The notes under the pieces are model-generated. The model was given only the letters and a program-made list of their open reading frames with translations, ran no database searches and was not told the origin of the DNA. A program made the translations under genes and the position numbers. A stretch of DNA of 64,000 nt, taken from NCBI GenBank assembly GCA_036172245.1, contig JAYWIR010000057.1:310001-374000 (forward strand), given 5' to 3'. Positions 1 to 64,000 of the stretch are shown one piece after another; positions within the stretch are counted from its first letter, which is position 1, and every line of letters begins with the position of its first letter. The DNA is from Raillietiella orientalis. Its lineage: Eukaryota.

Positions 1-364
1 GCAGGTTAACGAAAGGGTGAAGGAATAGATTTGGAAACCAATTCTTTAACTGAGGTCCAGAATTGACCCGGCACTGACCAACTCGAAATCTTTACGAGGT
101 TCCAGCATTTTCGAGGTGGAAAAATCTTGCTATCGCCCTTGTTCCGTTTTTTTTCCTTTCTTTCCTTTTTTGTTAGGTCTACCGGGATTAAAACGCTGGT
201 GTTTCCTGCGTGCTCTTTGTCGTGTCTTCTGAACTTTGAATCCTACATCACCATGGAGACGCTGCACCACCGCCGACTTTGCATCTAAGAAAGGGAAAAA
301 AAACGATTTTAAGAAGAATCAGGATAAAAAAAACAAAAAAAACACACACAAAACGAAATCTTAC

Positions 365-427
365 CAGTTCCTTAAGGAATGCATGAGCTTTCTCTGGAAT
401 GTACCAGAAGAGATCGGAGTAGCCAAT
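365..427 (-). CDS. Candidate internal exon (IGYSDLFWYIPEKAHAFLKEL), product unknown
   Basis: On the minus strand: AG acceptor, 63-nt open frame, then CTG|gtaaga donor and an 80-nt T-rich intron-like stretch ending ...tttcttag at 285. No homology recognised. Confidence 0.25.
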
Positions 428-3330
428 CTTAGGGATGTGGGACGGAATCCCAAATTTTCGAAACAAAAGGAAGCAAAAGATAATCTATGGGATGGAGGGC
501 AACCTTGAGAGCAGGATTGAAATTGCCAGGAGATCAGCATAAATATTTAGAATCGTAGGTGTGACAGAAACTGAGAAGATAAACAAGAATAAAATTACAC
601 AAAGTGATGCAAGCGTCCTTCGTCGCTGCAGATAACGCGTTCCGAGATGTTTAGACTTCAATTTTCAGCCACCTGAGATCATCCCCCCCTCTCTATCTGC
701 AGTTTCCTCATCCGTGAGCTTTTCCGGTTATCGCGACACTCCACGAAAATGGGAAACATTCCGTCGGTGGATGGCGGTTCATCCAATTCATCCTCCCCTT
801 TCTGCTCTTGTGCAGCTGAAGGTGGAGAGGTCCTCCTCGCCTTCGAGCGCTTCCAGCTTCCTCTGAAATCTGGCGATCTCATCGCGCTGGAGATGGCGGA
901 TACGGAGGAGGAACCGTATAAGCATGGCTTCCTCAGGGAAGGCGCCAGGGCTGGAAGTCTGCCCAACTTCCAGACAACAAGGAAACCTTTAACTTCCTCT
1001 GCCACAACTGCGACTGTCATGTTGATATCGGATGCCACACCAACGTTTCCAATTAAATAGTATTTAATTAGCAGCGCATTTGTGGCAACGTCTGTCTTCA
1101 TTACCTGTACTTTTCCCCTTCTTTATAACGTACAATGCCTGTGCCCCGGGATGCACGTCATCGTGCTGCATGTTCCCGTTGATGTACAATCAAACTGCGT
1201 TCAATTCTTAAGACATTTCTCACTTTTATTCCGTGCTTGAAAAATTGCAAAATGGCGTCCTTTTCTCTCCCCTTTCGTGAGCATTTCGCAAAGTTATTCC
1301 TGTCGCTCGAAACCGCAAGCGTAAAGCAGCCATTCTGGCGGGCGCGGAGGGGCTTTGCAGCGACCATCAAGAGGGGGCAGGAAGCCGATACCAAGCGAGA
1401 AGGCAGGCAGTCTTTCTGGAAGCGAGAGACGATGAGGACGAATGAGAATGCTGGAGGAAGAGCGTCGGAGCCCCAAAGGTTCCAACGTGCACCGGCATTC
1501 GCTTCGGCGCCGTTGTCATCAAGCAGCGACTACTCCTTCCAGCTCGTCCGGTGCCACTGGAGGACACCCAGCGTTTCCAGACCGAAAGCCTACTTGAAAA
1601 TTTCAAAGTTCCCGTCTGAGAAAGCTGTACCAAAGGAAACACAAAAGTCATCTGCGGTCATCGAATTATCGTTGATTGGGGATTCTGCCCCGGAGAACCA
1701 CCATCCTCTTTCGGTTGTTTCGCAGAGACCACGATCATCAACGGTTCTTCCTGAAAAGCGATAATCGATAAATCCTCAGCATCCTTCATCGTGATTCGTC
1801 ATTTATCATTGTCGGTGTCCACTCAGATTTCTCAAGGATGGTTATGATGTGCACGGAGATCCCAGTTCAGTGCTACGGAAGCAAAAGGAGGCGACGTAGA
1901 TGAATGGGATGGGAGGCATGAAAGATGGTCTTCTTTCATGCCGTTGCATCTTTGCAGAGGTGGGCGGATGGACTTTTTTTTTTCAGAACTGAAATGAGTG
2001 CAAGAACGTCGTTAGAGACAGGTCACCCCGATGCAGGCTAAACAACTTCTTTGTTTATAAAAACACATTCGCCAAGAAGAAGAAGAAGAAAAAAACACCA
2101 TCATCGCGTTTTGTGTGCGGCCGAGAATCCTCTCGCACCGAGATCTCACCGAGCAGGGGAGTTGCTGCCCTTGAATGGAATTTTCGCCCTTTCGCCCCGC
2201 TCCTCAGACCATCCTAGCAGTCACAAGCGCGAATCCTTCTTAAGAGTGCAAGAAAGAATATTTGTTTAGCAGACTTTCCGATGTTTACACGATCCGAGCG
2301 AACGCAGCAGTTTCCTGCGTTCGCATGTCCCTTTAAGCGCTGCAGCGTTCTGCCCAACACTTCGGAAGAGCGACTGCGTCACCTGCGTGGAGTAGCAGCC
2401 GTTTCCTTCGACCTGAGGTGTCTACGTGCACAGAACACGCGACAAGACTCCAGCTAGATGGTTTTGCAGCTCAGAGACGCATCCCTTCGCGAAGACATTC
2501 GAATGGACACGCCGTTCAGCTTTCCGCTCCGCTGGGTCCCTCGAGAGAAGGTCAAGGTTGACCACAACGTCTTGTGCTTCCACCCCCTTAGGAGTGCAGA
2601 GTTCGCTTTTGATTTCTGCCCTTTCGGCTGCTGACGTTTTCCCATCAATATAATCCGGAGTTCGGGACAAAGATCCCGAAATTGCAGCCACACATCAGTG
2701 GTCACTCGAAAATCCTTAGTGTCTTGGAATCTTTGCTTCCTCTCGCCGCTATGCGAGCTCAGGAGCCAAGTTTCCACTGAAGCTACCGTTTGCTTCTTCC
2801 GTTAGAAACAACGGGCACTATCTTTCGCCCGTCTCAAGCTAAGAAATCGATTCTTAAGAAATCATTTTTAATCCATTGGATGAGGGATCAGCCGCGATGT
2901 GAACCAACCTACAGCCAGAAGTCAGAAGGTCATGCGAAAATCAACACTGGGCAGCTCATCAGAGGACGAATCCATAACGTGCGAGCACGGGTGGCTGTAC
3001 AGAACACCCCACCAATCAGGAAGCAGTTCACCTGTTGGGACCCTCTTGTCTTCGGCAATGAAGACGAATGAATGCACTTGTACGCTTCTCACGCTGTCAC
3101 CACAATTCAGTGGTCATCGGATGCACATTGAACATTATTTTCTCTTCGCAACCACGTTTAGCTGAATTTGGTAGGGTTTTCCACCTCTGCCCCCTTTTCA
3201 AGGACCTCATTTCATCAGAAACTGGCGTCTACTTTTCGGATCACAACGCCAATAGTGAGGAAGTTTTTGCACCTCCGTCAACGTGGTTCCCGGCAAAGCA
3301 TGCTGCGTTTGGCGACGACGCGGAGAGTGC

Positions 3331-4163
3331 CACGCCCGCATTGGGGGCCGTGTGACTGCAGTCTCCGCGAGTTGCACCAAGCGTTGCGCGTTCGAGTCCC
3401 GCCCGTGGAAGGATCGACCCCGAGAAATGGGGTGCATCGTGAGCTACGAGCCCCCCCTGTCCCGCAGGATGACGGTGGCTGGCCCATGGTTTTCGGGTGT
3501 GGCGGCACTGGTGCAAGCCGGAAACTGGATGTTTCCGCTGACTGATACAGGGATTGGATGTTGACCCTCCGGGGGCCTTCCAGAGTCAAGGAGCCGGTTC
3601 CCTCCAGTTGTGAGAATGGAGCTGTACATAAAGCTGGCTGATATCCTCCCCGGGGAGTTGCTTCTCTAGAGTATAAGAAGCGTGCTGCTCCCTTCGAGAA
3701 CTGCGTCCTTCAGAAAAACTGGGGAGCGTCCCATCTGGGTTCTCTTCAGAGAAGCGTCAACAAAAAACGGTTCTCTTGCGGATTCCCTCAGGAGAAGAAA
3801 TTCCAGAAGTGGATTCTTTCCGGGAGGGGTGGCCCCCTCCAGGGGTCCCTCAGGGAGAGGATTCCCTTCGGGGTTCCCTACCAAGAGTAAGAGGAATGGA
3901 CTGCCTCCTCCGGAGCCTTCCTGGATTCATAGGTTGTCCCTTCGGGGTTCCTCCCTAACTTGAAAAGTTACACGCACCCTCTGGTGACATGGACAGTGTT
4001 AAAGAGCTTTGCGATCCCCTCCTATGGAAGCGAACGGAATCTCAGCATTCCTTGAGAACCAAAAAAAAAAAAGAAAAAACGAAAAAAAAAAAAAAAAACT
4101 GGAAGGAAAGCAGCAAAACAGAAAAGAACCTTAAAGGGATCGCTGCTGCTATTCTGGGGAGTG
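3331..4163 (+). mobile_element. Repeat A copy 1: tRNA-headed SINE-like element, interrupted near its 3' end by a LINE fragment
   Basis: B-box-like GTTCGAGTCCC at ~3390-3400. Colinear similarity with the copies at 18.3-19.2, 23-27.4, 29.7-30.5 and 63.0-63.6 kb (ggaaggatcgac.ccgagaaatggg; gggattggatgttgaccctcc; ccctaacttgaa). Internal A-tract at 4061-4098. Confidence 0.8.
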
Positions 4164-5015
4164 ATCTGCAGCATAGCAGCAAAAACAAAACTTCTGGAGG
4201 GGAGTGGACAACTCGGGAAGTAACGGACGCTGCGACCCCGAGTGTCCCACCGCACGGACTTGTATGCTTGTATTCCTCCGGAGGAGGTGAAGTGACTCTC
4301 AGCGTGCGGGAACAGCTGCACCCTCCCACTCAAGTGGCAGAACTTGGCGTTGCTGGTGGTGCATGGGGGAATCCCGTGCAAATCACGCCTTCACCACTGG
4401 ACACGGGGGAGTGTCAACGCTCAATGAGGCAGGTACGGGAAGAAGGAGACCTTCTCGCACCTATTGCTGGACTGTGACCCCTTCGGAATAGACTCGCAAC
4501 GATCCTAGGAATGTCCCGGCCAGCAGCCCCATGGACATTTTCAGACGCCTCTCCGTGCGTGCCGCTCTGCCGTCAGCCGCATCCCCCGCAGTTCTCTGCT
4601 GCGTCCGCGGATTCGTGGCAGCCTGGAACACGGGAAGAAGAGGCCAGAATGGCAGGGACGCCATCCACTGGGCGCGAATCTTACCGAGGACCGCCTCGAA
4701 ATGGCTCCACCTGGTCACTATCCGGAGAGAACTTGCCAGTATCCTAAACAGGATGCAGAGGACGCCTGGACGCGTACTGCGATCCCTTCCTCAGTCCCCC
4801 CCCTCTTCCCCGTGAAAAATTTCCTCTCCCCTGTGTTTGCGTGTTTTATTTTATTTTACTTTTCCCCCTTCCTCCACGCTGCTGAAGCGGGCCTCACGGG
4901 TCTGCATAGCGGTCCTCGGCAGGTTCGTTGCGCGTGGTTCTACCCAATGGTTCTACCACACCAATGTATTTTTGTCACTTTATTTAATAAATGCCCCGGC
5001 ATAATTGGGTGATAA
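4164..5015 (+). mobile_element. 5'-truncated, decayed L1/Tx1-clade LINE (ORF2 C-terminus and 3' UTR)
   Basis: Matches 26380-27190 (gacgctgcgaccccgagt...). Degenerate zinc-knuckle region (...HLLLDC). ORF 4531-4815 aligns with the ORF2 C-terminus of the other copies. 3' end aataaatgccccggcataattgggtgataa. Confidence 0.85.
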
Positions 5016-5070
5016 TCATTCTGGGCCAGTGGTAACGATCTTCCCGTGAGGTCTTCACTGGCCTTTTAAA
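5016..5070 (+). mobile_element. Continuation of Repeat A copy 1 after the LINE insertion
   Basis: atcattctgggccagtggtaacgatcttcccgtgaggtcttcactggccttttaaaa aligns with the reverse complement of ~23005-23062 (atcatcctaagccaatagtaatgatctttccgtaagatctccactggagttttttaaaa). Confidence 0.65.
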
Positions 5071-8000
5071 AGACACGGAGAGGAAATGCTCCAGTAACAT
5101 GGACGCTTGTGGTCCGTAAGGAATTGCTTCCAAATTTTAACATCACAAATTTTAACCAGCCGTGCATTTCTCTAACGCAGACACTGAAGAAGACACAGAA
5201 CCACGAGTGTTATGTTCTCAGAATGTCGACGCTGTGAGACAGCTCACAACAGCAACTTCCACATTTCATCCGGCACTCATGAGCAAACTACGTGACGTAT
5301 GGAATTCTGCTTCGTGAGTGCATCTGTTAGATTCCCAACCTCCCCCACCCTCCTTCTTCTTCCTGTTCTCTACGGGACGAATTTTTTAGGTGAATCGTTG
5401 GATTCCAAGTTCATATTCATCATTTGAATATCTTCAAGGGCTTCGACAGGAGAATGATTGCTGCTGCTATCCAACGCTCTGACCGCGGAGACGCTGCAGA
5501 TTTCAAGCGTCTCCCAGCAAAAGAGTCGCGTCTTCGAAAGGGGGGAGGGAAGGAAGGAAGAAACGAGCAGGCTGCAGTTATCCAAAAAAACCCCGTCTCC
5601 ATTTGCAATCAATCAGGAGAATAATCACTCAGGGAGGTATCCTATTTTTCATGCACCTTTCCTGATGTGCTTTCCACTCCTTTCGTCTCCGCTGAAAGCC
5701 TTCGATCTTTTCGGCACGACCGCAGCTCGCGCCGCCAGACGGTTCGAGCATCAGCAGCGGCTACACTTGAAGGAGGCAACCATGTTCTTCAGGCTGAGAG
5801 ATTGTTGGCTGGGCTGACTTGCCACTTTCCAGAGTCCTCGAAGAGTGCGCCATGTAAATCCAAGAGGAAAGAAGGGAATTCCTGGAGGAGCAGCTCGTGT
5901 GATTAATTTCTCGGAAGGACAAGGGTGGCATTTGCTCCGGAAACAAATCGGAACCCTGACAGTCCGCATGCTTTCGTCTGCGGCGCATTCTCAGCTGATG
6001 AGACAATTCAGCAGGGAGCGAAAGCCAAAATCCCGAATCCCTTCGTGCTTCTGAGAGCATCTTCCACGTGCCGCTTCCATCACGCGCAGTCGATCGAACG
6101 GCGCCGGTTGCGGGTGGATCAGAGTTATTGCCGCGCCATGTTGTTCGCCTCTCATCCACCCATCCAGAGCATCATTTTCTGAACCGTTTTTCATTTCCTC
6201 ACGGCTCCTGTAAAAGCTTCCTAATGCCTGAAGCGGTATCAAATCCGTCTCCGCCAGAAGGCGTCGCAGACGTGCTGCTTTCTGGGTCCTGAAATCGGAC
6301 ACTTTTTTTTTTTTTAAAGGTGTTCCTCAAGAGTTTCACCGAATATTCCCAAGTCCTTTCCTATAGGTTACCTGTGATTTATGACGCAGCAGTAAAAGAT
6401 ATCCGTGAGATTATTTCTTAAGCCCAGTTTATCCTGTGGCTCGTTAGCATGGAAACGGAACCATCAAAACAAATCATATCCGCCCGCGAATGGATTTGTG
6501 ATCTCTGGTCTCCCCAAAATTCATAAAAGCAAACTTAAAGAGCGAAAGAGCTCTACAGTTTAAAAAAAAAAAAGAAAAAGAAAAAGCTTCCCTATTTTTT
6601 CCAAACTCCTGCCTTATTTGCTTCTCGATATCGTGTGTCCGCAGCTAAGCGCAGACTTCCCCATATCCTGGCTGTTTCTCGACAGCCGTGATGATCAGCA
6701 GTTGAAATGAAATCCTCCCGGGGCGGACTTACGCACCCGAGAGCGAGAGATGGACGCAGGTCTCCCCTTTCGTCCACCAAAGAGAAGCAGGCTGCGAACC
6801 AGAGGCGGAATCCGCTGACTTCCTGAAAGGCAGGCAGCTTCCAGGGTTCTTTTAGACCGGAGTTGGGATGAGGAGTCAGTCTTACAGAGAATTCGGAAAG
6901 CCTCCGAAGCAATGATGCTCCTTAACTAGAAATCCCCTGACTATAAATAACTTCTTGCTCACAGGACTCTTACGAGAGCTCGTAGCATGCGGCACGTTTG
7001 ATCGAGCCAGACAGTGTCATGGAAACCGCCTTCCCTGATAGGGGAGTCGCTCGATTTCCGTTTCGAATCCCTCCAAAACGAGACGACCGTCGTCTCCTGA
7101 AGATGAACGAAGAGCCTAGATAACACTGAACGGCTCCGAGATGCTTTCTTCAGAAAGCGATCACTGCGCTATCAAGTAGCTCAGTACCTGCCTGACTGAG
7201 CGGAAGGTCACCTAGGCAACGCTGGCATGTTTTGTCGGACGTGTCGAGAGCCTTCTTAGCATCTGAGATGGGCGCGTATGAATGCTGCTAGCAGCTCTGT
7301 GTTCTTCCCGGAACCAGTCGGTCTTCATAAATACTGGGGCTGCAAAAAATAATCCACCCAAGCAATTAACGTGTGGAGTCTCCATGGAATCGTGAGAAAA
7401 TTTCCAGATCGTCCCAGAACGTTTGGAAAGATACAACTTGAGGCAACCATAGAAATGATGAGAACGTTCTTCAATGAATCCAGCGGAGAGAGAGAGAGAG
7501 AGAGGAAGGAAAAAAAGTGGACGTGCCAAGAGATGCAGAAAGTCCTTAGCCGAACTCTCAATGTCCTCTGCTTCGGCTTCAAGGTGGTCAACAACTGAAG
7601 TGACTTATTATTTTCTAGAAATTTCGCTGCCTGCTCGAAGTTCGCTCCCCCCCCCCCATGGGCGAATCCAACTAGGAAGTAGGTGTAGGATTAGGTGGAT
7701 TCCCACCACCGCCCCAGCAAATCGGGTCTCTTCAGCAGCCTGCCTTGCTCGCGTCTGAAGCAACAACCTCTCCCGAAGGAATGGAGCAGTGCTTATTCAG
7801 CGATGACAGGATTCTGTATACAGAACACGCAACTTGATTACGCACGACTGCATCTTCCTCCTAAGATGCTTTGACTCGCGCCTCCTGCCGAAGTACACTA
7901 ATCCGGAGCTCTATGTATTTATGGTTCCGTGTAAATACACTGAACTCGAGGCCATGAATAAATCCAAACAACTTCCACTCTTGAAACATCCCTCCTGCGC

Positions 8001-9510
8001 TGTGATTTCAAAAGAGGCTGTACAAGATGCATTTGGTCCGGGAAGCACTTTTACTATCGGCAACCAGCAAGCAGATCCTAGAATCCAGTCAGAAGCGAAT
8101 ATTCTTCGTGTACGAGCTACCTGGTCCGTTGTACCGAACATAAATCTAGCAGGGCGCGCGATGCTCCTCATGCTCTTGGATGGAAAATTCCGCTGAGATA
8201 AATTTATGTATCGAACTGAAGCACGGAGAAATAGTGGACAGGTTCTCAATCAGTGTGCTGATCACGTGGGCATCTCAGGAGAAATTCCATGAACTCGGGG
8301 TCCATATCTAGCAGAAGTAGTGAAGGAAGAACACGCTCTCTTTTCCTCCTTTTTCTCAGGAAAAATCCTCTAAAAGCTGTAGAATGCAAAACTCCAAGCC
8401 GAGTTTATTGTCAAAAAAGAAAGACACTTCCTAATGAAGCTTTTGCTCGAGCATTCTGGTATTCCTGGATTCGATTGGAATTTTTGCTTCCTCTATGCAC
8501 TTGAACACGCAAAGAAAATACTTGTTCGCTTTTCGTGGACTCCGAGATTCAAGGATTCGAAGAGCCTCTGCGAATACGTGGACAGGGGATTCCGCGGGAG
8601 CAGTATTTTGCCACGTTGCTCCACTGACTCCTAACCTCCAACATTTTAGTCTCATTTCCAAGGCAGACCTGAAACTCAGTTCTCCTAATACATCCAGTGA
8701 GGAATGCACACCTCTCATGGTGAGCTTTCATATTTATGATCCCATAATAAAGATGAAAAAGAGTTATAAATGACTTCCATCGCATCAATCTGAGTCACAC
8801 GTATGTCTTAAGCGTACAAAAACTTTTCCTATCCGTAAGCTAAAACTTACAATTCTTCATTTGGTACGCGTTCGCAAAAAAAAAAAAAAAAAAAAAGTTC
8901 AATTCTTTAGTCCTCTATAGCGCGCCATTAATTGCATCTGTGATCCGAATCTCGTTTGGTTGCAAGCAGTGGATGCCACGTCCTAGTCTGCAGGTACATT
9001 CTTTCATGAAAGCTATTCCTGAGAAGCATCCAGAGAAAACATATTAACATTCCTCTCCTTGTAGGGGGAGCACATTAAGAGAAAGCACAGTCTAGCGAAA
9101 AACGCACGTCCGTGTCCGACAAAACGATGCAAGGAGATTCGTCAGTCCAGACAGTCATCAGCCTGATGCAATTAGCACCAGCGATGATGCAATTAAGCCT
9201 TAACCCGAAGCTCCATTTCCCAAGTACATTTGGATCCAACCGACGCTTTCGGTGTATCCCAGATGCCCTTCGATGGGCAGCCTCGTCCACCTGCTTTCGA
9301 TCTCGATTTTTTTCGAGAGCGTTCTGCCGTTGAGTGACCCGCGGTTACGAGAGAGCTCGACTCGGTGAGTGCACGTAAAGGGAACCCAGCGTAAGAGGAA
9401 TCGAAGACACAAATTTCAGTCGTCACAGAGATTCCAGAATGAGCTTCGAGGATACCTTTGTTTTTGCAGTGATCACGACCAGTATTTTATTTTCTTCCTC
9501 GTGGTTTTGC

Positions 9511-9548
9511 GATCCAATCCCATGTGGTATGCCACATGGGATTGGATC
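9511..9548. repeat. Inverted repeat with perfect 17-bp arms and a 4-nt spacer
   Basis: GATCCAATCCCATGTGG-TATG-CCACATGGGATTGGATC, read directly. Confidence 0.9.
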
Positions 9549-12500
9549 AGCCGCATCGTGGAGATTTTTCTACACATGCTGCCCAGGGCCGATTGCAAGG
9601 TGATCCCTCATGCTCTTCACCTCTTGGGTCTGCGAAAAAAAAGGGGAGCACCGACTCGAGAACATTCGTCTCTTGTGCTTGAAAAAGAGAGGCACCAACG
9701 TTAATCAGGGAAAGACGGGAGCTCGGAAACGACCTGAAGTCTCCGAGTTGTGGAGTATCTCTCAAACGGTATCGAGCGGAATGGTGGAGAGCCTTCCTTC
9801 TAGAAACCGTAGACTTCTGCAGAGGGTTATCCATGATATCACTGCTCAGAAACTTTCCTTGGGACGATTCGAGGTGTACAAGCTCAGATTCATCAGGATG
9901 GGAAGAGGACAATGGACAGTTGAAAGCCGATATGACGCCTCCGGTTCACGCAAGAGTGGTGGGTTATCTTCAGTAAGCCCAAAGGGAAAGGGCAGACTCA
10001 AGGCTCAACTGCACAATAAATTCAATATGGAGCGGAGAGCTCTGCCGGACGTTCTGGGGGCAGCAGCACCTGTTGCGGCGGCTGATGAACACCGCTCAAA
10101 TTTTCGCGTTTGCTCCAGACACAGATTCCCGCTGAACCGGGGCTCGCTCCACTGAGGTGGATGCCATCAGCAAAGGAGGGAGTATTCAACCACCCAAGCT
10201 GCCGTTTGCGAGGTCCATCCTTGCTGCCTCCCTCGCAGACTGCACATCTTCCGCGCTGCAGCTTTTTCGACTCGGTGGCTGCGGTGCTCTAAAAGGCCAG
10301 CTGCCTGCTTTACGTGACCTCATCTCGTTCTTGTCTCTGCTTCGCGGCCGGTTCGGCGGACCAAAAACCTGGGCGAGCCTGAATTCTCCCTTCTAGGGAG
10401 ACCTTCGCTTGTTGGGCAAAGGCTGAGCTGAGGATCGATTCCTGCCGGGAGGAGGAAACGCAGGAGCACCCGGACTGGCGAGCGCCGAGCCGGATCGTGT
10501 ACCGAGGTGAAGATCTCTCGAGTGCTTGCGAGCGACTCTGGGAGGAAGAGGAATGCTATCCCTCCTCCTCCTCCCATTCCGTTCGCTCTCTTTTTCTCGG
10601 GAGAGTGCCTGCTGAATGGAAAGAAGAAAAAAATAGTTGCTTGGCACTTGACAGTCATTGATTGAACGACCATCCCCAGGAAGCAAGCTTGTTGTGCGCC
10701 TGCGAATGCACCAGTGCATCCACCTGTTCCTTTATCTCCCGAATCTCTGGTTTCTCCTTTTTATCTGTCTGAATGCATCAATAGCTGAACCAAAGCTGCC
10801 CACCCACTGGTGCTCGCTTCCTGTCTTTTGCGGTTTTCTACTTTTTTTTTCCTTCTCCCCTCGATCTCATTAACAGATAGAAGGAGTTTCGATTCATTTT
10901 ATAGTTCTTGTTCACTTCTTGGAACTGTAAAAAGTTCGTCTTCTCGTGAGCCGCCTCGGGGAGGAAAAAAAATAAAGAAGTAAAAAAATGATCTTTACAC
11001 GAGTTATTTTCATGTTTGCACTTCATCTTGTTTCATCTGTTTCCTCCAAAATTATCCAGGAGTTGCATCAGCAGCTCCACTCTTGTTAACTCGTGCAAAC
11101 GTAGTGGTGCAAGGAGCGCCTCCAAGCGTTCGGGATGGTTGAGCGGTGATGCGGTTTCCAAGCAACCCGTTTCGATTGCTTGCACATTCGCTTCTTTGCA
11201 AAGAGGGAACGTTGCTGCTCGTTGAGGCCCAACAGAGTAGACCTCAGGTGCATCTCGTTGTGGCGCCGCAGTCGGATCTTTTCGGAAGATTCAATTCCTG
11301 CGCCGCCAGCGGCTTTCCAACTGCAGTGTCGCATGCGATCCCAGCTCGATCTCTTGTTAATCTTCAGGCCCGAGTTCAGCCATTTCGTTTCCTCTCGTCT
11401 TGCTGGAAATCGCCTTTTTATGCGAGTCCGTTCGGAATGGCGAACGGGGGACGCGCATCTCTTGGATTTCGCAGCGTCGGAAACTTTCCAGTGCTCGCAG
11501 AATCAAAATGAAAGGCGCGGGTGGGTTTCCGAGCCTCCAGAGAAAAGGATGGTGCCCGCAAAGCTCGTTCCCTTGACGATCACTCCGCGTCCTGTTCCTT
11601 CCCCCTGGGGGATGCCGTGAAAACAAGGGAAGGCTCATACCGTTAGATCTGCATCCACCCTGACAACTTCGGTCTTTCTTTCTTCCTTCCGAGTGGAGGC
11701 TCGGATGGGTCGATAGCCTTTCGCAAGGGAGGGTCCACACCCTCACTTCGGACTCTGTGCTTTCTGTGCGTTCACCAGGACGTTTTGTCGACATTTCGAA
11801 ACCGGGCACCCGCATGCAGTGATTTCCCTGCGTGGTGAGTCCGTCTCCTGAAGAAACCTGAAAGTGCTTGAGTGATCGAGAACAGTTGTCCACATCTGTC
11901 CTCCTTGAGGACGAAGTATCTTTGCGAGCAGCATACACGGCCCAAAGGGCGAATACACATTGATCTTTTGGGAGCGTAGATTGACCTTCGTAATTGCATT
12001 CTTCCCTCTATTGCAGTGGGCATCAAATGCCCTTCTGTTCATTTCGAAGTGTACCCGATGATGAGTCCCCACTAATCTCAAATTTCTGCTTTCTTCGCCA
12101 TCCATGAATTTCCGTTTTCGGGCTTTCGGGTCAGAAGGCGTGGTCTTCACGGGTGCAAGCATCGGCGTCTGTTTTCGAGTGTCCCTCATAAAAGTTGGGA
12201 AAAAGGGAAAAGCAGATCTTTTAAAAGGAAGAAAAGAAGAAAAAAAAAAGGAAGAAGAAAACAGCTGGAAACGTCTCTCGTTCGCTTTAGCAAGCAGAGG
12301 CAACCGCTTTGTTTCCTCTGGAACTGCTGTTGGAGGCCCTGATCTCATTTGCTTCTCAGATAAGGAACGCGCACGTTCGTCACTCGGATTTCCGCTAGGT
12401 GCGCGGGGATACTGCACCGAAAGAAGTAGAGGAAAGGCTTCTTCAAAAGCAAGAATTTGCGAAAACAAATCTGCAGCCCTGAACGTGCATCCTTCCTAGG

Positions 12501-15136
12501 ACTGTCCTTCCATCCGGAGCTCACAAACACTTGAACACACGCGTGAAAACGTCCACTGCATAAAGAATGCACTCCTCGCAGGGCAAACGCACATCCACAG
12601 CGTATTTTTGAGGCTCCCACGATCGCTAGGTCGGTGACTTTCCTATCTTTCAGAAAAGAATTCCGGCCCATTTCAAATACTACCGAACAGCGACTTGCTC
12701 GTTACAGTCCGGAAAGTTCTATCAGACAACACTCAAGAGAGTGTTGCCTGAGAAACGGCACCCAACGCATGTGTTTCCCCGTCAGATAGAACTCTGTGAT
12801 GCGACAGAAGCATTCTTCGTTGAGATGCGGAGTCAAGGAGACCGGACTTTTGATCTTTAGAACCGATATGTCTCCTGCGGTTCGAACCAACGTGACGCCC
12901 GGAAGAAAGCAGATTTGTAAGTCAGTTGGAAGAACGGTCAGCCGAAGAATGAATTTCAAAACATCAGTGGACATGGAACACGACAAATGGAAAAAGAAGA
13001 TGACCCTTTGGGGAGGGGGCATTTGCAGTTCAGTTTTATGAAACGAAACTCTTGCATTTTGCTTTTCACAACACTATGAAGCAGATGCGATGCTTTCTTT
13101 GTGACCGCAGGCATCTGGCAATAGATGCAACACGAGTTGAGGACTCGGAAAGAGTGATGGGAACCAAATAACTCCAGAAGGAGCACGGAGATTCTGAGAA
13201 TACTTTTCACGCTTCGCTCGCATCATCTTTTGGAACTGCTGGTATCTTCAGAAGAGTATCTTCAATATTCTTCGCTGCAATTCTGTAAGCGAAGGTGAGT
13301 TTACTCGATCTGCCCAGCTGCGAGGCACCACGCCAAGTTCAATAAGAAGCTAAAAGATTTAGAGATAATAGTTTATTTTCTTGATAAAATATTGCAAAAC
13401 TGAGAATTTGCCAATGATATTTTTAGTTCCGCAAACATAAACAAGGATATGTACTGTATTTCCTTTGAACAATCTTCAAGGTGAAGGGAGGGTGTGGAAT
13501 TTGCCTTCTAGATGCAGTGCTACGGGGAGCAGAGGATGCACGGCCTTCCTGCCAAAGCATCTACTGAGTGAGAAAACCCATGGAAGAAACCCCAGAAAAA
13601 GGCAGTTGGTTCTCTGGTCTTCGACGGAGTAGGGAGTGAGACGAGAAATTGCGAGAGAATGCGTGGTTTGCAGCAAGTCCTCTTCCAAAGCTACAAGGGC
13701 ATCGGAATGGGTCAGGAATAACGCAAACTGGAGTCATAGGAAGGCTATGCAGTGACACAATGTGGAACAATGGAAGCCCTTAGAGAGTTTTCATCAAAAT
13801 AGCAGAAAAGTGTCTGCTGCGTGTTTATGCAGCGAAGGGTTTGGTGAAATGCATTTCAAACCATTGCTAAGGAAACATCTCTCAAGAAACCAGGTTAAGA
13901 AATGTTTGGAGTATTCCGCGCAGTGATAAAAAGCTACTGAAAAACTCCAATGGAGCTTAAAGAGTGAGGATTAAGTTCATCATCTTTATTGGATGCATCA
14001 GCTTATGTCCCCAGAACTGGGACCGACAGCAACACTCTTTTTCTTAAGCCGATGAAAATGGAGAGATGTAAGAAAGAAAGCCGTCACACGTACAAGAAAA
14101 AAAGCTCATCCGGCAAGATCCGAATACCTGATTCGAAAATGCTGCTGACTCCATGTGCTCGCAACTTTTTGAGATGAGAACCATCCTGGGCTACCGAGGG
14201 TTCAGAGGAGAGAGGCAGGGACGGGCGAGAACCGAGTGCAACAGTCAATCAGCAGACATTACAAAACGCATATCTTTCTCGACAGATGGACCGAGCGCGT
14301 CTTTTCCTTTCCAATTTTGGTCTCTCCATCATTGAGACTTTTTGTTTCTTTTCCATTCTAGATATGTTCTTCTTAGCTGCCCTATCAATAACGAGTGACC
14401 AGCGACCATTCTCAGTGATAAGACGAAAATGAAGAATGCGCTGAAACTTTCACCACACTGCACGGCGTGTCGACTGAGCCTGCTGTTTCATCACTTGTGA
14501 CGACCTCTGTCTCATCCCTAAATCTCTCTACCAGCGCTTGACGAGAGGTTCAAATACGAACAGAATTTCTGATGCGCCTTCCCTTCCAGTTGGCGACTTT
14601 GCGGTGCTGGCAGCTGAATGAGAAGAGCACCGCTTTTGTGCGACCCGGAGGTGACCCCACTGTGATGAATTCAGGTGGCTTTTGTAGGGCTGGTTCACAA
14701 TCAAAGAAGGATTAAAAGCATGCATTTGATTGAACTTCCAGACTTTTTGGAACATCAAAAGCCTATTAGCTCACTGCTATCGGATGGATTCCCGTCTACT
14801 TCCTTTCCAGTAGTAGAATTGATAAGAAATGTCGCAACCTCCCACTGATTCTGAAACATCCACTCCTCCTAGAAACTCCTAACCCAGGGAACATGAAAAT
14901 TAGGCCTCCAAGTAACCACTACATGAAATGCTCTTGTTTCATTTTATTCCCGGCCGTTCCTTTTTTCGATTAGCGGCTATTTGGTGTTCAAAAGGTCCAC
15001 CGAGACATTTGCTCAAGGCCTAATGGTCCTTGAAATTAGGTGTTGTTGAAAAGGTCCACAATGTCTAAGGTTAGAAAACACCCTTGGGTTACGATAGTTA
15101 TTGAAGTGTTGAAAGACGAACAGCAAAGCAGCAAAC

Positions 15137-15252
15137 GAGCAGGGGTTCCTGGTGACCACTCTCGGATGTGCCTGCCAGCTCCACCGCGACATTGACCGAA
15201 CCAAACACCATCTAGCCGGGAATGCTGGTCGACTCAAAAGGAACCCCTGCTC
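15137..15252. mobile_element. MITE-like element (116 bp, 14-bp terminal inverted repeats, possible 3-bp target-site duplication)
   Basis: GAGCAGGGGTTCCT (15137-15150) and AGGAACCCCTGCTC (15239-15252), with AAC immediately outside both ends. Single copy in the window. Confidence 0.45.
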
Positions 15253-15929
15253 AACCTGACGACGAGGAAGAACAAGGAAAAAGTAAGCAAGAACAAGAAA
15301 AAAAGCCTGAAATTCATTGCGAACCCCAATGAAAGTGACCTAAACGAAAAAGAAAATTTTGTTTTGGAGAAACCAAATCTTTGATCGTTCATAAACCATG
15401 GATCAAATATGCTCGTGGATATCTTTGACAGGTCGAAATTTCGAGGATGATTTGCGGTGGTGGATCCACCCTCTGAAAACGTGGCTGTAGTGGCTTTCCA
15501 TGCCCGATGACCTAGCTTTTCTCTATAGCTCTCAACTCTGCCCAGGGATTTTTATCATGCTCGTTTGGTGCTTCGATCTTGCGAGTAAGCAGGTTATTCA
15601 GATGCTTGGATCTTCGCCGCAAAGCGTGGATCTCACGTTCACACGACAGAGCTCGAGGGGTGGAAAAGCCTGAAAACCGGAGGGCTCATGGGTTCAAAGA
15701 TCAAGAAATCGTTCCTCTTCTGTTTTTCTTCATTTTGGCCTAAAGTTCCTGCAGACTTCAACTTTCCTGACGACGCTCTCATTTCAACCTAGGAGCATCT
15801 AGTCGATCTCAGCGGGTCTTTAAGATCCAACTGTTCAGTTTCGGGAAGCCTAAAGGGCATTTTCAAAGCAGACTGTGGTTTTGCATTCAAGGATTTATGT
15901 AATTTTAGCTCAGCTTGTTTTTCAGTTTC

Positions 15930-16270
15930 CTCACAGAGAGCTCTTTAAGCACCGTCCACGCCACCCAAGGGTGCTCCAAGTCAGGGGGCACCCACTATAT
16001 GAATACAGGAAGGTTCTGGAGGAAGGAGTCCGTTACTCTTACTCTTGGGAGAGAACCCCTTCCTTATTCTTTCCAGAGGGGTCCAAGGGGTCAATCCGGG
16101 GAATCACTCCTTGTTTATTCTCCTGAGGGAACGCGCAAGGAATCGATCCTTGTTTCCTCCTCTGAAGGGACTCTTCCAAATCGCTCCGGAGGGGACTTTC
16201 CGAAGGGAGCAGCGTGCTTCTTGCACTCTGGAGTTGCAGCCCCTGAGGAGGTACCAACCAGCTCCATGAT
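15930..16270 (-). mobile_element. Repeat A partial copy (subrepeat region and part of the 3' region; head missing)
   Basis: tatgaatacaggaaggttctggaggaaggagtccgtt...ccaaccagctccat aligns with 18460-18900. Confidence 0.75.
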
Positions 16271-16288
16271 TTGCGATAAAGGGTCTGA

Positions 16289-16389
16289 ACGAGATTGGCT
16301 CATTCTTTGCACATGGCAAGAGACTTTGAAATTAGTCAGCCTTCAGTTTATCGAAGCAGCAGCTCAGAGGAAACAAAGTCCAAGGTCCA
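16289..16389 (+). repeat. ~100-bp direct repeat, copy 1
   Basis: acgagattggctcattctttgcacatggcaagagactttgaaattagtcagc...aaggtcca aligns with 17201-17300. Confidence 0.85.
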
Positions 16390-17200
16390 CACTTGTGGTT
16401 TCTGGTCCATTCATGATTTTCCGTTTCAGGGAGACGCCTTTTTCAGCGAGAGCGCCGAATCACGAAGTCACTTCCATTTGAGAAGAGCGATAGAAGTTGT
16501 GGGAGCTGTTGTCCCAGAATCCTCTTCCACGTGCCCGCTCCGAACGAATAGGGCACGTTTGCCCACGTCGAGAATCGATTCCCAGTCCCATGTCTGTGTT
16601 GGACACGTTCCATTTTAACTGCTGCTCTCTTTCCGAAAGCACTCGTTGTGAAACGTCCATCTCCGCAGATCTCTGTGTACCACTCCCTTTTTTTCCCTTA
16701 AATTCATCCTTGAACAAGTCGAGTGGGAGTGTCGATTTCCGTGGCATCTGAGCTGTTGCAACAGTGGAAATCCTTCATAAATTTCTGAGAGCCACCTTCG
16801 AGGATGCTTGGCTTGCACGCCTTGCCGCAAAGAGCATTCCTCTGCGTCCGTGAGGATGCGTGGACTGGAGCGGACAGTCAGCGACGCCGGGATAAACAGG
16901 CGTGCTTGTTTCACGTGATCTCAGTCTGCTTTGACATCCGGTCAGCAGGCGAACACGCGAGACACTCTCTGAGCCGAAGTCCATTTTTCGGAGGGAACTG
17001 AAAGACAGATCCCTGTACCTGAATCTGTCTGTCTTTTCTCTTTGGGAAAGCGAACGCGAGTTCGCTGGGATCAAATGCAAGCTGAATCAAAGCCGCAAGC
17101 CAAAGCCAGAAAAATTTCCCTGGTCGGGAACCTGACCAGCAGCAAAAACTCAAAGAAAAAAAACTCCAAGCGCCTTTATTTACACGCGTACCCAGTCAGG

Positions 17201-17300
17201 ACGAGCTTGGTTTATTCTTTGCACGCAGCAAGAGACTTTGAGATCAGTCAGCTGTCAGTTCACTGAAGGAGCAGCTTAGAAGAAACAAACCGAAGGTCCA
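17201..17300 (+). repeat. ~100-bp direct repeat, copy 2
   Basis: acgagcttggtttattctttgcacgcagcaagagactttgagatcagtcagc...aaggtcca aligns with 16289-16389. Confidence 0.85.
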
Positions 17301-18324
17301 TTGTATTTAAAGCTGCAAGAATTGAGGTCGAAATGAAAAGGAGAGTAATCTGCCTAAATGCTCCGAAAATCCTGCGGCTATTACTACTAACTGACACGCT
17401 GACACATCTCCTTAGGCAACTAAATGCTTCACGGTGTTTCCAAAACCCATCTTTTGTATATTTTCTGTGTTCCTCGTGTTGATATCCGAGTGATGCGATG
17501 ACTACGATGAGCGGAAGTCTCTGATATGCTCTTTGGAATGCCGAAACTGACAGTGGCGTTCAACCACAGTTTATTTAGCCTTGTTAAGGAACACGCGAAC
17601 ACGCGTATCTCAACACGAATGCCGAATAACACTGATGTCCAGGCAGACTTCGATAAACGGAACAGACAAAGGGGCGTGCAAGGATGCGTTGGAACATCAA
17701 AAGTGTGAAGAACGAATTTTCAGGCTGCGACGAGGAACGCGCGCCAAGGTGGTCCCTGCACGAAAGCAGTGCGGAGAGAACTTCCGCCTCTCCAGAGTCC
17801 CATTCCCGAGCTTATGGGTACCAGGGGTAGGTTTGGATTCTCCGTTAGGGGGAAGCTAGCTAATGAGCCCGCTCCACCACCATGCGTAGTCAAATCTATA
17901 GGGAACGTCGTTTCGATCCTGCCACCACAGCATGGCGGAAGTGTCCGTGGCACCTTCGTAAACACTAGTGAGTTCTCTTCGTTGGTTTTCGTGTCGCAGA
18001 AATCCATGCAAATTTATCCACGCACTCCCAGCTCCACGTCACTCACGGTGTCCGATGAATCTTCCACAGGCAGTCGAGTCTTCTCTCCGGGATGGGAAAA
18101 TGTTGCCGGAGTGGATTTCTATGCCCGATGACTTGGCTTCCTCTTGTAGCCCTATTGGGTTTTCATGAGAGGGCTTCGGACTTTATTGGCTTTCAGATGC
18201 CATCTTGACGGAAGTCGGAAGCACTGCTCCCAGCCGGGGCAATCGAACACCACGAGTCTGACTATACCGCTCCTGAAGACACTTTTCTCACATGAGTGTC
18301 CAGATTATTGTATTCATTTTTGGG

Positions 18325-19172
18325 GAGGCAGCTTTCCTTTCTTTTGGATTCGCCAAGTGCTGGGTAACCGTTCGCCTCCTTAGGGGGGCTCACGAAGCCG
18401 TCCACGCTCCTGAGGGTGCGTGTGACCTCTTCAAGTAAAGAAGCAACCCCGGAGAAGTCACCCTATGAATCCAGGAAGGCTCCTGAGGAAGGAATCCGTT
18501 CCTCTTGCGCTTGGCAGGGAACCTCGAAGGAAGCCTTTGCCTCGGTTCTCTCCTGAGGGAACCCTGGAGGGGGCCACTCCTCCCGGAAAGGAACTCGGAA
18601 AGGATCCACTTCTGAAGTTTCTCCCCCAGAGGGAACCCCGAAGGGAACCTCTTCCTTATTCTCTCTGGAGGGGTCCAAGGGGTTCCCTCGAGGGCACCAC
18701 TCTTTGTTTCTTCTCCGGAGGGGACCCGGAAAGGATCCTCTTCCGAATTTCTTTTGCGGAGGGCACCCGCAAGGAATCGTACCGCGCTTCCTCCTCTGAA
18801 AGGAACCCCGAAGGGACGCTTCGAACTTTCTCTGAAGGGATCTTTCTGTAGGGAGCACTCCGGAGAGGCAACTCCCGAGGGTGGTATGAACCAGCTCCAT
18901 TTTCACGACCGGAGGGGAACCCTGAAGGCTCCTTGATTCCCGGAAGGACCCCGGAGAGTCGACTTCCAATCCAGGCTAGGCAGTGGAGGCGATTGGATTC
19001 CATCAGTGCATCACAGGGAGCCTACAGACCAACCAGCGTCGTCTTGCGGTGGTACTCGGAGCCCACGACACACCCTTCATTTCTCTGGCGTCGATCCTTC
19101 CCCAGCAGGGATTCGAACCCACGACGCTTGATGCCACGCGCGGAGACTGCAGGCACACGGGTGCCAACGCAG
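18325..19172 (-). mobile_element. Repeat A near-complete copy (tRNA-headed SINE-like element)
   Basis: Minus-strand B box GGGTTCGAATCCC at 19108-19120, followed colinearly by the body, about eight subrepeats and the 3' region (cagcacttggcgaatccaaaag). Confidence 0.85.
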
Positions 19173-22100
19173 ACTCTAGATCATCATTTGAGCGATCCAG
19201 ACGCTCATCTGAGAGAAGTAGGTAGGGCCGAGGATGACTGAACTACAAGTTGTAGTGCCCTTTTAAAAGCAGTAACGTAACACGAAAGTTTTTTTTTTTT
19301 TTCCTCTCTATGCTTCAAGACCTCATCCTTGCAACGATGATGTGTTTCACCCCAAGTTCATTTCCCTCCCCTTCACTGACGCTTTCTCATTCCACCGATA
19401 CTTCTCATAGGAATTCTCATCAGCGGCATTGGGACGCGGCTGCGACGGGTGGCTCAAAGCCCGATGCGGAAACCGAACCAGCGAGCTGCTCGCATCTGTC
19501 GAATTCCAGCTTTCTATTTCGCCTCTCGATTCTGCAATTCCTTGGCCTTCCCTGGTCTTAGGGACTCTATTTGATCAAGTGGAAGTAAGGTTGAAGTGGC
19601 TATGATCGTGACGATGCCACTTCCTCATCTGTAGTTGTCTGGTCACTGAGACAACTTCCATTCCAAGTGGAAGGTGCTAAGCGCATTCATGCAGTCTTTT
19701 GGCATTCTTCTTTCCTTTTTTTTTCCAGAGGAAGGTACCATAACCGTCTTACGGCCACGCACCTATAGAGAGATGATGGCTCTCTTATTATGGCTCTGTT
19801 TCAGAGAGCTGCAGTAATCGTCAGGCCGAAATCAGAGTTGCCGTCCGCGAAGATCCGTTGCTGTGCGCTCCAGAGTTAGGAATTTCACGTTCCGAGTGAT
19901 GCCGCTTCGTGCGGAATGATTTCTCGGAAGAGTGGGGAGGGGCCGCATCCACTTCTGGGCTCAGCAGGGGGTCCCCGCTTCTCCCCAGCAGAACTCGGTC
20001 GGTTCGGAAGCAGAGCTGTAGTTCTCCGATTGAAAAGGGTCCCTACGAGCTACGTGGATCTCCAAACGGGGCACGTCTGTAAAGTGCAGACGCCGGGGTT
20101 CTCCAATTGGACAGTGAGGCTGCCACTGATGGATGAAAAACCATGCAGCTTGATGGGGATGCAAGGGAGGAACTCTTCCGAAGATGTGACCTCTCTGCCT
20201 GATGTCTCTGCCTGGGTTGAAATTCGGGCACGGAGAGGTTTCTTTCTTTCTCATCCGAGAGTTGTCGCCCACTCTGGCACTAAGGGGTGAGAATGGCTTT
20301 GTCTTTTTCGAATTCCCTCTAAAGAAGCGCTCAATTGTCTCGATGATAGCAGTCGGTGGGTCAGCATTCAACGCGGATTGACCATTCCATGAAGACCAAA
20401 GAGTCCCTTTCACTTTAAAGGTGTCCGGGAAAGAGTACCGGGAGGTACTCTTTCCCTGAGTATCCCGCATCCCCCATCCCACTCAACGACACGTGAATTG
20501 GGAGATGGATGCTGGAAAAAACCATCAAGAAGTGCTGATGGAATCGGCGGAAGAGCCTTTGATGGTGAGAAACAACGGCAGAGCCAGCCGGGCAGCGCGC
20601 AAGGTGAGAGAGCCCCGCTGCTTTTCCCACTCAGCCATCCCTCAAAAGAAAAAAAGGAAAGAAAAATGGAAGTTCTGGCATGGTAAGAGCAATCTTTCAT
20701 TGCTCATTAGGCGCCCCATTGTAGCGGAAGTCGATCCTATGCTTGGACCTGCGGGGAGCTCGCGTAGACTTCTGAGCGCTTCAAGGCTTCCGTGGGCTTC
20801 GTAGAGGGAGGTCCCGTGACAGAACCGCCAGGTATGATTTGTGTATTAGCGAGACCTGGAAGAAGGTCGCCTGCACTCCTAGGAATTTCATCCTCCGAGC
20901 CCATAATTGTGGAAGACAACCTCTCGAGCACGGGGGAAGGAGAGGGGGGGGCAGTGGCTCCATCAATCTGCTTGAACAGCAAAGAGAATTTATTGCGCGT
21001 TCCGTCCGACGAAACGTTTCCGACTTTTGCCCGGAATTCGTGGCACGTAAGCCCTCTCTCCGAGGTTTTAAACAGAATTCACCCCTGGATAGGAAGACGT
21101 CGCCTGTCGTCCTCAGCAGGGATGGTTCGTCACTCAGCAAATCCTTCGCCACCCTACTCCTCTCGAGTTCCTCAAGGTGCTCCGAGCGCTCTTCGAGGAA
21201 AGAGGGATGCATGCGAGAGTTTGATCCAGTGAGGCCATGTGTTCACGGCCGAAAGGTTCTCCAGGGAGGAATAGGGAGGAATCCAGCACGGCGTGACAGA
21301 AGGTGCATCCAGGAAGCATCTGAAAGCAACCCTCTAAGTTGAGGTTTGACGCCCGGGTCGTTGCCGCTTGCTGATCGGCGATTTCTTCTCAGAAGCGACT
21401 CGTTCCGGGATGCAAAGAATCCACAAAGATGTCAGGGTAGTTGATGGCTGCAGTTTGGAAGCACCGAGAACTCTCTCGCTTCCCTAGTTCCTCGCGTCCT
21501 TCCGCTTCTTTCCGGTTCTCGGCTACCGTGAGATCCGCAACCTCGTCTACGCGAATAGGGTCTTTCCTGGCAGGAGAAGAGGAGGTCAGAGACCTCAAGG
21601 GTCACTCGAGTTCCGGGAGACGAGACCAAAGCCTTATCGTAAGTTGCCAAGAACCGGATATCCTCTCGAGAATGTGCAGATTAAACATGTATCTCCAGAA
21701 AGATGCCATGGGAATGGAGTCTTTCTGCTCGATCGCCGTGTCCGCTCTCGTCTTGGTCCAGATGTCATCCGACAACAAGTTCCCCCTCCACAGGAAGAGA
21801 TATTTCCACGGATTCAGAAACCGCGTGGAAACTTGGAGAAAGCGGATGTTCTTCGAGGTGGAACTTGTGGATGGTAAGCTGAGTCCGGTATGTGAGTTCC
21901 GGTCAAATCCAGCCGGAACCAGCTAAACAAATCAGCTGATGATAGTGAAGGAGAAGACCGCTCAAGAGATGCTCCAAACTGCTGGACTGAATGTTGTGCA
22001 TGAAAGGAAACGCAGGATGGGAGAGGTCGCCGGACATTACGGAGAACAAGAATGAGACCACTGAATGCCTACGCTCTTTCGTACGAACGGAGAGAGAAAC

Positions 22101-23004
22101 AAAGATGAATCACTGGTACGATCCGTTTCGCAGAACACTTAAGGGCAGCTAAGATGGGAACGGTGCTGTTCTTGAACTCTTCCCCTTCGTTCGCATTTCG
22201 GGCTAACCTAGGCATGGGGCTTGCTTGGCCGCTCACCACTTGATGGCAGTGGTACCACGCGAGCCTAGCGAAGCAGCCGCACCTTGACCTTGAAAGTTTC
22301 CTGTCTTCACTTTCGGTTTTCCGCTGAAACACGTTGGTCATCCACGACCATCACGAGAGGAGTTTTACGGAAGGCGTGCCGCCGCCCTCCCCTCCCCAAA
22401 AAAAAAAAGACCATTCCGGCACTTTGGGGGCCGGGATGGTCGTTTCAACACGGATTTCTGCCGTCATCGGAGCGTGGCTACCAATGAGGAGAGGGTTTCG
22501 ACTGCAACCGTTGAGGCCTTGAAGCCACGCATGTGAGAGAGTCCTGGCAAGTCCAGCGTGCATTGAAGCCACGACGGGATTGTAGGTACGATCCTCCAAG
22601 TACTTTACGACGGGTATGGTGTCAGAGGAGATCAAGGAGGTGTATAGCAAGAAGATGAACAAGAGTAGAAGGGGGAAGAGTGGATTTCGAATCTTCAAGG
22701 ATTTTCATCTTATGGAAGAAGAAGAGATTTGAAGACTGAGCTCCAAAACGGAGAAGCAACGCTCTGCAGTGAGATTACCTCTCTCAAACTAAGTTTTTCG
22801 AGAACAAGAACGACCAATAGAGAAGCACTTTGGGGTGCCCGGGCCGGGCCGAGACAAGAAGAGGAGGCGGAAATGGTTCGAATTCTGGAAATGGTCGAGA
22901 ATTCACTGTGGAGCGGTGTGGGTTGCAGTGCTAATGGTTGCTGGAAATCAAGAAGACACACGCAGAAGCCTCTAGGGACCAACGGAGGAAGAAGAAACCC
23001 TTTT

Positions 23005-23220
23005 TTTAAAAAACTCCAGTGGAGATCTTACGGAAAGATCATTACTATTGGCTTAGGATGATGGAAAAATCCTATTGGGTTCTTCTGTTTTCGCTGCTTT
23101 CCTTCCAGCTTTTTTTTTGGTTCTCCGAGTGCTGAAGAACTGTTCGCCTCCGTTGGGGGCTTCTCTTTGACACCGTGGCACGCCATCCGAGGGTGCGTGT
23201 AATAACTCTCCAAGTTAGGG
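23005..23220 (-). mobile_element. Repeat A nested copy, 3' piece
   Basis: Minus strand ccctaacttggagagttattacacgcaccctc...cagcactcggagaaccaaaaaaaaagctggaagg matches 3954-4110. Its junction with the LINE is the TSD copy at 23205-23220. Confidence 0.8.
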
Positions 23221-24771
23221 TTTAACACCCGGTGACGCCGAGGCGTTTATTATAAAAGTAAGAAACATACGTATGTAGGGCCATCGGCCCTACATCGTCC
23301 GAAAATGTTGGGAACCTGTTGAGTAACCGGCACGCAGACCGACGAGGCTCTCCTCGGCAGAGGAGGGGAAGGGGCAAACAAAAATAAAAATAAAATAAAA
23401 ATCAATAAAAAAAACTCTAGGGGGAACAGGAAGGGATCATTGTTCGCTGGAGGACGTCCTCTGCACCCTTTCCAGGATGCTGGCAAGTTCCATCCGAGTA
23501 TGTCCCAGATGGGGTCATCTATGCCATCCGCAGGAAGCGCAGGGCGAAGCAGATGGAGTCCCTGTCGTGCCGTCCTCCTCTCGCATAGCTCCAAGCCGCC
23601 ACAATTCCACATTGGCAGCAGCAAAGAGCTCCTGGGGATGCGGCAGGCGAAAGGGCATCTCGAACGAAGAGGCGCTTCATCACGTCCCTGGGATTGTCCG
23701 TCGGTGCACCAAGGTCTGTTGCGTAACGCAACCACAGGGGACGGAAGACAACACAGTCTATGAGCAGGTGCGGGAAGGATTCCCGTTCCCTGCACTTGCA
23801 ACAGTATGGATCCACAGCCCCCTGGGTCCAGTGACCATGGCGGGCGTTGCACGGGAGACCCTAGTGCAACTGCATAAGTACCGACTCCTGCCACTTCAGG
23901 GGGAAAACCCAGTTGTTCTTTCGCTCTGGAGCCAATCGGAGTCTTCCTGTAGGATGCCCATTAGCTCAACCTAGCGCAATAGTCCTTTCGGTGGAGCACT
24001 TGGGGTCACAGAGTCCGTAAGCTAGCCCATGGTCCAAGCACCTGAGTCCTTCGTCCGAAGACCTATTTCGCAACGGACCTCCCATTTGACTGGCTGTTAA
24101 CTGCCCAGGTGCTCCCTCAGGGAGATCAGTGTCGCGGCTAAGGAAGTTCTTTGCGACCACGTGTGCGTGGGCCATCGTGCATGGGCTGCACGATGGAGTT
24201 CTATAGCGAGCGATTCTTGTAAAAGTGCAGCATTCGCCGCCGCATCTCCGGGCTCGCTTGGTTCTTCAGAGCCCATGTGCTAACGGTTCCCTGCAGCCAG
24301 GCAGTACCGTTCATGGATCGAAAGGAGATCCTGTTGTTGCTGCTGGCCAGCTTGATCACTCATTGGTGCTCCAGTCCGCAATGGGACACGTTGCATCTGC
24401 GCCGCCGCGCCAGGAACGAAGATAGTCCCACATAGCCAATGGTTCACTTGACCAGGAATCGTGAGGACTTGCACCAGTTCGTGCTCGAAAGCTTCGCCAC
24501 TAGGGCAAGTGTCCTCCACTGAAGCTGCCGCTCCAGGCGCTATAGCCTCAGGAGGCCGAGGCCTCCGTCGCGATGCGGAGCGCACAAGTTCTTCAGGCAG
24601 ATTCGGGACCTCCCTGTGCCCCAAAGGGCAATTCTCAGGAGGTCCTCCGTCCGTCTGCTTATAATGCTCGGTGGTGAGCAAACAAAAAGCAAGGGACGGA
24701 ATAGGGGGGTCACGAACGCGTTCCACACCGCAGCCCGTTCCGGCAAGAGAAACTTGCCCTCCTGGAACAAG
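23221..24771 (-). mobile_element. 5'-truncated, decayed L1/Tx1-clade LINE flanked by a 16-bp target-site duplication
   Basis: Post-RT segment FLLPERAAVWNAFV...IALWG...LCAPHRDGGLGL (24540-24770). CCHC knuckle CCKCRERESFPHLLIDC (ORF 23519-23815). 3' end aataaacgcctcggcgtcaccgggtgttaaa. TSD actctccaagttaggg (23205-23220) / actcttcaagttaggg (24772-24787). Confidence 0.9.
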
Positions 24772-25241
24772 ACTCTTCAAGTTAGGGGTATCCCGAGAGA
24801 AAAACCAGGAAGAATCCAAGAAGTTCCGGAGGAAGAAGTCCATTATTCTTACGCTTGGTAGGGACACTCTTTCTTATTCTCTCCAAGGAGTTCCCTGGAG
24901 GGGGCCGCTCCCTGTTTCTTCTTCGGAGGGAACCCGGAAAGGATCCTCTCTTGAAATTTCTTCTCCAAACGGAACTCGCAAGGGACGCTTCCCAATTTCT
25001 CTAAGGGCACTCGCCAAAAGGAGCAGCGCACTTCTCAACACTCTGGAGAGGCAAACCCGAGGGTGGTAATCAACCGGCTTCATTATACGGTTTATTTTCA
25101 CAACCGGAGAAGAATCCTAAAGGGAACCGGCTCCTTGAGCCGGATCCTTAATTTCGGGATTGGATGTTGACCCCGGAGGGCCAACATCCAGTCCCGGTCA
25201 GCCAGCGGGAGCATCTGGTTTTCAGCTTCCACCCGTGCCAC
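24772..25241 (-). mobile_element. Repeat A nested copy, middle piece
   Basis: The reverse complement aligns with ~3500-3965 (tggcac.ggt...gggactggatgttggccctccgg...tcaaggagccggttccc...ccctaacttgaa). A TSD copy bounds each end. Confidence 0.8.
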
Positions 25242-27194
25242 GCGCTCATCAACATTTCTTTCAGCGGGCAGTCGGTGCACAGCGTGCAGGTGAGACGCGG
25301 TATATGGTACGGCAGGACGACAACCTGAGTCCCCTGCTCTTTAGCACCTATTTCGAATTGGTGCTAAGAGCATACAGCGAGACTCTGGCTCTCCATACGC
25401 GGACGATCTTCTGCTGTTGCTTCCCTTGTCCACCCCGGCATGCGCACTCGACGGTTTCATTGAACTGCTCAGTCGTGGGACGGTCTGGTGGTGAACAAGG
25501 CAAAGTTGTCCATGGTTCCCGTTGGTGCGACGTGGGCAAAGCGGCCGAACTGGATCCGCCGGGGGATCCCCAAGGGCCGGTACTTAAAGTACCTGGACGT
25601 TCCGTTGGGGGACTTCTGCTCTGCAGAAGCCTGGTCCGGCCGAATTCAGAAAGCATCGCAGGCGCTCGGCCCGTTCCAAAGAGGCAGGTTTTACTTGCCG
25701 GAGCGGGACGCTGTGTGCAACACGCTTGTGGCCCTCCTCCTCCTCCCTTTGCTTTTTGTTTGCCCTCCTCCATGCGGCATTAGAAAGTGGACAAAGAACC
25801 TTCTCTGGATCGCCCTCTGGGGCGAAGAGAGGCCCCGAGTCCGCCTAGAGGACTTGTGTGCTCCGCGCCGGGCGGCGGTCTAGACTTTCTGACTCTGGAG
25901 AGAATGAAGCTGCAGCTCCAGTTTCGAATACTGGCCCTCATGGAAAAATTATGGAGCACCATCTGGTGCCAAACTGAACGTCTTCTCGTCCAGCAAGCCA
26001 ACTGCAGCGTGGGACTCGCGTCCTCCCTTGCGCACCGTCCATGCAGTCTCATCCCGCGGACTGCACCTGCGGCAGGTGGCCACGCTGGCCAGCAATAACG
26101 CATGGATCTCGTGCCACCCCTCAAACGGTAGTGCCCGGTTGCAGGAAACCGTGAGCACCTGGGCGACGATCCAGGAGCCCAGCGCGGAACAGGTGCGACG
26201 TTTCCTGTACGCGCGTAACAACAGCTGCACGCTCCGGGAGATCCTGGAAGAGATGAACAGCGCGTGGGCAAACAGAACCTCCCTCGCCGCCGCTCTGTCC
26301 TCCCTTAGGGAACACATGGGCATCAACGTCGCGGCTAGATGGGAGGTCACTGTGGAAATCTACGGAAGGAGAAGAGGACTGGGAGAGTAGACAGCGGGCC
26401 AGCTCACCGACGCTGCGACCCCGAGTACCCGACCCTGTGAACTTTTGAGCTGGGGAGTGCTACTGGGATTTCGGAAGAAGACCTGCAGTGTCCCCGGTGC
26501 ACATGACACCCGCACCATCCCCTTGAATTGGCAGGAGTTGGAATTGATGATGCTGCACTGGACCTCCCGTGCAACACCCGTCGGCATCTGTGGACACGGT
26601 GGTGTGTGAACCCAAACTGTGCAAGATATGGGGAGCGTGAATCCTTCCCTCAGCTCCTAGTGGACTGTGTTGCCCTCCAATCCCTTTGGGGATGCTTTGC
26701 CTCGACCCTTAGAGCCCCCAGTGGTAACGCCAGAGACGTTGTAAAGCACTTCTTCCTGTGCGACGCCCTCGAGCCGGCCGCACCTCTAGCAGCACTGTGC
26801 TGCCTACGCGGGACCGTAGCCACATGGAGGAACGTCAGTGGATACCAGAACGACAGGGACGCCATCGATTCTGCTGTCCTCTTCATGAGGACAGTGTCAA
26901 GATGGCCCCATCTGGGAGTCTTGAAACAGGAACTTGCCGACACCTTACAAGGATGCAGAGGACAACCTCCAGCATACAGTGATTCCTTCCCGAACCCCCC
27001 CATTTTTTGAGGGTATTTTTCGCTTTGTTTTTTTCTTTTTGTCTCCTTCCCCTGTGCTGTCGAGGCGAAGCCTGCTGACCTGCGTGTCAGATCCCTGCAG
27101 GTTCCTTTTCGTATTCACAAGTAAGGTGGAAGGATCAAACATTGTGCCACAGACATGGAGGTTTTATAAATAAACGCCCCGGCGTGACCGCGTA
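25242..27194 (+). mobile_element. 5'-truncated, decayed L1/Tx1-clade LINE (RT C-terminal half, zinc knuckle, 3' UTR) flanked by a 14-bp target-site duplication
   Basis: VRQDDNLSPLLF (~25307; degenerate RQGxxLSPLLF), YADDL at 25396-25410, VNKAK, KYLDVPLG, LW...LCAP..GGLDF, and CARYGERESFPQLLVDC, across several frameshifts. 3' end aataaacgccccggcgtgaccgcgta. TSD tccacccgtgccac (25228-25241) / tcaaccagtgccac (27195-27208). Confidence 0.92.
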
Positions 27195-27380
27195 TCAACC
27201 AGTGCCACCGCACCCGAAAACCATAGGCCAGTCACCGTCATCCAGCGGGGAGGGGAGATGTGAAACCGACGCAACACACCCATTTCTCGGCGTCGATCCT
27301 TCCCCGGGTGGGATTCGAGCCCACAGCGCTTTTTGATACACGCGGAGACCGCTCCCACACGGCCGCCAATGTGGGCGCAA
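27195..27380 (-). mobile_element. Repeat A nested copy, 5' head piece
   Basis: Minus strand gcccacattggcggccgtgtg...gggctcgaatcccacccggggaaggatcgacgccgagaaatggg...ggttttcgggtgcggtggcactggt matches 3331-3512. Confidence 0.85.
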
Positions 27381-28633
27381 GAAGCCCTTTTGAGGCATCG
27401 AAGTCTTCATTTTCCGACTCATGGGTTTCTCAGCCCTACAAGTGCAGGTGTGGTCTCCCAAGGGCCGCGTGGGTCCAGTTCTGCATCGTTCTAGTCAGTA
27501 GGGTGAACGGGCACGAAAAGGAGTAGGGAAGAGGACCGATCGGGATTTCCCTCCCAGGAATGGCAATCGGCGCGAAGATGCTTTCTTAGGGACCTTGCCT
27601 GTTTGGTCATGTGACGAGCAGAGAACTGGAAGAGCGTGTCCGAGAGGATTTCGATGCACAGATTCAGGGAGACCGCTGTGAGTCACAAATCAACCAGAAT
27701 CCAGGAGTTCTGTCTTTTTCCCTCCCTCCTCCTTCGGAGCCAAATTTCCAGGAGAGTTCGGGACCAGGAGAGAGAGCTGGCTGGTGCGCCTGTGGTATCG
27801 AAAGAAGTAGCGGAACCTGAAGGGGGAGGAATGTGACGTGATTACTGGGATGGCTGAAAGCCATTAAATACCTTGGAGCTTTATGTCTTCCGAGAGAATC
27901 GCCTCACTGCAGTAACCATGGTGAATCAAAATGGAAGCCTCGTCGTTGGAAAAGAGAAGAAAGGAGAGAGGAAAAAAACACACGCGCGCTCACGCAGGAA
28001 AAAAAAAAAAGAGAGAGAGAAAAAAAGAAAAAAAAGAAAAGAAAAGAAACGAAATTCGAGAGGGCGTGAAAACAGAAACGTTCGTGCTAACTGCCCGCTC
28101 ATCCTCCTCCTGGCAAAATGCGGAATAGAACGGACACCGTTCCCTGAGCGTCGTTATTTAGGATCGTTCGTGTTTCCTCTGCACAGAGTCCTTTTTACGA
28201 GAGGACGAGCGCACAAATCACTCAAGTGTTGCAGGAGGGCTCGCTTGATTTGAATTTCTAGCGGGGATCGAGACGCGATGCCACGGGAAAAATAGAGAGC
28301 AGCCCGCCCCCCGATCGCCTGCCTGGGGAGAATTTTCGAGACGGATCCGAAAATGAGATGCGGAGGGAACGCCGCCCGGCAAGCTGCGAATGGTGGCGGA
28401 GGCGTTCGAACGGCGGTCAGGAAGAGATCGGCAGCCAGACGATTGGGATGCCGGGAAGAATTTCGGATCCGAGTTCCAGAAAGGCGGACCCGAAAGCAGC
28501 CTCTCCGGCTGTTTGCATTCCATTTCCACTTGGGAATAATCTCGTCCAGAACGAATGCTGTTGACCCACGCCGCATGTGTGCCGCGTGATGCTCAGAAAC
28601 ACGATGGACTCAATAATCATTCTTCCATTTTAA

Positions 28634-28646
28634 ATGGCGCTTTCTG
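28634..28646 (+). CDS. Candidate start-codon exon (ATG GCG CTT TCT G|gtgagt) of an unidentified plus-strand gene
   Basis: aaATGGcg start context and a consensus GTGAGT donor at 28647, just downstream of a CpG-rich stretch (~28250-28590). Confidence 0.3.
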
Positions 28647-29736
28647 GTGAGTGCCTGAAGCACCACGAAGAACACCATTTGGTACGCTTTCCTAACATCA
28701 GAGGGTCCACTCAGAACGAAACACGAGTTCCAAAACCACGAACGGCTACTTTGGTGGCGATGTCGTTCCAAGAGCATCTTCACTGGATCTCAGCCGCGCC
28801 TGGACTTTAGCGCGTGAGCAAGACTCAAGCTCATAGGTTTCTCGTTGGGAACTACTAGTCTTCTCTGACTCAGATTCAGGGGACTGTGCTTGATGCACCT
28901 TCATCTCGTTTCTTGAGCAACTTGGAAGTGCCTTGATAGTCTCAATGATGAGGTCTGATCTAATGTCCCACTGAAAATTGCCAACGTCAGCGTTCTCGTT
29001 AAGAAAAGCATGCATTTCAAGAGATGGTAAACATCCCTATACATAGGAACACCGTACAGAGTACGTAAATGTGTGCGATGTATCGGAACGTTCGGAATTT
29101 AGGTACAGATTAAATACAGACTCAAGGGTGCAGGCCGAAGACCCTCTGCGTAGGTATAGTCAGTCCTGTCCTTGTGTCTAAGAGCTTTAGAGGATTGGCA
29201 TTAAGAGACTCGTGTGGTCTACGGTATCCATTTGCCGTTGGCATGGAAGCAAAGGATGTTTTCACCTACAGCGAAAGATAACGCATACTGAAACGCTGAG
29301 CTGTGTTTCAACACTGCAAAGGAAGGGCACACCACGATGTCGACTCGACTCGGAAGTGGGCGCTCCACTCGTGGATCCACGGCCACCTCAGGGTGCCTCG
29401 ATCAAAGCTTCCGTCGTGGAAGGCAAGCGTGGCGATTCAGCACAACTCCAGCAGAACGCAACTCCACTTCAGTGATCTGCACGCCACGGAAGGATTTGAT
29501 TTAACTCTCCAAGGTACGGGAAGAATCCAAAGGATGCTCCCGTCTTCCGCAGCAACATCTGAAAACACCCACATGCACTTTGCATACATCTCCCGAGTTG
29601 ACGCTTGTCATTTCCCGCGCCGTGCTCCACAGGAGGAAAAATCAGCAGAGGCCACTCTTCTGCCAGGGAGATTTCATGAATTGCTTTATGGTGAGCAAAC
29701 CATCATGAGGATGGCGGTTTTCACGAGGACCGCAGC

Positions 29737-30500
29737 CACGCGCCCACCTTGACGGCCGTGCGGCTGCCGTCTGAGAGCGTGGTGGTACCAGGCGTTGCGG
29801 GTTCGAATACCACCTGGGAAAGGGTCGACCCCAGAGAAAAAAGGGGGTGCGTCGTGGGTCAGGAGTCCCCCCTGCAGGACGATGCTGGTTGGCCTGCAGT
29901 CTTCGAGTGCCACACTAGTGGAAGCCAGATGACCACGTTGACTGGCCAGGAATGGAAGTCCACCCTCTGGGGTCCATCCAGGAATCAAGGAGTCCTTCGG
30001 GGTTTCGCTGAGGTTGTGGAAATGAAGCTGTCCCCTTCCTCCTAGGGGGTCCTCCATAGCGTAACTGGGGCTGGTTGATGTCCCCCTAGGGGGTTGCCTC
30101 TCTGGAGTCTAAAAAACGCGCCGTTCCCTTCACAGTGCGCCCTTCAGAGAAATTGGGAAGTGGCCCTTAGGGGTTCTCCTCATAAAAGTAAAAGCAAAGA
30201 GCGGTTCCCTTGTGGGATCTCTCCAGGGAAGAAATTCCAGGAGCGCATCCTTTCTGGGTTCTCTTCGGAGAAGAATTGGGGAGCAACCCCCTCCAGGAGT
30301 CCCTTTGGAGACAACCAGGGCGAGGGTTCCCTCCCAAGCGTAAGGGAAACGGACTCCTTACTCCACTGTCTCCCGGGGTACCTCCTATCTTGAAGAGCTG
30401 CACCCATCCCCTGGTGAGCGGACAATGTTGAGGAGGTTAAAGAGGAGGTTGACGGTTCTTCAGCACTCGGCGAACCCAAAAAGAGGGCTCAAAGGAGACC
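29737..30500 (+). mobile_element. Repeat A near-complete copy
   Basis: B box GGGTTCGAATACC at ~29799-29811, colinear body and subrepeats, 3' region cttcagcactcggcgaacccaaaaag. Confidence 0.8.
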
Positions 30501-31339
30501 AGCACTGATGCAATGGGGTAAGGACGGCTCTGCAAGGTGTCGGCCATACCACTTATCTCGATGCCCCTACAGCAACTGATGCCAACTTCTAGGGTGTAGA
30601 TCTGATCCACGGAGGAAGTACGGTGAAGAGGGAATTCTGCCTCACTCTGGTGTCGGCCTAGCCCCAGGCACGGTTTCCCTGACTCGAAATTCTCGCCATG
30701 AGCGAATGGATGCGCTTCCCTCCCCTTGCTCTGCACGTTTCCTTGCACGAATGGGCACCGCGTCTTACGAAACCGAGGAGCGGCAGCATGGTGTGGAAGT
30801 CGAAACAGCGAATGTTCGTCCAGAGATCACGAAGGAAAGGAGTGGCTCAGCTCTTGTTGCCACTGGACTGTCCGAGAATGCATGCATGAAACTGTCGAAA
30901 GCTCTGAAAGGAGCAGTTTCGGGATCATTCGCACGGTGGCTGAATGAGGGATTGTTCCACACAATGGGGAGTCTACACACATCCGCACGTTCTCAGGAGC
31001 AATCTTGTCGCGGGCAAGATTCGACCTGAATGTCACATACCGACAGCCACCTCCTCTTTTTTGTTTCTTTTTTTGATCTCCGGAGAAATGACACAGAGGT
31101 ATGGAAATATCCGCGTTCCCGACTTTCGATAGGGCGATAGCAGCAGTCCACCAGCTGAGTTGAGCTCTCTTCGAAATCCGTCGAGCCCTGGACTCCGCCT
31201 CGCCGAAGGTCCTTCTCTGGAATGCCGACCGTGCAGCACTCCGAGTAACTGCCGTTCTCTGAGACCTCAGACTGCACGAGTAGCGAACTTCTGAGCTAGA
31301 GGGATGTCCATGATGAGGAATAGATTCTGCGCGCAGCAG

Positions 31340-31545
31340 GAGCGTCTGGCAATCCTGCATCCGTTTTGCAAGCTGCGAAGCTGCATCTCGAATGGATTGT
31401 CTCTGGAGGTGGACACCGTCAAGCGGCTCCAGACTCAAGAGGTCATGTTCCGCTATGGACTGATTCCCGAGAAAAATACATGCCTTCTGAAGCATGACGC
31501 TATTCATCTAGCAGAGTACAATGAAAGAAACGTGGTTTTTTCCTC
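31340..31545 (+). CDS. Candidate exon (ERLAILHPF...YNERNVVFSS), product unknown
   Basis: cag acceptor, open frame, TC|gtgagt donor. Joins in phase across a 91-nt intron (31546-31636) to the open frame starting at 31637. Confidence 0.25.
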
Positions 31546-31636
31546 GTGAGTTTGCCAGTCCAGATCTTGGTAGCTGCGCCTGCTGCTGGACTCCGTAGCC
31601 GAGTGTCTGAATCACCGTGAAAATAGGTATCTTTAG

Positions 31637-31916
31637 GTGGCGAGGAGAGGAGCCGTGCCCCTTGGAGCGTGTTATGCGAAACGTGGCGCTCGAGAAGATG
31701 AGCCGGGCAATCTTCCATCTTTCCTGTTTGTCAGAGCCCCTTTTACCGGGATCTTTCTCGTTCAGGAGTTGCCGAGGTCATTTCGACGGAAGCGCCACAT
31801 TTTTGCACTCTAGGGAATCCAGGTGGCCTCACGAAATAAACGATGCAGTCAAGGAATTCCTTCTAAGCCTGAAGAGCTGCTTTTCGGGCAGGAGCGCACA
31901 GCGGCATGCCGGATGA
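31637..31916 (+). CDS. Candidate following exon (WRGEEPCPLERVMRNVALEKMSRAIFHL...), 3' boundary uncertain
   Basis: tctttag acceptor, phase-compatible with the upstream exon. No homology recognised. Confidence 0.2.
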
Positions 31917-32760
31917 TATTTGACGTCACCTATGGAAACCACCTACGAGATCCTTTGTTCAGTAATCCTCACGGTGCTACTAGTGGGGGGCATTACGACT
32001 CCCCCCCCTTCCTCCAGTACATTTGGTACGGACGTACTGGTAGTGCTTTTTTTGACGAGCGGACAGTTCTTCAGTATTCAAGATCCGACGGTCATTGTAA
32101 CCTTGCTTCTCACGTGACGTCGAACCGGAAACCGCTCCAGTTGCGTGGTGGGCACCTGTCAAGTGCTCAAAAATGAATGCTCTTTGCACTGCATGCAGAG
32201 AGAGAAGAGATGAATACTGTCTCTGTGATTCGGACTTCTCAAGGAGAAAGTGAAACGCAGTCTCCCAAAATAATGAGGGTATTTCTGCTAGCTACGTTGG
32301 CATGATGACACTATCAAAGTTTGCGACTTTAGGAATTCAGCCTGGCACGGGATATCACGGGAGTCTCGAGGGATGGTTCCGGGGAGGACACGAATCCTAC
32401 CTTCTGTTCGGTTTGGGGACGTCCGTCGAAGACGCCCTTGAATCGGAAAGCTACGACCGCTGGAAAGCATTCCAAGGCACCTCAAGAAAATTTTCCTCCA
32501 TCTTCATTCATGTTCCCAATCTTTCCTTCTCTTTCTCCGCTGGCCTGCCTCGGTTTTTTTCCTCGGGGAATTGGGCTGCATAAAAGGCACACGTCCTTGC
32601 ATGCCAGACGCACGGGAGATGGCGTGGTTCAAAGTCAGGGCCGTGGAACTCCCCTTGGTAAACTAAGGCTAGTAACCACCAAACTGCGAGCCATACTCCT
32701 TACATTTAATGAAGGGAGGAGGTGCTGTGAGGTCTGAGGTCGGGAAGAATGGTCCTGTAG

Positions 32761-33253
32761 TCCCCTTCAGCATCCGAGGAGTTGCTTCGCGAGCGCTCTT
32801 CACGTACGTGTTCCACGTTTCCGCTGTTCAGTGCGGTGAGTCGGAGCGTATATACATACCTCCAGGCAAGGAGTTGAGCACCCATGGTACTTCTTCCCCC
32901 CCCCTCTCTCTCTCTCTTTTCGTGACCCCGTTTTCCGTTTCTATTTTTCCTGTCTCTTTTTGCTTTTTTGGAAACAACAACCGCATTGGGTCCGTCCTGC
33001 AGGAAGGAATAACAGAGGGATGCGATGTTTACCGAAATAGCAGAAAATACAGACAGAACCAGTTTGGATCCCATCAAAGGGATTTATACTGCTGTTATCT
33101 TAGCCTCAGTGCAGTTCCAGGGGAACCATTTGTCTTCCTTTACATCCTCCTGGAATTCCAATCCCCAATCGCATTATTTCCAATTCTTTACCTCGCCGCT
33201 TCATTTCATGAGGTGATCTGTTGGGAGCAATCGCCTCTCTGGATGCATAACTG
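32761..33253 (+). CDS. Two candidate hydrophobic exons (32761-32835 and 33121-33253), product unknown
   Basis: ctgtag...GCG|gtgagt and ttccag...CTG|gtaagg, phase-compatible. A strong polypyrimidine acceptor follows at ~33291-33313. Confidence 0.2.
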
Positions 33254-36200
33254 GTAAGGAAAGGACGCTGCCGAAAACATGGGGGGCGATCCTTTCTTTC
33301 TCTTCATCTGTAGGTGAATTGGATGCGCAGGGTTTCCCCGTTCCTCCTCATTCAGATGGGGTTTCCGCGACGGCCTTGTCTTCGGATTCGCCAAGTGCTG
33401 CAAGAGAACGTGACAACGGCAAGCCAAAATGGCCTCAGGAATGCTCGGCATCGAGAGTGAATAAACAGCTCGACGCGGTGCTCACTGGCAGGAAGAGAAT
33501 TCCTGGAAAACTTCCTCCTGGAGTTTCGTCTCATTTAGAAGTCGGGCTCCCGAAATAGGGAATGGAAAGGAAACTCGCTGATATGCGGTGATTCCCACGT
33601 GCGTGAGGAGGAGGAAAGAACGGAGCGAAAGTTTGTAGCTGTTCCCCGAAGGAACAGCACAGAGGGAGCTGAACTTTGCGGCTGGCCAAGTTTCGCGCTT
33701 TCCAGCGGAGCTGTCCTGCATCCGTGGACCACACTGCGCCGATGCGCGTGGCTGGGCCTACGAAATTGGAATCCAGTCTTAGCTGCGCCATTCCATCCTC
33801 AGTTATTGGGGCTTTCAGGATCTCTTCGTGAGAGCACTCGAAAGCAGATTGCGGAAATTTCACCAAGAGAAGGAAGAAGGAGAGGAAGAAGCGTTCCGAA
33901 AACGCACAGACGCACTAGTGCCCTCCTTTTCCTCCGTCCTGAACCTCGAGGTAGCAGGCACCTTCTCGGCAACTTCCGGGATTCCGCATCCTCACTTTGC
34001 TTCTTGAGCTCGAGAATGAGACTCCCGTTTCCTGAAAATTGGCACAGAAAAAGGAGAAATGAACGTACAGTGCTGAGCAGTTTCGTACATGGTACGAAAG
34101 AAAAGGGAAAAAAGTAAAGAAAAAAAATTGACCGCTGCTTAACACCCATCCACATGTCAACAGAAGTGCAAGCTTAGAGTTATTTAGATGCAGGTTTTGG
34201 GGAAATTAGAGGCTAAGGGAATCTCAAGATGGTCTGTGCACATCCTCGATTTATGAAGGCAGTTGATTTGCATGTCAGAGGAGTTACATCTTCGTCATCC
34301 GCAGCTTAGTCTATCCGGAGACTTGGACCACCCATTAAGACATCAGAAAAACGTGAAGAAACGTTCTGTTTTTCCGAACAATTCGAGACACATCCTCGAC
34401 CGTTTTCAGGAAAAAAAAAGTCTTCTGAGTTTATGAGAACCAGGAATCATAGCAAAAGCGATGTCTGGATTCGATAGCCAACATCCACCTCTGCATTTCT
34501 TCTGCAAATCGAAACAGGGTTGTTCTTGGAGAATTCAGTGTTTCCCCGTGGAGTAGGTGAGGATTTGCAGAGTAACTGTCCACGCTGCTGCGGAATGTTC
34601 TAAAATGCGTTCTGCGAGCAGAACGCATCTGAATATGCACAGGAATGGTGTAGTTTCCAGAAGCTCTTTCATAGGAATTGCATCTGAGGACGAGTAGCCC
34701 AGTGACATTTTGAGAAAGAAAGGGTTACATCTATCCGAGGAAGGATTCGGTTCCTCTGCATCGGAAATGATCCCATGAAGAAGCCAAGAGGAGCACCAGA
34801 AATGCATGCTTTCCCATTTGGTAACATCAGGATCGAGATGCAAATCGATGACGTTCGGGCCGGAATCTTTTCGTAAGGCAGTTCTGGAAGAGAACTGCTG
34901 ATATTTTTAAACAAGCAAAGAAGGCAGCCCGGGTTCCGATCGACAGGTTGGAATTTTCGCAGTCTACCTTTCGAGGATTCTCAAAAGCCCTCGAGGACTG
35001 GAGACTCAATGACAGAGTCACGGCCGGCTTTCCGTTTGGTGGGACCGATGGGAATCAGACGCACCAGAAACAAGTATGCAAACAAAGGAGCACACGTGAA
35101 GAGCAGCTTCATCGTGGGATTACACATACCAACGTGATGTAGTCCACGGGAGGCTTGAATGTAAGATGTGGCTTTTCGGTCCCCGAACATTCGGGCAGTT
35201 GCAGGAAGTTTTCGAGATTCCATTGGGTTCCGTTTGGAAAGCAGCCATGTCCAACAGATCACATAAGCCTGCAAGAGGCGGTCTGCATTATTCATAGCGA
35301 AGAGTCATGAGAAGGTGCAGCGTGTGGAAGCGATTCGAGATGGCCAATTTCGGAGATACCAAAAAAAATCCGTGATTCATTGGTCGTCTGAAATGCTCGA
35401 AAGCCACGGTCTGCATGTGCAGACCTAACGACTTCATCCGAGTGAACTAAATTTAGCACGAGGGAAGTCTCCACCAAATGCACACTTTGCAAAAGTCTCG
35501 CGGCGCTGCACTGATAGAGCCCATTCTGCACGTCAGAATTTGTTTTCTTGCATCTCCCAGCAGTACTTGTGGAGCGTCACTTTCGCGTGTTGTCTCCGAG
35601 ATCACGAGAAGCTGTCGCATGGCCCGGGAGCGAACCAGCATTTTGAAACAGATCGGCTGTTACGAAACGAAAGGGAAGCCACAAATAATGGTCCATATCA
35701 CCGTCCGGAGTTTCTCGTTACGGTAACGAGATGAATAACGGGTTTCAAGAGAGACTTATAGCTTTTCAGGGACTCTCGGAACGGGATCGCTCAGAAGAGA
35801 ACATGAAGGACTTTCCCATGCAGATGCTGAGCACATCGATGGCACATCTGTTTAACGGATATCGTAACAGGGAGGAAAATGAAGCCTGTTGCTTAGCATT
35901 CAGAGTGAGAATCCGTATGGAACAAGGAGCAGGAGGTGAGAAGAAACAGAGGAATCATGTGGTCTTCTAGATCCTACAAGCCGGTGATTCAGATCAGAAT
36001 GATGCTCCTTGTGCGTACTGCCCCGCGATGGATTTACGTGGAGGCAGACAGATGAAAGAATGAGCTAAAAATTCTTTCGTGGATCATGAATGTAAAATAG
36101 GTCAAGAAGAACCATGGATTCCCGATCTTCTTAGGATCCTATGGGCCCGTATTGTCGTTATCGAAGTACCTGGTTTCATAAAGAATGGAATCTTTTTTAC

Positions 36201-39200
36201 CTACATACCGACTTGCAAATTCTAGAAAACTGCATGGAATCCAACGGCATCCTCCAAATGGATGACTTCATCCCGGATAACCTTCCAGTCCAGAATTGAA
36301 GGAAATTTGTGGTTTTCATCAGCATGAGTCTCTGAACTCAGATATCGCCAACTTCTGACACGCAGGCTGGACAACCACAATGCATGCGGGCGGTAATCTC
36401 GAAATTGCACCTTCGATCAAAGTGCCACCCGAGTGCCAACTTTCATCAAAAAAGCCAACTGAGATAATTCTACTCTCGAGCATCCTTTGTTTACATCGTT
36501 TGGAATTTTCTTCATCCTTCCCCTACGGGAGCTTTCCAAAAGCACTTCAAAGAAGTAGCGGTGCGAGGCACAGTCGAAATTTCCGTGTGTCACTCATGCG
36601 TTTATCAATTCGCAGAATCCCATTGCTGGAGGATCATTGAAATCATGCAACGACCATTGAAACATCTCTCATAAGTTGGTCTGTTGGAAGAATTTTTTTT
36701 TTAGCTCGAGAAGCTGGATGCAACGAGAAATCCCGATCCTTGCGTCCGTCCAACAAAACTTCCAGATGGATTTGAAAGTCTTTTCCATTCAAGAAGTGGC
36801 ACTTGTCGAGCGTAAGCGATGATGAGAGGATGAACGTGATGAGAGGATCAGGTAATGAGCAATGATCTGCAATCGCTCTCTGTGCGCCTTCATCGCTGAT
36901 GCATCTTCCAATTGTTTCCTTACAACCACCCTACCGTTCCAACTCTGATAGCAGCTTGGTTTCGGAAGCGATTCTTTGGTTTATCTCCTAAGAAGATCCC
37001 TTGGAATCCATAAACGACCCATTTCTTCTGGTGAATCGGAAATTTCGATTCAATCCTTTTTGTTCTGTCATCTTTGCTCTAGATGGGTTCCATCGTGTTC
37101 AAAGAGTATCGGAACGTAATTCATTCCTTCAGTGGACTATGAGAAAGGATTTCCGATTTCAGCTTGGAGACATGAAATATTCCTGTTTCGGAGGCAGAAA
37201 CGCGACCCCACTTCCAAGGCAATTTTCGTTTCACCTCTTAACGGTGTTCCCGGGTTAGCTGCATCGTTTTCGTCAGTACTCTGTTTCAAATGCAGCCGAT
37301 GTCATCTGTGACGAGGTGTGTTGCAGCTCTGGAAGGCTTCAGATCAGGAAACTGGATTGAAAACAAAAAAAAAAAAAAAAACTCACAAAAAAAAAAACTC
37401 ATGCCTTAGTAAGTTACTTTAGAGGCAGAGAAAATAGCTGAGGAAGGTCGTTCTACGAAGGAAGTTCCCTTTGCAAACGCTGCTACCGTGCTTCAGGACA
37501 AGAAGAGTACACTCTGCCAACACGAAAAACACATGCCAGCAATATGAGAATGCATGTCGCAACTCAAACACTCGCTTGCCACTCGAGCATTCAACTTGGA
37601 TTCGCAACTTTCCTCGTTGCCAAGATATTTGTCACGGGCCAAAGATTCTCCAAGTGTCACCGCGTCTTGCCCCTCACAGACCGTCAGCATTCGAAAGTGT
37701 TCTGGCCATATGGGGGCGCAACATCACCGGTCTTCCTGTGTGTTACTGCTTAGGGGTTGCCAAGTTCGAAGCATTCGAACAAACATCTTAGGTGCTGCTG
37801 CTATTCCAGCTAAGCCTACTGCAGATCAGGATAACGTACGAAAGGACACGATCTGTTTTTTTTTTTTTTTTTTCCTGGTGGGATGGGGAGGGGGATGCAA
37901 AATTAACTTTCACACCTCCGCTCCATTTCTACTCTTCTCCGTTCGTGTTTCAAGGACCATGGTCCAAAATTCCACGATTCCACTGGCTCAAATCTTGGAT
38001 TCTTTTCCTCTAAGCGATTTCCTTATCAATACGAGGGAACTGTTTCTAAAATCCTTCCCGCACCTAATTTATCTGCTTTCTTTCGAAGACAAAGAGGAAA
38101 AAAAAAAAGTGAAACTGTCTTTTCCTGCCAATAAACCAAATAATCCATGATTCATGAAACAGTGGAAAGGTCTTCTTTCCCTCCTTCTAAAATTACCCTC
38201 ACCATAACTTACCAATCAAATAGATCGATGATTAAATCTAAGCTTAGTCTGTGTGCGTGTTTTTTGTTTTCCTGTGGGTTTTCTCCTAAACATTAACCAG
38301 ATTTTTTTTTGTCTTCTACTTTTTCTTCCCGAAAGCATGTGGGAATTGGCTGCTTTTTGCTGAACATCGAACAGCACACGACCCGAGCACTTAACCACAA
38401 CTACTACAGACATAAACATGATTTATCTGCCCTATTTATCATGTAGCCAAAGAATGCTGAGCTATTTTCGAAACAGTCGTTTGTTTCATATTGGAGGTGA
38501 AAGTGTCGGAGGTGAGTACGAAGGAGAGCACCGTACGGCGTGTACGAACCAGATCAAATTGATGCAGCGTGCGTTTTTCGACGGCGGAGTAGAATAATCA
38601 ATGGAATTCCAGGGATGAAACACCCGACCGTAACCATCTCGAGATGCATCTCCAGAAGTTGGCAGGAGCGATGTGTCAGAGAGAAACTTTGCGAAGACCA
38701 TTGGGAGACCGGAAAAAAGCGTCTGAGCGCGTCTTGCGAGCGAGGAGGACCTGACAAGAAGGAAATGTGGATGGCCTCCTCCTGACACTTGGGCTTTTTC
38801 GATCTTGGATCCGAGATACTGTTTTTGCCCGTTTGAGCTTGTTGAAGCTCGGGCGCAACACCAGCGGGCAAGAGACCTTCAAGATCGTCCCATCCCCCTG
38901 CAGTATCCTTGCATGTTCTCGAATCTCTTGCGGGAGCTGGTGGAAACCCTGTCGAATCCAGCACGTGGATTGACAGTGGCCCTCGTCCTGGCTTCTGGCT
39001 TCTTCCCGAACCAAACCGTTCTTTTTCTAGCAGAGGCAAACTGGCTCTCCCCAAGCATGCAGAGGAATCCATTGCACAGGAAGTCAACAGAGATGCCTCT
39101 TCCCCGATTTTTCCAGATTTCAGAATGACCCTTTGCCCGCGAGCTGCGAGGTCTTCAAGGTTTCGGAACTCCCAGTTCCGGTTCCTCTTCTCGCCTGCTC

Positions 39201-42200
39201 GTTTCCTTGACTGCAAGGAAACGCCACCATCAGTCACGCAAGCATTCTCGAAACCACGCAGGCATCACCGCGAGCGGTACTCGTCTGTATCAACATAATG
39301 AGCCAATGTACAAAATGCGCGGCCGTACACGGCTTCGAGCAACCACATCAGCGCTTATCCGGCCTGGCTGTTTCGAAAGTTAGGCCGGGAGCTGTCACGA
39401 ATTGCGGCTGCTGCAAATTCATTATTCCCCCTCCCCCTTCCTCCCCCGATTCTGCCGTCTGACACGTTCTGTCATCATCAAGTTCCAGGCTGTCATCAAA
39501 AACCAATTCGTGCTCAGCAACCGCTTGGGCATCTTTCCCAAGGGCAATTTTCTTCCTAAATAATGTGCGCTCTGTACGTACATGCGCCGCGTCCCGGGTA
39601 CAGAATCCAGTCCGAGATCGGAGGAAATCTACGATTTTTTAATCAGCGCGCGAGTCTGCAAACTCAGATGAGAAGATGCCACACAAACCCATCCGCCGCG
39701 ATCAGAGCCGAGTTTCGCCCGAGGGACAAACATCCTCTCCGCGACCTTACAGAGTCTGTCGACGGGAGCGCGCAGCTGCGGAAGAGCGGCAGCATCTTTC
39801 CCTCCTGAGTTTATCCGTCCCGTAGGATGGATCCCTGTGAAATCAATTTGCAGTCGGCAAAGCATCTTACGTAAGAGCAATCTTTTTCTTTTTCTTTGTT
39901 TACCCCTTTCGGTCTTCCCATTCCATGTCTCTTCAGTGGACACTTGAGCGAACGACGACGGAAGGACTCGCACGACTCATATCTGCATCACAGCAATTAC
40001 AAGATTTCGAGATAACAAATTGTCAGGATAATTGCCGCTTCCACTCGCCGAAATTTGCAAAAGCCCCGTGGCGAAATCCCTCGAAAGGAGCGGACGTCGC
40101 TCGCGTGATTGCACTGCGCAGTGCCCGACGTTCCGACAGCCGTATTTCCTCGGGAAGAACGTTCTAGACGTTTCGAACAGGGAGAAAGTGAAAGAGAACG
40201 GTGGTAACCACCTTTCATCGCGGACGCGGGATGAGCGCGCTCGCGGTTCCCCCCTCGTAAACTCGGGAATCGCTTGCGAGAGGAGTTTCGTTTCCTTCTG
40301 GAAACTTCTTGCCTTTCGAACTCGCCTTCCAAGTTCCACCCTTCCTCGTAGCTCCGGTGGAGCAACCCTCGCCAAATCCTCCAAGCGAGTAGGGCGCGTC
40401 AAAGCCTCTCCGTCGACACCTTGAACAAGGACGTAACATGTCGAAAACGCGCTTCCTTTTTGTTTCCAGATGGCCAGGAACGACAAAGGAAGGAGCCCAA
40501 TGCAACAACCCAACAGCCAAAGTACCCACAAACAAAGTGCATCAGCCTTCGTTCCCTTACCATTGCCAAAGTCCTCATTCTTCATCCCTGTTGATTAAGT
40601 CGTCCGGGGATGGCATCGATTTTGATTCCTAAAGATGGGATGGTTCATGAATGAAGAACGTCTGATGATGTGATGATTATGCGAATTATTGTATTATAAG
40701 GTAGGATTAGATGGTTGTCTGTGGCTAGTAGTCGTAGAAGATTTCTGTTTGGCACTACGAAGGAATCGAATTTGGTTTTTTTGAAAGTTGAATATTCATA
40801 TGTTCAGAATCATTGGCTAGCGATTCTTCTGCAGGGAGCTCTCCGTAGGACGGACGAACCAAAACTCGGCGGAGTGCAAGTAAAAAGAAAAAAACCAACT
40901 GTACGATGATTGTACCAAACGTGAGTATCCTACGCCAATCCGACCTTGAAAACTGGCGATGACTCATCGAAACGTCAAGCAGTGATACTCTTCTGTTGGG
41001 GAGCATCCTGGACGATCCTGCTTTTGACCCAACGTCAGTGAGTCTCAACAAGGATGCGCTTAAAGGAACCGGATGGAAGTCACTTCTTTCCCGGAGGCCA
41101 CTTGGCAAACGATGGAAATACACAGTCGGTCACTCTTCTTACCTGGGAGCCAGTGCTCGATGTCCCCTAATCACTCGGGAAATCTTCGCTGCGACGAAAC
41201 TTCCGTGACCCGGGGGTGCGAGCTATAAATGTTCCTTCTGTGCTGTGCCGCGGAGTGACCTGCGCGTCACCTGCACACTTGCCGATTCCGTTCCTTGAGA
41301 ATTCTTAGCGGCGAGATCAGATTGGGACGCTGCCCACACGAGGGAAACGTCCCCAAATTGAACCGTCAAAACGCTGCCCGTGTTCACTTTTGCATAAATA
41401 CATATATATACATACATACGTACACATATGCGACAAACCGAGAGGAAGTGAAAGCCGAAGGATAGAGACTTTACGTTCTGCGTGCTTTGTGGTTGCGCCC
41501 AGCTGGTCTTCAAGGGGTTCTGGAGCCGAATTTGAGTGTATTTGGGGGGGATCCCTTCTATGAAAATCAGCTAAACGAGTCAAACGAGTGCACAGTCTTT
41601 ATGTGGAGTTTGTGTTGCACACATTCGTGTGATCTCTTGTTTTCGTGCAGGGGTGTACGGAGACTTCGGCACTGCAGCGCGCCATTTGCTTTGGTGTACA
41701 GTTATGCGCGGTGTGCTGGGAGTCGCAGGAACTCGGTCTGTGGTGCTTCCATTCGTTCCAAATGATGGTACTTCATCATTCTTTTAGCGTGCTGTCAGTG
41801 ATTTCATCCACGACCCATCTGCCCTATTTGCAGACCCTCCCCTGACCGTTCCAGGTTCTCAAGCGAACGGTTTCTCCTACTCAGTTGGCAGATTGGTCTA
41901 TTGAAACCGGAGGTGCAGCTACCGTGAAATGCAGAGTGACTGTTACATTATCACTGACTGCATCGCCTCGGGAAGCGGACGTCATCTTCAGAGCCGTGGG
42001 AGGACCTTCTTCGCAGGGAGGTGGTTGCAGCCCAGGAACTGGGTGTGAAACAACGCGCTGCTCCGGCGGGGCAGGATGTGAAACAGTTCGCTAACGCCTC
42101 TGTACGTTGAGAGATCCAATCTCCCTCTATTCAGACTCGTTCCCATCTCCAGTGCTTGAGGGAACGGATTTTTTTACCACAGAAGTTTCTCTTCTTACCA

Positions 42201-45200
42201 ACACTTCCACTGTCGTGCGAATTTTCTGGGTCCTCGGGAACTTCAGGAGACATCTTGCCTGCAAATCCAAAGATCTCGTTTGGATCCTAACAAGTTACTT
42301 TCTTAAACCTCGTCTCTTTTGCTAGTGGCTCTTGATCGAATTCTCCAGCAGTGTCGACCGACTGGATGTCGGACCATCTTTTTCAGCTTCTGCCCCCTAA
42401 CCAAACTGCACACGGATTTCACTGAGTGGATTCCTGCGGGATGCGAGGAGAAAATCTTTCGCGTTCATGATGAATCCGACATTTTCAGAAGTTTTGACCG
42501 TCAGTCTACGCACAGCACGTGGGCACCATCTCCATCGGTGATATCCTCAGACTTCCAGATTCATCTCTAGGAGGGATTTGTGGATCGCAGGCGAAAGGGG
42601 AAGATGCGAGGCGCACTCTTCCTCGGTTTGCTGCTCATCTGGGTTCTCCTTCCTCCCAGCTCCAACGCTCTTCATATCCACGAATTTCCCGCCCCTGTTG
42701 GTGTGGGTGTTCTCCGGTCATGTGATCGGTGCAAACAGGAATTTCCTTCGTTCTGCAGTGGAGATTTCCTCGGCCTACTGAGAGCTGACTGATTTTTGCT
42801 GCCGACCTCATAAATTTTCATCCGCGGTCCCAGTTCTGGCACTCCTTTTCTCTTCCCCTACAGCTGAGTGCACGCAGCCGGTCCCAGTTTCCCCTATTTG
42901 TTGGAATCCAAAAGCGCTCCGCAGCAAGTCACGGAAGCGGATCTTGCATCCGATAAATACGCCGATCAGATTTATCGGCACGCACGGACCCGCTGACAAA
43001 CAGCATCCTCTTGAAGCGCTCAAAAGATTTGTTCCTATCCCGCATTTGATCTCCGAAATATGACGATGCGGTTAGTCGGATAAAAGATGAAAGGACCCGT
43101 ATGTGGGTGGCACTTTGGCTGCGCTCGGAGAAACCCCAGTCCCGCTTCAAAGACTACTGTTTGCTGCCATCATGCACACGGGCTCCAGTGATCGTAGCGA
43201 CGAGTCTTTTGGTGTCTTTGAGTCGCGGATGGCCACTTTCGTTATCAGCAAGCCGTCTCACGAAAGTATTCTTGAAAGTCTCTCTTGCAGTTTTCCACTC
43301 TTTCTCAGAGGTTCGATGCCGCTGGCACTTGAAGGCATTTCGATCCGCTTCGAAGTCGTCTTTCGGTTATCCACCTTGATCCTTCGCAGCTTCCCACACG
43401 ATTCTTTTGCCACCTTGTTAACCAGTCGTGGTTTCTATGACGACTGTGAAGTTCTCGAAACTGCTCCGCCTCTTCTGTGCGACCAAGTGCACACTTGTTC
43501 AGGAATGTGCACGTTTAGAGGCACTTGGGGCTTTGGAGTGTGTGCTGTCAATAAGTGAAGCTGCCAAAGACAATGAGAGACTATTCGGGGGGCGAGTGAG
43601 AATGGGTGACGCTTGAAGGAAGAAAGAAAACCCGCGAGCAGGCTGGCCGAGAGATTAAAGAGCAAGAAGCTTGTGGTTCGAAGAAGGAGTTTGCAGGCAA
43701 CGTCTCGTACCCGATGGGAATCGGTGAAGGAGGAATCGAAGGGAAGTTATGCTGTCGGGTTCTCCATCCCACTTGCTGTCTACCCGACGTGTTCGCATCT
43801 CTTTAAAATACTAAACGAAAATTCCTCTGCTGTTTCTACCAATGTCTCTATCTTCACAAGAAAGAAAAGAAACGCAAAAGAAACGCCTGTGCGCTGTTCA
43901 GAAATCAATGGACTCTTTTTGCATCCTCTCCGACTTGCAGATCATTGTGTTCCAGCAGTTTCCAGCGACCGCATTTGCAGGACTTCGTTGGCACACCTAA
44001 GCTAACAGAAAAGGTTCCAGAACACCCTTTTGGGGATGCATTCCATCTACAGTGATGCATTTGGAGCATATGGGTAGCTCTCCATGCTTCGAAACGAGAT
44101 GCAGTCGAGGACTTCCTTTTTCTTCCTTGGGAGGGGTGAATTCATTATTTATAACATTTATTTATTCTAAGCTTTTAATAAAAATATACGTTGAGTTTCT
44201 TCACGTACTCGACGATCCGGGCACAAATGATGCTGGTAAGAGTCCCAGAAACGGTAATGAAACAGATATCAGAGAAGAAAGCTGCGTGATTCCCTTCGCT
44301 TCTGGAACCGTCAGTAAGGCTTCACCAGCCCTCCGGAAATGTTGGAACTAATGACTTCTGAGCTGCTTCTATTCCCCTTTAGGGCACTGCGAATACCAGC
44401 CAAAAATGATTTTCCAAAGACATCAGGTGGGTTACGAAGAGTGGGAAGATTTTCATTGGAGAGCATACAAATCGATGATCTAAAAGAACACACTGAAAGG
44501 TGGAGCAAAGGAAATGGCCGAGGATAACAGATCCCTCCTCCTGAGGACTCTTCTTAGCTGACGAACCTCAGAGGACGAATTGCAGCTTGAGTGGCACAAG
44601 TTCTAAAGCAAGAATCCAAGTTGCGTTTCCGATGATGGAGAAGAAATCTTGCCGTTGCAATCCCAGAAGGATCCTTCTGCAAGTTTCAGAATTTGTTGAT
44701 TAACAAACATTCTAGATCAAGACCTACGTCATCCTGTTTCCAAAAGCTGCTCTTACACACTTTTGGTGTGACTTGTGACGGTAGTGATTCTTCCTTGATT
44801 CTATGTGGTTGGTGAAAAAGGGTACACACAGGAAAGCTCGAGCCACCACTCTGAACTGGAAAGGGGGAAGAGCGAGGTTTTGCCAATGCTTTCCCCCAGT
44901 TCGTCCGAGGACTGGAAGAGGAAGCGTTTCGACAAACAAGTGAAAAAGATACACATCTCAAAGGCATTGTTTTTTTCTTTCGTTAATTTCATTAGCAAAA
45001 TTCCGATTCCTCTGCGTGGACGGGAAAATCTGGAGGTCGTGAACAGACTCAATGATCATTAGATGGCGGGGAATGCGCTTCATTCAGAAACCTGTCCTTG
45101 AAGAATAGGAACGAGAATTCTGGGAGAGAACATCTTCGCTTGCAATGAACCCTCCCTAAAGGCTGCAAGCTCAGGAAATGCAGTTCCCTCGAACCAGCAT

Positions 45201-45832
45201 CTTGCGGTAATGCTAAGGCAAGGGGGCAAGCAACCAATTACCATCCTGTTCAAGAAAATTATTTGGCACTCGTTTTTCCACCTTAAAAAACTCTGAAGGT
45301 AGCACTCTGAGTGTGGTTCTCTCAGTATGGTACCCTGAGCATGGGACCCAGAGTATGGGCCATGAGTACATTGCTCTGAGCGTTTGCTTCATCTTCCAAA
45401 ATTTGATGCTTCGGCCGTTCGGTATTTCCATTTCTTTCCTGTCGCTCCATCTCTTCTGGAGCATTAAATTTCCAGACTTCGAACGCAGACACCCGTAGTT
45501 CTGTTGCAACGATCCTCTCTTTCAGCGCATCGATTTAGAGCAGCGGATACGCAAAGTACCCACCTCTTCCCCGTGTCATATTTGCATCACTACCCAGATT
45601 ACTTTCTTGATCAGGCTGTTTGCACTCGCGGTGGCTCCAAGCTGGAAGGCAGCAGGGCTGGAGCCGTTCCATCCATTTTCCCCGAAAGCCAAGTTTGCGT
45701 ATTTGGCTCAGGATTGTGGATCCACAAAAAGCCTCTTTGTATTCGAATTCGGGAGTTGGCTTTTCTCTGCACGGCTCCAGAAAATGTCACTAGGAGTATT
45801 CTTTCTCGCTTTATTCGAGTACATTAAATAGC

Positions 45833-46532
45833 TTAGGCACGATGGCTCGGCACCGTCTTTGCATCTCCTTCCTTATGGACGTCTTCATTGCTGGGAAATG
45901 GGCAGTCAGGTTGGACGAGGGTGTTGTAAGCCAAATCCACCACGATATTCCTCATCGTGCAGGTTGTCCAGCAGCACTGCCAGTTCTCCGATCCCCTGCT
46001 CCTCCGGAGGGGTGGACTTCACCTTCAGAAAGTGTCGCCAGTGATCGATGAAGAATGTGGTTGGTGCTTTTTCGTGTGGCTGATGAGAGATGGCGAACAG
46101 AGGGGGGGAAGGAGGGTGGAAGTCGATTACTTTTCATCTTCCTGAGTCGTCTTCCGTTCGGCAAAGTGCCTCAGTTTGTGGATCCAGCCAGTTCCTCGGC
46201 TAAATGAGAGGCTGGAGGCAGCTGCAGGTTGTCTCATTTCTTGCGCTTGCAGCGACGGGACACCGAGGTTCCGAAGGACGGTGCCGCTGATCCCAGAGAG
46301 CCCATCACAAACGGGTCCACTCTCGAGTGACCTCTGGCCTATTTCTGGGAATTCAGGAGCACGTCGAAAGCGCTCTGGAGCACGTCGAAGAGCACATCTT
46401 CCCCTTCCGAAATGGGCGAACCGTATCCAAGGTGATGACGACCTGGCCATAGTCTTGGCGCAGCGAGAACGTCCACTGCGAGTGCTTGCCGGCTTGGGTA
46501 TTGGCTGTTCCGCCCCCTTCCGGAGGTCGCAT
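45833..46532 (-). pseudogene. Coding-like segments with two apparent 1-nt frameshifts (pseudogene, decayed element or assembly indels)
   Basis: PHEKAPTTFFIDHWRHFLKVKSTPPEEQGIGELAVLLDNLHDE continues as NIVVDLAYNTLVQPDCPF if base 45950 is skipped. QDYGQVVITLDTVRPFRKG continues as EDVLFDVLQSAFDVLL if one G is added in the run at 46401-46404. Judged by protein-like appearance only. Confidence 0.25.
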
Positions 46533-48099
46533 CTTTCAGCCGCTCCCATTGCATCGCCGTGCCGCTAGCTGAGCGTGAAGGGGCGGTGGCGCTATTGAAA
46601 AGGCGAGTGGCATCTCGTCCCAAACACGCCCTCCTCGCCTACGCCCGCAGGATCGACTGCTTTTTTCCCTCCTCCTGGAACCTATGGGAAGGAGAAGGTC
46701 CAGCCGGTAGGTTGAACGAGAGGGTTTGGCTGGCTCTCTCGGGCGGCGTCCGTTCGCGCGAGCGAGCGAGTCTGGTGAACGCACGCGGCCAACGGCGCTT
46801 ACGCGCAGGATGCGCTCCCCTCTACTCCTTGCGTCACTATAGAATGGCCGCTTGAGAGCTATGTCCACGCGCTTCCATGGATGCAACCTGCTTTCCTCGT
46901 CCCGACTTTTTGGAGAAGAGGCTGGACGATCATCTCCTGCTTCTCGAGCCCTCAGAATGCGCTTCAGAGACCGAGCTCGGGCGGGATTCCAATGTTTCAC
47001 GTGCTACCTCCGGGTCGGGATGATCCGCCGAGAGGAGGCTGTGCTTGCTGGGAGGACCTGTGCCCCATCCGTCCGAAAGTGCCCAGTGATTGCCTTTGTC
47101 CTGCAATTCACTCCTGTGCCTCATCCAGAGAAAAAGGAAGGCTGCTCATTTCCGCTTCCCGTGTTAAGCGGCTTACGGCGGCCTTTCGAGACAAGCGACG
47201 TTTCTTTGTTTCCAGCTTTCCTTTTCGCGGTCCACGAAAAATCCTTCCGATCCACCCTGTCTTGCTGCTCTCACACAACGCCTCTCTCCGCCTCCATCTC
47301 TGATGTTTGCGGTGCCATTTTGTAAGACTCCCTCCATTCTCCACCCTTATCATAGCCTCTTGCCGAACCCCAGATTCAGCATCGAAGAAACTGAGCCCGT
47401 TGGATGCACCTCTAACGGCTAATCAAACTCTGGCTGACGCGACCTCAGTGATTGACTATCGCGCTGCCTCGAAAGCGGCTGGCGCATAGCAACGGTTCAG
47501 TAAACATGCAGCAGTTTCACGAAAATCATAATTCAGGTTCCCAGACGACTATGAGCTGTCTGTCAGCGTCGCAACTGGGTCCTTTCTTTTTTGCTTCGGG
47601 AGTCTCGTAGGCCACCGAGGCTCCTCCTTTTTTGCCCTGATCATTCAAAGAACAGACAGCATTGGCACTGGATATCTTCGACGCTCTTTTCGCCCTTGGA
47701 TTGAGTTTTGATTGGAGCGCGGTATCCGAGGGATGCCGCGTTGGGTTTCGCCTCTCCCCCAATTTTTTTCATCTCGCTGCTGTCCTGGAGCACGCTCACG
47801 TCCCAGCCAGGATTCTCTGGTCGAAGAATCACAATTTTTTCATCTGGAGATACTTTTTGCTTTCGTCTGCGGATGCGAGACGCACCGGCGCAGAGGAAGA
47901 AAATCACCGTGGATGCAAATTAATCCACTCTCGGACGCTTTGGAGTCCATCTTTGAAGCTTCCTCAGCTATGGTTTGCTGTTTTTGCCTCACAAAGGCGA
48001 TGTCACCAAAATCCTTGTTCGACTTTGTCTGAAATCTTTGCCTCCTTCATCTCTGCAGAGGATCTATTGGGATCTCTATAGGATCCACTCGTATTGCTG

Positions 48100-48676
48100 G
48101 CTCTCAAGCATTCACAGGATGCATCCTCTCTCAGACTGTACTGCCTTCCAATCCCTTGGGAGTCGCCAGGAGATGGCTCTTTGAATCCTGGGCGTCCCCA
48201 GGGACATTTTAAAACGCCTTTTCGTGAGTGCCAGATTGCCGCCAGTCGCGTCCCTGGCAGTTCTCTGCTTTCTTTGCGAGATCGTGGAGACCAGGAACGC
48301 AGAAAGAAGAGGCCAAAATGGAAGGAACGCCGTCCACTGGTCGGGAATCTTCTTGAGGACCGCCACGAGATGGCCCCACCTGGGCAACATACGGACCGAA
48401 CTTGTCAGCATTCTGGACAGGATGCAGAGGGTGCCTCGCAGAGAGCAGTGATCCTTTCCTCGATTTCCTCTCTTCCCGGGAACACTTTTCCTCCTTTTTT
48501 GTTTGTTTAATTTTGTTTTCGCTCTTCCCTTCCCTTTCGCTGCCGAAGTGGACCTCGCCGAACTGCGTACCGGTAATGAGCCCGCTTAATGCACGTAATA
48601 GAACAAAGTGCTCTACCCCAAAAATGTGTTTTTATTATTTTTGATAAAAAATGCCCCAGTAAAACCGGGCGAAAAA
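48100..48676 (+). mobile_element. Short 3' fragment of the L1/Tx1-clade LINE
   Basis: ORF 48224-48451 (RRGQNGRNAVHW...RTATRWPHLGNIRTELVSILDRMQR) aligns with 4531-4815. 3' end ataaaaaatgccccagtaaaaccgggcgaaaaa. 5' boundary approximate; no TSD found. Confidence 0.85.
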
Positions 48677-51600
48677 CAAGTCTCTGTTCCTTCTTCCCGG
48701 AGAAAGATTGGACGCTCTTCTTCTGCTCTTCGCGCAAGACTGCCTGCTTAGAATCACACGCTCATATGCCCTGTGATGTTCCTGCATTTCTAATTTGTGC
48801 AATGACAGGGGTGGGTTGTCCCGCACTTCGGCATAAAAGGAATGGGTGGGTAGGTGGAACAATGTCCCTTCATCTGCCGTGACATCACTACATATTTATG
48901 CTACAGTAGTTATTGGAATTATAAATTCCTGCACCTGCTCCATTCCATTACATAAATAGGTCCAACTATAAAGTACTGTGGCGATGCAAACAGAATGGAT
49001 GACCCTGACGTGTGGCTGCATCAATCACCCGTGTGACTGCAAGACGACAGTTGCTCGAGCAAGAGAGAGGATGCCTGCATGGAATTCGTTCGTCGATCTG
49101 GGATGGCGAGCCACAAGTTTTCCAGATCCGGGCAAAGAAATCCTCGAAACGGGCCATTTTCGGGACCACTCCACGCACACATCTTTTCAATGGTAACATC
49201 TCCTACAGCGAATGCGGAAGGATACTCTGGCAGCTCCCCGAGATTCAGCGAAGCGTCTGGGATTAGCAGGTTCGCCTTCCTGTGAAAGCACCGCAGCAGA
49301 TGTGGAGGAAATGCGGAGCCGATTGTGTTCTCTATTAAGCGGGTCACAGGAGCATCAGAACGACGAAACGCTTCCATAGCACTTCGCCATTACCTTGACA
49401 GCTTAACAGATGAGTGTTACGGATTGTGTTTGTCTTGGTCGTCATTTCCTGCCAATGATGGAACTTTGCAACGCACTTAATGATTCGGTCCCAAGGATGA
49501 GAAGGCAAAAAGAATCTGCGTGGACATAGTCATGCTCTTTGTCCTCCTGCTGCATGGACTCTTTCCTTTCTTTTCTTCCAGTGATGCCAGTCTCTGCGCT
49601 TCTGCACGAATGCTTCTGCTGATCCTTCGCTTGAAAGCATCGCAGCTTTGCATGGTTTGTCATCAGCACCACAGGCTCTGCGGGTTTGTGAGATGGCGAG
49701 TTGTGCTGGATCGAGCTGCGAGCTCACATAACGTGGCTATTAAGCATCCCACGCATCGGAACCAACTTTATCGTGTCCTGGCTTGGAGGCCTCCTGGTTT
49801 CGCAAATCGGCACTTTCCACGGGTTTGTGCACCTCTTATCACCTTTGACGTAGTGGATGAAGACAGTGTTCTGGAAGAGCAGTTTGCTTGATTGGAGTTT
49901 CCTTTCAGCTCCTTTTTGTTGGGTTTCTTATTCGTGCTGCATTTTGATCACTGATGACATCATTACAAAGACTGTAGCCTCAGGAGCTGCTGCAAACTCG
50001 AGACGATACTGGGCACGGAAACTCCAAAGGACTGGAATCTTCTCAGCTCCTGGAGCGCCTAAATAAATACAAGACTCTTCCCTCATGGGAACGCATGAGT
50101 ATTTGGGATCCAGGTCTTGCATTGTGATGACCATCTGAAGGACACTTGGAAAATGTGACGTGTGATCACATGGGATGACAGGATGTCCCATGCGCGCCGG
50201 AATACTGAGGACACAAAAGAAAAAACTAAAGGAAAGAGTTGACTATGGTTGTTCGATGATTCTGTTTAGCGAGATGATCACAACTGAGGTTGCAGCACTT
50301 TGCCATTTGATTTCCTCAGAGTGTCAAAATTCCTTGGTCCCTTCCTTTTGGATTCAAGCTTCATGCACCAATGGTTCCAAGCGGATGGCCACTTGAAATC
50401 TAAAGGAATTTTTCTTGTCCTATTGTGTCAGTTCCAGTGTGGTCATCACTTTGGTGAGACTTCGTAGTCATTGTAAAGACAAACACAACTCGGTCTGTTC
50501 ACAATGGTCTTCCTGCAACCAATCACTTTCTAGTCGTCAATGCTGCTTTGAAAAAAATCAGGGTGCATGGGTTTCTGTTGCCGATCGGGGAAGCATTCAA
50601 AGAGCTTCCTTCCGCTCACATCCACCCTAGCAAAAGAAACGCCAATTTCCATCTGCCACTTCGGCATTTCTTAGATCCTAAAAGGCGATTTTCGGTTCCA
50701 CAGAATTCCCCCGTCCTTTCGAAGATTCATAGATTTATCATCTGACCCTGTTTGGAACAGTCTAAGCTGTTCCTCAGGGGAAAGGACACGCGGGTAAAGG
50801 GGACCGGAAGAGTCACCAAAGTCCTTGCTGGTGGCTTGATTCCTACGCTTCTATTATCTCTTGCTCAATTCAACTCTCGGGAAGGAGTATTCACTCTTGT
50901 GTTTATTGTTTCTCTTCCTTACTTGCCTGAATTCAAATTTTAGCTGCTCTTATCTGTTTCACGAGTTTCTCCCTCCCTTGTCTCGTTCCGTTGGTCCCTA
51001 TGATAACAGGCCCGTTTTCACTTTGGACAGCTCATTCATCGTATCATCCGCCTTGTGACAGATGGAAGGGAAATTGAGAGGTTCTCTTTCTTCCTGTTTC
51101 ATCCTCTCGATTATTTAAAGACTTCCTGTACGTCTTTTGCTTAATTATCGAGCCTTGCATCTATTAGGGCTTAGAGCACGGCTTCTAAAAATTACCAGTG
51201 TCTCAGAGGTTTCCACCTTCGATGGCCCACAGGTGTCAGCTGTGTTGTCTAGAGGAGAAAGTGGTATTCGGAAGCGATGCTCCGGAATCGAGAGAGTCCT
51301 AAAAGAGTTGCTGTTGCCGCTGCATCCCTTAGTTCTTTTTCTCGAGACCTTTCCTTTAGCGTTTGTCCCTCGCGAGTTTCTATGCCGATGCAACGCGACG
51401 GGCTTGAATTTCTGTCGGGCAGCGAAGGTTTCGAGTTGGCCACTTCATGCCTCCCCCCGGAAGAAGCTGTTAGCAAGTATATCTCATCGCGCGCTGTTCG
51501 CTGTCTTCCACCTCCTCTGTGATGGACCGCAGGCATCAGCGCACGGAAACGAGCAGTCCTCTTGAGAACTTTCACACCACTTTACCAGGACCTGAGCTCA

Positions 51601-52152
51601 TTCTCAAACTCTTCCGATTTCTGAGCAGCTGCGGATTTAGAGCTGCAATCTTTCCTTTCCTCCTGTGGTGGATGCTTCGGCCTGAGAGATCGTGGTTTGT
51701 GAGGGTGTCGTCTTCTCCCTTCAAGAGGACGTTCGCCAATCTGGGAATGAATATTCTCATGAGTTCCGGCTTTTGAGCACTATGATCATCTCTTCCTTAA
51801 AAGATAACCTGAGAATGATCACATGGAGTCCTCCTTACAGGGGTTCCAAAGAAGTGACTCACAACCAGCGCCACTTAAGGTCCAGGAACCCACGAATCAT
51901 CAAGCAGACCACCAACCTGGCCAACTTTTCTTCGGGCGAATAGGTTTTTCAGCTTCTTGTAGTGAGGGAGGGTGGAATGGATTGTTTTGAGGCTTTTAAT
52001 ATCTCCCTTCCTCCCCCGTTCCGGGAGGCGGATTTCGGGAAACACTGGATCCTAGTTGTCAGCGGCAGGGGCAACTCGGAAAAGACCTTTTCATTAGGAC
52101 CAAGTTTCCGGGTTCTCCGCCCAAGGTTTAGTGAAACAAGAAGAGCACTTAC

Positions 52153-52264
52153 CTGTAGTTCGTCGAGCTGAAAACCATCGAAATGGAAGTTTTGCTCGTT
52201 CTTGAGCAGAGCGCTTCAAACTTCTTCAATAGCCAGCTGCAGCACACTGGGAATGTCGGTCGTC
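52153..52264 (-). CDS. Candidate internal exon; product and frame uncertain
   Basis: Consensus CAG|gtaagt donor (52147-52152) and a pyrimidine-rich acceptor. One frame is fully open (RPTFPVCCSWLLKKFEAL...); another reads TTDIPSVLQLAIEEV*SALLKNEQNFHFDGFQLDELQ. Confidence 0.25.
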
Positions 52265-55200
52265 CTTCCACGAAGGGCAGGCAAACAGAGAGCAGAAGGG
52301 TGCAAGAGTTTTTCCAGGAGGGCTGAGCGACGTTCCTTGCACCTCAGACCGAACTCTTCAAACGGAACAGCAGAAAGAAGTGTGGTTGCTGCCCCTGCGA
52401 CCCCTCCTCCGCGCCCACGGAGGTACTTCAGTGCTCATGGGTATTTGGGAACCTCCGCTAAGTACGCTGAGGATTCTTCACGACTCTCGCGTTTCGCGAC
52501 CTCATTTTTTGACGTTTCGTGCCCTTTTGGAGGCGAGGACAAACAGCCGCTCTTCTTGCTGAAGCCAGTCAGTTGCGAATCCCGAGAGAGAATCGAATGC
52601 CAGGTTTGGCCGAATCTGCTCAGATTCGTCTCCATCGGCGACCACTCTTGCCAAGCCTGCAGAGGACCGTCAGAAGCACAAATGAAACGATCTCCAGCCA
52701 TTTTTCCCGTCTTCATCTCCAGTGTGCACCCTTCCTTGCATAGGTAAACCACCGAACCTGGGAGTCTTTGGGTTCAGTGAATAAGAACAGAGAATGAGAA
52801 TTCTAGAGAGAATGGCACGGCACGTTCCTTGTCTCCGCTTGCATCCCCATGCAGTTTCCACCTCTAGCGGCTACGCGATGCTTCCAAATGCCTCGAAGGT
52901 CTCCTCATTCCTCCCCTCCTTGCTCTCATTGGATTTACTAATCTCCGTTGTCAGAACATTGGTGGTGATTTCCATCGAGGTGGTCCTCTCTTACAGCTTC
53001 CCACATTGTATCAAGTTGGGAAAGAATTTTCTTTTGTTCTTCTTGGTCCTCCTCTGCTCTTCATTCCTGCTGCATGGTGACAGGTCTGCTCGATTCCTTT
53101 CGTGACGACTGGAACGACAGCAGGAATCGTTCCTGCAAGTGAGGAATGGAGGCGTGCAATCCTCAGGGACAAAGCTCCGTTTGGCTATCGTTCGCTCTCA
53201 AGTCGAATCCGGGAAGGTTGGAAAGTTCCGTTTCTTCTTTTGTTCTCTTTCTCGGGTTCCCGGTGTGGTTCCTGAGGCTGAGCAGCATGCAGTGGAGTAT
53301 CATTCCGAGGCAGATCTTGAGTCCGACCCGGAGGGTGAGAACAGGGAAACATCTGAAAGAGAAGAAGAACCTTGCACTTTTCCCATGGCGCCAACCACTT
53401 TCTGATTTTTCCATTCCTTGATAGTGGGAACCAGACTTGTTTTAGAAGTAGTCCCACGGCTCCACTTGGAAACAAACAGGCTTCCCGGCTGAAAGTTCGC
53501 TCTTCCCTATAAAGACAGAGTGCTTTTTGCTCCCTAGAGTGTCTTGGTTTTTCGTTGATTATCTAAGAGTGCAGGTGGGAATCGCCATTGCACGCCTTTC
53601 CGCAACCGCGCTGTACCGCACCGGGACGCCTCGAAAGCCACCCGGCTGTACGAACAGATTTCCCGTCTTTCCCATCGGCCCGCTTTCTTCTGTTGACCGA
53701 CTTCTGAGTCTTGCGCTTCTCTACAGTGAGTTAAACTTCATCGTCCCTGGAGTACCAACAGCTCACTTGTGGGGGGGTGCAAGGGGTTCTCAGCAACCCT
53801 GACGACCGCTTCCACCCGGGACACGAGGGTTCCTTTAAAGTTCAGCTCCTCTGGCCTCCGTCCTGCTTTTCCAGATCTCCCAGGAGATGTTAGGGATGTC
53901 TGCATCAAATGTGTCCCATTTCTTCACGGAGTCAAGTTTGACCTTTCATGGAAGCATCCGCTCTTTTGCTAACTCACTTGGAATCGTTCGTAGCTGCCGC
54001 CCCATTACTCTTCCGTGTTTCGCAGAAGGATTCCGAGACGTGCAGATGGCGCGTCTTCGGTTCACTCCACGCGGTTCCAGGGCTGCGTTGATGTACGGAA
54101 GGAAAAGGGAGCTGCCGGGGGCTTGCTGGACCCTATTGGGGACTCACCGGAAAAGTACAAAACCTGTGTTAACGAGGAACGCATCCAAAGGTCGCCTCGC
54201 ATTCTGTTGGTCACTGCTGCGAAAACCGCAACGCGCCCGTTTAACTCGGGAGACCGAGCAAACATCTGTGTTTGATTTCCTTTTCGATTATCGCCGTCCT
54301 CCTGTATCATTTCCTTTTGTTTGATCTGCTATCAGTTATTTATTCTCGGATCGTGAAGATAGCTCGCAGCATCTCTCTTTTTTCCCCCTCTTTTCGAAGA
54401 TAAAACGGTGCACGTTAACAGATGCAGATCTTCGGTGCGGAAGATCCAGGAGTGAAATACAACTCGGACGCTCAAGCACGAACAAAGCGCCATGGAATGA
54501 TTGACGCGTCCTGAGCCGGGATGCGTAGGGAACCTTGAAACATCGGATCCGCAACCAGCATGCGTGAGATGACGAATTTTTCACGGGCATTTTCAGGCCG
54601 ATCCGCCAGAAAGCGGACTGCAGCTGCTTTGCCGTTCGCTCTCCTTTGAGAACGGAACCTGCATCCAGCTTCCGCTTCCGCTTTCCCCGTAGGTGTCCGC
54701 GGTTCTTCCTGACTTCCCGTTCCAATCCTCCCACTTCCAATGCCTGCCTGCGGACATTTGGTTTCGTGCGCCCTTCCTGTGGCTGTGTTGGTTCCTCTGT
54801 TCCAGGTTTTTTGCAGCTGATCTCTTCGGCGTGGAAACATCGGCGTTCCCCGAGTTGCTTCCTTCCATTGGAATGCTCCTCCTCCGCCTCTCGTGCTGTC
54901 TGTCCGCTGCTGAAACAGAGCATCAGCTGCAGTTCCTGTCTTTTTTTCCGTTTGCAAACCCTGAGAACCGGGGGCAGAGCCACGTCGCCAGCACCGGTTC
55001 AAGGCCGAGCGCGAAACCGCGTCGAAAAGAACGGGACAGCAAGCAGGCAGGAAACTGGACACTGGAAGTTTGCGCGGACTTGGAAGGCGACGCGAGAGAC
55101 GCGCAACGGGAGCAGACGTGATGTGTGACAGCACAGTGCGCCGTGCTCCTTGCGATTCGTCATCCAGCGTGATACAGCAGCAGCAGCACTTCCCAGATGT

Positions 55201-57599
55201 GTGTGGAAACGCATACACGTTTGTGGCCAAGCAGTTCTTCCTGCCGTTCCCGAACTCCCCGGACCCTCTCACTTCTTTCTTTTTTTTTTCCCCTTTCTTA
55301 CGCACCGAGACACTGGACAAAGAGTCGGTCTTTCGACACTGACTCTGTCTGCAAATGTCGGAGGAATTGATGGTTCCTTCCGAAGAACTCACGGGGAAGC
55401 TTTTCTCCCTGTCCGATTTGGAGCGGGTTGCCAGGAAATCCTCTCCCTCGTCCCGAAGTGCGACACTCGCTTTCTGCAGACCTCTGCGAAGCGATGAGAA
55501 GAGCCCCGGGCTGGAGCTTGCTTTAGGACAGTCCTCCGCCGTCTAAGGTCGCAGCGCCTCTGGCTCAGGATGCGGAACTCGGAAACCAAACTTCAAGTGG
55601 GCACGACATCTCAGACGAGGCGTCCTCCCGCCATCCTTTAGCACGCAGCGATGCCATGATGACCTGCAGCGCGGTTGCTCTCAGCTCCCGATCTGCACTG
55701 CCACGCGGATGCACCCAAATGTGTCCAGCGTGCAGCCCGAGGCTCCGGGGAGCGACTGCTGATTTCACGCACGCCCGAGTGAGATGCAAGGTGTCTGACG
55801 AAGGATGACACGATCATGAAAGCAGCAGTTGACATCAGAAGAGAATGACGTGAGGGAGGAGCGCGCGTGCCATCGCGAACGCTTTCTGAGGAAGGCGAAG
55901 TTGTGGATGCGCAGGGATGATGAAAGGGAAGGACAGCAAGGTGACAAATCCGGGATGAGCGTCAGCGAGAGAGGCGAGCGGTTCCGATGAATTCGGATCA
56001 GGCCGCAGGGGTTCCTGTCGGCAAGATCCAGGAAAGATCTCTGCCGGCACTGTGCAGAGCCTCGGAGAGGGCGCTGCGGACTCGACGGGACGGCAAAGCC
56101 AGCGGCAAGCCGGAAGAAGCCACCGCCGTGCCACGAATTTGCCCCGAAAGGGAAGACGGAAGCAACAGCAGCAACAAGCGACCTCGGAAGAAGGAAGGGA
56201 AGTGAGGATCAGGAACGCGGAAGAACAAGAGGAGGTCGCCGAAATCTTGAATACGCTTCCGCGGCAATGCGGCGTGTCCGAGGCGGTGCAGCAAGGGGCG
56301 GTGATTGCTGACCCGAGACGCACGGCGTGGCATCTTCAGGTACAGCTTCACGGCTCCTGAGAGGGGCAGAACGCGGCGCGCGCGCTCGTGCTGGAAGAGG
56401 AGGACGGCAGTGGCAGAGAGAGGGTGGTGCGCCGTGCAGTCCGGAAGCCACCTGCGATCCAGAAGCGGAGAACAAAGGATGCGCCAGCGAGGCGCGCCCA
56501 GGTGCGGACACGGAAAATGTTCGACCACTGCTCCGGAAACGGCTGCTCTCTTGGCGCAAGAACGCATACGGCGTAGAATATACTAGACAGAGTCGATCTG
56601 GTCCAGGAGCAAAAAATCCAGCCGGGAGTCAGCGGAGCCGCAGAAATATTTTTTATTCTTTTCATTGAAGGTAAAAAAAAAAAAAAAGGAAAGAAAAGAA
56701 AAGAAAGAAATCGAAGGAGGAGGAGGAATGCACTCTAATCTGCTCAATGATAACATGCTGTGGGATGTGGAGATGAAGAGCATGTATGCAATGCATCATG
56801 ACGCCAAGGACGCCTTGGACAGCATTTCTTCGGGACCTCGCACATAATCCGCGCTGCCTCATAGCTCTCGTTTAGCTCCATCCCCCAGAGTGACGAGGAA
56901 GGCCTTTCTTCCCCTGCGCGCGCCCAGTGCAAGACACCTTGAGCGGGGGGAGAAGGAATGTCGCGCGCTTTCGGGAACGATCGCTCCGTCGCTATGGAAA
57001 CGCAATTCGATTCGTGCTGGAAGAAAAAAAAAAACGAAGAAACGTAAGGCGGCAATGCGCCCTGCAAATCGACACTCCCCTTTGGGAACGTTGGGTCTGA
57101 ATACCTATTTTTCCCATGTCTTGCTGCTCCCGGTGCCTCATCCCTGGGTCTCGGGTTTCACGCGTTCGGGAGTCTTTGCTGGTTGTTGCTGCTCCTGCAT
57201 CAGAGATGTCGCTTGCAGGGCTCGTGGGCCCTACCCCAAGGCGAGTCTCGTTCCCCGCGAAGGGGCCGCGTAAAGTCCTGCTGGCAAAGGTCGGCGGCGG
57301 TGCTGGCAGTGGAGCCCGCAGGCGTGGAGGGACACTCTCTGAACGAGACGGTTGCCATGCGATCGGACTGCCTCCCGCGCGGAGGTGTCTCTCCCTGGAG
57401 CCAGGAGCTTCCGGTGCAACAGCACCTCTCCTCTGGCAAGCAGGAAGCGACCGGCACCCGGAAGAAGGGCGGGCATTGAAGTTCCGCTGGCCCTTCGCGG
57501 GCAGTGCCTCTTTGAGGCAGGTCGATCGAGCGGAGGCGCGCGGAGAGCTCTTTCCCAAAAGATGGAACCAGAAAAAAGAACAAGAAGAACGACTCCCGC

Positions 57600-59130
57600 G
57601 TAGACGGTTCTAGCAGAAACGGCTTCAATAGAGCGACCCCATGAGTCTCTTCCGGAGGGCAAGGACTGCCCTGCTGATTCCGAAAGGGCAGGGCGCCTTT
57701 GCGAAGGAGCTGGAGAGCGGCCTAGAGAGCAAACCTCCCCGGCAGCGAAATCGGCGGCGAGCAGCGGCCCCCTCCCCGGGGTGCGACGCCTGGAGCTGCG
57801 TCCTCACTGCTGCAACGGAAATCCCGATCGATCTCGCGCACCCGGGATCGCCAGACCTGGGGCAGCAGCCGCAGCGCTTCCGAAAGTCGACGGCCGCAGG
57901 TGGAAAACTCGAGGGCCCTCCCGAGTCCGACGGCGTCGTTTGCGGAGGGTCCCGGTTGTCCGGGGAGGAGGAGGCACTCGCCAGACCGGCACTCGGAGAA
58001 GTTGCCCGGAGACGAGTCCCGCAGGTTCTTCGGACACACTCGCCGGCTCGGGGGAGAAGCTCCTCTGCCGACGAAACGTTTCCCGTGGCAACCAGTTCCC
58101 GAGATGGATTCCCTGCTGACCGTTTCCCCTCGGGGTCCCTTCAGCCAAACCGGAGGTCGCGGACCGGGAGCAGGGAACAAGGAGTTTTTCCCACCCACCC
58201 TCGCCCCACCCTGGCGAATTGCAGTTGCCTGGCAACTTCGTCCGGGTTCCGCCCTCCGATGCGCATCCGGAAAGATGCTGCTGCCTTTCCCGAATCTCTG
58301 CGTTTCGCAACGCTCGCGAAATTTCCCTTTCGTCTCTCTCTCTTTTTTTCTTTTTTTTTATGTGGGCTGCCATGCTACGACCGCATCCTCAGCTTCCTGC
58401 ATCTTAATGGTTTTGTATGCTCATCAATGCAGGCTCGCCTCATCTCGCGAAAACCATAAATCTGTCTCTCGCGTCCCGGAAGACGGCGTGGGAGAGCCGT
58501 CCGCGGTGTCGAACGCGAGGATTCCCCTGCCTTGTTCGACGGCGAGAGGTCGGCTGCTGCTGCTGCTGCTTGCGTCGCCCGCGCGGCGAGGGAATGCCGG
58601 CGAGGTCGCACCACCATTCCTCCTCCTCCGCTGCCTCCGCCGCGCCGGCCAGAGCGCTTTCCTTCCAGAAGCTTCTCGCGCAGCGTTGGCTGGCGGACAA
58701 GCCTCTCCCCCTCTTCGAGGTCAGCCCCTTGCCGACCCGCGCGCTCTTTCCATGCGACGGACTCCACGCTCCGTGCGCGCGCGAGCGCCCGTGCCGGGCA
58801 AGTCCATCGCCGTCTCCGCTCGCTCGTTCGCGCACGCTCGGGTGGGCAGACGTCGGGCGCAGGGGACGCACGCGCCGAAGGAGCGCCCGGCGGTTCGTCC
58901 CTCCCGTCCGGGGGAGCCAGCAGGGAAAACTCGGAATCTCTGCGTCGCCCTCCCGCGCGGCGAGGTTCCGCAGGTCACGTCTCCCGGCTGTAAGGAAGCG
59001 GGTCATCTCGCTCCACTAGCAACCGGAGAATGCCGCTGCTGCTCCCCGCCTGCCCGCGTCTCGGACTCCAGAAAGGTTTCCTGGAGCAAAAGGGAAGAGC
59101 GGAGCATGCGTAGCGCCGCTGCACACCACC
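57600..59130. promoter_or_regulatory. GC/CpG-rich island-like region, possible promoter or 5' end of a gene
   Basis: Visibly dense CG/GCGC runs with (CTG)n and (CCT)n tracts. The overlapping long ORFs in all frames are what high GC alone would produce. Confidence 0.3.
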
Positions 59131-61158
59131 GTCCTCTTCCATTGGAAATCACGGAGTACCTCGGTTCGTCCCTTTTTGTGTGTTTCCTTCTTCTTCTTCT
59201 CTTTCTCGTTCTCTTGTGATGCTCATCTTCCTGTTGTTTTGTCCATTCTGGCAAAGCCATCGTGTGCCAAGCTTCACGATCTCCGAGCTTCGAATGAGAA
59301 ACCCCGGAGCTGCGAGGGCCATTTTTCTCCCCTGCATGGAGCAGGCGCTCCCCCGCTCGCAGAGGGCTCTCACATGTGCCTTCCCCCCCTCCCCTGACCG
59401 TTTCGGTAGCATTTTTTTGCGTCATTGCGTGATTTGTAAAAACCGGAAGCCTTTGGTCCGGTCAAACCCAGCCTCCGAAAATCGTCCACCTTTCTTTTCG
59501 AGCTCCTCACGGTACCATCCTTGGAAAAGAGAAATCAGCAAAGAAGAGGGAAGTATCCAGCCTCAACAACATGAACCGAAGATTACTTTCGACTTCATTC
59601 GCAGTCTTTAAGAGAGGGAGGCAAAAAAGCGAGGAGTGGCGCATTCTTTGCTTCGTGCATCCCGTATTCTTGTTCCTCCTCCTCCCGTTGCGGCATGCAA
59701 CAACTTCCCAGTCCACTGTCCACGTCAGGGTCCGGCTCTTCCTGGGAAGAAAAGCGAGCGGACAAGTGAGCATTCCCGTTTACAAACGTGGTCCGGGAAG
59801 AGTAGGGATTTTCTGGAGACAGGAGAGGGAGGGAGGAAAAAGGGGAAAGAAGTGAAGCAGGATCGCTCCCTGGAAAGCACCCGATGCGAGAAACTGCCGA
59901 GGAGGAAAGGCGCGCGCTTCTCGGGAAGGCCGCTGCTACATTCTCACTCCGTGCGTTCCCCACTTGGTCATCGGCAACACCTCGATCTCAAGGTCGCCTC
60001 CACGCAGTGGCGCCCCCATTCAGACGCGGCATGGCCGGCGGAATGCGTTCTTCCGAGGGAGGAGGTGGTCTCCGCCGTCCGACTCGGGGAGATGCGCCAC
60101 GACCGGATGTTCCTAAGTCCTACGGCAGCGCCACGTACGGTGACCCCCTCGCCTTGCGGAGGCGAGGGGATCACCTTTCCCCAGCGGTTTTTTTCCGCCT
60201 CGTGCTTGCAGAGCAGCGCATGGCTTGCAGGGCGATCTCTCCGGGAGACCCGTCCTCCGGCCCGGGCCTCATCCCGCCGTCACTGAGAATTCCTGGCGTT
60301 CCTCCTGAGAACGCCGCGTGCCCAGCAGCGCGGAGCGGAGGAAACGCTTTGCGGTCTTACAGGATGTTTGCACCACCCTGCCCTCCCGAGGGAGCACGCA
60401 GATCGAAAACTAACCCTCCAGAGAAAAGAGGCCTGCTCGGCGACTCCTGCTACTCGGGAGCTGAAGGGTCGCATCTCGTCCGGAAGGGGATTTGGATTTC
60501 AAGAAACGACATGGTCAAGAATCCCTCCCTGCAAGGGAGCACGCATGCGTGGGCCTCCTTGCACTGGACTGCGGGCGTGGACGCTCCTGAAGAGGAGCGT
60601 GGAACTCCTGGTCGGCGTCTGGAAAGCAAACCTCACTCGAACACCATCCGTTTTTGCCCAGAGGGATGCGCCCTCCCTCACTGCGTGAAGTGCGAATCCA
60701 TTTCTCGTGACGTCACCGAGGCAGCACTAGAATTCCTGGATCTTTGAATCCTGGAGGAAGTGGTCCCGTCGCAGAGAAATGCAGGAGACGAAAAATAGAT
60801 GGCCATCGCACTGAGCACATAGGAAATGAACTTTTTTTTCTTTTCTCCTTCAGGCTCACACCGGAATCCCTAATTAAGCGAGATTTTTCGCTTCCGCTTC
60901 ACTTTCTTTACAGCTGATGCTTCAGCCCCTAAACGGCAGCCAAGTTTCCCTTGAGGATTTTTCTGCCACGCTGAGAGACAATGAGATTGCAGCAGCAGCG
61001 GCCCTCGCGTGAACCCGCCAATTCATTCACAGGTCTCCATGGAACGCATTCCATGGCCGAAGACAACAGGCAGGGCGAAATTTCATTTGTCAGCAGTCGG
61101 TCTGCTTCTCTTCCGTCCCGTTTTCTTCCCATGTAGTGCAAACCTGCGTGAATACCAG

Positions 61159-61211
61159 ACCCACCCACCCACCCACCCACCCACGGAGAGAGGGGAAGAG
61201 AGAGAGAGAGA
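61159..61211. repeat. Compound microsatellite: (ACCC)6 followed by (AG)n
   Basis: Read directly. Confidence 0.9.
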
Positions 61212-62977
61212 TGCGTCCACGCACGCGTGCGGCGTCCACGGGCCAATACACGAGGGCACGAGTGTGGTTCATGGAGTCTGCACGTTCAGCTGCTTTTCAC
61301 ACGCCCTTCCCGTAGCCCCGACTTCGCTCGACTCTCCACCTATCCATCCACGTCGGGGAATGCGGAGTGAACGCCGGAAAATGTCCACCGGAAATGCAAG
61401 TTCGCGAATCGGTTTCCATAGTTACCATCCGTTTCAGTTTACATGTTTGCACTCTGTAGGAGGATGTTGCTCGCACGCTGCAAAAGGGGGAGCCCGAGAA
61501 CAGACTTTGAAAGGACCGGAGGTGGTTCAGCAATTGAGTATCATGTGGATCCTCGATAAAGCAATGAAATCCCCCTTGAATCCTCAGAATCGATCTCTGT
61601 GGTGTTTCGTTGCTGCTTGTTGCTTAGTTGCTTCTCTTTGAAAGAGAAGCATCTCAGAACCTAGGTCAGTCCTCATAACAGAGCGCATCCTTTTCTCATT
61701 GGCATTCCTTTTGATGGTGTGTGTTCCCTCAGGGGTCGCATGCATTCGGGATGCTTCCTGCTTAGCAATAAACAGGAATTGCATGGGAGGGTTTCCGTAG
61801 GAGATGATCTTCCGTTTGCCATTCCCGGTTTGTTGAGCGTCCTTACTGGCCCCACGACATTCGAAAGAACTGCCATGGCAGGCGGTTTCCTGTTGATGGT
61901 TGGCCTATAGCTGGCAGAATTGCATGAGGTGATGTGGAAGAGTGGGGAACCGGATGACTGAAAATGCGGGCCCTTGCCCCATTAGGTGCACTTTGGGTGG
62001 GCGTCCATTAGGTCCGAAGAGAATTTTATTCACCGGTTTGTTCCTTTGTGGCCGGACCCGGGAGATGGCCTGACCCTTGGAAAGAGCCACAGCAATCCAG
62101 CATAGGCATGGGAAAGGAAGAGGGAGGCTGCAGCTCCAAGTCGGATGATGCAAAGCTATCGAAAACCAGCTGACGCGGAGGTGAAACGCAGATATCCCTC
62201 AAAGATCACGAGTTCCCTAGGATTCTCGAGCGTCGTGGGAACGAACAAATGCAAGAGATGACTACTTTAGTGAGAACTTTGACGAGCACGAGATTTTTAT
62301 GCTGCTGGAAACAGCGAAAGACAGTAACAGCAATGACGACAATGACACCGATGATGTGGCTGCAGTAAAGAAGAAGTCGACTGGCGATTAATGAGATGGT
62401 TCTGTCGGATAAATTTGATGTATAAGCAGAGAATGATTCGATCAATGATCTCAAATGGCTGTTAAAAATGATGAGGAAAGGCACAAAAGAGATTGAGGCT
62501 GTAAAAAGTTCAAGTCGTACTGGAATTCGGCAATCGAATCATCTGCTTCACTATCCTCCAGGTATTCGAGTCATCCATGGCTTCTTTCATAAATCATGAG
62601 ACCTCGGCTGCATGCTCTTTCGCGCCACCTCCAATGCTTAAATTGTGAAATCGGACCGCTCGTGTCTCCTTTTCCAATCGAAAAACAGGATAGCGGGATA
62701 CAAAGGATCAGTTTCGAACGTGGTCCTAGCGCCCAGCAACAGCGAACAAGTTAGTGTGGTTCAACTTAAACGAGCATCGGTGACGGAAAGTCCCGGAAAC
62801 ACTTCGCTGGTCCGCTCTAGAGCTCTCCGTACGCTCATCTTCTCGAGCCTCCGTACTGTGCAGTTCTCATGCTCCTGCAGCAAGAGGAGAGGTAGTTCGG
62901 GATCCAGGAATCTCGGTAGAACATTGAACAGCACAAAATTCGACGTACGTTTATCTCTCCACCTCACACCATGAGAC

Positions 62978-63575
62978 TTGTCGGCGCGTGACTGAGACCT
63001 CGGCGCGTGGCACCAAGAGTTGCGAGTTCGAATCTCACCCCACCCGGGGAAGAATCCACGCCGAGAAATGGGTGCCTCGTGGGTTCGAGTTCCCCCCCTC
63101 AAAATGACGCTTGTTAGCCTGAAGACTTCGGATGCGACACTGGTAGAAGCTGGAAACCGGATGCCCCCGATGGGTGGCCGGGATTGGAAGTTGACCCTTT
63201 GGAGTCTTTTCCGAAATCAAGGAGCCTCCAGGGTTCCCTCCGGCTGTGAAAATGGAGCCATGCCTCCCTCAGGGGGGAACTCTCCCACATCGTACCATGC
63301 AGCTGGTGTGGATTGCTCTCCATTGCTCTCCCTTCGGGAGCGACCTATCAGAGAAAATTGGGAAGTGTCCCTTGCGGGGTTTTCTTCAGAGGAGGAAACT
63401 AGAAGCGGATCCTTTCCAGAGGTTTCTCCGGGGTGAATAAGGAAGAGGTTCCCTTCGGTGTTCCCCCCTCCCAAGAGGAGAGGAACGGACTCCTTTCTCC
63501 GGAGCCTTTCCTGGATTCAAAGGATGGTCCCCACCCGGGGTACCCCCTATAGCTTAGCGAACCAAAGAAACACGT
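62978..63575 (+). mobile_element. Repeat A copy with fewer subrepeats and a shortened 3' region
   Basis: B-box-like GAGTTCGAATCT at ~63024-63035 and a second GGGTTCGAGTTCC at 63081-63093. Body colinear with 3331-3950. Confidence 0.8.
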
Positions 63576-64000
63576 GGCTGCAACGAAATTCTGCTTCCAG
63601 AAACGAGAAAGCACGAGACACGCCAGTTTTGCGCCGAGGGAGCAATAAACTGGAGGGACAACGCGACTCCCGAAGCCGAACGAGCACTTCAGCGAGAAGA
63701 AAAATCAACAGAAAGCGGAAAACCCGACCGACTCGTCGCCAACGTTATTAACGACGCCTCGCGCCACCAGTTACAGCGAGATGTTTCCCATCGTACGCAC
63801 GGCTCCGCCGACCAATTTTCCTGCCTGCCGGTCCTCGAGTCTTCGGGAATCTTCGCGGGTCAGTTTCCGATCCACTGATTAGAAGACTCGGCCAAGCGGG
63901 TTGTTTGCTCGTAGAGAGTCCGTGACGATTTTCAGCAGACCTCATCTGCTTCCTCTCGATCCGAATCCTCCTCGGAATCTCCGCGATTTCTGGCCGCCAA

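Follow-up and report, generated by a model that had tools for sequence, protein, structure and literature searches.

Introduction

Several retrotransposons are tied to particular targets. Tx1L inserts into Tx1D and Mutsu into 5S rDNA, and the yeast elements Ty1 and Ty3, like TRE5 and TRE3 of Dictyostelium, insert at short, element-typical distances from tRNA genes, on the upstream or the downstream side and not inside them; for Ty3 and the TRE elements these distances from the Pol III gene are fixed. Keno, a LINE of the Tx1 clade, targets the U2 snRNA genes (PMC4640811).

Nesting of one transposable element (TE) within another has been surveyed in the human genome (Levy, Schwartz and Ast 2010, PMC2836564) and, in the part of that report drawn on here, the frequency of nesting for most TE pair types is that expected at random. 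Only 516 of the 36,478 human TE pair types were over-represented, for which the authors invoke motif density or selection, and the "4-fold" figure given there means that over-represented pair types are four times as many as under-represented ones, and not a general nesting bias (PMC2836564). The same part of the report places the insertion hotspots of the L1/Alu pair in the A-rich parts of Alu, which are favoured by the L1 endonuclease (PMC2836564).

Here we describe a window of 64 kb (the whole stretch of DNA that was analysed) in which three of the four copies of a LINE family lie within a dispersed repeat, Repeat A. A previous sequence-only reading had raised two explanations for this pattern, element-level targeting and selective retention in harmless sites. 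Our analysis indicates that these are probably three ordinary nested insertions of one LINE family into older Repeat A, the excess having arisen without a dedicated targeting device. As in human TE-in-TE nesting, to the extent that the part of the survey used here describes it, younger, 5'-truncated LINEs flanked by target site duplications (TSDs) sit inside an older retroposon at varied positions and in varied orientations, with the host TSDs preserved (PMC2836564). Set against that part of the survey, the locus has no structural difference, and its only oddity is that three of four hits fall in one family within one 64-kb window (PMC2836564).

Results

Copy c1 of Repeat A spans positions 3328-5071 of the plus strand, with a start at about 3331/3333 by homology, and is interrupted by the 5'-truncated 3' fragment of a LINE at 4164-5017. 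In its left part (3328-4163), delimited by nhmmer and profile matches and by alignment of the head, the head includes the B-box-like sequence GCGTTCGAGTCC (3388-3399), the motif TCCCTTCGGGGTTCC recurs in the body, and an expanded A-run occupies 4057-4099. The inserted fragment is bounded on the plus strand by a degenerate TSD of 13/14 bp, ATTCTGGGGAGTG at 4151-4163 and ATTCTGGGCCAGTG at 5018-5031; both copies are where the sequence-only reading had placed them, and its claim that Repeat A homology resumes after the LINE was also confirmed. The 3' tail of c1 (5032-5071, plus strand, last letters TTTTAAAA) belongs to a segment, 5014-5071, that aligns at about 80% identity (nhmmer E 1.4e-4) with 23063-23004 of the minus strand, the contiguous, uninterrupted tail of a second copy, c23. 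By pairwise alignment this tail was absent from the four other Repeat A copies and clear only in c23; the profile aligned one of those four, c19, through to the end of Repeat A, but c19 was among the sequences from which the profile was built. On the outside, the entire composite is flanked by GACGCGGAGAG at 3317-3327 and GACACGGAGAG at 5072-5082 (plus strand), which differ by 1 mismatch in 11; duplications of at least 11 nt with at most one mismatch occurred in 0.15% of 2000 random pairs of 25-nt windows. Since this outer duplication is the TSD of Repeat A itself and brackets the whole composite, the LINE entered a pre-existing element.

Homology of the inserted fragment, copy L1, to the other LINE copies in the window extends over 4196-5017 of the plus strand (nhmmer to copies L2, L3 and L4, E 1e-59 to 1e-70; also supported by translation and alignment). 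It contains the decayed C-terminus of ORF2, with a zinc-knuckle remnant, ETFSHLLLDC, translated from 4427-4456, and a T-rich 3' UTR that terminates in AATAAATGCCCCGGCATAATTGGGTGATAATC without a long poly(A). Between the 5' TSD and position 4196, approximately where nhmmer homology to L2 and L3 begins, lies a 32-nt filler (4164-4195, plus strand) that differs from both of these copies at the corresponding place. Read by eye, positions 4173-4181 of the filler are a 9-nt inverted copy of the target at 4144-4152; an exact-match check on 4143-4151 found none.

The second host, c23, is a full-length Repeat A copy on the minus strand (23004-27378, nhmmer and profile), split by two LINE copies, L3 and L2, into three pieces, 27378-27207, 25239-24772 and 23204-23004. 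Its outer TSD consists of AAAGGGCTTCTT at 27379-27390 and AAAGGGTTTCTT at 22992-23003. Copy L2 (23221-24771, minus strand, 1.55 kb) has the orientation of its host and is flanked by CCCTAACTTGAAGAGT at 24772-24787 and CCCTAACTTGGAGAGT at 23205-23220. Copy L3 (25240-27197, plus strand, 1.96 kb) is antisense to its host, begins 5' of the YADD box, inside the reverse-transcriptase (RT) domain, and is flanked by ACCCGTGCC at 25231-25239 and ACCAGTGCC at 27198-27206.

Each of the three fragments thus lies between separate duplicated stretches of Repeat A (13/14, 16 and 9 bp), and all of them retain the 3' end of the family while differing in the point of 5' truncation; TSDs of variable length and 5' truncation are as expected of L1-group LINEs. 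Both host copies keep their outer TSDs, which places the host before the LINE in each case. The most likely account is target-primed reverse transcription in three separate events, each leaving a 5'-truncated copy of an L1/Tx1-group LINE in a full-length Repeat A. That copies L1 and L2 are oriented like their hosts would also fit hits that were not independent, that is, chimeras formed by template switching of the RT or segmental duplicates of a single event. We consider this extremely unlikely, as Repeat A flanks every inserted fragment on both sides with the target duplicated each time, the fragments occupy three different positions in the element with L3 antisense to its host, and the outer TSDs differ between the two host copies; the three distinct LINE TSD pairs contradict it as well.

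Repeat A occupies six loci in the window, as determined by nhmmer and profile searches, and four of the six carry no LINE: c16 (15911-16299, minus strand, 5'-truncated), c19 (18202-19173, minus strand, with an internal duplication near 18675-18794), c29 (29741-30515, plus strand) and c62 (62980-63549, plus strand). A profile search of the window revealed no additional Repeat A. The LINE family has four copies of 0.56-1.96 kb, whose 3' end is common to all (nhmmer); the fourth, L4 (48121-48678, plus strand, 0.56 kb), lies outside Repeat A, and a TSD was looked for around it and not found. A tblastn search with 121 L1-group proteins yielded no further LINE remnants in the window, its matches being to L2 and L3 only. 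The count of three LINE copies out of four within Repeat A is therefore correct by both nhmmer and the TSD junctions. A homologous tail common to Repeat A and the LINE was not found. The two LINE-bearing copies, c1 and c23, are the two Repeat A copies with clear outer TSDs and a clear 3' tail.

With respect to the LINE itself, its close relative P0001 is 61% identical to an ORF of L3, and residues 420-615 of P0001 match L2 at 56% identity (tblastn). P0001 matches RVT_1 of Pfam at 4.7e-24, human L1 ORF2p at an E of about 1e-39 and R2 at 1e-17. Translation of L3 shows decayed RT motifs, RQ.D.LSPLLF and YADD, and the zinc knuckle CX2CX7HX4C is complete in the translation of L2, as CCKC...H...C, and decayed in L1 and L3; the Pfam match of the LINE regions to zf-RVT was weak (E 0.1), with nothing else above noise in the 64 ORFs scanned. 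Distant relatives at about 30% identity, whose names are automatic annotations, combine APE endonuclease, RT and zf-RVT domains, and among those listed PF03372 is present in most and PF13966 in many. The N-terminal endonuclease part is missing from all four window copies and from P0001. The L1-type RT matches of P0001 and the domains of these relatives support the earlier assignment of the family to the L1/Tx1 group, a group taken here as a whole, with the L1 and Tx1 clades left undivided.

The family is apparently an undescribed one of the L1 group. A protein atlas search returned only generic RT clusters, and a degenerate 33-nt pattern of the LINE, which fits three of the four window copies, had 0 matches in the metagenomes scanned. 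With P0001 as the query, 7 metagenome loci were confirmed out of 72 candidate stretches, all of them only distant RTs (22-35% identity, with one stretch of 28 residues at 61%). Scans of genome contigs with the LINE pattern and with a pattern of the Repeat A head gave 0 matches each.

Repeat A is non-coding and dispersed, and its two full copies are flanked by TSDs of 11 and 12 bp and end in TTTTAAAA(A)n. In its consensus a B-box-like motif, GGTTCGAATCC, lies about 55-65 nt from the 5' end, at about positions 56-66, and short G+C-rich palindromic motifs are abundant. By eye, the head has no convincing A box. ARAGORN found 0 tRNA genes in the window and 0 in the Repeat A consensus at normal thresholds; at very low thresholds it made only spurious calls, located elsewhere in the consensus than the head. 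An Rfam search of 3250-3650 gave 0 matches at the gathering threshold; beyond it there were just two, neither to a tRNA and both at the level of chance (E 4 and 9). The one scanned ORF that overlaps Repeat A (3959-4474) had no Pfam match. Thus, the proposal that Repeat A is a tRNA-derived SINE is favoured by the B-box-like motif, the TSDs and the short A tail, whereas the lack of a tRNA by ARAGORN and Rfam and a length of about 0.88 kb, long for a SINE, speak against the tRNA-derived part. From these features, Repeat A is best regarded as an older, non-autonomous, TSD-flanked retroposon that is SINE-like.

Discussion

Along the length of Repeat A, the three LINE insertions have relative positions of about 0.2, 0.7 and 0.95, two in sense and one in antisense, and their TSDs and nick-site flanks have no motif in common. 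All three points of the earlier description, namely different positions, both orientations and no common target motif, hold at the level of junctions and TSDs. The likeness to the target-specific LINEs of the Tx1 clade consists in an APE-type LINE of the L1/Tx1 group tied to a multicopy repeat, the endonuclease being predicted here from relatives. Those LINEs, however, use one exact nucleotide in a fixed orientation, in contrast to the three positions, both orientations and absence of a common motif found here. As the insertions share neither site, motif, orientation nor hairpin context, this is not a site specificity of the Tx1 style. A site-specific LINE was accordingly rejected as a candidate, given three positions, both orientations and one copy, L4, outside Repeat A.

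A looser dependence on DNA sequence would be that Repeat A is rich in a motif or DNA shape, such as palindromes or hairpin loops, that is nicked by the putative APE-type endonuclease of the LINE. The abundance of short G+C-rich palindromic motifs in Repeat A agrees with this, as does the L3 site, which is located in the loop between the arms of a perfect inverted repeat of 8 bp, a context present at 1.4-2.4% of random sites; comparable hotspots of human nesting are documented in the part of the human survey used here (PMC2836564). The other two sites, however, have inverted repeats of only 5 bp, and 67-74% of random positions have one of at least 5 bp. The folding energies at the three sites (-8.4, -8.9 and -12.7) are ordinary for the window, whose mean is -9.7 (sd 4.0), and no motif is common to the three nick sites, so that we regard an endonuclease preference as very unlikely. 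Targeting of hairpins or inverted repeats was itself rejected as a candidate, since the three inverted repeats (5, 5 and 8 bp) belong to the common class of at least 5 bp and the folding energies are ordinary. The L1/Alu hotspots, as presented in the part of the report used here, offer a comparison in which LINE machinery uses preferred sites within a SINE (PMC2836564), but none of the insertions here is in the A-rich stretch of Repeat A. In c1 no site falls within the A-rich stretch at 4057-4099, the nearest, that of L1, being about 50 bp downstream.

Repeat A covers 4423 of the 59,040 non-LINE bases of the window (7.5%), in agreement with the earlier tally of about 4.3 kb (about 7%), and under a uniform null the probability of at least three hits in four is 1.6e-3, which reproduces the naive binomial estimate of about 1e-3. 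This value becomes 0.016 when the two hits in the same copy count once, 0.048 under a generic 4-fold bias toward repeats (a null that is a sensitivity analysis, without a basis in the literature) and 0.072 if it is taken as given that L2 and L3 landed in the 15.9-30.5 kb island, where Repeat A makes up 27% of the sequence. The enrichment is therefore nominal, and small, realistic deviations from the uniform null already bring the value to 0.016-0.07; it comes from four events in a single 64-kb window, in a pattern chosen post hoc. Two of the three hits share one Repeat A copy, c23, within the 15-kb repeat island.

The same numbers are the main argument for an integration preference at the level of the element, by which the LINE would be attracted to loci of Repeat A with no need to recognise a particular sequence. 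This could come about through chromatin bound by Pol III/TFIIIC, transcription of intact copies, or nucleosome or chromatin features of the repeat. The share of three LINE copies out of four in a repeat that makes up 7.5% of the sequence (nominal P 1.6e-3), the confinement of the hits to the two Repeat A copies with clear outer TSDs and a 3' tail, and the B-box-like motif GGTTCGAATCC in the head are consistent with such a preference, and the Tx1 clade has known target-specific lineages, at least in the part of the source used (PMC4640811). Nevertheless, there are just four events, considered post hoc, with two sharing a single copy in a repeat island; four of the six Repeat A copies are free of LINE; ARAGORN and Rfam detect no tRNA, and the use of Pol III by Repeat A is hypothetical. 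The B-box-like motif makes a Pol III link of the kind known for yeast Ty1/Ty3 and Dictyostelium TRE5/TRE3 conceivable, but the sites here are within the repeat, about 110, 550 and 770 bp downstream of the motif and in mixed orientations, and Pol III use is putative. Measured from the B-box-like motif, the insertions have no fixed short distance of the Ty3/TRE type. The targeting proposed in the sequence-only reading is not established, in view of the four post hoc events, the clustering in the island, P values of 0.016-0.07 and the variable B-box distances, and we judge an element-level preference to be unlikely. A narrower form, in which the LINE prefers whole, intact, Pol III-type SINE-like copies at any position and in any orientation, guided by the state of chromatin or transcription, seems to us rather improbable.

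Ordinary nesting is thus the reading that we favour. The excess in Repeat A probably reflects small-sample chance after post hoc selection, together with the usual landing and survival of insertions in repeat-rich, unconstrained DNA. Retention in harmless sites, the second of the earlier explanations, is adopted in this form, although it requires constraint in the rest of the window, and this was not demonstrable: Pfam detected no domain in 138 ORFs of at least 90 aa outside repeats between 1 and 45.5 kb. A Pfam scan of 15 long ORFs also gave nothing. Two observations sit uneasily with ordinary nesting. Three of four hits at 7.5% coverage are nominally unlikely (1.6e-3 under the simplest null), and LINEs occur only in the two copies with clear outer TSDs and a tail, which targeting of intact or active copies also predicts.

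On the present evidence, the locus is a clean and unsurprising example of nested retroposition, in which the junctions of the nested fragments and both layers of TSDs were recovered, and it is of use for repeat annotation and for the relative dating of activity (Repeat A before the LINE). If the preference were real, this would be a rare LINE that selects its host element independently of any fixed sequence. Such a preference for a whole element would amount to a safe-haven strategy, intermediate between the random insertion of L1 and the strict site specificity of the Tx1 and R1 lineages. It would have implications for the way in which retrotransposons reach sites where they do no harm, and could be of use for targeted integration.

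Finally, one sequencing run, X1, contains 5% of the sampled words, and no RNA run is among those listed as containing them. A search of X1 with positions 2800-5600 at 80% likeness recovered 77 short contigs, of which 12 were 90-95% identical and 65 less than 90%. Two joints were seen, both within Repeat A; joints between the LINE and Repeat A were not observed, the listed pieces of about 150-250 nt being too short to test for them. The contigs cover only the Repeat A and LINE parts, with zero depth on both unique flanks, which implies that the run contains multiple copies of both families.

Nesting of LINE copies in Repeat A

The nesting of LINE copies within the SINE-like Repeat A was confirmed and its junctions were fully resolved. 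In copy c1 of this repeat (plus strand, 3331-4163 with a tail after 5018), the LINE copy L1 (4164-5017, plus strand) is flanked by the target-site duplication (TSD) noticed in the sequence-only reading, ATTCTGGGGAGTG at 4151-4163 and ATTCTGGGCCAGTG at 5018-5031. Repeat A homology resumes past L1, as had been proposed: 5014-5071 is about 80% identical to the tail of copy c23, which no insertion interrupts (23063-23004, minus strand; nhmmer E 1.4e-4). An outer TSD, GACGCGGAGAG at 3317-3327 and GACACGGAGAG at 5072-5082, brackets the entire c1 composite; therefore, L1 entered a Repeat A element already in place. The chance level of such duplications was taken from 2000 random pairs of 25-nt windows, of which, allowing one mismatch at most, 0.15% gave a match of at least 11 nt and 2.3% one of at least 9 nt. 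At the L1 5' junction, 32 nt (within 4144-4195) match no part of Repeat A or of the remaining LINE copies, and 4173-4181, among them, are a 9-nt inverted copy of the target 4144-4152; this stretch resembles snap-back or filler sequence left by 5' end joining.

Two further insertions, L2 (24771-23221, minus strand) and L3 (25240-27197, plus strand), share c23, one minus-strand copy in three pieces (27378-27207, 25239-24772 and 23204-23004) with its own outer TSD (AAAGGGCTTCTT / AAAGGGTTTCTT at 27379-27390 / 22992-23003). Their 5' ends face each other over 468 bp of Repeat A, L2 being sense and L3 antisense relative to the host. Because each carries its own TSD, of 16 bp for L2 (CCCTAACTTGAAGAGT / CCCTAACTTGGAGAGT) and 9 bp for L3 (ACCCGTGCC / ACCAGTGCC), they were separate events, and a twin-primed or chimeric product is ruled out. 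The fourth copy, L4 (48121-48678, plus strand), lies outside Repeat A, and no TSD was found at its flanks. By an ordinary target-primed mechanism, truncated copies of the L1-group LINE were inserted into the older retroposon Repeat A. About 600 bp beyond the c23 5' end, a microsatellite, (GAAAA)n, runs for about 12 units (27998-28054).

Identity of the two families

Self-comparison of the window revealed two interspersed repeat families, Repeat A and the LINE, and neither this comparison nor the profile detected any sequence common to both. Single-sequence nhmmer and a profile of all copies identified six Repeat A loci, the remaining four being c16 (16299-15911, minus), c19 (19173-18202, minus), c29 (29741-30515, plus) and c62 (62980-63549, plus); the profile gave no further copy in the window at E<=1. 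At about 0.88 kb, Repeat A is a retroposon flanked by TSDs and terminating in TTTTAAAA(A)n, with a 3' tail that pairwise alignment detected clearly only in c1 and c23 and in none of the four others. The head of its consensus holds GGTTCGAATCC, a perfect B-box-like sequence about 56-66 nt in from the 5' end; no convincing A box was seen there, and ARAGORN and Rfam recognised no tRNA in Repeat A; at curated thresholds the window as a whole yielded neither a tRNA nor an Rfam family. The label "SINE-like retroposon" is justified, and that of a tRNA-derived SINE transcribed by Pol III goes beyond these results.

The motif TCCCTTCGGGGTTCC recurs in the Repeat A body (at 3729, 3863 and 3937 in c1), and an internal A-rich stretch is lengthened to about 40 nt in c1. 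The profile matched copy c19 twice, over stretches that overlap (profile positions 3-529 and 350-825; window 18675-18794), which implies that roughly 120-180 bp are duplicated in tandem inside it. Some contigs of the sequencing run X1 have joints skipping 128 and 150 nt within the body (3574-3955). The body seems to be built from repeated units, their number differing among copies. A 107-bp direct repeat of 80% identity (16283-16389 and 17195-17300) is neither Repeat A nor LINE.

The four LINE copies have a common 3' end (...AATAAAYGCCCCGGCRT...GGGTG.TAA, lacking a long poly(A)) and different 5' truncation points. A tblastn search of 121 L1-group proteins against the window found coding remnants in L2 and L3 only. 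Decayed reverse transcriptase (RT) motifs are visible in translations of the LINE, as is a CX2CX7HX4C knuckle at the C-terminus. P0001, a 619-aa relative with an RVT_1 domain encoded on a 2.9-kb public contig, shares 61% identity with a 139-aa ORF of L3; P0001 matches human L1 ORF2p at E ~1e-39 versus only ~1e-17 for R2 proteins, and in most of its more distant relatives (~30% identity) RT is accompanied by an APE-type endonuclease and zf-RVT. Because of these translations, matches and domain make-up, the family is assigned to the L1 group (L1/Tx1-like).

Site preference

Repeat A covers 4423 of the 59040 non-LINE bases (7.5%), and under a uniform null at least three of four LINE copies would fall in it with P = 1.6e-3, in agreement with the order of 1e-3 first estimated, for a pattern picked post hoc from one window in a very large scan. 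Merging the two hits in c23 (2/3) gave P = 0.016, and a generic preference for repeat DNA gave 0.010 (2-fold), 0.048 (4-fold) and 0.11 (6-fold). Within the island at 15.9-30.5 kb, which is 27% Repeat A, the probability that both insertions lie in Repeat A is 0.072. In the human nesting figures of Levy et al. (PMC2836564), most transposable element pair types occur at random expectation, 516 of 36,478 being over-represented and 116 under-represented, deviations ascribed to integration-motif density or selection; by these figures, pair-specific excesses are known and usually mundane. We consider it probable that the excess in Repeat A reflects chance plus regional or retention bias.

A real element-level preference of the LINE for Repeat A would be interesting, but the anatomy of the sites gives no pointer toward it and we regard it as unlikely. 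As originally described, the three sites differ in position, occur in both orientations and have no motif in common; they lie at ~0.2, 0.7 and 0.95 of Repeat A, and neither their TSDs nor their nick-site flanks share a motif. Such scatter is unlike the behaviour of Ty3 and TRE elements, which integrate at fixed distances. Site-specific Tx1 and R1 lineages, as characterized in PMC4640811, are defined by a single insertion position, whereas three are used here. Hairpin-loop targeting was rejected: the L3 site lies within a perfect 8-bp inverted repeat (found at 1.4-2.4% of random sites), but the L1 and L2 sites have inverted repeats of only 5 bp (at least 5 bp at 67-74% of random sites), and folding energies at all three are ordinary.

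Sequences beyond the window and other features

X1 was the only run sharing words with the window, and its 77 short contigs, placed at 80-95% identity, were confined to Repeat A and the LINE, with none on the unique flanks 2800-3363 and 5056-5600. Both families are thus multicopy elsewhere; none of the 77 joins LINE to Repeat A, and these contigs are uninformative on junction partners. The run probably derives from a relative or else covers the same organism very thinly. A metagenome scan with the LINE pattern gave no matches and one with P0001 only distant RTs, and two scans of the genome collection found nothing.

The window is eukaryotic in character (CpG observed/expected 0.88, TpA 0.44, G+C 51%). 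Both strands of a G+C-rich block (~60%) at 56000-60800 contain many overlapping long ORFs; the longest (497 aa, 57726-59216) has a low-complexity, R/P/S/A-rich translation with no Pfam match and is probably non-coding.
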